A DNA stretch of 32,000 bases from Nostoc punctiforme PCC 73102 (GTDB taxonomy: Bacteria; Cyanobacteriota; Cyanobacteriia; Cyanobacteriales; Nostocaceae), in contig NC_010628.1 of NCBI RefSeq assembly GCF_000020025.1, positions 7,560,001-7,592,000 of the forward strand, given 5' to 3'. Position 1 is the stretch's first letter; each line of letters opens with the position of its first letter. Below the pieces are notes generated by a model. It saw only the letters and a program-made list of their open reading frames with translations, had not been told where the DNA came from and did not search any database. Shown here piece after piece: positions 1 through 32,000 of this stretch. The position numbers were made by a program, and so were the translations under genes.

Positions 1-298
1 CAATCATAAGTCTGGTAATTTCCTGACGATGCCCCCGTTTTTTGCGGGTTTTCTTTTTCGGCTTCATCTTGTATACCAAGACTTTACGACCTCTGTAATG
101 TCGCATTACAGTCCCTTCTACAGTTGCACCTGTCACTAGTGGCTGTCCAATGCTGACTGCGCCATCGTGCTGCACGAGTAATACGGAGTCTATTGTAACT
201 TTTTCATCTGGTTCGGTGGGAAGCAGTTCAATGTCATAAAACCGCCCTGGCTCTACTCGTATTTGTTTGCCGCCAGTTTCAATAATCGCGTAAGTCAT
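1..298 (-). CDS. rplU: 50S ribosomal protein L21 (N-terminal 99 codons; 3' end runs off the window)
   Basis: Absent from the ORF track because there is no stop in the window. The reverse complement from CAT 296-298 reads [99 protein letters not shown]. This is the canonical L21 sequence with the [12 protein letters not shown] motif. Confidence 0.9.
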
Positions 299-731
299 GG
301 AATTGTCCTTGAGGTTGCCGTACAGGTAGCTGGTTTTTATCTCGTTTAGAGAGGTTTTTGCCAGCTTTTGTAATATGTCTACCTGATCCGAGCAGGAATT
401 AGACAGACAATCTAACATATTATTTTATCCACAGGTGCTAAGTCAAGCTTCCATTTGCCAAAATTCGTGATGGCGATCGCTTACCCAAAAATCAGAATTG
501 ATACTTTTTATTGAAATACAGCTTCTATCTTAAGAGTGATTTTTACAAACTACTAGAAATATTTTAGATTCAAACTTATAGTTTCTTATCAAAATCTCCA
601 CATTTCTCTTACTTATTTTAAAATTAAAATTACACAGCTTAATCTAATAGTTCTTTACAGAATTTAGTGAATCGAAAAAAATCAAATTACTACATTCAAA
701 CCTGATATTGAAAACAGGAGATGGATTTGTC

Positions 732-965
732 ATGACACAGCAAAATGCTACCCGACTTTTTCAAGCCGTAAAAAAAGATCAAGCATTGCAGCAAAAGCTT
801 AAAGCAACAGCTGATCCAGAAGCTTTCATCAAGATTGCTAAAGAGCGTGGTTATGACTTCACAACTGATGAACTGGAAAATGAAATCAACAAGTTATCAG
901 AAGAAGATTTAGCCGCCATTGTCAATCCAGGATGGGGAACTAGACGGCACATTCTTCCTAGATAA
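732..965 (+). CDS. Nif11-like leader peptide family (N11P-type) precursor with a very short C-terminal core
   Basis: MTQQNATRLFQAVKKDQALQQKLKATADPEAFIKIAKERGYDFTTDELENEINKLSEEDLAAIVNPGWGTRRHILPR matches the Nif11-like leader pattern (KLKA..DPEA...IAKE.G..FT..EL....LS.E.L). AGGAG at 716-720 lies 11 nt before ATG 732. The track start at 708 is a TTG. Confidence 0.7.
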   Translation: MTQQNATRLFQAVKKDQALQQKLKATADPEAFIKIAKERGYDFTTDELENEINKLSEEDLAAIVNPGWGTRRHILPR

Positions 966-1099
966 TTCCTATTCTAGGAAACTGAAAATATAGGAACAAC
1001 TGAATTGACAAGTTTTGCTCCTCAAGGGGATACCGTTGCATCATCTCTTTTAGGGGCATTTCTGTGAAATTAAGCAACTCTGCTTCCCATCTCCCCACC

Positions 1100-1207
1100 C
1101 AATACTTTTCGGTTAAACCCAATAATCTCTCTTTTGGTCTGGGGAAAGGGAAATTCAAACCCTTTCCGTTTCCCCTTTCCCCCTTCCCCCTTAACCGAAA
1201 AGTATTG
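1100..1207. mobile_element. MITE-like element, copy 1 (17-bp TIRs, 10-bp target duplication)
   Basis: TIRs are CAATACTTTTCGGTTAA (1100-1116) and TTAACCGAAAAGTATTG (1191-1207). The interior is a G-rich/C-rich hairpin (ggggaaaggg...cctttcc). It is flanked by the identical direct repeat TCTCCCCACC at 1090-1099 and 1208-1217. Confidence 0.75.
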
Positions 1208-1261
1208 TCTCCCCACCTGCCTAACTCATGAGTTAGGATGGCTATATTTTAATCAGGTGAT

Positions 1262-2353
1262 ATGGAAAGAATAGAAGTTGAGCAAAGAACTATTTTAATT
1301 GGTTTGGCAGGTAGCCACGGCTATGGTTTAAATCGTCCTGATTCAGACTTTGATTATCGGGGAGTATTTATCGCGCCCAAAAGGTACTACTTGGGATTTG
1401 ATCGTATAGAACAAAAAGATACTGGTTGGGATGAACCAGGAATATTTTCATTTTTGAATGGTAACAAAGACACAGTTATATATGAATTAAGAAAAATCCT
1501 CCTGTTATTAGCGGGTGCAAACCCCAATGTTTTAGAATTGCTCTGGTTAAATAACTATCCTTTTGTAAGCGCAGTCGGACAGCATTTAATTAATCATAAG
1601 CAGCTATTTTTGAGTAAGAAGGTAAAACATACTTACACTGGTTATGCCTTTGCTCAAATCAAAAAGATGGAAACTCATCGTAAATGGTTGTTAAAGCCAC
1701 CGCAAAAAAAACCAATACCATCTGACTTCGCCATAGAAGACGAAGCCCCCCTCAGCAAAGATGAGTTAAATGCTTTTCTGGAGTATCTTTATAACTTAAT
1801 CAGAGGACGAATTGAGTTTTTGGAAGAAGCGGAACAGTTATACAAATTGCTGACGGCAGATATTGATTTTAAAGGAGTGTTAAAACAATATACTTTACCC
1901 GATGAAACTTTAGAATATACTCAAAATTTAACCAATAGCCGTAAAGATTTTATCCGTCTGCTTCAAAAAAGCCAAAATTATCAAATAGCTTTAAGAGAAT
2001 GGAAGGCTTATTTATCTTGGCAGGAAAATAGGAATCCGGCTAGAGCAGAAATGGAAAGAAAGTCGGGTTTTGACCTCAAACATGGGATGCACTGCATTAG
2101 ATTATTACGCAGTGGAGTAGAAATATTGCGTCAAGGTGAAGTGATTGTAGATAGAAGAATAGCTGGTGATGTTGAAGATTTAAGAGCTATTTTGAAGGGT
2201 GAGTATTCTTATGAGCAAGTGATGAAAATGGCAGAAGATTTAGTCGCTGAGATGGAGGTTGTCTACGAACAATCTACCCTCCCTCACAAACCTGATTTAG
2301 AGGAAATTAATAAGTTGTGTATGGAATTGGTAGAAATGCAGGGATGGCATTAA
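1262..2353 (+). CDS. DNA polymerase beta superfamily nucleotidyltransferase (PF10127/RlaP-like family, by motif recall)
   Basis: 363-aa ORF. The N-terminal motif LIGLAGSHGYGLNRPDSDFDYRGVF is the G[SG]-x-DxD minimal nucleotidyltransferase signature. The C-terminal part is helical. Confidence 0.7.
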   Translation: MERIEVEQRTILIGLAGSHGYGLNRPDSDFDYRGVFIAPKRYYLGFDRIEQKDTGWDEPGIFSFLNGNKDTVIYELRKILLLLAGANPNVLELLWLNNYPFVSAVGQHLINHKQLFLSKKVKHTYTGYAFAQIKKMETHRKWLLKPPQKKPIPSDFAIEDEAPLSKDELNAFLEYLYNLIRGRIEFLEEAEQLYKLLTADIDFKGVLKQYTLPDETLEYTQNLTNSRKDFIRLLQKSQNYQIALREWKAYLSWQENRNPARAEMERKSGFDLKHGMHCIRLLRSGVEILRQGEVIVDRRIAGDVEDLRAILKGEYSYEQVMKMAEDLVAEMEVVYEQSTLPHKPDLEEINKLCMELVEMQGWH

Positions 2354-2422
2354 CAGTCAGTGTTTTGAGTGCTTTTAAATATTTTTGAGTAGCGGATGAG
2401 TCGCGGTTTAATTCAGGCATCA

Positions 2423-3581
2423 TCAAAAATCTGGGCATTCGCCCTTGGTAGCTTCTGGGTGAACGTAATAGTGAAGTACTGTATTTACATCGTCTCCGAT
2501 CCAGTAGGCAACTCTGTCAGGGGAGTTACCAGAAGCGATCGCCCAAGTTGCAAAAGTGTGCCTGGTAGCGTAAGGGTTCAAGTAAGGAATTTTTTCCTGA
2601 TTTGACAACTTTCTCACTACTCCGGTCTGGTTTTTCCCGTCTCGGTTCCAAGCATGGCTTAACGCCGAAACTAGTCATTGAACAGCCTCTTTTTGTTGAG
2701 AAGAGACGCGAATCGCCTGATGCTGTTGGCTTCATCGATAGCAGTAGTTCATGTAATTTAGCTCCGGCGCTGCACTGAAATATTCTGCTTTTACCGTTCT
2801 TTGTGCCTTTCTCTATCCCCAAAAGGTTTTTTGATCTAGAGATGCTGATCTGTAAGCAATCTCTCGAAATATCTTTCCAGGTAAGAGCAAAGGCTTCACC
2901 GTGTCGGCAACCAGTCCAGAAAAGAAACTTTATGAGATTGCTGTAATGACTACATCGCTCGTCAGACTCAAAAGCTCCGATGATCGTATCTCGCTCTTCT
3001 CTGGTGAAAGCTCTGCAATCATCGGTGTTATTCTTAATTCTCTTAATTTTTTTGAGGCTCTCAAACGGATTAGCTTTGATGATTCCTTCCTCTAAAGCCC
3101 AACGACAACATTGGTCAAATCGGAGTAAATATTTTGAAGCCATAAACTGGCTGGTGTTCTCCATCAGCCAATTTCTGATTTTTGGCGCGTCTAAAAGTGA
3201 GCGCGATGGTAGCCGGTCGATAGTTCTGCTTACCACTCTGTAAGTAGAGTAAATTGTGGTTGCTTCTATCTGCCTGGACTGAAATTCTGTAAACATCTTC
3301 CATAACTCCCCCAAGTTGCCTTCCCCCAAAAAGTGAAGGCGACTTGGGGGAGTTGCGATCGCACTAGGTCTAAACTGGTATCTCTCCAGAGTGGGGTCAA
3401 AGCGCCCTAATGAAATATCGGTTACTATGGCATCCCGACGTAAACGCACAATATCGCGATTACGTTTAAGGTTTTTTAAACCCGTAGATATTTGAAATTG
3501 CTTAGGAAAACCTTTAACCCGAAACCGCAGCAAGAGTTTGTCTGACCGTGGATCGGAGCTAATCCACTTATCTTCAGTCAT
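2423..3581 (-). pseudogene. Tyrosine recombinase/phage-type integrase, disrupted by a frameshift near 2650-2680
   Basis: The 351-aa ORF carries the Arg-box region FLFWTGCRHGEAFALTWKDI. The catalytic C-terminus (LNPYATRHTFATWAIASGNSPDRVAYWIGDDVNTVLHYYVHPE) lies in a different frame (ORF 2423-2617). That frame reads back as SHAWNRDGKNQTGVVRKLSNQEKIPYLNPY until a TGA at about 2675. Confidence 0.8.
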
Positions 3582-3635
3582 AATTCGTCAGAGTTTGTAT
3601 GAATATCTTCAAAAGTTAAATAGATTCTGTTGACT

Positions 3636-3914
3636 TCAATTTATTTCGCTTCTTTCCTTTAGAAATTTCACCGCACCAGCGCATATTTCTAATCTTTTGG
3701 TTTCGTCCAACTCATAGTCAGTCATGCTGATGATCAGGTATTGCTGTTCTCTAAAGGTCAAATGAATGTGCCTAATGTGCATATCTGGATAACCAAGCAT
3801 CCCAGGAATAACCATCTCACGAACTACTAATGATTCTTCAGTGAGCGATTCTTCTCCAGCCGTAAACCCGTGCTTGTTTTCCTTTTCCAAATCGTGATAA
3901 GTGAGATAATTCAT
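3636..3914 (-). CDS. Hypothetical protein (92 aa)
   Basis: ORF only, with no motif I recognise. It lies between the integrase and the small-gene operon on the same strand. Confidence 0.4.
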   Translation of the reverse strand: MNYLTYHDLEKENKHGFTAGEESLTEESLVVREMVIPGMLGYPDMHIRHIHLTFREQQYLIISMTDYELDETKRLEICAGAVKFLKERSEIN

Positions 3915-3974
3915 ATCAATTGCAGAGTTAAAAATTATTTGGAATTTTTAAGTTTTTTGAATTTCAGAAAAATT

Positions 3975-4194
3975 GTCTACAACCCCTAAAATCCTTTTCT
4001 GGCAAGATTTATAGCCGTCTACAGCCGAGTTTTTGCAACCAAAAAATTGTAGACGCTGTAAACGAACTCTATAACCTCAAGAGGTGAACTCAAGAGCGAT
4101 CGCAATAGTATTTAAAATCCCTTGCTATCACTCCTCAATCCACCTGTGAAACCTTGCCTACAGGCTGTAGACGGACTGTAGGCAAGCTGTAGAC
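3975..4194. repeat. Cluster of GTCTACAG/CTGTAGAC octamer motifs including a 10-bp-stem hairpin
   Basis: Copies: GTCTACA 3975-3981, GTCTACAG 4017-4024, TGTAGAC 4048-4054, CTGTAGAC 4165-4172, CTGTAGGC 4176-4183 and CTGTAGAC 4187-4194. There is a perfect inverted repeat TTGCCTACAG (4154-4163) / CTGTAGGCAA (4176-4185). One more GTCTACAG sits at 6869-6876. Confidence 0.7.
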
Positions 4195-4195
4195 A

Positions 4196-4414
4196 TTACT
4201 TTGACCACCTCCAGCCGAAGCTGCTAAAAAGCGCCGGAATCGTTAGAGATGCTGTGAGGTCAAAAGCCAAGTCCGCCAGATTATCTGGCAGTGTGATCGC
4301 GTTCACCCACCCTTTCTTAAATTCCTCCAACCTGTTGGAATGGGGAATCGGGACTGGGGAATAGTGACCCCGGTCGCTGGGAACCTCTACGACTATTTTT
4401 TGCTCATCTGCCAT
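4196..4414 (-). CDS. Hypothetical protein (72 aa from MADEQKIVVEV; track ORF extends to 4480)
   Basis: This is the last gene of a chain of overlapping minus-strand ORFs. I prefer ATG 4414 because it overlaps the stop of the upstream 40-codon ORF (ATGGCAGATGA). Confidence 0.45.
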   Translation of the reverse strand: MADEQKIVVEVPSDRGHYSPVPIPHSNRLEEFKKGWVNAITLPDNLADLAFDLTASLTIPALFSSFGWRWSK

Positions 4415-4526
4415 ACTGCACCTCGATTTTGAGGTAGAAAGGTCGATTGCTCTCCTGTTTGCACAGGGCGACGATCGCAATTACCAGAGCGGCTATGGTG
4501 CAAATAAGAATGATTGCTTGATTCAC
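4404..4526 (-). CDS. Possible 40-aa single-TM peptide (below the ORF-track cutoff)
   Basis: The hand translation starts from a GTG that overlaps the upstream stop (GTGA at 4523-4526). It reads VNQAIILICTIAALVIAIVALCKQESNRPFYLKIEVQYGR followed by a stop. The hydrophobic core is 20 residues. Both ends overlap neighbouring ORFs. Confidence 0.3.
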   Translation of the reverse strand: MNQAIILICTIAALVIAIVALCKQESNRPFYLKIEVQYGR

Positions 4527-4705
4527 TCCTGCTCCTTCTTTACGATCTCCATGTTCAGGTCAACCATTGCCTGGTATGCGTCGCCGAGTGTTCTCTCTGG
4601 CTCATACCCTTTAGAATCTATCTCTTGGTACTCAGGATGATTGTATATTTCGGAAATTTGCAGCGAAACTTCGATAACCAATTCGCTAAGTTTTTTGTTA
4701 GTCAT
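4523..4705 (-). CDS. Hypothetical acidic protein (60 aa)
   Basis: ORF overlapping the upstream ORF by 8 nt, consistent with translational coupling. No recognisable motif. Confidence 0.4.
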   Translation of the reverse strand: MTNKKLSELVIEVSLQISEIYNHPEYQEIDSKGYEPERTLGDAYQAMVDLNMEIVKKEQE

Positions 4706-4952
4706 TACTGTTACCCCGATCGCTGTACTGCCCGTAGCCGCTTGTATGAGTAAGTCTTTCCGAGATGCAGTTAATTACTGGGTTTTCGCTTACAGGTAGC
4801 GGCTTTCCCTCAATGTAAGCGGCTGAGATTTCGGCGCATTCCTCAGCACTTGCACCATTGCCGAGTAGCTGTGCTTCGGGGAACCCTGCGCGGTGAATTT
4901 CGTTACTGGGATTTGGCTTTTGAGTCATATAATTTTTGGAGTGTGGTTTCAT
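4698..4952 (-). CDS. Hypothetical protein (84 aa; alternative start ATG 4928)
   Basis: ORF in the same minus-strand chain. No recognisable motif. Confidence 0.4.
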   Translation of the reverse strand: MKPHSKNYMTQKPNPSNEIHRAGFPEAQLLGNGASAEECAEISAAYIEGKPLPVSENPVINCISERLTHTSGYGQYSDRGNSND

Positions 4953-5001
4953 TGATGTGCCGCATCTGGCGATCGCGTATCTGTGCGGATGGCGATCGCC
5001 T

Positions 5002-5370
5002 TTAAAAATCGGATTTGGTGGCAGTAGTGCTGTTAAAAAGGGTTACAAGCCATATCTGCCAAGTTTTTCGCCTTGTTGCGCTAACTTCGATTGGTTGACG
5101 AGTATCAAGGCAAACTGCCCGTCCGTCATTTAGTTTGACGTAAAGGCTTTTCCCGGTTTTTGACCGAGAAAACAATTGACCGGGTTCTAAAGTTCCAAAG
5201 CCTACCTGCGTTCTGCCTACTACATATTCAGCTTGGTGAGAATCAAATCCCTCTGAGAGTGGATCGTCTGCCATCTCTTTCCACTCTCGTGGTTTGCCTT
5301 TGCGATCGCTCTTGTTCGTGGTCGTTCTGCCGTTAGTAATGGCTCTATCTGTTGTTTGTTGGTCGGTCAT
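5002..5370 (-). CDS. Hypothetical protein (122 aa), first gene of the minus-strand operon
   Basis: ORF only. The basic N-terminus is RTTTNKSDRKGKPREWKE. It is immediately preceded by three phased 22-nt repeats. Confidence 0.45.
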   Translation of the reverse strand: MTDQQTTDRAITNGRTTTNKSDRKGKPREWKEMADDPLSEGFDSHQAEYVVGRTQVGFGTLEPGQLFSRSKTGKSLYVKLNDGRAVCLDTRQPIEVSATRRKTWQIWLVTLFNSTTATKSDF

Positions 5371-5434
5371 AGTCGGTGACGAATGCCTTAATAGTGGGTG
5401 ATATGTACCTCGATAGTGGGTGACGTGTGCCTCA
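5369..5434. repeat. Three phased 22-nt tandem repeats (ATAGTSGGTGAYRWRTGYCTYR)
   Basis: Units: ATAGTCGGTGACGAATGCCTTA (5369-5390), ATAGTGGGTGATATGTACCTCG (5391-5412) and ATAGTGGGTGACGTGTGCCTCA (5413-5434). A related TGGGTGACG is at 5513-5521. Confidence 0.8.
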
Positions 5435-5599
5435 CAAGTGCGTTAATAGTCGCTCAATAAATGGGCTGATTCTGTGGCTCAATGGTTTGTGTTAACTGGC
5501 TTTTAGCGTTTTTGGGTGACGTTTTACGGAGATGAGTTCTGTTACATTCATCCTGTCCACTCTTTCCAACGTGATTTATTTGCCGATTGTTTTTGGGAT

Positions 5600-5626
5600 A
5601 TCCAGGGCACTTTGCTCTGGATTTTT
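5600..5626 (+). terminator. Rho-independent terminator-like hairpin with no assigned upstream gene
   Basis: ATCCAGGGC-ACTTT-GCTCTGGAT gives a 9-bp stem with one G-U pair, followed by TTTTAA. Confidence 0.45.
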
Positions 5627-5720
5627 AATGGGAACCGCTAACCCCGCGACGCTACGACTTACGGGTGAATGCAGCTATTAATGAGACGTTCCGAATGGAT
5701 GAAGGCTACGTATTGTAATA

Positions 5721-6853
5721 CCAATTCTGTATGAAGATGCGCCAAACTACGTCAAACTTATAGATGGGTGCATTTAGTAATTTTGTTATGAGTCGTCCAT
5801 TCCAAATCGAGATTTCAGAAAGCCTTGAAGAATTGGAGAAAGCTCTCAGACATGCCACACAAGCAAGCAGCAAAGAAAGATTGCAAATGCTTTATTGGCT
5901 CAAGAGTGGGCAAGTAAGCAGCAGGCAATCGCTAGCAGAACGTTTAGGCCGTGATGAAGCAACCATAACTCGTTGGGTGAGGAAGTATAAAGACGAAGGA
6001 CGAAAGGGCTTGCTTGAAGTCAAACATGCACCCGGAAAAGTTCCGAGTATCAGTGGTTCAGACTTAGAAAGCTTGAAACAGCAGTTACAAGAATCATCTG
6101 GGTTTCAAAGCTATGGCCAAATTCAACAATGGCTTAAGAGCGAATTAGGACTTTCACTTGCCTACAAAACGGTCTATGAAGTTGTTCACAACCGTTTGGG
6201 TGCAAAGTTAAAAGTGCCTCGTCCTCAAAGCACCAAACAACACCCAGAAAGTCTATCTCACTTTAAAAAAAACTTCCTTTAGCATTCAAATTCTTACAGG
6301 AGGAATTTGGAGAAGGGAAACGATTGAGGTACTTGTGTCAAGATGAAACACGTTTGGGATTAAAGACAATTGCAGGACGTTTAATCACTGCTAAAGGGGT
6401 TAAACCCGTGGGCTTAATTCAATGGCAACGTGAAAATTTTTATTTATACGGAGTTGTGGAACCCCTAAGTGGATACAGCTTTTTCTATGAGTTTCCCTAC
6501 CTCAATGGTGATTGTTTCCAACACTTTTTGGAGTTACTCTCTGCTGACCTTGGCGATGATATTGCGGTTATCCAGTTCGACCAAGGGGCTTTTCACAAAG
6601 CGAAAGCTCTCGATTATCCAGATAACATTATCCCGATTTTTCAACCTCCTCACTCTCCCGAACTTAACCCAATTGAGCGGTTTTGGGAATTTCTCAAATC
6701 TAAACTCCAATGGGAAAATTGTAAAACCCTCGCGCAACTACAGCAGAAGTTAACTGATGCCCTTAAAGCAATTACACCTGAGATGATTGCTTCTCTTACT
6801 TCTTACGACTTTATCCTTGAAGCCTTATTTAGCGCAGCTTCATAAAGAATTGG
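5721..6853 (+). mobile_element. IS630-family insertion sequence (1133 bp) with TIRs and TA target duplication
   Basis: The left end is CCAATTCTGTATGAAG (5721-5736). The right end is CTTCATAAAGAATTGG (6838-6853). They match at 15 of 16 positions as inverted repeats. TA occurs on both flanks (5719-5720 and 6854-6855). Confidence 0.85.
5764..6845 (+). CDS. IS630-family DDE transposase, two frames joined by a putative -1 frameshift in an A8 run
   Basis: OrfA (5764-6282) has HTH motifs (SRQSLAERLGRDEATITRWVRKY). OrfB has the DDE residues (CQDETRLG, IQFDQGAFH, SPELNPIERFW). The orfB frame is open from 6267. TTTAAAAAAAAC at 6262-6273 is the slippery site. Confidence 0.85.
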
Positions 6854-6883
6854 TATAAGGTTTACAAGGTCTACAGTCTGAGA

Positions 6884-7103
6884 ATGAAAATCAATCGGCA
6901 CGGACGCGCCGAAAGTTCTGACTCAGTTAGAGATACAGCTTATTTTCAGTCATGGCTTAGACAATGACCGAGATAGAACTTTATTTGGCGTGTGCCTGTT
7001 CAGTGCTTGCCGTATACGTGAGTGTTGTACCCTCTTGACCACAGACATTTACACGCCCAAAGGTTATGAAGAAAACTACTCCAGAGTAATTATTGCTAAA
7101 TAG
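6884..7103 (+). pseudogene. 5' remnant of a small tyrosine recombinase (frameshifted and truncated)
   Basis: ATG 6884 gives MKINRHGRA, then the frame is lost. The adjacent frame reads KVLTQLEIQLIFSHGLDNDRDRTLFGVCLFSACRIRECCTLLTTDIYTPKGYEENYSRVIIAK then a stop. This is the Arg-box region of integrases. It ends at TAG 7101-7103, exactly where the AT-rich block starts. Confidence 0.65.
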
Positions 7104-7169
7104 GTGCGATTTTTCCTTGTAGCTTCAAAAACTAAGTGTTACTATTTACTAGTAAATCGCATATCTACT

Positions 7170-8264
7170 ATGAACAATAATTCTCAAGGAAATCAAAGTA
7201 ATCCAAACAATCAACTTATAAGCATTTCTAACACTAATTCTAATACAGGTGGATATGTAACTTTACCTATAGCTTCAGACCAATTTCAAGAATTTATTGT
7301 AGCTCTTTTAGGAAGACCACAAACTATTGAGAAAATAATTGCTGGAAGTTTTGAGTTAAATTGGAACGATATACAAAATTTTAATGATTTAATAGACCAA
7401 AGGTTAACTCAAAAAAATCAAGCTGTTCTTATTAGTTTTCAATCTAAAATTTATTTTAATGATGATTCATCTATACTATTAAACTCTTTTCAAGAATTGA
7501 TTACTTATCGGGAAATAAGACCAATTATTCCAACAGCTTTGGATATGAGTTGGGATTATTTAATTCATTTTAATAATAAACAACATCCAGAGAAACAAAC
7601 TATAGATATACACATACAGACGGCTTATCATGAATTAGTTGGTATAGGTAGAAATAAAAGGAATGAAATAATGTTAGAAAATTATAATATAAATAAAAAT
7701 TTTATTCAATTATCAATAAAGTATACAGCTAGAACATGGGGAATGGATATGCAATCTCTACTAGCTTCTCAAATAAATTCTCTAATAAAAATAGAAAATA
7801 GTCAAAAAAGATTTGTTAATAAACATAGTACATTAATCGGAGCCATTTCTGGTACAAGCTTTTTTCTAGGTTCTATTATAGGAACATATTTAGCTAGTAA
7901 TGCATTTATAAAAAATAGATTAAATAAAGTAAATTATGATTTAAACAGAATACAAACATTACCAGACAAAATAAATATAATTGCACAATACATAGTAAAT
8001 GGAGAAACACCAAGATATTACTTGTTAGCAGCTATTTATATATTGCTTTCCTTAATAGCATCTTTTATAATATTTGCAATAGTTTTTGATAAAGCAAATA
8101 ATGAAAAGAGAAGTTTTATTCTATTAACAGATAAAGCAATTCAAGATAAAGAATCTACTCTGAAAAAAATAGATAAAAAATGGAAAGAGTTTATATTGTC
8201 TATTGTGATTAGTTTTATAGTAAATGTTCTATCTAGCTATCTATTTGCTTACATAACACGTTGA
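7170..8264 (+). CDS. Orphan membrane protein: Asn/Gln-rich N-terminus, roughly 230-aa soluble domain, three C-terminal TM helices
   Basis: I prefer ATG 7170 (MNNNSQGNQSNPNNQ) to the GTG at 7104. The hydrophobic segments are LIGAISGTSFFLGSIIGTYLA, YYLLAAIYILLSLIASFIIFAIVF and FILSIVISFIVNVLSSYLFAYI. Codon usage is very AT-rich. Confidence 0.6.
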   Translation: MNNNSQGNQSNPNNQLISISNTNSNTGGYVTLPIASDQFQEFIVALLGRPQTIEKIIAGSFELNWNDIQNFNDLIDQRLTQKNQAVLISFQSKIYFNDDSSILLNSFQELITYREIRPIIPTALDMSWDYLIHFNNKQHPEKQTIDIHIQTAYHELVGIGRNKRNEIMLENYNINKNFIQLSIKYTARTWGMDMQSLLASQINSLIKIENSQKRFVNKHSTLIGAISGTSFFLGSIIGTYLASNAFIKNRLNKVNYDLNRIQTLPDKINIIAQYIVNGETPRYYLLAAIYILLSLIASFIIFAIVFDKANNEKRSFILLTDKAIQDKESTLKKIDKKWKEFILSIVISFIVNVLSSYLFAYITR

Positions 8265-8681
8265 TACTATTTTTTGTGTATGTCTAGACAGTAGAACTTA
8301 AATAAAGTGTAGTTACAATTTGAAAATATTAGTTGTTAAAATACTGTTCTCATAAGCAGAATTCTGATAAGTAGGTACAAAAAATCCCTACCGTCCAGTG
8401 GCAGTGAATGAAGCTCTATAAGGTGGTCGCCTACCATCTTTTAAATACGGAATTATCCCGTATTATAAAGTCATCGCAAAAACCGAGGACTTGACCACCT
8501 TTTAAATAGGCTTTAAAAGCCTTTTATGAGATTGTTGTATTTTTCTACAACCTGACCATTGTTAAAATTGGCTAGGGTTTTATATTTTAGTAACGTATAA
8601 TTAAACATTTTTAGGTTCAGCATTTTCACTTAATGAAAATAACGTAAAAATAGGTTAACTTTGAAAAGTTAATTTACTGAA

Positions 8682-9047
8682 ATGTTTAAAATGTCAGAGA
8701 ATATTCAACTTTTCTTCACATCTATTACGATAATTTTACAAGATATCAAGGAATTAAGCGTTAAATATAAAAACGAGCCTAGATTAGGGTTAACAGAAAT
8801 TATTAAGATAGCTCAAAGTCAAGGTTATGACTTAAATATAGAAGAATTAAAAAAAGTCATAACTACTTTTATGGATTTTAAAAAAGAAGAATTAAAAAAT
8901 AAAGAATACAAAACTAAAACAATAACCTTAGAAGGATGTAGTAATAAAGCTGTAACAGGTAATGAGACTTATGACCAAATAACTTATTATTGCCTACAGT
9001 ATTTGGATAACGATTTTTTAGAATCAGTATATCAACAAAAATCATAA
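8682..9047 (+). CDS. Hypothetical protein with a weak Nif11-like segment
   Basis: LTEIIKIAQSQGYDLNIEELKK resembles FIKIAKERGYDFTTDELEN in the peptide at 732-965. A hairpin plus T-run follows the gene. Confidence 0.45.
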   Translation: MFKMSENIQLFFTSITIILQDIKELSVKYKNEPRLGLTEIIKIAQSQGYDLNIEELKKVITTFMDFKKEELKNKEYKTKTITLEGCSNKAVTGNETYDQITYYCLQYLDNDFLESVYQQKS

Positions 9048-9076
9048 CTCTATAAATCTGATTTATTCAGATTTAG

Positions 9077-9104
9077 ACCCTAGTCGTTATTGGCTAGGGT
9101 TTTG
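9077..9104 (+). terminator. Terminator-like hairpin after ORF 8682-9047
   Basis: ACCCTAG (9077-9083) pairs with CTAGGGT (9094-9100) across a 10-nt loop, followed by TTTG. Confidence 0.5.
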
Positions 9105-9132
9105 AATTGTTCAAGGATACGTAGAGAGTGAA

Positions 9133-9304
9133 CTGTGTCAGGTGCGCTCTATAGTGGGGAGTATTTTATTCTATAGAGGACACCTGACACAGAGGCTAGG
9201 ATTCTTACTCAGAATAGGTTACAGCGATTTAGCTCACTTAGCGGATTTTGGGCAAACAGACACCTGACACAGCAAATTTTAAGTATTTTAGATACCTGAC
9301 ACAG
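9133..9304. repeat. Four copies of ACCTGACACAG (one inverted), two of them forming a 60-nt palindrome
   Basis: Copies: CTGTGTCAGGTG 9133-9144 (inverted), CACCTGACACAG 9181-9192, CACCTGACACAG 9261-9272 and TACCTGACACAG 9293-9304. The arms CTGTGTCAGGTGCGCTCTATAG and CTATAGAGGACACCTGACACAG are near-perfect reverse complements. Confidence 0.8.
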
Positions 9305-9353
9305 TACTATTTTAGACAGATGTTTGGGCTATCGACTTCCACAGTGACCAACA

Positions 9354-9581
9354 TTGCCAGAGATAAATGTTGCTGACGCGGATGTTACCGAGCATGATTC
9401 TAGCTTGATAGATAGTAGTGTAGAACTTCTAAGAGAGTTTCTAGCCGACGGTACTTTAACCTGGGATATGGTCATAGAGTACTTTGATGAGGTAGGTAAA
9501 GAAGCTGAGAAACTGATATGGGAGTTGCTGACGTTAGGTGAACAATTACAAATCAGAATGTTAAAGTCATTAGCCGCTTAA
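9354..9581 (+). CDS. Possible small acidic protein (75 aa, TTG start)
   Basis: ORF only. It has a non-ATG start and no motif, and it sits directly downstream of the ACCTGACACAG repeats. Confidence 0.3.
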   Translation: MPEINVADADVTEHDSSLIDSSVELLREFLADGTLTWDMVIEYFDEVGKEAEKLIWELLTLGEQLQIRMLKSLAA

Positions 9582-9777
9582 ATCAGTGATAGGCAGTATC
9601 TATTCTGGGGATTATATATTAGTTTGATACTTTCTTTAGAATTTCTAATGCAGCATCTCTTATTTGCTGTGCTATCCCCTATATAAAGCACCGCAGGGGT
9701 ATTTTTTAATGCTCATTGTATAGATGTGTTTTAAAATGCGATACCATTACTAAGTAGTTTTAATAGTTAACTAGACT

Positions 9778-10677
9778 ATGACTAACCCTAGTGGAAAAAA
9801 GTGGACTTTAATTTCAGTTCTGACAATTGTACTGACTACTTTAAGTATATATTCTATTGTAGTACTTAATCCAGCCTTCTTCTGTTCTATTTATCATTTA
9901 CTTGGTATACCATCTAGTTTTTGTTCAGATAATAAAAATATATCCACAGTAAAATTATTTATATTAAATGAAAGAGGTGAGCATTTGTCAGATGTAGAGG
10001 TTGAATTTATAGGTATTGATTCACATACTTATTACACTGACAAAAGTGGTTTGGTAGAGGCTCAAATTAAAAATCAAGGAAATATTTTAATTCGTATGAC
10101 TGCGAAAGGTTATCCTGTAGAAACATCTTATCTAGATTTAGATACACCTCAGAGTATTATTCAAAATATTCGACTTGACCAAAGTGGAAAGTCAACTATT
10201 ATTTCTCAGTCTCCTAATCCTTCGGTTACACCAACAGTTACACCAACAGTTACACCAACAGTTACACCAACAGTTACACCAACAGTTACACCAACGATTA
10301 GCAATCTACCTTTAACTGTTGTGCAGGATAATGTAACTTGGGTGTTAACTTCCTGTACTTTAAAAAAGAATATTATTTGCAATTTTGTACTTAGTACAAG
10401 TCTTCCAGAGATAAATTTTGTAGTGGCATTGAACAATGAAACCGAAATAATAGATGATTCAAATATTGAGCATTTTGGAGTCCAAGCTACCATACCAACT
10501 AAAAGTGGTAGTGCAAGTAGTCCTCTTCAGTTTAAAATGGTGAAAGGTGGAACGACTAAACTTAGTGTTGAATATCAAAAATTATCCTCTTCTATTACGC
10601 AAGCAAATCGATTGAAAGTTTCGACTAGTGGATATGGATATACAGTGGTTTTTGAAAATGTTCTTATTACTCAATAG
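9778..10677 (+). CDS. Membrane-anchored or secreted protein: N-terminal TM, beta-sandwich (CarboxypepD_reg-like) segment, (TPTV)n linker, C-terminal beta-rich domain
   Basis: The N-terminal hydrophobic segment is WTLISVLTIVLTTLSIYSIVVL. VEVEFIGIDSHTYYTDKSGLVEAQIKNQGNILIRMTAKGY fits the carboxypeptidase-regulatory-like pattern. PSVTPTVTPTVTPTVTPTVTPTVTPTIS is the linker. Confidence 0.6.
   Translation: MTNPSGKKWTLISVLTIVLTTLSIYSIVVLNPAFFCSIYHLLGIPSSFCSDNKNISTVKLFILNERGEHLSDVEVEFIGIDSHTYYTDKSGLVEAQIKNQGNILIRMTAKGYPVETSYLDLDTPQSIIQNIRLDQSGKSTIISQSPNPSVTPTVTPTVTPTVTPTVTPTVTPTISNLPLTVVQDNVTWVLTSCTLKKNIICNFVLSTSLPEINFVVALNNETEIIDDSNIEHFGVQATIPTKSGSASSPLQFKMVKGGTTKLSVEYQKLSSSITQANRLKVSTSGYGYTVVFENVLITQ
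10225..10296 (+). repeat. Six tandem 12-nt repeats GTTACACCAACA (coding VTPT)
   Basis: Five perfect units plus one variant (GTTACACCAACG), in frame inside CDS 9778-10677. Confidence 0.95.
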
Positions 10678-10844
10678 TTTAGTTATTGCTTAGGATATTT
10701 AGAGTTAGTAACAGATGCCAAAGGTTGTGTTCTCCTATAGGGGAGAGAACACGAATTTTTTCAAAATAAATCTAATCACTAAGCAAATATTTCCACCAAG
10801 CAAACCATTTTGAAATAAGTTGCCAGAAACCATGTACTCATAAT

Positions 10845-10884
10845 TAAATAGCACAAACCTCGTCTATTTGATTTAAACGAGGTT
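10845..10884 (-). terminator. Terminator hairpin downstream of the zinc-ribbon gene (module copy 1)
   Basis: AACCTCGT (10856-10863) pairs with ACGAGGTT (10877-10884) across a 13-nt loop. It lies 50 nt after the minus-strand stop at 10935. Confidence 0.5.
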
Positions 10885-10934
10885 AGTACAGAAGTATTAA
10901 TCAAAGTATTAATCAAAGTATGAATAGCTGTGGT

Positions 10935-11141
10935 TTAACGATTTAACCTTTGTACAACTCCGTCAATTGTGTCTGTTTTTAATGCTACTGGGTCAATTTG
11001 AATGCTCAGTATTGTGTTGCAACTTGGGCAGTTATAAGAAATACAATTCCATGCATCTTTGCCATTTACCTTTCCTGCAATATTTTCAATATTTATTGAA
11101 GTAATCATGGAATCACATTTTGAACATTTTCCAGCAACCAT
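10935..11141 (-). CDS. Small zinc-ribbon protein (68 aa)
   Basis: Two CxxC pairs: CSKCDS near the N-terminus and CPSCNT 30 residues later. Confidence 0.5.
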   Translation of the reverse strand: MVAGKCSKCDSMITSINIENIAGKVNGKDAWNCISYNCPSCNTILSIQIDPVALKTDTIDGVVQRLNR

Positions 11142-11315
11142 CTTTTATTTCCAAACTATAGTTCTAAGATGGTATAGATGTACTAATAAAAAGTTAACCG
11201 TATAAACACTTTAAATTATTTTAATAAATTATGGAAATATAGGTTTACTAAGTAGTACTACTTATAAGAACTTGGATTCTAGTTAACAAAATTCTAACAA
11301 CTAACTTGGAAAGGT

Positions 11316-11354
11316 AGCAAAATAAAACCCCGTCTATTTAATTTAAACGAGGCT
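11316..11354 (-). terminator. Terminator hairpin (module copy 2) downstream of ORF 11389-11706
   Basis: AACCCCGT (11326-11333) pairs with ACGAGGCT (11347-11354). The two mismatches become G-U pairs only in the minus-strand RNA. That RNA is followed by UUUAUUUU (plus-strand aaaataaa at 11318-11325). Confidence 0.6.
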
Positions 11355-11388
11355 AGTATAAATTGCAACTTTAGTTGAATAGCTAATT

Positions 11389-11706
11389 TTAGTTTTCGTG
11401 ATAATGTCCTAAATCAAAAGCAGCAATGATGTGACTACTGTTTATTGTTGCAGTCGGGTAAGTTGAAGGTGCGATTAAAAAAGGCATATTTGAGATGCTT
11501 AGAGGTGGGGTGCCAACTAATAAATTTACTTCTCTCCAGTAGGAACCGTCAGGCATTAAAGTAACTTCATTTATTCTACTAATCCCAATAACAGTACCAC
11601 TTGTAGTAAGTAGACCATAGTAAAATTCGTCTTGTCTAAGTCTTAGTTTAATCCAAGGTGGTAAATTTTCTTCAGTAGGAGTAAGTTTTTGAGTTTCTTC
11701 AGACAT
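11389..11706 (-). CDS. Hypothetical protein (105 aa from MSEETQK)
   Basis: ATG 11706 is preceded on the minus strand by GCTAAGGAGAATCACC, which contains an AGGAG Shine-Dalgarno. No motif recognised. Confidence 0.5.
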   Translation of the reverse strand: MSEETQKLTPTEENLPPWIKLRLRQDEFYYGLLTTSGTVIGISRINEVTLMPDGSYWREVNLLVGTPPLSISNMPFLIAPSTYPTATINSSHIIAAFDLGHYHEN

Positions 11707-12603
11707 GGTGATTCTCCTTAGCAATATCAATCTAGTATTCCCGTCTCTAAATTAAAAACTCTAATTTATTTTTGTTTGATTGAGTAAGTTATGAAAACTG
11801 GGCTTTACCAAAGCTATAGAGAAAAAGCATTCTGCAATCTATCAAACATAGCGCTTTTAAACAGAATTACTTATTAAAACTTGGCAAAATAGAAGCTTGC
11901 CAATAGTAGCAAGGTTAAAGGTCTGGACAGTGTGACCGTGATTATTCCTTGGTTTTTAACTTCCATACCATTTACGCTTACAGCACTACTCCATCTAAAA
12001 ATGGTTATTATAGGTTCTAACTTATGGAAATGACTATGAACCTGAAACAAAAAATAAAGGCTGTGTAGCTCAATCTGAGAGGAGTTATTTACCACAGGAT
12101 AGCTGCTACAAGGCTATAGCAGATTTGCCTTACATCTTAATGTTTCCCAGTCGGAGTAGTTAAATAACGTATGGAAAGTAGAAATTAGATATTTTCTAAC
12201 ACTATTTTTATTAATTAAGAGTCCCGTTTCCTTTAGATTCCCTAGCAAGCATAAAAAGTTGGATGAAAATATACTGAAGTATGTAAGGTATGCAACTTTT
12301 TGCATACCAAAGTGCATACATATAAATATAGGTGATAGTACTCTACCGCAGAGACAGTACCATTATGAAATCAACTTGATACACAAAATATTAAAAAAGT
12401 CAAGTTTGATATAAATTATATTAAAAACTTTCTAACAAGTTCTTAGGAATTATCGGAGACAGGTTTTATAAATGAGTTATAACCAAAAATTATATTAATA
12501 AGTCTGACATATAATTTTTCTGTATTCCAGCTATCCTTTGCAATTCTGTCTCATAGGGTAGATTAGTTTTATCCCGTGAGAGAAAACTAGGATAGCTGGG
12601 ATA

Positions 12604-12676
<73 letters not shown>

Positions 12677-12739
12677 ACACGAATAACCATCATAGCACAA
12701 CTTCTGAGAATTTAGCTAGTGACACGCCCAAAAAACGGA

Positions 12740-14992
12740 TTAAAGGGGGAATTTGATGATGAAAGTGGTTTGACCGACTCCACTCTCTACATAAATTGAG
12801 CCGCCTAAATGTCTGACCATTTTCTGCACTAATGCTAATTCCAGTCCAGTGCCGCTGTGTTTCCAAGGATCGTGTTTGGAAAGGTGATAAAAAGGCTCAA
12901 AAATCCGTGACAGTTCATTGCTGGTAAGCTCTAGTCCAGAATTGCTAATATTAAGCTCTACTGCATCCCCTCTTAAGTGGGTAGAGACTGTGACTGATTC
13001 ACCTGCTGGGGTATATTTGCAGACATGGTTGAGTAGTTCGGTGATAATCCTCTCCATATCCGTGATATCTGTCTCTAAAGGCGGGAGTGCGCGATCGATA
13101 CTCAGTTTTAACTGCTGTCGCTGACAGTTGGTGAGGTCTCGAAAAGACTCGACAATGGGCTGAAGCCAGCTTTGTAAGTCAATGGCAATCAAAGTTGGGG
13201 GTTCGGGTTCTGCTTCAAGATATGTGAGTTTGAGTAGATCGTTAATTAACTTGCTTTCTCGCGCACACTCGTTATGCAGAATCTGCAAGAGTTGTGGAAC
13301 TATTTCTATCTCTAATATTTCTGCTGGTGTTAAGACACTTTCGAGGGTTTGGACTGCAAGGCTGATGCTAGTTATTGGGGTTCGCAGTTCTTGAGAGAGA
13401 TTTCGGAGAAATTGGTTTTTGAGCCGATCGCAATTTTCTAATTCTTTAACTTGTGTCTGGGTTTGTTGGTAAAGTTGGGCTTGCCGAATTGCGATCGCAC
13501 ATTCATTGGCAACCTGCTGCACTAACTCAATTTCAAATTCATCAAATGCCTCTTGTGATGGTCTTGTCAACCAAAGATTTCCCAAAATCCCTTGAGTATC
13601 GAAAATTGGACAAGCCATCTGGGACATAACCAATAGGTTTGGTTGCCATCCAGGGGCAATTTCTAAAAATTGCAGAGGTTGTTTTTGCAACAAGGGTTGA
13701 TAAACTTCCAGACGGTCTGCAATCTGTCTAGTCAGTTCTTGACACTGTGGTAGGTTGTTGATGCTGCTGTACTCGTAGGCAATAGTTACCAGGGTTTGAC
13801 AGGGGCTATAGAGTTCAATTTGGCAACGTTCAAGGGTCAGTAACTCTGTTAATTCCTGAGTGACAGTCTGCAACACCTGAGTTTCATCCAGACGATCGCG
13901 GATTTGTTCTGTCATCCGTCGCACCAAGGCTTCAAAGTTTCGTACCTGCTGCAACTGATTTTTGTGCTTCTGTTTTTGCAACTCTATTTCGGCTTTGAGA
14001 TCCTTAAGCTGCTGACGAAGTTCTGCTTGTTGCACAGCAATGCCGATTTGAGTTGCCAGTTGTTTGAGTAAGCTAGTTTCTGCTTGCTGCCATTGACGCG
14101 ATTCCTGGCAATGATGGGCAATCAATAGCCCCCACATATCTTGCTCTTGGAAAATCGGCACGACTACATTGGCTTTAATCTGCAAAGATGCCAGGAAATC
14201 TATATGGTAGGGATGCAAACCTGCTGCATAAATATCCTCAACAACTTGAATGCAACCTTGCCCGTAGTGTTCTGGATGTTTGCCACTAAAGCAGGGATCG
14301 ATGATGTTTTTTCCCAATAGTGAATCGCTTGCAGCGACGCTTGCGGCAACAATTACCCCACTGCCATCAGGCTGGAAGCGATAAATTAGAATGCGATCGC
14401 AATTCAAAAATTGTCGCAGTTCAATTGTTGTCTGATGCAGAATTGTCTCTAATTCTATAGATTGGTGAATCCGTCCGGCGATCGCTTCTAACAACTGCTC
14501 CCGTTCAAACTGGAGTCCGACTGCTTCTTGGGCTTGCTTCACAGGGGTGATATTGCTACTAGTACCAATCAGTCGATAAATCCGGGAGTTAGCATCTCTT
14601 AGTGGCGTGAGAGTCGTACTCCACCAAGTAGTAACCCCCTGGAATTGCAAACATTGTTCGTAAGAAATAGTTTTACCAAATAGCACACAGTCAGCATAGT
14701 GCTGACGCACCCTCGCAGCATCGATGGGGGAGAGAATATCCTCTGGTTTTTTGCCTCGGAGATCGTCTGAGCGAATGCCTATCCACCGCTCATGAGTGGG
14801 ATTAAGTGCCACATACTGAAAATCTCCATCCTCTAGAACATCTACTACAAAGATTGATGCCTGCACAGAATCGTACATGCTCAGTAGAAATTGCTCGCTA
14901 CTATTTTTCTCATCTACTTCTGTGCCAAAGATAATTTGAGGGGGCGATAATTTTGTCAACTCCATAGTTGATTCTGCTGGATTTTTATTCAT
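12740..14992 (-). CDS. PAS-GAF-GAF sensor protein with a histidine-kinase-like C-terminus whose catalytic motifs are degenerate
   Basis: 750 aa. It has GAF-like blocks and a coiled coil (QQLKDLKAEIELQKQKHKNQLQQ). The H-box reads LSQELRTPIT, with Gln where His is expected. The N-box reads LLNHVCKYT. G1 reads ISNSGLEL and G2 reads GTGLELALV. Confidence 0.85.
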   Translation of the reverse strand: MNKNPAESTMELTKLSPPQIIFGTEVDEKNSSEQFLLSMYDSVQASIFVVDVLEDGDFQYVALNPTHERWIGIRSDDLRGKKPEDILSPIDAARVRQHYADCVLFGKTISYEQCLQFQGVTTWWSTTLTPLRDANSRIYRLIGTSSNITPVKQAQEAVGLQFEREQLLEAIAGRIHQSIELETILHQTTIELRQFLNCDRILIYRFQPDGSGVIVAASVAASDSLLGKNIIDPCFSGKHPEHYGQGCIQVVEDIYAAGLHPYHIDFLASLQIKANVVVPIFQEQDMWGLLIAHHCQESRQWQQAETSLLKQLATQIGIAVQQAELRQQLKDLKAEIELQKQKHKNQLQQVRNFEALVRRMTEQIRDRLDETQVLQTVTQELTELLTLERCQIELYSPCQTLVTIAYEYSSINNLPQCQELTRQIADRLEVYQPLLQKQPLQFLEIAPGWQPNLLVMSQMACPIFDTQGILGNLWLTRPSQEAFDEFEIELVQQVANECAIAIRQAQLYQQTQTQVKELENCDRLKNQFLRNLSQELRTPITSISLAVQTLESVLTPAEILEIEIVPQLLQILHNECARESKLINDLLKLTYLEAEPEPPTLIAIDLQSWLQPIVESFRDLTNCQRQQLKLSIDRALPPLETDITDMERIITELLNHVCKYTPAGESVTVSTHLRGDAVELNISNSGLELTSNELSRIFEPFYHLSKHDPWKHSGTGLELALVQKMVRHLGGSIYVESGVGQTTFIIKFPL

Positions 14993-15336
14993 GCGAGAGT
15001 CCCTTTCTGGTATTACTGACTCTTCTAGGCGCTCTCTTATCGTTATGCTTGTAGTAGATGCACTTTAGCGCCTATAGCAAAGTATTGTCAGCTGTTGCTC
15101 ATCGAAATTTAAATCTTTCTCTACTTCTGGTCAGAAATCTAGGAAAGCTAATAGAAGTCAGCTTAACAAATCCTGCTTTTTGAAGGCGAAAATACATTTG
15201 CAGTTTAGGGCAAATTTAATGATTTTTTGAACAGTTTTCCAAGATTTTTGCATATACTTAAGTACAATTATCATATTATATCAATTAATTTTACAATTCT
15301 TAATAAACTTATTGGGTGAGGCAGGGTAATAGGAAC

Positions 15337-15903
15337 TCACGACCGCAATTTATGAGCATTCATTCCGGTGAGGATACCAACTAGCAGCCAAGTGATAGCT
15401 AACCCCATAACTTCGCCTAAGAATAGTTGCGTTAAGTGGTGTAAAATCATCCCCACAGCAGAACCCACGGGGACAGCAACAGCCCAACTGATCGAAGAGA
15501 CAAATATCCATCGCCACGCCACAGGCTGGGGAATTGCTAACCATTGTGTCAATCCAATTCCCAAGCCACCAAGTGCGCCATAAATCGCTCCCGACAGGAT
15601 TCTCAAAGGAAGAATCTGAATGCTGGGTACAATCCAACCTACTGCACCAATACCGATCGCAGTGATGATACTCCAACCCAAAAGACTTGACAAAATCCAC
15701 CTGATGCAAAACACAGGTTCTTTGAGAAGACAACCTTGAGGAAGTGCGATCGCAAATCCGCCGATAGCTGCTTCTACCACCCCAACATCTGGCTGATCGC
15801 CAACTTCAATAAAAAGTAAACTCAATAAAAAACCGCCACAAGTAGCGATAGTCCACAGCAGTGTAAAGCTAAATCTAGTATTTTCCGGCGCGAATGGCAT
15901 CAA
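15337..15903 (-). CDS. Integral membrane protein (about 5-6 TM, 188 aa)
   Basis: Almost entirely hydrophobic with Gly/Ala/Ile/Leu-rich helices. Its start overlaps the stop of the upstream gene by 4 nt. Confidence 0.65.
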   Translation of the reverse strand: MMPFAPENTRFSFTLLWTIATCGGFLLSLLFIEVGDQPDVGVVEAAIGGFAIALPQGCLLKEPVFCIRWILSSLLGWSIITAIGIGAVGWIVPSIQILPLRILSGAIYGALGGLGIGLTQWLAIPQPVAWRWIFVSSISWAVAVPVGSAVGMILHHLTQLFLGEVMGLAITWLLVGILTGMNAHKLRS

Positions 15904-17147
15904 AGTTTTTTTGGTTTGAATTGTCTGACAGTTCTAGCATTAAACATCTCAAAAAAAGCTTTGCGTCGCTGTTGGGGCGATTCCGGTACAATGTAACCCC
16001 AGAGACTCTCCCAGTAGAAAAACGATATACCATTAAAATTGCGATCGCGTACTGCTTGAACCTGTTCTCTAACTTGTGCCATTTTCACAGGATTACGCAC
16101 CGTTCCCGTTGATATACCAATTTCTACAGGAATTAGACTTTGAGCCAATTTCACAGATGGTTGTTCTAATTGAGCAATAAAAGAGCTTTTATCATTTCGA
16201 TAAACCTGCAAAATTAACTCATTAACTAAACCTTTTTTTATCCAATTTTCCCAATCTTGCAAATAGTATTTGTAGGCAAAAGCTTGATAGTTTGGAGATA
16301 GGGATATTTTGATTTTGGGTTTCACCGCCTTCACAGCTTGATAGAGTTCTGCCATGAAATCAGTAATTTTGTCTGCCCGCCAACGCATCCATTCTGAGTT
16401 AAAAGGGTCGATGGGAGGACTTTTGCCTTGATGTTCTTGCTGGTAAAGTTCAATCGTGAAGCGATCGTAGCCAAACTGTACTGGCATCCCAAAATGGTCG
16501 TCAATCTGAATACCGTCCACATCATAATCTCTGACTACTTCCAAAATTAGCCCTCGGATAAACTCTTGCACTTGCGGATGTAAGGGATTCAACCAAGCCA
16601 GTTTACTTACTAAACTATTATCAATTTCTTCTGGTGGTGCATCTTGGATAGACTTTATACCTTCTTGCCCAATTGTTAACCAGTCGGGATAACGCCTTGC
16701 TAATTGTGAATAATGCGGTGTCATAAACCCATATTCAAACCAGGGAATGACTCTCAAATCTTTCTTTTTGGCAAGTGTCACTATCTTTGTTAAAACATCC
16801 TGTCCACCGTGCATGAAATTGAGGAAAGGTTGAGTATCTGAGCCTGTAGTCATTTCAGCTACAGCACTTTTATAAAAAGTATGTCCTCGGTTCCAAACCA
16901 CAGGATAAATTGTATTAAAATTGAGGGACGATAATTGGTTTATAGCCCGGTTAATGCCCCAAGGGACAAATAGTACACCACTAGCAACATTAGTGAGCCA
17001 AACGCCGCGAATTTCTGTAGGTAAAGGAATTATCTTTTGGGAATAAATTGGGAATGAAGAAACTGAAGAAAATGAAAAAACTGTTAAAGTGACCACTAAT
17101 CCCAAACACATTAAGTAAGAAACACAACGGCGAGCAAACCGATTCAT
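15900..17147 (-). CDS. Glycoside hydrolase family-10-like (GHL10/DUF187-type) lipoprotein or secreted protein
   Basis: The N-terminal signal-like segment is MCLGLVVTLTVFSF. The family is recalled from EIRGVWLTNVASGVLF, NTIYPVVWNRGHTFYKS, PWFEYGF and DGIQIDDHFG. Confidence 0.65.
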   Translation of the reverse strand: MNRFARRCVSYLMCLGLVVTLTVFSFSSVSSFPIYSQKIIPLPTEIRGVWLTNVASGVLFVPWGINRAINQLSSLNFNTIYPVVWNRGHTFYKSAVAEMTTGSDTQPFLNFMHGGQDVLTKIVTLAKKKDLRVIPWFEYGFMTPHYSQLARRYPDWLTIGQEGIKSIQDAPPEEIDNSLVSKLAWLNPLHPQVQEFIRGLILEVVRDYDVDGIQIDDHFGMPVQFGYDRFTIELYQQEHQGKSPPIDPFNSEWMRWRADKITDFMAELYQAVKAVKPKIKISLSPNYQAFAYKYYLQDWENWIKKGLVNELILQVYRNDKSSFIAQLEQPSVKLAQSLIPVEIGISTGTVRNPVKMAQVREQVQAVRDRNFNGISFFYWESLWGYIVPESPQQRRKAFFEMFNARTVRQFKPKKL

Positions 17148-17332
17148 TTGTAAGCGTGACCTAGTGCGATCGGAATATTATATATAACTACAAAATAAAA
17201 TTGTAATTCTCCGGAGTATGTGAATAAATGATGATTAAATAACAATTCAGGAGTCAGAACAGTTAAAGAATATAAAGTCAATTTTGTTCATAAATATACT
17301 TACAGCTATTTTCAGGTAAATAGACCATGCAA

Positions 17333-17360
17333 GTAGGGGCAATTCATGAATTGCCCCTAC
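17333..17360. repeat. 28-nt perfect palindrome GTAGGGGCAATTCATGAATTGCCCCTAC
   Basis: Perfect inverted repeat in the intergenic region. A related copy is at 31779-31810. Confidence 0.9.
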
Positions 17361-17561
17361 AACAGATAACAGATGTGGTTCAAATACATGAAAAGTGCTG
17401 TAACGATACCAAAACCTAATACTGAGATTTCGCGGTATCTACAAAATAAAGAAACACCTAAAAACTCATTTGAATTTACTACAAAATAGAAAGTCAGTGA
17501 TGCCAACGACAGCACTGACTCCTAACTTCATACAATAATTATTTTATTTTTTGGAAGTGCC

Positions 17562-18077
17562 TTAGTTCTGGATCGGCACCCTGAGCATAAGCGCACCCAC
17601 CTGGTCTGGCGTGGGACCGACCGGGAAATTGACGTGGCAGAGGGCACACTCCGCCCTTAAGTTGCTGAGAGGGATCGAGCGTCGATAGTACCATTGATTG
17701 TCTACCTTCTGAACGGACGTGTATGCCTGCCCCGCCATTGCCAGCGCGTTTGCCTGAAACTCGAAGTTGTCGCGGGGGCGATCGTTTTCCCGGAGCGGGT
17801 CAACAGTGCCAACCAGCCGCATATCCTTGTTCCGATCGTTAAATATCAGCGAGATGGACTGCTTGCCCTGCTCTACGTTCTGTGCAGTAGTTTCGTCGAA
17901 CTCCTGCGTCAGTGCAGCGAACAACGTGTTGAGCATGAGATCGCTCGTCTGTTGAGCGATCGCAACCTGCTGATTTAGGGGTGGAATTTCATAACCACGG
18001 GCAATTGCCGTGAAACAGAACCCGATGACGAGTATCAGCACAAAAATCCCATATTTGACTAACTTTCTCAGACGCAT
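17562..18077 (-). CDS. Secreted or periplasmic c-type haem protein (DUF3365/Tll0287-like, by recall)
   Basis: The N-terminal TM or signal segment is IFVLILVIGFCFTAIA. A single CXXCH motif (CALCH) lies near the C-terminus. Confidence 0.6.
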   Translation of the reverse strand: MRLRKLVKYGIFVLILVIGFCFTAIARGYEIPPLNQQVAIAQQTSDLMLNTLFAALTQEFDETTAQNVEQGKQSISLIFNDRNKDMRLVGTVDPLRENDRPRDNFEFQANALAMAGQAYTSVQKVDNQWYYRRSIPLSNLRAECALCHVNFPVGPTPDQVGALMLRVPIQN

Positions 18078-18548
18078 TCTCTTATCCCTTGGTTCTATAT
18101 TCTTTGGTACGGAGTTACTAAGTCAGTCAGACTGACTCAGCAACTCCGCATCACGGATAGAACCTTTACCCTGCCTTTTCATAAAAATTCGAGCCTATCA
18201 AGATGACCCAGACTCAGCCTTCGTCAGCTTGTAAAACACTTACAGCTTTCAGTTTGCAGGAGCCGAAATAATCTATGGTAAGCCGCTAGAAAAGCAAAAA
18301 ATTTCCAATATCCTGTCTGAGGAAGAGGGTTTTTATTCTTTTGTTAAGCTCAAATGTGAAGCTTAATACGCAGAATTTTACCAATTTACCCGGGAAAATA
18401 CAATACTGTAGCTGTCTATTTAATACAGCAACAAACCAAGGTACTTTTTCTGGCGATCGCAACGCTACACCAAGCTTTTGATCTAACTTTCTCCATCCTG
18501 TAAAAAGTCAAAACTTCATAAACTTATCATCTTCTTCATCATTCCTTA

Positions 18549-20036
18549 TTAAAATCTTTCCACACCTTCAAATTGCTTGATAGCTGATGCATTTGCTGCT
18601 TCACCACAAGTTCGTGGTGTGGGGAATATCTTTTCAGGATTTGCTAACCCTTTGGGATTAAAAACTTGTCGTACCCATTGCATAGTTTCTAAATCAACTG
18701 GGCTAAACATCTGTGGCATATAGCACTTTTTCTCTGCACCAATGCCATGCTCACCAGAAATACTCCCACCAACTTGGACACAAAGTTTGAGAATTTTTCC
18801 ACCCATTTCCTCTACTTGTTCCAATGCTCCAGGCACAGAATTATCATAAAGAATTAATGGATGAAGATTGCCATCACCAGCATGAAATACATTAGCAACA
18901 CGATAACCATATTGTTCGCTTAATGCCTCAATTTCATGCAGAACAAAAGGCAACTGAGTCCGGGGAATTACACCATCTTGCACATAATAATCTGGACTTA
19001 AATGCCCAGCCGCAGCAAAAGCAGCTTTACGTCCTTTCCATAATTTCAATCTGGTTTCTGGATCGCTAGCAGAAGTGACATTTCGTGCCCCATTCTTTTT
19101 ACAAATTTCAGTCACTCGCTGCTTATTTCCTGCAACTTCCACTTCTAGCCCGTCAATTTCGATTAGCAAAATAGCAGTAGCATCGCGGGGATAACAATTT
19201 GTGGCGACAACATCTTCAACTGCATTGATGCTGAAGTTATCCATCATTTCCATACCGCCAGGAATAATTCCAGCGCTGATGATATCAGAAACAGTTGCTC
19301 CAGCAGCTTCAATACTGGTAAAATCCGCCAACAGTACGCAAATTGATTCTGCACTTTTGAGAATTCGCAAAGTAATTTCTGTGGCAATTCCTAAAGTGCC
19401 TTCAGAACCAACAAACACACCTGTTAAATCATAACCAGGCATTTCGGGTATTTGTCCGCCTAAATCTACAATTTCCCCTTCTGGCGTGACAATTTTTAAT
19501 CCTAAAACGTGGTTAGTGGTGACACCATATTTAAGACAATGTACGCCACCAGAGTTTTCAGCAATGTTGCCCCCAATAGAGCAGATAATTTGGCTAGATG
19601 GGTCAGGAGCGTAGTAAAAACCAGCACCACTAACGGCTTGTGTTACCCAACTATTAATCACGCCCGGTTGAACAATTGTGCGCTGATTTTCCAAATCAAT
19701 GCTGAGGATTTGCCGCATTAAGGAAGTGACAATCAAAACAGAGTCTTCTACTGGTAAAGCACCGCCAGATAGACCAGTACCAGAACCGCGTGCGATGAAG
19801 GGGATAGAATACTGATTGCATATTTTTACCACTTGGGCAACTTGTTCTGTTGTTCTAGGTAATACTACTACAGCCGGACGTTGGCGATAGCCAGTTAAAC
19901 CATCACATTCATAAGTAATAAGTTCTTCACGGCGTTGCACTACGCCATTTTTGCCAAGGACAACCTCGAATGCTTTGATAATAGGTTTCCAGTTGTGTTG
20001 TTTTTTATCTTGGGTCAGCATAGTTTTAAAGTTCAC
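18549..20036 (-). CDS. glcD: Glycolate oxidase subunit GlcD (FAD-linked oxidase)
   Basis: 495 aa. The FAD-binding PCMH-type region is ARGSGTGLSGGALP. The C-terminal motif is GGSISGEHGIGAEK. Confidence 0.85.
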   Translation of the reverse strand: MNFKTMLTQDKKQHNWKPIIKAFEVVLGKNGVVQRREELITYECDGLTGYRQRPAVVVLPRTTEQVAQVVKICNQYSIPFIARGSGTGLSGGALPVEDSVLIVTSLMRQILSIDLENQRTIVQPGVINSWVTQAVSGAGFYYAPDPSSQIICSIGGNIAENSGGVHCLKYGVTTNHVLGLKIVTPEGEIVDLGGQIPEMPGYDLTGVFVGSEGTLGIATEITLRILKSAESICVLLADFTSIEAAGATVSDIISAGIIPGGMEMMDNFSINAVEDVVATNCYPRDATAILLIEIDGLEVEVAGNKQRVTEICKKNGARNVTSASDPETRLKLWKGRKAAFAAAGHLSPDYYVQDGVIPRTQLPFVLHEIEALSEQYGYRVANVFHAGDGNLHPLILYDNSVPGALEQVEEMGGKILKLCVQVGGSISGEHGIGAEKKCYMPQMFSPVDLETMQWVRQVFNPKGLANPEKIFPTPRTCGEAANASAIKQFEGVERF

Positions 20037-20255
20037 TATAGTAACTTAGAGTTTAAAACAATACCCCAACTTTTTGAGTGATTTGTCATAGTTTTGAGCG
20101 GTTAACGACGGTTTGGCCATTGCGGCGTTCTTTCTTGCTTTACTGCTCTAGAACTTACGACAGGTTGTCTATTTGTCGCAAATGGTTATGTATTAGTTGC
20201 AAAGACTTAAGTAAAACTGATTAATGATTCCCCACTCATCATGTCAAAGTAGTGG

Positions 20256-20374
20256 CAATACTTCTCGCTTTGTGGATTTCTAATTCGGAATCGGGTTTGG
20301 GGTAAAGGGTAAAGGGTAAGGGTTAAAGGTTTTTTCTTTCCCTTTCCCCTTTACCCCTTAACCGAGAAGTATTG
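20256..20374. mobile_element. MITE-like element, copy 2 (same family as 1100-1207)
   Basis: TIRs are CAATACTTCTCG (20256-20267) and CGAGAAGTATTG (20363-20374). The interior is a GGTAAAGGG/CCCTTTACC hairpin. It is flanked by the identical 10-bp direct repeat AAAGTAGTGG (20246-20255 and 20375-20384). Confidence 0.8.
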
Positions 20375-20632
20375 AAAGTAGTGGTTTTAGATATGCCAAA
20401 TTTATCAATATATGTTCAAATAGTTTAAATCAGTTTGAAAATAGCAAATATTGACCATTCTTGCTCTAGCGCATTGGTATATCTAAAAAAAAATCTTGAT
20501 CTTATATCTACCTTAAGAAACAAAAATACAATTTGGTTTTATGTCTTCAGGTTTATGAAATCATGACAAACAATGCCTATAGTTGGGTCTTAGGTAGTCA
20601 CATACCTAATTTCGTAAGTGAGGCTAACAATC

Positions 20633-20920
20633 ATGTCATATCAAATCAACAGATCTAAGTTGTTTGTCGAGTTATTTGACGAACAACAAGAGCTAATCGC
20701 TGGTGGTGTAGACTCTCAGAGAAATCAGACCAATTTCGCTAGAAGACTTACAAAGTTAGACGGAAGGAGCAGATCTGGACCTCAAGGCAGCGAAGCTAAC
20801 AGTCAAGGCTCAAATGACGGTACTCAGACATCAGCATCACAGGCCTTACAATTAGGTGGTGCTGCTGTTCTACCTGCACTTGCCTTACCTCCTTTATTAC
20901 CAGGTCTGTTTACCGCTTAG
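20633..20920 (+). CDS. Double-glycine leader peptide precursor P1 (95 aa)
   Basis: The leader is MSYQINRSKLFVELFDEQQELIAGG. I prefer ATG 20633, which lies 9 nt after GTGAGG, to the GTG at 20618. The core is polar and ends in a hydrophobic Pro/Leu/Ala tail (LQLGGAAVLPALALPPLLPGLFTA). Confidence 0.8.
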   Translation: MSYQINRSKLFVELFDEQQELIAGGVDSQRNQTNFARRLTKLDGRSRSGPQGSEANSQGSNDGTQTSASQALQLGGAAVLPALALPPLLPGLFTA

Positions 20921-21943
20921 ATTGATTATTTCCACAGGTAATTTGAAAAAATCAGCTATTACATCATCAGAGCATTTAGCAAATTTAGGCAGAGAAAGAA
21001 GAGAAAGTAAAAAATAAAATGCCAAAAGTATTTTTTGTACTTGTTGGCTTTTATGACTTTTCTTAGTTTAAATTTGCAACTTTGAATCGAGTAGCTGATT
21101 ACTATAGAGACTACCTGTCTACTTTCACCACACAGCACCACCAATTTTATCATTGTGGTGCTGCTGGATAATCTGGAAATTCTAAGTTTCCGCTTCTTAG
21201 CCGATAGATATTCTACATCTTCATCATCTATCAAAATCATCGGCGAAAAGAGTATCAACGAGAAAGTTGTGAGTTAAGGTTTTCAACCATCCAAGAGCGA
21301 ATCTATTTTTTGTAAGACTTGTTTTTTACTATCTATCTTTTTTACCTGACCAGAAATCCAAATAAGTAATTTCAATACTTGTCTGTTATTTGACTCTGCA
21401 TAGAAACCAACCATCCAGATTCAGGGTGTAGGTTTGTAGTTAAGATTGTTTTGTTTATAAATAAAAAAGGGGGCAGAGGAGTTTATTGTAACTCGCTCAA
21501 CGTAAGTGAGGACTTTGAGGGAGTTTGAGCGTTCTCCTCTGTATTCTTACCGCGTTGCCCGCGTTTGAATCTTGAGAAAGATAAATTCGCTTATCTTGTC
21601 GCGCACATCTTTCTCTTCCCCTTTTACTAATTATAGACAATCATAAAACATTATGCTGGGAATTTTTAGCAGTATATACTTTCTCATTCTTGAATTTGGC
21701 AAACACTCCTGATGATAGCCCATTTCACATTGTGATTAGCTATCTGATTAATCTTGGCAAGATTAACATAGACTTTAATTCTTTAATATGCCCTGTGGCG
21801 TATGACCAAAGATATATATTTTTTTGTAGCATCTGATTTGCAATCAATGTATGTAAGATAATCAGCTTTGCAGCAAAAGAATTGGGGTTGATATTATATA
21901 AATCTGAGCTTTTGACGTATACATTTTCAAAAAATGATCTAAC

Positions 21944-23452
21944 ATGGCGAACTATTTAGTCCGCGAGGAAAACTATTTTGGAAATAGGTTTAATGAACCC
22001 AATCCAGAACAACTCCATGTAGTTGATGTTAACGAGTTTCTCCCCCATCTCAGCAAATGGACTAACATTGGCGGAGGAATTTTACTTACTACCTTTGTGG
22101 CTGCGATCGCTCTTACATCTATTCTCAGTTACAATGTCACGGTCAAAGTTCCTGCAAGTATTCGACCTGTAGGAGAACTACGGGTTGTTCAGTCTGCTAT
22201 GGCTGGAACCGTTCAAAACATTGATATTCAAGAAAATCAGGTGGTGGCTCAAGGACAAGCGATCGCTCAAATTGATAATTCTCGCCTTCAGACTCAAAAG
22301 AGTCAACTAGAAAATAGTATTCAGCAAGGTAAATTACAACAAAGTCAAATTAATGCTCAACTGGGTGAAATCGATACCCAGATTGCAGCGCAGACAAACT
22401 TAACCAACCGCACGCTTATTGCTGCACAAGCTGAATTAGATGGGACACAACGCAACTATCAAGATCAGCAAATTAAAGCTGCGGCTGATATGACACAAGC
22501 ACAAGCAGCTTTAATCTTAGCCAAGGTACAACGCGATCGCTTACTAAGGGAAAAAGTTTTAAGGGCAACTGTACAAGAAGCAGAAGCAGCTTTGCAAGTA
22601 GCCAAGGTGCAACGTGACCGATTGCAGCCGATAGTCGCATCGGGATCGGTTTCTCGCAATCTGTTTGAGGAAAAAGAACAAGCAGTTATATCTGCTCAGG
22701 CGAAGCTAGAAGAAGCTAAAGTTACTGCTAAAAATCTTTTGGAGGACAAAGAACAAGCCCTAAATATCGCGCAAACGAATTTAGAAAAAGCTAAAACCGC
22801 AATTAATGCCAGTAATGCTACAGTAATAGTGGCATCTGAACGGATTAAGCAGGAACGGGCTAGAGGTGAGGCTACTTTAGCCGCTTTGAAAAAAGAACGA
22901 GAAACCTTACTCCAGCAACGCCTTGAACTCCAAAAACAACTCGCTAGCAGCAGCAAAGATTTGCAACAGGTTCAAACCGACTTGAATTTGAGTGTGATTC
23001 GATCGCCAATCGCCGGAACACTGTTGCAATTGAATCTTCGCAACCCAGGACAAGTAGTGCAGCCAAGTGAAGCGATCGCTCAGATTGCTCCTCTCAACGC
23101 TTCTTTACTACTTAAAGCTCGTGTGCCGGCTCAAGATATTGACAAGGTAAAAGCAGGACAAAAAGTTCAAATGCAAGTTTCTGCTTGTCCCTATCCAGAC
23201 TACGGCACTCTCAAAGGAACTGTCAAAACAGTTGCACCAGATGCTTTACCTGTAAAAAATAATGGAAATTCAGGTGTAGCCCAGATAGTTGCTTATGAAG
23301 TAACTATTGAGCCACAAACTTCATATTTGAGTAGAGGCGATCGCCAGTGTCATCTGAAAGCGGGTATGGAAGGTAGGGCTGATATAATTTCCCGCCGAGA
23401 AACAGTGCTTCAGTTCATTCTCCGCAAAGCCAGATTCATCACAAATTTTTAA
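21944..23452 (+). CDS. HlyD-family membrane fusion/adaptor protein
   Basis: The N-terminal TM is IGGGILLTTFVAAIALTSILSY. It has a long Gln/Ala-rich coiled coil with a repeated LAKVQRDRL and a C-terminal beta domain. It lies directly upstream of the ABC exporter. Confidence 0.85.
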   Translation: MANYLVREENYFGNRFNEPNPEQLHVVDVNEFLPHLSKWTNIGGGILLTTFVAAIALTSILSYNVTVKVPASIRPVGELRVVQSAMAGTVQNIDIQENQVVAQGQAIAQIDNSRLQTQKSQLENSIQQGKLQQSQINAQLGEIDTQIAAQTNLTNRTLIAAQAELDGTQRNYQDQQIKAAADMTQAQAALILAKVQRDRLLREKVLRATVQEAEAALQVAKVQRDRLQPIVASGSVSRNLFEEKEQAVISAQAKLEEAKVTAKNLLEDKEQALNIAQTNLEKAKTAINASNATVIVASERIKQERARGEATLAALKKERETLLQQRLELQKQLASSSKDLQQVQTDLNLSVIRSPIAGTLLQLNLRNPGQVVQPSEAIAQIAPLNASLLLKARVPAQDIDKVKAGQKVQMQVSACPYPDYGTLKGTVKTVAPDALPVKNNGNSGVAQIVAYEVTIEPQTSYLSRGDRQCHLKAGMEGRADIISRRETVLQFILRKARFITNF

Positions 23453-23464
23453 TCAACGCCGTGT

Positions 23465-23595
23465 CGGGTGCAACTTTCTCTCAGACCTAACCCCCAACCC
23501 CTTCCCTACTAGCGTTGGGGAGCAAGAATCAAAGCCTCTCTCCCTGTGAGGGAGAGGAATGGAAGCGGGGTTCTAAAGATAAGTTGCACATCCCG
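23465..23595. repeat. Nostoc-type intergenic repeat/MITE remnant between hlyD and the ABC gene
   Basis: The terminal imperfect inverted repeats are CGGGTGCAACTT (23465-23476) and AAGTTGCACATCCCG (23581-23595). Internal hairpins include CTCTCTCCCTGTGAGGGAGAGG. Confidence 0.6.
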
Positions 23596-23624
23596 TTAAT
23601 CACTCATTTAATAGGTCTGTAACC

Positions 23625-25793
23625 ATGTTCGATCTATTCAAACCCCATAAAAATTACCAGTGTGTTTTGCAGTTGAGTGAAGAAGACTGTGGAGCCGCCA
23701 GCCTTGCTTCAATTTGCAAACATTACGGACGTTTTTTAAGCATAAATCGCAGTCGAGATGCCGTTGGAACTGGACAGCTAGGAACAACTTTGCTGGGTTT
23801 AAAGCGTGGATCTGAGAATCTGGGTTTTAATGCCAGGGCAGTGAAAGCTTCACCTGCGATCGTGGATAGAATCACAGAAATCAATCTACCAGCAATTATT
23901 CATTGGCGGGGTTATCATTGGGTTGTTTTATACACCAAGCGCGGCAATAAGTACGTTATTGCCGATCCAGCTGTGGGTATCCGTTATATTAACCAAGAAG
24001 AGTTAACAGAAGCTTGGAATGGGGTGATGCTCTTACTAGAGCCAGATCCAGTCCGCTTTTTTGAGCAGCCCGCAGAAGAAGCAAAAGGTGGCTTAAGTCG
24101 CTTTTTAGTACGCATCTTGCCTTATCGTGGACTGCTAACTCAAGTTTTAACGATCAATATTGTCTTAGGTCTGTTGGCTCTAGGTACTCCCGTCTTGATC
24201 CAACTGCTTACAGATGATGTACTTGTGCGTGGAGATACCCAGTTACTCACTGTTGTGATCTCAGCCGTTGTAGTTATGAGCTTATTCGGCAGTACTTTGC
24301 AACTATTGCAGGCGATTATGATTGCTCATTTTGGGCAGCGACTGCAATTAGGATTAGTCTTGGAATTTGGGCGAAAAATTCTCCAATTGCCTTTAAATTA
24401 CTACGAAGCTCGTCGTAGTGGTGAAATCACTAGCCGTCTGCGAGATATCAACGACATCAACCAGTTGGTATCGCAAATTGTAGTTCTTTTACCTAGCCAA
24501 TTTTTTGTTGCCGTGGTTTCTTTTGGCCTGATGCTGTTTTACAGCTGGAAACTGACAATGGCAGTCGTAGTTTTTGCTGGGTTAATTACCCTCTCTACGC
24601 TACCCTTTTTACCCATCCTCCAACAAAAAACCCGCAGTCTCTTAGTTTTAGGGACGGAAAATCAAGGTGTTTTGGTGGAAACATTTAAGGGCGCACAAGT
24701 AATCAAAACTACAAATGCCGCTCCGCAGTTTTGGGATGAATTTCAAAGCCGCTTTGGCTGCCTTGCTAACTTGACTTTTAGCACCATCCAAATCGGTATT
24801 ATCAACGGTACTATTAGCAAGCTTATAGCTAGCCTTGGTGGTGTGATTTTACTTGGTTTAGGAAGTATCTTGGTGATTAATGGGGAATTAAGCATTGGTC
24901 AAATGTTGGCTTTTAACGCCTTACAGTTCAATGTTCTGGCTTTAATTAACTCACTGGTTGGCTTAGTAGATGAATATTTTCGCTCTCAAACAGCAATTTC
25001 TCGCCTTCTAGAAGTTATCGATGCGACACCGGAAGTAGTCGGAGGTAGCCAAAAGCCGGTTGTCCAAATTTCTAGTGATGCAGACATTCGCTGTTCCCAT
25101 GTCCAATTTCACCACCCTGGCAGAGTTGACTTATTAGAGGATTTTTCTCTCAAACTTCCTGGAGGGAAAGCGATCGCTTTGATTGGTAAGTCAGGTTGTG
25201 GTAAAAGTACTTTAGCGAAAGTGATTGCAGGCTTATATCAGCCTAACTCTGGCAATATCCGCATTGGTTTCTATAACATCAACGACCTTTCCCTGGATTG
25301 TTTGCGACAACAAGTAGTCTATGTACCCCAAGAACCTCATTTCTGGAGTCGCTCAATTTTAGAAAACTTCCGCTTAGGAACACCTTATATTTCCTTTGAG
25401 GAAATTGTCAAAGCTTGCCAGATAGCTGATGCAGATGAGTTTATCAGCCAACTTCCGAATCAGTATCAAACAGTTTTAGGGGAATTTGGGGCAAATATCT
25501 CTGGTGGACAAAGACAACGATTAGCGATCGCTAGAGGCATTCTTACCAATCCACCTGTACTGATTTTAGACGAAGCAACAGCTGGACTCGATCCAGTCAG
25601 TGAATCTCACGTACTAGACAGGCTTTTGGAATACCGAGAAGGCAAAACTACTATTTTGATTACCCATCGTCCCAGCGTAATTAATCGAGCCGATTGGATT
25701 GTACTACTAGATAAAGGTCAGGTACAAATACAAGGCGATCTTGAGACTTTTCTCTCTCAGCAAGGAGAGCATTTAAAGTTTTTATCACTGTAA
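23625..25793 (+). CDS. Peptidase C39 domain-containing ABC transporter (bacteriocin/peptide processing exporter)
   Basis: The N-terminal C39 motifs are QLSEEDCGAASLASI (Cys), GYHWVVL (His) and IADPA (Asp). There are six TM segments. The nucleotide-binding motifs are Walker A GKSGCGKST, signature ISGGQRQRLAIAR, Walker B VLILDEAT and H-loop ITHR. Confidence 0.9.
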   Translation: MFDLFKPHKNYQCVLQLSEEDCGAASLASICKHYGRFLSINRSRDAVGTGQLGTTLLGLKRGSENLGFNARAVKASPAIVDRITEINLPAIIHWRGYHWVVLYTKRGNKYVIADPAVGIRYINQEELTEAWNGVMLLLEPDPVRFFEQPAEEAKGGLSRFLVRILPYRGLLTQVLTINIVLGLLALGTPVLIQLLTDDVLVRGDTQLLTVVISAVVVMSLFGSTLQLLQAIMIAHFGQRLQLGLVLEFGRKILQLPLNYYEARRSGEITSRLRDINDINQLVSQIVVLLPSQFFVAVVSFGLMLFYSWKLTMAVVVFAGLITLSTLPFLPILQQKTRSLLVLGTENQGVLVETFKGAQVIKTTNAAPQFWDEFQSRFGCLANLTFSTIQIGIINGTISKLIASLGGVILLGLGSILVINGELSIGQMLAFNALQFNVLALINSLVGLVDEYFRSQTAISRLLEVIDATPEVVGGSQKPVVQISSDADIRCSHVQFHHPGRVDLLEDFSLKLPGGKAIALIGKSGCGKSTLAKVIAGLYQPNSGNIRIGFYNINDLSLDCLRQQVVYVPQEPHFWSRSILENFRLGTPYISFEEIVKACQIADADEFISQLPNQYQTVLGEFGANISGGQRQRLAIARGILTNPPVLILDEATAGLDPVSESHVLDRLLEYREGKTTILITHRPSVINRADWIVLLDKGQVQIQGDLETFLSQQGEHLKFLSL

Positions 25794-25823
25794 AAAATAG
25801 TCTTTGTATGAGCAAATAAAACT

Positions 25824-26141
25824 ATGTCTGAAAATACCAAATCCCATCATCCTGAATGGCTCAGTGATTTGTCGGAAAAAGAACAGGAAAACTTAGCTGC
25901 TGGGCAAATCACAAATATACCTGGCGGAAGTAATTTTTTTCTCCAGCAAACTAATATCCAAAGTGCGGCAGACAATACATTAAAGCTTGTAAGTGGTGAT
26001 GTTTCTTCACAAAAAACTAGATATAGTTTGTCACAATTTACTATTGGATCTTCCATAACGTTTGGTTTACCAAGCTCTAGTTTAGGAGAGAATAAATGGA
26101 AAAATTTAATTGCCAATCTATTAAATAGTATCTTCTCATAA
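25824..26141 (+). CDS. Leader-peptide precursor P2 (105 aa) with a variant Ala-Gly site
   Basis: LSDLSEKEQENLAAG aligns with the L(-12) S(-11) ... L(-4) x x G(-1) positions of P3 and P4. The start lies 31 nt after the ABC stop. The core is Ser/Thr/Gln-rich. Confidence 0.65.
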   Translation: MSENTKSHHPEWLSDLSEKEQENLAAGQITNIPGGSNFFLQQTNIQSAADNTLKLVSGDVSSQKTRYSLSQFTIGSSITFGLPSSSLGENKWKNLIANLLNSIFS

Positions 26142-26173
26142 AAGTTATTTTTTGGAAAATAAATCTTCTAGAC

Positions 26174-26201
26174 GTAGAGGCACAATTACTCGTGCCTCTA
26201 C
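26174..26201 (+). terminator. Hairpin after P2
   Basis: GTAGAGGCAC (26174-26183) pairs with GTGCCTCTAC (26192-26201), a 10-bp perfect stem with an 8-nt loop, followed by ATTTGTT. Confidence 0.55.
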
Positions 26202-26461
26202 ATTTGTTAATAAGATATAGATATCTCAAATCTTAGGTTCCTAAGTCAAGATAAAACTTGAGGTATTTATCAATATTTGGTGCGGTTTTACCAATATTAA
26301 AATGCAAAATTATTTTGATTTTTATTTTATTTTTCATGAGTCAAAAGGAATAAGTTTGTTATTATTATTTCTAACCTGAGAATAATTTAAACTGTCAAAA
26401 AATAATTACTATTAAAAATATAGGTGAATAACACCTATGTTAGTAAGTGAGGTAAAAAATT

Positions 26462-26704
26462 ATGTCAAATCAAATTACCATGTCTGATTTGCTTGTGGAC
26501 TTATCTACAGAGCAACAACAGCTTCTAGCTGGTGGACAAAATGGTGAAGAAGGAGACTCAGGCGATCAAGAATCAGGTGATGAAGGAGCGGTTGATGAAG
26601 AGCCTTCTTCCGTTGGTGGAGGCCCATCTCCAGGCACTTCCCGTCGTAAACGATTCTTTATTAGTGGTATCGTGAGTCTCCGTAAAATCCCAAGGTGGTC
26701 CTAA
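26462..26704 (+). CDS. Double-glycine leader peptide precursor P3 (80 aa), acidic-then-basic core
   Basis: The leader is MSNQITMSDLLVDLSTEQQQLLAGG. GTGAGG lies 9 nt before the ATG. The core is QNGEEGDSGDQESGDEGAVDEEPSSVGGGPSPGTSRRKRFFISGIVSLRKIPRWS. Confidence 0.8.
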   Translation: MSNQITMSDLLVDLSTEQQQLLAGGQNGEEGDSGDQESGDEGAVDEEPSSVGGGPSPGTSRRKRFFISGIVSLRKIPRWS

Positions 26705-26798
26705 ACTTTGGAATTAGTGGGGAAAAGAAAAGCTCATAATAATTCTCTCAAGATAAATTCAATTTTGAGAAAGGATTTGAGCAGTCTCCTATAACCAG

Positions 26799-26820
26799 AC
26801 AAGGGGCTTAAGCCCCTTGT
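26799..26820 (+). terminator. 22-nt perfect palindrome between P3 and P4
   Basis: ACAAGGGGCTTAAGCCCCTTGT. There is no clear T-run, so it may attenuate rather than terminate. Confidence 0.4.
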
Positions 26821-26926
26821 TAAATATAGGTAAACTCCGTTTACTTCAGAGAAAAGTACAGCAAAAGCTGTCTCCCTCAAGGCACTAGCCATTCTTTTGC
26901 ACTGTACAAAAGTGAGGCAAACAATT

Positions 26927-27112
26927 ATGTCATCTCAATCCATCCAATCCGATTTGCTTGTCGAGCTATCCATAGAGCAACAGGAGCTTTTAGGTGGAGG
27001 TTACGTCCGCAGGTGGGGCGGCGGTTTGCGTCCTAGATGGCGCGGCGGTTTGCGTCCTAAATGGGGCGGCGGTTGGCGTCGTGGATGGGGCAGTCCCAGA
27101 TCCTGGTACTAA
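26927..27112 (+). CDS. Double-glycine leader peptide precursor P4 (61 aa), Arg/Trp/Gly-rich cationic core
   Basis: The leader is MSSQSIQSDLLVELSIEQQELLGGG. I prefer ATG 26927, 9 nt after GTGAGG, to the TTG at 26897. The core is YVRRWGGGLRPRWRGGLRPKWGGGWRRGWGSPRSWY. Confidence 0.8.
   Translation: MSSQSIQSDLLVELSIEQQELLGGGYVRRWGGGLRPRWRGGLRPKWGGGWRRGWGSPRSWY
27017..27088 (+). repeat. Three tandem 24-nt repeats encoding GGGLRPRW / RGGLRPKW / GGGWRRGW
   Basis: Units: GGCGGCGGTTTGCGTCCTAGATGG, CGCGGCGGTTTGCGTCCTAAATGG and GGCGGCGGTTGGCGTCGTGGATGG. They are in frame within P4. Confidence 0.9.
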
Positions 27113-27278
27113 GCCTATTTAACTTGCACTTTTTGCCGTCTGGAATACTTGCAACAAGGCTTTCCACTCCCAATGCTAAAAAACCAACAGATGATAAGAA
27201 ATATGCCGAAGTTTGCAAGTCAGGGCAGAACAAGTGCGTATCTCTGTATTCCGCGTTTTAGACTAAGCTTGAAAGACG

Positions 27279-27306
27279 AAAAAGCCCGTTAAAACGGGCT
27301 TTTATC
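27279..27306. terminator. Bidirectional terminator between the peptide genes and the convergent hydrolase gene
   Basis: AAAGCCCGT-TAAA-ACGGGCTTT, flanked by an A-run on the left and TTATCTT on the right. Confidence 0.65.
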
Positions 27307-27418
27307 TTATATTAATTCTCTGTAAACTTGCACTTAATAATTACTCTTTTACCGCTACCAGATGTATTCTCTACATAGTTTGTGTCTGTGGCAAGCAATA
27401 AAAGCTTTCAACTGAATC

Positions 27419-28321
27419 TCACACTGCCGATCGCTCCCAAATCCAATCAAGTAAAATCGGATTGACTAACTCTGGTGCTTCATCTTGGGGACAATGCCCA
27501 ACTCCTTCTAAAGGAATAAACTTTTGTACCTGTGGGAAATTAGCCAATTCTCTACCTAACTTAATTGGTTCCCAGGGATCGGCCGTTCCCCACAAGATAA
27601 TTGCCGGACAAGGTAGCAGCGGTAAAAGGTCTTCTGGTAGAGGCCCTGTAGAATAAGAAGTGAAGGCAAGGAAAACAGCTACAGCCCCCGGATCGCTTGC
27701 TGGTGAAGTGAGAATATCCACCAACTCATCTGTTACCATCTCAGGATTCGCATAAGCTTTTAGTAAAATCTTCCGTACTGTTTTCGGTTTGGCAAGTTGA
27801 TTGAAAAAGAAATCACCAACTGGTTTGATAGAAAGCAAGCGTTGCAGTAAGGGCGCTCCGACACGACGAGTCCAAGGTAAAGTTACCCGTTTGCGATCGT
27901 GCAACAGCCGTAAAGAACAGTTGAGCAATGCAACTCCCAAGGCAATATCTGGGTTGCTAACAGCTGCTTGCATAGCTACAATACAGCCAATAGAATTTCC
28001 AACTAAAAAAGCAGGTTCGCCGACAACTTCACGGCAAAAATCTGCTATTTGTTGTCCCCATGTTTCTAGAGTGTAGGTAATTTTTTCACCAGGTTTAGGT
28101 TTTGCGGAACCGCCAAAACCAATCAAATCAATAGCATAAACTCGGCAATTTTGTGCTAACACGGGAATATTTTTCCGCCAATGCCACCAAGAAGCGCCAA
28201 ATCCATGCACGAGGACAACAGCAGGTCCAGTGGTTCCTTGGGTTTGATAGCAGATAGGGAAATCTTGCCAAATCCAGGTTTCTGTAGAGGTAAATGCTGT
28301 TTTTGAACTTGAGGTTGTCAT
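27419..28321 (-). CDS. Alpha/beta-fold hydrolase
   Basis: 300 aa. The oxyanion HG motif is VVLVHGFGAS and the nucleophile elbow is GNSIG. The C-terminal His lies in GVGHCPQDE. Confidence 0.8.
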   Translation of the reverse strand: MTTSSSKTAFTSTETWIWQDFPICYQTQGTTGPAVVLVHGFGASWWHWRKNIPVLAQNCRVYAIDLIGFGGSAKPKPGEKITYTLETWGQQIADFCREVVGEPAFLVGNSIGCIVAMQAAVSNPDIALGVALLNCSLRLLHDRKRVTLPWTRRVGAPLLQRLLSIKPVGDFFFNQLAKPKTVRKILLKAYANPEMVTDELVDILTSPASDPGAVAVFLAFTSYSTGPLPEDLLPLLPCPAIILWGTADPWEPIKLGRELANFPQVQKFIPLEGVGHCPQDEAPELVNPILLDWIWERSAV

Positions 28322-28577
28322 GGGAAATTTTAGGAATACAAGAGTAAAAGCCCGTCAGCAGCAAGGCGTAAGTAAAATTCTTTTGAATTTGAATAAAATT
28401 TATCAGATTTTCAAATAAAATCCTTTGGTCTAGTGATAACTTAGACATACACTAGAAAAGCTTCTAGGTTGATAGTTTTATCCAGGTAAAGAGTTTTCAT
28501 CTTGTTGATAGAGGTAATTTCCTCACAACTTAGATTATGTCAGCATTAGGAATCATCGCTTCTATAATATGAGTAAT

Positions 28578-29580
28578 AGACTTGTCGGGAAATAAGAGAG
28601 AATAGACAGCAGTGGTAGGGAAGAATGATGCTGAATATTGAAGGTGCGCTGAAGCAAGACCGACTGTTGAGGGCATTAACTGGGTTGAACCGGAAAGCAT
28701 TTGATGCCCTTTTGCCCACGTTTACCACGATGTACCTAGATACTCAACAGGCCAAGCCTCGTCAACGTGGCCTGGGTGGAGGACGCAAAGCCCGCTTACT
28801 TACAGCCCAAGACAAATTGTTTTTCATCCTTTTCTATTTCAAATGTTATCCGACCTTCGATGTGGCGGGACTGCTCTTTGATATGCATCGCTCCCAGGCA
28901 CATGAGTGGATGCATCGATTGCAGCCAATATTAGAAGCGGCTTTGGGACAGAAGATGGCGCTGCCGGAACGCCATCTCGAAAGCATTGAAGCATTTTTGT
29001 CACGCTTTCCAGGAGTGCAACGAGTGATGATTGATGGGACAGAACGCCCAATTGCGCGACCTCAAGAAAGAGAACAACAACAACAGAATTACTCCGGTAA
29101 AAAGAAACGTCATACGCGTAAACACTTGGCGGCAGTTGATGAAACCAAACGGGTCTTGATCTTAAGCAAAGCACGAGAAGGCAAACTGCATGACAAACGT
29201 TTTCATGACGAAGATGACATTGCAGGTAGTGTGCCTGATGAAATTCCGATTGAAGTAGACTCGGGCTTTCAGGGATTACAGAAGCAGTATGACAATCTCC
29301 ATCTTCCTCACAAAAAGCCCAAAGGGGGCAAGTTAAGTGACCTTCAAAAAACGGAGAATCGTCAATTGAGTCAATCCCGTGTAGTTTGCGAAAATGCCTT
29401 TGCTGGTGTGAAGCGCTACAACGCCGCCAGTGTCATTTATCGTAATCGGATTGAAAACTTTGATGACCATTTGATGCTGACCGCAGCAGGATTATGGAAC
29501 TTCTACTTGATGGCTGCTTAAGAGAATCCCAATTACAAGACCAGCATTGCCTCACTTATCTTTTATTTCCCGACAACTCT
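28578..29580 (+). mobile_element. IS5-family (DDE_Tnp_4/Harbinger-like) insertion sequence, 1003 bp
   Basis: The TIRs are AGACTTGTCGGGAAATAAGAGA (28578-) and the reverse complement of TCTTTTATTTCCCGACAACTCT (-29580). They match at about 22 of the first 24 positions. AAT occurs on both flanks (28575-28577 and 29581-29583). Confidence 0.8.
28625..29521 (+). CDS. IS5-family DDE transposase
   Basis: 298 aa. It has an N-terminal HTH region. The candidate DDE residues are MIDGTERP, EVDSGFQG and CENAFAGVKRY. Confidence 0.8.
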   Translation: MMLNIEGALKQDRLLRALTGLNRKAFDALLPTFTTMYLDTQQAKPRQRGLGGGRKARLLTAQDKLFFILFYFKCYPTFDVAGLLFDMHRSQAHEWMHRLQPILEAALGQKMALPERHLESIEAFLSRFPGVQRVMIDGTERPIARPQEREQQQQNYSGKKKRHTRKHLAAVDETKRVLILSKAREGKLHDKRFHDEDDIAGSVPDEIPIEVDSGFQGLQKQYDNLHLPHKKPKGGKLSDLQKTENRQLSQSRVVCENAFAGVKRYNAASVIYRNRIENFDDHLMLTAAGLWNFYLMAA

Positions 29581-29776
29581 AATATTTTTGCCATTTTTTT
29601 AGATGTGAGTGAATTAGCATCAGTGCTAGATTCAGTAGATTCACAATTTACGATCGCTATTTTGATCTATAACATTGTCAGAATATGAGGCATCGGCTAA
29701 GGGGTGGTTTGCAACTGGAAACTGACGCTGAATTTAACAACATTTTTCTTGTTCCTAGTTCTGCGAGCCAGACAAT

Positions 29777-30331
29777 ATGAATATACTAGAAACAATCGAT
29801 ACTCCCATCGGGAGCTATGCACCCGATTTTGAACTGCCAGGAATTGACGGTCAAGTACACCATCTCAGGCGTTATCTTGAGAAGTTCCGAGCAGTGGGCG
29901 TTATTTCTATGTGTAACCACTGTCCTTATGTAGAGTGGTATATAGACAGGTTAAAAAAGATTCAAGCCAAATTTGCCCCCAAAGGCTTCACACTAATTGG
30001 GATGAATGGTAGTGATGGTAATCATGAAACTAGGACAAGCTTTGAAAATATGAAAGCTTTTGCCGAGCGTCACAATTTGAACTTTCCTTACCTGTGGGAC
30101 TCGACGCAAGATGTAACCCAAAGTTTTGGTGCTACGAAAACACCAATGGCCTTTTTAATAGATGCCAATGGTATAGTCCGCTACAAAGGCAAAATTGACA
30201 ATCATCCCCAAGATGCATCAGCAGTGGGAGAAGAATATTTAAGAACTGCGATCGCCTCTCTATTTCTTGGCCAACCAATAGATGTACCACAAACAGAACC
30301 AGTAGGTACTACATTGATTTGGCGTAACTAG
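29777..30331 (+). CDS. Thioredoxin-fold protein (redoxin/AhpC-TSA-like) with CxxC
   Basis: [10 protein letters not shown] is followed by the CNHCPYV redox motif. The length, 184 aa, fits the family. Confidence 0.75.
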
Positions 30332-30402
30332 ACATAGATAGTCCCTGTAACTGCTATCTTAAATTGGAGGCAATTGCAACTTTTTTGATAAAGCGTAACT
30401 TC

Positions 30403-31131
30403 ATGGGAACGAATTACCGACGGGTTTTACTCAAACTGAGCGGTGAAGCCTTAATGGGCAACATGGGCTATGGCATTGATCCAGAAGTGGTCAAAGGAAT
30501 AGCTCAAGAGGTAGCAGAGGTGATAGCCACTGGCGTTCAAATGGCCATCGTTGTTGGCGGCGGCAATATTTTTCGTGGCGTGAAAGCAGCGTCGGCGGGG
30601 ATGGACAGGGCAACCGCTGACTACATAGGGATGATTGCCACGGTAATGAACGCCATGACGTTGCAAGATTCGCTAGAACACATAGGGGTACAGACGCGGG
30701 TGCAAACTGCGATCGCTATGCAAGAATTAGCAGAACCATATATCCGTCGTCGTGCCATCCGTCATCTTGAAAAAGGGCGGGTGGTAATTTTTGGGGCTGG
30801 TTCTGGAAATCCCTTCTTTACTACAGATACTACTGCGGCACTTAGAGCAGCAGAAATTGATGCGGAAGTGATTTTTAAAGCCACCAAAGTAGACGGGGTG
30901 TATGATGCTGACCCTGAGATTTATCCTAACGCCAAGCGTTACAATAGCCTTACCTACGCGCACGTTCTAGCCAAAGATCTGCGGGTGATGGATAGTACTG
31001 CGATCGCCTTGTGTAAAGAAAATAATATCCCAATTCTGGTATTTGACCTAACGGTGCGAGGTAACATCCACCGAGCAGTCTTGGGAGAATCCATCGGTAC
31101 CCTTGTGGGAGGTTCTTGTGATATTAGCTGA
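30403..31131 (+). CDS. pyrH: UMP kinase
   Basis: [29 protein letters not shown] and [17 protein letters not shown] are present. I prefer ATG 30403 to the TTG at 30364. Confidence 0.95.
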
Positions 31132-31666
31132 CGCGAAAAGCAAAATGCAAAGTTCTGTTGAGTCAACTCAACGAGCTTTTAACACGATCCGCACTGGTCG
31201 CGCCAATGCGAGTCTATTAGATAAGGTATTAGTGGACTATTACGGTTCACCTACACCCTTAAAATCACTGGCAAATATTAGCACGCCAGATGCCTCGACA
31301 ATTCTAATTCAACCTTACGAACGCAACACCCTAAACATTATTGAGAAGGCGATTTCTCTTTCAGATGTTGGTTTAACCCCCAGCAACGATGGTTCTGTAA
31401 TTCGGCTGAATATTCCGCCTTTGACAAGCGATCGCCGAAAAGAATTCGTCAAAATGGCTACTAAGTACGCTGAAGAGGGTCGTGTTGCTATTCGTAACAT
31501 CCGCCGCGATGCCATAGACTCGATTCGCAAGCAGGAGAAAGCCTCTGAAATCTCCAAAGATGAATCAAAAGACCAACAAGACAACTTGCAAAAACTCACA
31601 AACGAGTATACAAGCAGAATAGACGCACTATTGGCAGAAAAAGAAAAAGACATTACGACTGTTTAA
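31118..31666 (+). CDS. frr: Ribosome recycling factor
   Basis: [42 protein letters not shown] is canonical RRF. GTG 31118 gives a 182-aa product. The gene overlaps pyrH by 14 nt. Confidence 0.9.
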
Positions 31667-31778
31667 AGTCTAAAGTTTGAAGCATAAAGGCTGAAGGATG
31701 ATGGTAAAATTCTTCAGCCTTTATCATTGTTTAGGTATCTCACAAAAATTAAACAAGTAAGTAGACGTAAATAATTAA

Positions 31779-31810
31779 AGTAGGGGCAATTAATGGATTG
31801 TGCCCCTACT
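31779..31810. repeat. Hairpin repeat AGTAGGGGCAATTAATGGATTGTGCCCCTACT (same family as 17333-17360)
   Basis: GTAGGGGCA pairs with TGCCCCTAC. It lies about 110 nt after the frr stop and may act as a terminator. Confidence 0.8.
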
Positions 31811-31851
31811 CAAGAGAAAATCAACTAATTCAGGAGCCAAAATTCAGCCTT

Positions 31852-32000
31852 ATGTACGACTGCATCATCGTCGGCGCTGGGCCAGCTGGTGGGACAGCTG
31901 CATATCATTTAGCCAAACAGGGTCGCTCAGTATTAGTCTTAGAAAAAGAATCCCTACCAAGATATAAACCTTGTGGTGGTGGTGTATCTCCAGCGATCGC
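31852..32000 (+). CDS. FAD-dependent oxidoreductase, geranylgeranyl-reductase-like (5' part; runs off the window)
   Basis: Hand translation gives MYDCIIVGAGPAGGTAAYHLAKQGRSVLVLEKESLPRYKPCGGGVSPAI. It has the GxGxxG dinucleotide fold and the KPCGGG motif typical of that family. Confidence 0.75.
   Translation, partial: MYDCIIVGAGPAGGTAAYHLAKQGRSVLVLEKESLPRYKPCGGGVSPAI

Follow-up and report, generated by a model that had tools for sequence, protein, structure and literature searches.

A peptide-export locus conserved across the Nostocales and a probable small RNA element within it

What does a filamentous cyanobacterium export through a transporter that sits among several dissimilar peptide genes, and what might tune the supply of that cargo? 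The question is raised by a locus in a 32,000-nt window of Nostoc punctiforme PCC 73102 (CP001037:7560001-7592000; positions below are those of the window). The earlier note had described an export locus made up of HlyD, a peptidase-ABC and four precursors with double-glycine leaders, and this gene content is borne out by the open reading frames (ORFs), Pfam domains and leaders. All six ORFs were present at the places given, on the plus strand; the P1 ORF is real but runs from 20633 to 20920, and the earlier start of 20614 takes in upstream bases. The implied novelty of the locus did not hold, as Wang, Fewer & Sivonen 2011 (PLoS One 6:e22384) had already catalogued this exact locus peptide by peptide in Table S3, as a ‘group III’ bacteriocin cluster (CDS18, CDS19, Npun_F6131, Npun_F6132 and CDS20, at CP001037:7580633-7587112). 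The peptide-export locus has thus been known since 2011, and the sole new thing at it is a highly conserved small-RNA-like element at 21460-21635; neither this element nor the order-wide synteny and the split between conserved and variable cargo was described there. Our literature search found no mention of Npun_F6129-6132 in any paper. The features of the locus are as follows.

About 20500-20632, plus strand: 5′ region of P1, conserved in at least 41 related loci
20578-20583, plus strand: TATAGT, probable -10 box of the P1 gene (promoter scan match at 20555-20583; columns at least 90% conserved across 41 loci)
20613-20623, plus strand: CGTAAGTGAGG, motif containing a Shine-Dalgarno sequence, 9 nt 5′ of the P1 ATG, complementary over 11 nt to the RNA element's loop
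20633-20920, plus strand: P1, CTB-family GG-leader precursor of 95 aa (25-aa leader, 70-aa core); CDS18 of Wang 2011, RefSeq WP_234711011
21460-21623, minus strand: conserved structured element, probably a small RNA of about 164 nt, with three hairpins within a closing helix and the 3′ end CCCCCUUUUUU
21511-21502, minus strand: invariant apical loop CCUCACUUAC of the RNA element
21630-21635, minus strand: near-invariant TATAAT, a putative -10 box 7-8 nt 5′ of the putative RNA start (at least 90% conserved, 68 sequences)
21944-23452, plus strand: HlyD-family protein of 502 aa (membrane-fusion protein, periplasmic adaptor) containing a long coiled coil; ACC84417
23625-25793, plus strand: peptidase-containing ABC exporter (PCAT) of the ‘short type’, 722 aa; ACC84418
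25824-26141, plus strand: P2 (Npun_F6131), precursor with a GG/AG leader, of a conserved family
26174-26201, plus strand: terminator-like hairpin 3′ of P2, a consensus match with a 10-bp stem and 6 G-C pairs
26443-26452, plus strand: GTAAGTGAGG, motif 5′ of P3, complementary over 10 nt to the loop of the RNA
26462-26704, plus strand: P3 (Npun_F6132), GG-leader precursor
26927-27112, plus strand: P4 (CDS20 of Wang 2011, WP_041565746), GG-leader precursor
27280-27303, no strand assigned: bidirectional terminator-like hairpin between P4 and a convergent alpha/beta-hydrolase gene, at the right end of the locus

A conserved exporter with conserved and variable cargo

The exporter has Pfam C39, ABC_membrane and ABC_tran domains, each above its gathering threshold, carries the Walker A (GKSGCGKST), signature (ISGGQRQR) and Walker B (ILDEAT) motifs, and aligns over its full length with PCAT1 (E 9e-111) and with ComA. 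Its C39 peptidase is intact, as had been claimed: in alignments with ComA-PEP (3K8U) and PCAT1 (4RY2), the catalytic residues of these proteins are matched by Gln16, Cys22, His98 and Asp114. Across the 80 Nostocales species that are its best relatives the protein is 74-98% identical, with a dN/dS of 0.11. HlyD matches Pfam HlyD_3 at 76 bits and TIGR01843 at 154 bits, the latter below that model's cut-off; it is 49-96% identical in 79 loci, with a dN/dS of about 0.2. The window holds no gene for an outer-membrane factor.

These genes keep a fixed order in the 80 related Nostocales loci, namely CTB genes (one to eight copies), HlyD, ABC, the conserved P2 family and hypervariable low-complexity peptides. 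The genes that commonly lie next to the locus are of the housekeeping kind. They encode a phytol-kinase-type SEC59/DGK1/VTE5 protein and, on the opposite strand, a generic alpha/beta hydrolase, after which come pyrH and frr. In agreement with the earlier note, there is no tailoring-enzyme ORF between 20 and 27.4 kb and no recognisable immunity gene at the locus, and neither tailoring nor recognisable immunity genes are co-conserved in the 80 related loci; a search for a conserved small ORF with a transmembrane-like stretch was likewise negative. Tailoring enzymes may be encoded outside the locus. Taken together as a single explanation, we consider it likely that the locus encodes a dedicated secretion system, type-I-like and of the PCAT kind, and that heterocyst-forming cyanobacteria have it as part of their chromosomal core.

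The leaders, three of 25 residues and the variant one of P2, read exactly as first reported. The NCBIfam model NF038167 (‘CTB family bacteriocin’, cut-off 32) matches P1 over its full length at 79.2 bits (E 1.9e-22), and covers only the leaders of P2, P3 and P4, all below the cut-off (E 2e-5, 2.7e-5 and 3e-4); NCBI names P1 a CTB family bacteriocin, with a shorter annotated start in RefSeq. The NHLP label that Wang 2011 gave to the leaders was not reproduced by the NCBIfam NHLP and Nif11 models. A leader profile iterated over the 80 related loci recovered 404 leader-bearing ORFs; 399 of these share the strand of the exporter, and the window yielded none beyond P1-P4.

The cores of P1-P4 contain no Cys and fall into separate similarity clusters, so that the description of four unrelated cores is true within the window; it does not extend to the order, where P1 and P2 each belong to a Nostocales-wide family at a fixed position and only the P3/P4 region is hypervariable. 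P1 orthologues or paralogues occur in 61 loci, always upstream of hlyD, with a dN/dS of about 0.5 and a core predicted by AF2 to be mostly disordered. The P2 family lies at the same position in 56 loci, with a start always about 30 nt past the exporter gene and a dN/dS of about 0.25; P2 has no Shine-Dalgarno motif of its own and is probably co-transcribed with the exporter. Its AF2 model (mean pLDDT 59.7) consists of a leader helix, a long beta-hairpin at residues 35-79 (pLDDT about 80) and a C-terminal helix. The P3 core joins an acidic low-complexity stretch to a basic C-terminal motif (RRKRFFISGIVSLRKIP), and the P4 core is a Gly/Trp/Arg-rich stretch of 36 aa with a net charge of +10. The dN/dS of the P3 and P4 cores is 0.4-1.1 (small counts), and in one close relative (L003) the P4 leader is kept and the core is swapped for a different one.

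In the mechanism that we propose, the exporter would recognise the leader shared by P1-P4, which is acidic, helical, conserved and about 25 residues long, and the exporter's N-terminal C39 cysteine protease would cut after GG (AG in P2). The cores, modified by no locus-encoded enzyme, would then be pumped through the HlyD adaptor and out of the cell by way of an outer-membrane channel of the TolC type whose gene lies elsewhere. Two cargo families are conserved, one encoded by CTB genes in tandem 5′ of hlyD and the other, P2, probably transcribed together with the exporter. The downstream cargo is of low complexity and turns over fast, being rich in Gly, aromatic residues and Arg or having acidic and basic stretches, and each variable gene has its own predicted promoter and a conserved 5′ UTR.

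A structured RNA element between P1 and hlyD

Of the 80 loci, 67 have the RNA element, at 70-96% nucleotide identity; in each of these it lies at the same place, 300-480 bp before hlyD, and in one orientation. In its alignment 81.4% of cells are paired, against 45-56% in slid controls, and 162 are compensatory, against 52-64; none of 500 shuffles reached this level of pairing and covariation. It has no Rfam match. The element lay inside the coordinates of the earlier note and was missed there. CDS19 of Wang 2011 (window 21400-21528) overlaps it and is not supported as a gene.

We assign the element to the minus strand because of the putative TATAAT promoter and the U-tract, and conclude that it is probably an RNA of about 164 nt encoded there; the U-tract is weak in many species. 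The alternative is that the element acts in cis as the plus-strand leader of hlyD-ABC, either as a structured 5′ UTR that presents GUAAGUGAGG, as the cargo mRNAs do, to a factor common to both (Yfr1, for example) or as the relic 5′ UTR of a cargo gene, with no trans-acting sRNA. Its constant distance and single orientation relative to hlyD would fit such a leader, as would the identity of its motif to that of the cargo 5′ UTRs, the presence of UCCUCAC in Yfr1 and the absence of the element from a supplementary list of 327 sRNAs predicted for PCC 7120. A good fold is predicted for the plus strand too (z -4.5), and G-U pairs do not tell the strands apart (81.4% versus 80.3% paired). However, the minus strand gives the better fold (minimum free energy -58.3 kcal/mol, z -6.9) and bears the near-invariant TATAAT and the better U-tract, and leftward reads are reported upstream of alr1200 in PCC 7120, the corresponding intergenic region, where the element may be present. 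Substitutions past the motif show no codon pattern when the alignment is read by eye, and the element is not simply a decayed cassette, since a profile of the cargo 5′ regions fails to detect it. We regard a cis-acting leader as doubtful.

The loop CCUCACUUAC is complementary to the Shine-Dalgarno motif GUAAGUGAGG that lies 5′ of P1, P3 and P4. Exact copies of the 10-mer occur three times in the window, all at the export locus. Identity of at least 10 nt to the loop complement within 35 nt 5′ of the start codon was found for 70 of 129 CTB genes and 50 of 147 downstream peptide genes, compared with 3 of 668 control ORFs. Where the element is present the motif precedes 174 of 329 peptide genes, versus 7 of 54 where it is absent, a comparison confounded by phylogeny because the 13 element-less loci are clustered lineages. 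Seed duplex energies are -19.2 kcal/mol for P1, -16.6 for P3 and -12.6 for P4, against a window median of -5.15, with the P4 value equal to that of the best unrelated background site. On this complementarity, an sRNA encoded divergently between P1 and hlyD, with CCUCACUUAC displayed in a hairpin loop, may pair with the GUAAGUGAGG ribosome-binding region of the P1, P3 and P4 mRNAs and so tune translation of the cargo.

Such an RNA would resemble Yfr1 (Rfam RF01116), an sRNA that is conserved in cyanobacteria and leaves a CACUCCUCACACC motif unpaired, in holding a CCUCAC-type anti-Shine-Dalgarno sequence single-stranded between or within hairpins. Yfr1 differs in length (about 60-80 nt), structure and locus, and the RNA element, unlike Yfr1, has no Rfam counterpart and is restricted to the secretion locus. 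We know of no sRNA described for the EbfG1-4/PteB system considered below.

Candidate roles of the cargo

The locus does not differ in kind from group III of Wang 2011, with which it shares a short-type C39-ABC, HlyD and several GG-leader precursors, without a second ABC, LanM, SurA or S8 protein. The earlier note held the products of such unmodified cores to be essentially untested, which overlooks a cluster of the same group, EbfG1-4/PteB of Synechococcus elongatus PCC 7942. There, genetics and mass spectrometry showed that biofilm-matrix proteins are secreted (PMC4997328; PMC9981879), with GG cleavage seen by mass spectrometry and secretion dependent on the PteB cysteine (PMC4997328). Like the cargo here, EbfG1-4 are four small GG-motif proteins; they are secreted unmodified after cleavage at GG/GA, with processing and export likewise predicted for P1-P4, and both systems have C39-ABC and HlyD, Pro/Tyr-rich low-complexity cargo and no immunity gene. 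They differ in that the S. elongatus genes run ebfG1-4, pteB, hlyD, whereas HlyD precedes ABC here, in the involvement of a further peptidase, EbfE, and in that function is proven in S. elongatus and the N. punctiforme locus is known from sequence. By analogy, the cargo may comprise self-assembling or surface/matrix proteins of sheath or biofilm, the likeliest role in our estimate, to which we give somewhat under an even chance. The HlyD-before-ABC order counts against it, as do P1-P4 cores with no reported similarity to EbfG1-4; the authors' own blastp found no EbfG1-4-like cores in Anabaena (PMC12267927).

The cores might instead be classical unmodified bacteriocins or microcin-type weapons, with cationic P4 and CTB-type P1 above all killing or inhibiting competing cyanobacteria or other bacteria, and an arms race diversifying the variable region. 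The export machinery matches that of class II microcins (CvaA/CvaB/TolC). Those systems (as for colicin V) and the Gram-positive PCATs (PCAT1, ComA, LahT) have the same C39 catalytic residues and GG-leader substrates, and the HlyD-type adaptor matches the Gram-negative ones. Consistent with antagonism are the database labels and the Wang 2011 classification, the charge and Trp/Arg richness of P4, a dN/dS of about 1 in the P3/P4 cores together with the replaced core in L003, and the induction of CTB genes in Nodularia by nutrient stress, namely phosphate limitation. Unlike those systems, the locus has multiple heterogeneous cargo, and immunity-like genes are lacking both at the locus itself and among the genes co-conserved in relatives. 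The exporter, CTB and P2 families belong to the core gene set of the whole order, at a constant place in the chromosome, and are not strain-variable accessories; the cluster of this Wang group that has been studied by experiment builds biofilm matrix and does not kill. An antimicrobial action of the cationic members is unlikely in our estimate. Rapid turnover of the cores and a Trp/Arg peptide of charge +10 would suit antagonism no less than a matrix role.

That the cores are pheromone- or morphogen-like signals coordinating filament behaviour such as hormogonia, akinetes or patterning, as thought for ComA/HetC, is improbable. PCATs do export pheromones, one of them, HetC, is required for heterocyst development, and the locus, judged from its 80 best relatives, seems to be confined to heterocystous cyanobacteria and conserved in them. 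The cores, however, are many, hypervariable and of low complexity, and at 36-78 aa they are long; no sensor kinase or regulator pair is adjacent, and the short-type exporter is without HetC's cNMP/CAP_ED regulatory domain.

In Anabaena/Nostoc sp. PCC 7120, alr1200-alr1201-asr1202-asr1204 (with CDS21) was flagged in 2025 as an EbfG/PteB-like candidate (PMC12267927). Its layout is the same, in that a single peptide gene precedes HlyD, ABC comes next and three more peptide genes follow, and from this layout it is probably the counterpart of the N. punctiforme locus. The last downstream peptide there is very basic (pI 12.3), and asr1202, at 62 aa versus 105 aa for P2, is 11-fold up in Anabaena biofilms.

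The peptide-export locus and its published counterparts

The earlier note described a HlyD-family protein and a C39-ABC exporter surrounded by four double-glycine precursors (P1 to P4), and all six genes were found on the plus strand among the ORFs of the window. Their products match PCC 73102 entries exactly (ACC84417-84420, WP_041565746 and WP_234711011), the last of which, P1, carries the RefSeq name 'CTB family bacteriocin'.

20633-20920, plus strand: P1, 95 aa
21944-23452, plus strand: HlyD-family protein, 502 aa
23625-25793, plus strand: C39-ABC exporter, 722 aa
25824-26141, plus strand: P2, 105 aa
26462-26704, plus strand: P3, 80 aa
26927-27112, plus strand: P4, 61 aa

The observation is right, yet the locus is of a known kind and was published before, since Table S3 of Wang, Fewer & Sivonen (2011) names these very peptides (CDS18 for P1, Npun_F6131 for P2, Npun_F6132 for P3 and CDS20 for P4) in a 'group III' bacteriocin cluster; the coordinates in that table place the window at CP001037:7560001-7592000. 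Group III is defined there by a short-type C39-ABC protein without the CAP_ED extension, a HlyD protein and precursors, with no second ABC protein, LanM, SurA or S8. The 722-aa exporter starts with its C39 domain, and none of the excluded proteins is found among its neighbours. A fifth precursor listed by Wang et al., CDS19 (21400-21528), has neither a Met start nor a leader and is probably a spurious ORF; it overlaps the RNA-like element described below.

The cores of such peptides had also been called essentially untested, a statement that is outdated in light of experiments on EbfG1-4 and PteB of S. elongatus and of expression data from Anabaena and Nodularia. The S. elongatus cluster, likewise group III in the table of Wang et al., encodes four unmodified GG-motif proteins, EbfG1-4, which are secreted in dependence on the C39 cysteine, yield peptides beginning directly after GG/GA in mass spectrometry and are required for biofilm formation (PMC4997328), with amyloid and matrix roles described in later work (PMC9981879). 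Homologues of EbfG1-4 were found by blastp neither in Anabaena (PMC12267927) nor in other cyanobacteria (PMC4997328). The Anabaena PCC 7120 genes alr1200 (HlyD), alr1201 (ABC) and asr1202-1204 have been proposed as an EbfG/PteB-like candidate (PMC12267927) and, together with an unannotated upstream peptide, have the same layout as the window. The 11-fold induction of asr1202 in Anabaena biofilms may, by analogy, be an indirect hint, and is the sole one, as to whether biofilms require an exporter and cargo of the window type. In Nodularia, tandem genes of the CTB family (NCBIfam NF038167) are induced under phosphate limitation. A literature search for Npun_F6129-6132 and NpF613x returned nothing relevant. 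N. punctiforme and Anabaena are good systems for testing the function of unmodified GG peptides; the export locus itself, being catalogued and of a known kind, changes nothing, and the part worth an experiment is the RNA-like element.

The exporter matches the Pfam models for C39 (PF03412, 118 bits), ABC_membrane (PF00664, 110 bits) and ABC_tran (PF00005, 114 bits), its Walker A, signature and Walker B motifs can be read directly in the translation, and PCAT1 (4RY2) and ComA, transporters of solved structure, can be aligned with it from end to end. Gln16 (oxyanion), Cys22, His98 and Asp114 fall on the catalytic positions of ComA-PEP and PCAT1 in the alignment, in agreement with the earlier description of a catalytically intact C39 domain. 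With these residues, a six-helix transmembrane domain and a nucleotide-binding domain, the exporter has the features by which PCAT/AMS transporters are recognized, and the four adjacent peptides are candidate substrates for predicted GG cleavage during export. The HlyD protein scores 76 bits against PF13437 (gathering threshold 22.2) and 154 bits, under the cut-off of 208.65, against TIGR01843; its gene adjoins the ABC gene, as is expected of a type I adaptor. The locus is a type I secretion system of the PCAT kind, with unmodified small proteins bearing GG leaders as its predicted cargo. No TolC-like outer-membrane factor was found among the window ORFs, and this component is presumably encoded elsewhere, by analogy with HgdD of Anabaena, an outer-membrane factor encoded away from the exporter. 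Among relatives the HlyD protein occurs in two lengths, of about 502 aa and 604 aa (as seen when the window protein is set beside related loci such as L011, L030 and L064), and the middle region of the window protein is repetitive and rich in Gln, Ala and Leu; we suspect that the additional length is a coiled-coil insertion.

P1, P3 and P4 have the 25-residue leaders ending in GG that had been reported, and P2 has the variant leader ...LSEKEQENLAAG. The comparison with bacteriocin-leader models proposed earlier gave a match of P1 to NF038167 over model positions 1-72 of 72 (79.2 bits; curated cut-off 32 bits), while P2, P3 and P4 matched by their leaders only and below the cut-off (24.6, 24.2 and 20.9 bits; E 2e-5 to 3e-4), so that these three have the CTB leader type without belonging to the CTB family. 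None of the four matched the NHLP/Nif11 models TIGR03793 and TIGR03798 of NCBIfam at E up to 1; that class has a long leader of about 70-80 aa, and the leaders here are 25-27 aa. Scans of the window with a regular expression, a leader HMM at the protein level and a DNA profile built from the 5' regions of 383 cargo genes detected no further leader-bearing ORF or decayed cassette. AlphaFold2 predicted for P2 a helical leader followed by a beta-hairpin of 20+20 residues rich in Asn, Gln, Ser and Thr (pLDDT about 80) and, at the C-terminus, an amphipathic helix, and for P1 one helix with a mostly disordered remainder, from shallow alignments (9 and 6 sequences) and with low overall confidence (59.7 for P2 and 52.6 for P1). 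These models would be compatible with self-assembling or matrix proteins and are no proof of them. In the P1 core, ...QALQLGG|AAVLP..., as in CTB cores generally, an internal LGLG[GA]/LQLGG motif is kept, followed by a hydrophobic Gly/Pro/Ala tail that varies; the motif is reminiscent of a second double-glycine site, but its -4 position is not hydrophobic.

Neither a tailoring nor an immunity gene had been seen at the locus, and this description stands, although remote enzymes are possible. There is no tailoring gene in the window or among the gene clusters common to 80 related loci, and clustering of all ORFs of at least 110 aa from these loci revealed no co-conserved tailoring enzyme that would contradict the term 'unmodified'. 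Both marks of a RiPP, a tailoring enzyme and core cysteines for thioether/azoline chemistry, are absent from the locus, the P1-P4 cores containing no Cys. The small intergenic ORFs either are unconserved or are broken by stop codons in close relatives, and none of them contains a transmembrane-like stretch, which leaves the locus without the dedicated immunity gene of a class II microcin or bacteriocin. The only frequent extra gene, encoding a 234-aa membrane protein in 52 of the 80 loci (not in the window) with no match in Pfam, NCBIfam or PDB, was considered as a tailoring enzyme and rejected: it is named as a SEC59/DGK1/VTE5 'phytol kinase' type protein and is a housekeeping neighbour. The alpha/beta hydrolase beside the locus is generic and convergent.

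Conserved exporter and exchanged cargo

Relatives of the exporter were collected from 80 Nostocales species (74-98% identity over the full length), and the architecture of their loci was read by tblastn and the leader profile. The order is tandem CTB genes, hlyD, ABC, a P2-family gene and peptides with variable cores, followed on the right by the convergent alpha/beta hydrolase, a thioredoxin-like gene, pyrH and frr. CTB genes occur in 1-8 tandem copies (141 genes in 61 loci), upstream of hlyD in every case; a P2-family gene is present in 56 loci and starts about 30 nt past the ABC stop codon; and downstream of it come one or more peptides in which the leader is the same and the cores are very diverse. 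The leader ORFs share the exporter strand in 399 of 404 cases. By these comparisons the locus is syntenic and belongs to the core gene set of heterocyst-forming cyanobacteria.

The claim that the four cores are unrelated is correct within the window, but P1 and P2 belong to families conserved at fixed positions in relatives, whereas P3 and P4 lie in a cassette-like variable region. In L003, one of the related loci, the P4 core has been exchanged and its leader kept. When the window genes are compared with those of the nearest relatives, dN/dS values, which come from small counts, are 0.11 for the ABC gene, about 0.2 for hlyD, about 0.25 for P2 and about 0.5 for P1; those of the P3 and P4 cores are about 0.4-1.1, and the leaders of these two are conserved. 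The downstream cores are of low complexity (Gly 22%, Arg 9%, Tyr 8%), many consisting of WGGG/RP, YGG/RP or PYP repeats or of acidic runs with a basic motif, and, unlike P1-P4, 50 of 176 in the relatives contain at least two Cys. A short basic strand-like motif, R-x-[IFP]-[PV]-[VI]-R-[IL]-x-G-[FIV], with acidic low-complexity runs on both sides, is common to several downstream core families that are otherwise unrelated, those of P3 and of downstream peptides of L014, L017, L018, L031 and L034.

The exporter is conserved to the same degree as housekeeping genes, and the cargo comprises two conserved families and rapidly exchanged low-complexity peptides. Such a pattern speaks for a function in the physiology of the cell (at the surface, in the matrix or in biofilms, with antimicrobial action perhaps as a side activity) and against a strain-specific weapon. 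The role of the locus is most likely the export of surface- or matrix-type self-assembling proteins together with some possibly antimicrobial cationic peptides, and that of a classical bacteriocin locus is a serious rival.

A conserved element complementary to cargo 5' regions

The 1-kb spacer between P1 and hlyD contains a segment, at about 21460-21640, that is kept in 67 of the 80 loci at 70-96% nucleotide identity, far above that of the adjoining peptide genes, and always in the same orientation 300-480 bp upstream of hlyD. Many of its columns are at least 90% identical among 68 sequences. Read on the minus strand, it has the following features.

21635-21630, minus strand: near-invariant TATAAT
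near 21623, minus strand: putative RNA start, AAAGGGG...
within the element, minus strand: three hairpins inside a closing helix
about 21460, minus strand: RNA 3' end in CCCCCUUUUUU, a U-tract

The minus strand folds at -58.3 kcal/mol (z -6.9), versus z -4.5 for the plus strand. In the 68-sequence alignment, 81.4% of cells are paired versus 45-56% with slid partners, and 162 cells are compensatory versus 52-64 with slid partners and 70 +/- 7 after shuffling, a number reached by none of 500 shuffles. Rfam, including Yfr1 (RF01116), gave no relevant covariance-model match for 21460-21623 on either strand at E up to 10. Table S3 of Brenes-Alvarez 2016 does not contain the element in its list of PCC 7120 sRNAs, the PCC 7120 locus being matched by layout only, and a coordinate look-up in the tables of that study gave no entry for the element RNA. 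Leftward reads have been reported upstream of alr1200 in that strain.

With 66-68 of 68 sequences in agreement, the apical loop CCUCACUUAC is invariant, and it is the exact complement of a motif in the cargo 5' UTRs. P1, P3 and P4 carry an SD-containing motif, (C)GTAAGTGAGG or AAGTGAGG, 8-9 nt ahead of the ATG, and the whole 32-kb window has just three copies of the 10-mer GTAAGTGAGG, one ahead of P1, one inside the element and one ahead of P3. The 5' consensus of 383 leader genes is ACGTAAGTGAGGCTAAAAATTATG, with an SD-like core in 302 and GTGAGG in 181. When the loop complement was compared with the 35 nt upstream of start codons, matches of at least 10 nt were frequent before CTB and downstream peptide genes.

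Genes with a match of at least 10 nt to the loop complement within 35 nt upstream of the start codon
CTB genes: 70 of 129
Downstream peptide genes: 50 of 147
P2-position genes: 7 of 52
Control ORFs: 3 of 668

GTGAGG precedes 174 of 329 peptide genes in element-bearing loci versus 7 of 54 in the 13 element-less loci, a comparison confounded by phylogeny. Full-length sRNA-mRNA duplexfold gave spurious long-range loops, and seed-only duplexes were used instead. These reached -19.2 kcal/mol for P1, -16.6 for P3 and -12.6 for P4, versus -4.4 for P2, -2.7 for hlyD and -4.6 for ABC, against a window median of -5.15 and -12.4 for the best unrelated site.

The P1 5' region is conserved from about 20500 onwards, and a TATAGT box lies within it at 20578-20583. 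P2 lacks the motif and comes directly after the ABC gene. P2 and P4 are each followed by a terminator-like hairpin.

26174-26201: terminator-like hairpin after P2
27280-27303: terminator-like hairpin after P4

From these signals we infer the transcription units P1, hlyD-ABC-P2, P3 and P4. The element would be an sRNA, transcribed divergently, by which the ribosome-binding sites of independently transcribed cargo genes are masked. We tentatively propose, with somewhat less than even confidence, that the locus has its own order-wide sRNA (minus strand, about 21623 to 21460) whose loop CCUCACUUAC would pair as an anti-Shine-Dalgarno sequence with the GUAAGUGAGG 5'-UTR motif of unrelated GG-leader cargo genes and so gate translation of the whole fluid repertoire. 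One RNA gating cargo translation could, for example, adjust the amount of cargo made to the capacity of the exporter, or link it to a sessile or stressed state. If this is true, unrelated proteins would be co-regulated via a conserved 5' UTR and leader cassette. We know of no regulator for unmodified GG-peptide export loci, and the sRNA would then, to our knowledge, be the first for this class. No description of such a cargo-gating RNA was found in Rfam or in the literature searched.

The rival to an sRNA is that the element acts in cis on the plus strand, in the hlyD leader, where it would show the cargo motif to a shared factor. This explanation is possible because G-U pairs do not discriminate between the two strands. 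The element is not simply a decayed cargo cassette, since the profile of whole cargo 5' regions gives no match to it. Coding readings were rejected: neither a plus-strand 17-codon uORF starting with TTG nor a minus-strand 47-aa ORF, which begins upstream of the putative transcription start, shows a codon pattern in its substitutions.

Sequence flanking the locus genes

Between hlyD and the ABC gene, the spacer at 23453-23624 (172 nt) is only 19% aligned with the related loci L001 and L002, whereas the flanking genes are 97% identical; being mostly unalignable between such genes, it suggests a small indel or repeat insertion. On the right, the stretch 28322-29776, which contains an IS5-family transposase ORF (28625-29521, plus strand), is absent from the closest relatives (only 31% of the interval aligned); it is an insertion specific to this strain that separates the alpha/beta hydrolase gene from the thioredoxin-like gene.

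The usual left neighbour in relatives is the SEC59/DGK1/VTE5-type gene (at 2125-2829 of the related locus L004, and in 51 other loci). This flank is rearranged in N. punctiforme, as it is in the closest relatives, with glcD in the place of the kinase gene and the latter elsewhere in the genome. Between glcD and P1, at 20286-20371, a long hairpin of GGGTAAA-like heptamer repeats, with weak chance matches to miRNA models, looks like a Nostoc STRR-like short tandem repeat element. Farther left, window positions 1-12500 form a low-GC island (27-35% at 7-12.5 kb) that probably consists of mobile or foreign DNA, has no relation to the locus and contains the following.

2526-3581: integrase-like ORF
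5764-6845: split transposase ORFs
9778-10677: protein with (TPTV)n repeats

Follow-up and report, generated by a model that had tools for sequence, protein, structure and literature searches.

Group III clusters, as defined by Wang, Fewer & Sivonen (2011), contain HlyD, a short C39 ABC exporter without CAP_ED and several precursors, and lack LanM, SurA and S8. None of the group III/CTB clusters has a demonstrated antimicrobial product. The locus described here lies in a stretch of 32,000 nucleotides (32 kb) of Nostoc punctiforme PCC 73102, referred to below as the window, and falls within the group III definition, with HlyD, a short-type C39 ABC exporter, four precursors and no modification enzyme found in the 32-kb window. 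With group III clusters and their CTB leader (NF038167, PF28158) it has HlyD, the short C39 exporter and several GG-leader precursors in common, and the last precursor of the PCC 7120 cluster alr1200/alr1201, asr1204, is likewise small and very basic (68 aa, pI 12.3). However, the last precursor of our locus, P4, matches the CTB family in its leader only and below the family cut-off, and its core shares nothing with the CTB core of the first precursor, P1.

The only characterised cyanobacterial peptides of the same export type are EbfG1-4 of Synechococcus elongatus PCC 7942, which are biofilm matrix proteins. Compared by architecture, they resemble P4 in being small GG-motif proteins with low-complexity cores, encoded beside a C39 PCAT (PteB) and HlyD. 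In contrast to P4, the EbfG cores are non-polycationic and function in the biofilm matrix/amyloid, and ebfG1-4 lie upstream of pteB, an order unlike that of the P4 locus. Class II microcins and bacteriocins (colicin V, ComA/PCAT1 substrates) are, as predicted for P4, small and unmodified, with a GG leader removed by C39 and an ABC transporter plus membrane-fusion protein. The microcins known so far are rich in Gly, Ser and Ala, in many cases anionic or hydrophobic, and enter by receptor-mediated uptake, whereas P4 is a +10 Arg/Trp/Gly repeat; moreover, no annotated immunity-gene candidate was found near P4, and its locus is core-genome, not accessory.

Two groups of eukaryotic antimicrobial peptides (AMPs) resemble the P4 core chemically. 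Armadillidin H is linear and membranolytic, with a charge of +7, no defined secondary structure and six copies of the motif GGGF(H/N)(R/S). P4 has three copies of (G/R)GG(W/L)R(P/R)xW, and both peptides are linear and cationic with GGG-aromatic-basic repeats; however, armadillidin is 47 % Gly with Phe/His, as against 28 % Gly with Trp/Arg in P4, and it comes from isopod haemocytes, with no common descent. We group shepherins with armadillidin as glycine-rich repeat AMPs likened to P4. Trp/Arg-rich AMPs (indolicidin, tritrpticin and lactoferricin-derived RW peptides) are, like P4, high in Arg and Trp, net positive and Pro-containing, but they have 6-13 residues, little Gly and no repeats, and derive from eukaryotic cathelicidin/lactoferrin precursors. 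By this comparison, the likeness to indolicidin- and tritrpticin-type peptides that the first-pass annotation had drawn holds for composition (Arg, Trp and net charge) and does not extend to family membership. P4 would be a bacterial analogue of both groups, the glycine-rich repeat AMPs and the Trp/Arg-rich AMPs. The same annotation knew of no GG-leader bacteriocin of such composition. This stands for characterised peptides in the literature searched, where we met no account of the Gly/Arg/Trp repeat chemotype, but not for databases, which hold dozens of unnamed Nostocales relatives.

The exporter and its peptide genes

Four double-glycine-leader peptide genes surround those for HlyD and the C39-peptidase ABC exporter, and P4 is the final one (Table 1). 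The Peptidase_C39 domain (Pfam, 3.4e-34) opens the exporter directly and aligned to ComA (3k8u) and PCAT1 (4ry2) with E values of ~1e-21. In the ComA peptidase domain 3k8u, the catalytic positions are matched by Gln15, Cys22, His98 and Asp114 of the exporter, whose catalytic residues are, by this alignment, intact. The reading of P4 as a double-glycine-leader precursor, made at first pass, was supported by this exporter 1.1 kb upstream, by the nearby HlyD gene and by ortholog leaders ending in ELLAGG/N (the slash marks the predicted cleavage site).

The locus adjoins the housekeeping genes pyrH and frr, belongs to the core genome, and is restricted to and conserved across heterocyst-forming cyanobacteria (Nostocales). 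A GAF/PAS histidine kinase encoded at 12740-14992, ~6 kb upstream of P1, has no recognised link to the locus. Two ORFs of the 3′ block, 27057-27233(-) and 27061-27261(+), the sole small hydrophobic ones in the vicinity, were considered as an immunity gene and rejected, as non-synonymous changes far exceeded synonymous ones in all six frames. We know of no universal signature of immunity proteins.

Table 1. Features of the P4 locus, in window coordinates
Feature	Position	Strand	Description	Evidence
P1	20633..20920	+	full-length CTB-family precursor, 95 aa	NF038167, 79.2 bits, positions 1-72, above 32-bit cut-off
HlyD-family periplasmic adaptor	21944..23452	+	502 aa	HlyD_3 4.7e-21, TIGR01843 5e-45
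PCAT ABC exporter	23625..25793	+	722 aa; C39 + ABC_membrane + ABC_tran; predicted leader protease/exporter	Pfam
P2	25824..26141	+	105 aa; leader-like N-terminus ...NLAAG/Q	present in all syntenic loci examined
P3	26462..26704	+	GG-leader peptide, 80 aa; acidic N-part, basic/hydrophobic C-end, core net -3	
G+C-rich hairpin CAAGGGGCTT/AAGCCCCTTG	26800..26819	+	between P3 and P4	sequence, alignment A1; closer orthologs only
Shine-Dalgarno-like GAGG	26914..26917	+	9 nt before ATG	inside conserved 5′ block
P4 precursor gene	26927..27112	+	61 codons + stop	frame-preserving syntenic orthologs, 8 Nostoc genomes/contigs
P4 leader	26927..27001	+	25 residues, net -4, double-glycine end	partial NF038167 match
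P4 predicted mature core	27002..27109	+	36 residues	composition, charge computed
24-nt in-frame tandem array	27014..27091	+	period 24, 3.2 copies; unit W-G/R-G-G-L/W-R-P/R-R/K/G	Tandem Repeats Finder, 87 % matches, zero indels, score 121
Conserved 3′ UTR	27113..27303	+		terminator scan, alignment A3

The P4 precursor and its flanks

The P4 translation, MSSQSIQSDLLVELSIEQQELLGGGYVRRWGGGLRPRWRGGLRPKWGGGWRRGWGSPRSWY, is predicted to comprise the leader MSSQSIQSDLLVELSIEQQELLGGG followed by the core YVRRWGGGLRPRWRGGLRPKWGGGWRRGWGSPRSWY. The earliest in-frame start of the ORF is a TTG at 26897, and the ATG at 26927 is the likely start, as seen in the sequence, ORF list and translation; it is favoured because GAGG lies 9 nt upstream and because all relatives have the same MSxQ beginning. 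An overlapping ORF (26994-27122, 42 aa, GTG start) was rejected, having no leader and a frame that differs from that of the conserved leader.

The leader carries the pattern SDLLVELSxEQQELLxGG, which is that of CTB-family leaders. Against the NCBIfam model NF038167 ('CTB family bacteriocin'), which spans 72 positions and has a curated cut-off of 32 bits, P4 scored 20.9 bits and matched profile positions 1-22 only. Precomputed PF28158 matches were 'weak' in the orthologs P0002-P0005 and absent in P0001, while a Pfam search with a model set that did not include PF28158 returned zero matches for P4 and its orthologs. The P4 leader ends in LLGGG, and ortholog leaders have LLAGG at the same aligned position; cleavage after G25 would fit the orthologs, with ...ELLAGG/N there corresponding to GGG/Y in the window. 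GG leaders conform to a consensus of an amphipathic helix with hydrophobic residues at -4, -7, -12 and -15. In P4, Leu is found at -4, -12 and -15, and Gln occupies -7, where the canonical residue is hydrophobic, which counts against reading P4 as an exported defence peptide. AlphaFold, run on a 6-sequence alignment, was uninformative (pLDDT 54) apart from a short leader helix at residues 16-22, itself with a pLDDT of only ~55; the core had no regular structure in the prediction.

A script count of the core gave R9, K1, W6, G10, P3, Y2, L2, S2, V1 and zero D/E, identical to the 9 Arg, 1 Lys, 6 Trp, 10 Gly and no acidic residue counted by hand at first pass. Trp thus makes up 6/36 of the residues (17 %), Arg plus Lys 10/36 (28 %) and Gly 28 %. 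The computed net charge is +10 at a pI of 12.0, the GRAVY value is -1.4 with no amyloid-prone hydrophobic stretch, and the monoisotopic mass would be 4354.29 Da if the core is unmodified, or 4411.31 Da with cleavage at G24 instead of G25. At the DNA level the core is 67 % G+C, compared with 40 % for the window. The idea that the anionic leader self-neutralises the pro-form is weak and was not supported, as the whole precursor is still about +5.5, with a computed pI of 11.5, and the anionic leader is a family-wide feature that also precedes acidic cores, such as that of P3.

A 5′ block of ~55 nt (about 26872-26926) is largely conserved among orthologs, and its last ~50 nt are nearly invariant. 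The hairpin between P3 and P4 may serve as a transcription terminator or attenuator; it lacks a T-run and was therefore passed over by the terminator scan. The 3′ UTR of P4 ends in a bidirectional intrinsic terminator (27280-27303) that is common to the convergent hydrolase gene. Structure prediction places a long hairpin at 27126-27240 of this UTR, with a z-score of -1.5, a single covarying pair and arms that do not vary. The promoter scan upstream of P4 identified no sigma-70-like site on the + strand, and an Rfam scan of 20000-28500 gave sub-threshold chance matches only.

Variation of the core and its repeat array

Tandem Repeats Finder bore out the three consecutive 24-nt units reported at 27017-27088, which encode GGGLRPRW, RGGLRPKW and GGGWRRGW with identities of 22/24, 19/24 and 21/24. 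The 24-mer consensus (at most 3 mismatches) occurred at just those three sites in the 32-kb window, and 0/100 shuffled windows contained any match. A metagenome scan with one repeat unit returned 40 single, non-tandem matches on unrelated contigs of 52-72 % G+C, with in-frame stops, which we regard as chance, and a metagenome scan for DNA encoding DLLVELSIEQQELL returned zero matches. The array was consequently rejected as a dispersed non-coding repeat, and neither the window nor the metagenome scan held a non-coding element of the kind that the first-pass annotation had named as a possible refutation.

The array is also present in LEGE 12450, UCD121, FACHB-133 and others, and its copy number varies from 2.2 to 3.3 among orthologs, answering the earlier question about repeat-number variation across relatives. 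Since the units are more alike within a strain than between strains, the array appears to be older than the divergence of the strains and to evolve in concert. The earlier suggestion of a recent in-frame tandem duplication therefore holds as regards a tandem in-frame array, but not as regards a simply recent origin, as the array occurs across strains and is homogenised within each.

Eight syntenic orthologs in Nostoc keep the P4 frame and stop position despite indels of 3, 6 and 24 nt. From this comparison we conclude that the P4 gene is real and its core coding, because frame and stop were kept through these indels. Mean pairwise DNA identity among the orthologs was 0.73 in the core and 0.98 in the leader; leader DNA was 95-100 % identical, and the UTRs were near-invariant. 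Compared with ortholog L001, the core showed 2 non-synonymous and 0 synonymous changes, while 4-fold sites of the ABC gene differed by 0.6 %; compared with L007, it showed 6 non-synonymous and 2 synonymous changes. A hypervariable core between a near-invariant leader and UTRs looks like the pattern left by an arms race. In animal AMP precursors, the classic architecture joins a pro-region that is conserved to a mature part that is cationic and hypervariable. Relaxed constraint alone can also make low-complexity sequence change fast, without an arms race.

A core-only protein search (43 aa query) returned P0001 alone, 97 % identical, and therefore the exact P4 core is lineage-specific. At the same syntenic locus, the last or next-to-last of the peptide genes in Anabaena spp. 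(L050, L052), Calothrix sp. PCC 7507 (L053) and contig L051 encodes a Gly/Arg/aromatic polycation, unrelated to P4 in sequence but similar in composition. Among 138 retrieved family members, 53 have at least 60 % Gly plus Arg/Lys plus aromatic residues and a net charge of at least +3, and 23 of these 53 polycationic relatives are Trp-rich. Relatives of the P4 chemotype in databases thus number at least 53, and those with a name are nearly all called 'hypothetical protein'. Three further proteins from the representative search (P0006, P0007 and P0018) were set aside as unrelated large repeat proteins. The conservation of P4 among cyanobacterial genomes, which had been proposed for checking, consists in position and composition, with a fast-changing sequence. 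This pattern would fit selection on P4-type composition.

Possible roles of the peptide

Our leading interpretation, held tentatively and at somewhat less than an even chance, is that P4 is a ribosomal polycation that is exported and cleaved and serves in defence or antagonism by acting on membranes or envelopes, which appears to be its likeliest role. An antimicrobial action is plausible from composition. The C39 domain of the adjacent exporter would recognise the 61-residue precursor through the conserved amphipathic anionic leader and cut it after Gly25 (...ELLGGG/YVRR...), and the peptide would leave through the ABC/HlyD (type-I-like) conduit. The product, a polycation 36 residues long with a charge of +10, would be unmodified and intrinsically disordered, with W-G-G-G-(W/L)-R-x-x as its building unit; outside the cell it may bind anionic surfaces, with Arg providing electrostatic contacts and hydrogen bonds and Trp binding at the interface. 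Between its conserved flanks, the core would diversify through slippage and gene conversion in the 24-nt repeat.

Several observations weigh against a defence role. Bacteriocin loci tend to be patchily distributed, but this one belongs to the core genome and spans the order; the sole studied cyanobacterial HlyD/PCAT system with GG peptides yields biofilm matrix proteins; and the searches for a + strand promoter and an immunity gene found neither.

Some of these observations would be expected if P4 worked in the extracellular matrix, the sheath or adhesion, exported to bind or cross-link anionic exopolysaccharide, LPS or eDNA and so affecting filament aggregation or biofilm, a reading that we consider rather unlikely. 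The GG-motif proteins EbfG1-4 enable biofilm formation and are secreted only if PteB has its C39 cysteine, EbfG1-3 are reported in later work to form amyloid, and in the EbfG literature the HlyD/PCAT gene clusters found in Anabaena PCC 7120 are treated as EbfG/PteB-like candidates. A core-genome locus beside pyrH and frr is what a physiological function predicts, and low-complexity proteins with structural or adhesive functions typically keep their composition while their sequence turns over. Some relatives combine the leader seen in P4 with Tyr/Pro/Gly low-complexity cores (for example P0017, with GYNPP repeats), which recall the EbfG1/2 peptides TTYNPPSYPYPSYPK and SGYSIPTYPK. Moreover, P3 with its acidic core adjoins the +10 P4, and the two might form complexes or coacervates via Arg-aromatic cation-pi and charge interactions. 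In Acinetobacter, microcins are reported to fill both roles. However, P4 has none of the amyloid-prone hydrophobic stretches, and a 36-residue, Trp-rich peptide of +10 is more like membrane-active peptides than scaffold proteins.

It seems improbable that P4 serves in signalling or development, as a secreted filament-to-filament, hormogonium/heterocyst or symbiosis cue that a receptor senses, a role also suggested for the HetC substrate. PCATs of Gram-positive bacteria export quorum-sensing peptides, the PCAT HetC, with a presumed peptide substrate, is needed for heterocyst differentiation, and the P4 locus is confined to and conserved in heterocyst-forming cyanobacteria. Signals, however, are normally sequence-specific and co-evolve with their receptor, whereas P4 keeps composition only and differs in copy number and sequence even among close strains; in addition, the exporter has no cNMP-binding domain as in HetC-type long PCATs, and no cognate sensor lies beside the locus. 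It is more improbable still that P4 yields no functional peptide and is a non-coding or decaying G+C-rich repeat or a leader cassette reduced to a pseudogene-like ORF, conserved at the RNA level in leader and UTRs: nucleotide conservation there does exceed protein-coding need, core replacements outnumber silent changes, the promoter scan was negative, and the ORF is unannotated in some genomes (the LEGE 12450 ortholog came from a genome scan and was missing in the core-only protein search), but frame, stop and Gly/Arg/aromatic composition are kept in 8/8 Nostoc orthologs and in positional equivalents of other genera, all indels are multiples of 3, the repeat occurs nowhere else in the window, its metagenome matches are chance, and no Rfam match was found.

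Returning to P4 as a defence peptide, a broader proposal, possible but doubtful, is that the locus is an order-wide, innate-immunity-like one, in which a conserved leader and PCAT would deliver hypervariable, repeat-generated polycations, analogues of the armadillidin and indolicidin types, with cores remodelled by slippage and gene conversion. If true, these polycations would form a class of unmodified antimicrobial peptides not recognised in bacteria before, and the architecture of conserved pro-region and hypervariable mature peptide would have a bacterial example.

To our knowledge, cyanobacterial GG-leader clusters have been catalogued since 2004-2011, and for hardly any of them is the product or function known. 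The present locus offers a coherent and easily synthesised chemotype, namely unmodified Gly/Arg/Trp (or Phe/Tyr) tandem-repeat polycations of 20-45 residues at one syntenic Nostocales locus. If antimicrobial, these peptides would form a new bacterial AMP class, convergent with the animal glycine-rich and Trp/Arg-rich peptides, and the dozens of database variants would be a natural structure-activity series. Should they turn out to bind sheath or matrix, the EbfG paradigm would reach into multicellular cyanobacteria as well. On either reading, an invariant leader and UTRs flanking a concertedly evolving core would provide a model for how low-complexity secreted peptides diversify.

Reading frame, orthologs and repeat array of P4

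The ATG start of P4, a 61-residue precursor gene with a 25-residue double-glycine leader, was favoured over an in-frame upstream TTG at 26897, because GAGG (26914-26917) lies 9 nt upstream of the ATG and all relatives begin with MSxQ. A script count of the 36-residue core agreed with the hand count in the first-pass annotation (9 Arg, 1 Lys, 6 Trp, 10 Gly, no acidic residue), added 3 Pro, and gave net charges of +10 for the core and -4 for the leader. Tandem Repeats Finder (TRF) identified an array at 27014-27091 (period 24, 3.2 copies, 87 % matches, no indels, score 121), bearing out the three 24-nt units proposed earlier to encode GGGLRPRW, RGGLRPKW and GGGWRRGW, which in that register are 22/24, 19/24 and 21/24 identical. 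An imperfect direct repeat of 9-10 nt (CATCTCAATC / CATCCAATCC) was also seen at the leader start (26931-26950), where it encodes SSQSIQS; it is kept in orthologs reading MSSQ.

Protein and genome searches retrieved syntenic P4 orthologs from a JGI Nostoc genome (97 % identical), Nostoc sp. C110, FACHB-133, LEGE 12450 and UCD121, as well as from three assembled read sets; the peptide of one of these, L003, is identical to that of C110. In the ortholog DNA alignment, about 55 nt upstream, the 75-nt leader and about 190 nt of 3' UTR were near-invariant, and the core carried many substitutions and in-frame indels of 3, 6 and 24 nt with the stop position unchanged. Mean pairwise identity was 0.70 for the upstream intergenic DNA, 0.93 for the 5' block, 0.98 for the leader, 0.73 for the core and 0.91 for the 3' UTR. 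Calibrated on the flanking ABC and hydrolase genes, whose 4-fold sites differ by 0.6-2.6 % in the closest strain and 17-19 % in the most distant, the 5' block (26872-26926), the leader (one synonymous change over all strains) and the 3' UTR (27113-27303) are conserved well above neutral levels. Changes in the core are mainly replacements (2 non-synonymous and 0 synonymous against the homologous locus L001; 6 and 2 against LEGE 12450). We regard P4 with high confidence as a genuine gene. Ortholog cores are Arg/Trp/Gly-rich, such as NVRRWGGGWRPKWRGGWRPKWGGGWRRGWGGPRAW and NFRRWGGGWRPGWGGGWRSRGGSGFRPWRGGRSWW, with the exception of FACHB-133 (P0005; L004, 10001-10183), in which the 24-nt repeat has turned into G-C-P-H-R units (NVRRWDGSWPHRGGCGCPHRGGSGCPHRRGGGWPW); there, much of the Trp and Arg has given way to Cys and His, suggesting a possible metal-binding or disulfide variant.

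The homolog comparison proposed in the first-pass annotation showed the array in orthologs at 2.2-3.3 copies by TRF (L001 3.3, LEGE 12450 2.8, L006 2.2, and FACHB-133 3.2 with a different consensus); the period was sub-threshold in C110 and in L005, which is one unit short. Unit identity is 19-22/24 within the window, 19-21/24 within FACHB-133 and 15-18/24 between the two, units being closer within a strain than at equal position across strains. Strain-specific changes are moreover common to neighbouring units, namely TTG (Leu) in units 1 and 2 of the window and CCTCAT (Pro-His) in all FACHB-133 units. This within-strain similarity and these shared changes indicate that the array predates the strains and is homogenised by slippage or gene conversion. 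The earlier proposal of a recent duplication thus keeps its in-frame tandem array but loses its recency, since the array is already present in several Nostoc orthologs and evolves in concert.

Every frame of the 3' block lacked a coding signature, and neither conserved flank matched Rfam. RNAalifold predicted a long hairpin in the 3' block (27126-27145 pairing with 27219-27240), whose invariant arms leave no covariation to assess and whose MFE z-score is only -1.5. The block is confined to P4's Nostoc clade and absent from Anabaena-type loci; it may serve mRNA stability, be the source of a 3'-derived sRNA, or provide the homology by which cores are exchanged.

Export locus and predicted processing

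Four small genes flank the export machinery, P4 being the last. Alignment of the C39 domain with PCAT1 (4ry2) and the ComA peptidase domain (3k8u) gave E ~1e-21 and showed the catalytic Gln/Cys/His/Asp positions to be kept (LQLSEEDCG, GYHWVV, IADP). Because the transporter is of the short type, with the cNMP-binding domain absent, and the 32 kb window was found to encode no RiPP-modifying enzyme, the locus was assigned to the 'group III' clusters of Wang et al. (2011). A promoter scan of the + strand found no sigma-70-like promoter.

Features of the P4 export locus
Feature	Position	Strand	Remark
P1	20633-20920		full CTB-family precursor; NF038167 79 bits vs 32-bit cut-off
HlyD adaptor	21944-23452		
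C39-peptidase ABC transporter	23625-25793		
P2	25824-26141		
P3	26462-26704		
G+C-rich hairpin	26800-26819		between P3 and P4
P4 ORF	26927-27112	+	MSSQSIQSDLLVELSIEQQELLGGGYVRRWGGGLRPRWRGGLRPKWGGGWRRGWGSPRSWY*
Bidirectional terminator	27280-27303		10-bp stem; 3' of P4, common to the convergent hydrolase gene
alpha/beta-hydrolase gene	27419-28321		convergent to P4

The gene order CTB peptide, HlyD, C39-peptidase ABC exporter (PCAT), P2-like peptide, variable GG peptides, convergent alpha/beta hydrolase, AhpC/TSA, pyrH and frr (window 20633-31666) recurs, where the retrieved DNA suffices, in Nostoc orthologs including L001, L002, L004 and L005. It was also found in Anabaena sp. UHCC 0187 (L050), a second Anabaena (L052, whose DNA ends short of the genes upstream of the transporter), Calothrix sp. 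PCC 7507 (L053) and a syntenic JGI contig (L051). In each syntenic locus the ABC gene is followed by 3-5 peptide genes, and in L050-L053 and the Nostoc orthologs the last or next-to-last before the hydrolase encodes a Gly/Arg/aromatic polycation. This is a core-genome locus, at whose P4 position composition and repeat architecture, not sequence, are kept. An IS element (DDE_Tnp_4 / HTH_Tnp_4 transposase, 298 aa; 28625-29521) lies between the hydrolase and AhpC-like genes and is absent from the otherwise collinear L001 and L002; another transposase pair (HTH + DDE_3) occupies 5764-6845.

The sequence supports a family-type leader, a cleavage motif, a putatively competent protease-exporter with adaptor, and no modification genes nearby. 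The C39 domain would cut P4 after G25, the register being set by orthologs with AGG followed by N; an alternative cut after G24 would leave one extra Gly. The peptide would leave through the ABC/HlyD conduit and be released unmodified, with a computed mass of 4354.29 Da and pI of 12. AlphaFold gave a short leader helix only and a core without confident structure, which is consistent with core disorder but is not proof of it.

Peptides sharing the leader

A profile search over 1.84 billion representatives gave 48 matches, among them three large repeat proteins that were set aside as irrelevant to the P4 family. The remainder are small peptides with the common leader MSxQxIxSDLLVELSTEEQQLLSGG and extremely diverse low-complexity cores. 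A second profile search gave 223 proteins; all those with an organism name are from Nostocales (Nostoc, Anabaena, Dolichospermum, Nodularia, Cylindrospermum, Desmonostoc, Sphaerospermopsis and others, also Calothrix PCC 7507), and nearly all the named proteins are called 'hypothetical protein'. Among 138 retrieved leader-bearing members, 53 have cores of at least 60 % Gly + Arg/Lys + aromatic/His with hardly any acidic residues and a net charge of at least +3; 23 of these are Trp-rich, and 88 of the 138 contain an exact 4-mer at least twice, all these fractions being biased upward by a query profile made from P4-like peptides. Examples are HYWGGGWGRPRWGGGWGRPRWGGGWGRPRWGGGYRRW (Anabaena), RYGFRRGGFRRGGFRRGGFRRFGYFF (Goleter), (GRPYY)x5 and (GRPFI)x6. 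P4 is thus a member of a family, not a singleton. The first-pass annotation knew of no GG-leader bacteriocin of such composition; this holds for the literature searched, in which we found no description of Arg/Trp/Gly repeat GG-peptides, but not for databases, which contain dozens of Nostocales relatives of like chemotype.

The same leader heads a second cargo type (P3; L005, 8641-8856; P0021, P0026, P0028 and P0047), in which the Gly/Asp/Glu N-part varies and is strongly acidic, and the C-end, RFFISGIVSLRKIPRWS-like, is basic/hydrophobic and conserved. A third type (L050, 6927-7082 and 7360-7566; L051, 7453-7647; L009, 6603-6824 and 7759-8010) fuses basic Cys-rich segments (KNKRCYKKCYWYCPK, CCKPK motifs) to acidic stretches, suggesting disulfide-bonded peptides that carry their own counter-charge. 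The self-neutralised pro-form proposed earlier for P4 found no support: the precursor is still at +5.5 at pH 7 (computed pI 11.5), and the anionic leader precedes not just basic cores but also acidic ones (P3, net -3, and the four proteins listed with it). The charge of the leader is therefore constant throughout the family, probably through a link to exporter recognition, and is not an adaptation to the P4 core.

Possible function and known systems

Judged from its sequence, P4 would work like a class II microcin or other PCAT substrate. It falls below the curated CTB-family threshold (20.9 vs 32 bits, matching in the leader only), and its core is related to no characterised bacteriocin. CTB bacteriocins occur in the literature found as annotation labels only; in one study, a CTB operon of Nodularia is reported to be transcribed under P-limitation. 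P4 shares the GGG-aromatic-basic repeat type with armadillidin H (GGGF(H/N)(R/S) x6), which has a charge of +7 and is unstructured and membranolytic. Wang et al. (2011; Table S3, PMC3140520) give without comment asr1204 of Nostoc sp. PCC 7120 (68 aa, pI 12.3, net +6.5), which closes the precursor series of the group III cluster alr1200/alr1201 and may be a model-organism counterpart of P4.

By analogy, we tentatively favour P4 as a membrane- or envelope-active peptide of defence or antagonism, a reading we hold plausible if a little short of probable. Its composition joins the two best-known antimicrobial peptide (AMP) chemistries, Trp/Arg and glycine-rich GGG-aromatic-basic repeats; the conserved leader and hypervariable, replacement-dominated core resemble animal AMP precursor evolution; and the Gly/Arg/aromatic chemotype is kept throughout an order. 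A role in matrix, sheath or adhesion is the main rival; it seems rather unlikely, and it draws on EbfG1-4/PteB, the sole characterised cyanobacterial system of such architecture, which yields biofilm proteins. The locus also shows housekeeping-like conservation, no immunity gene was seen near P4, the adjoining acidic P3 may be a partner of polycationic P4, and microcins combining both activities exist. A signalling role is improbable, conservation being limited to composition. A non-functional P4 is the least probable, given the conserved frame and composition and a 24-nt unit with no further copy in the window (0 matches in 100 shuffles), which speaks against the non-coding element considered in the first-pass annotation.

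The export system and leader are already known, and the cluster type is catalogued; we know of no earlier description of the repeat-polycation cargo class or of its conserved position across the order. As a candidate defence peptide, P4 belongs to an export paradigm already described, and a synthetic peptide would allow a direct test.
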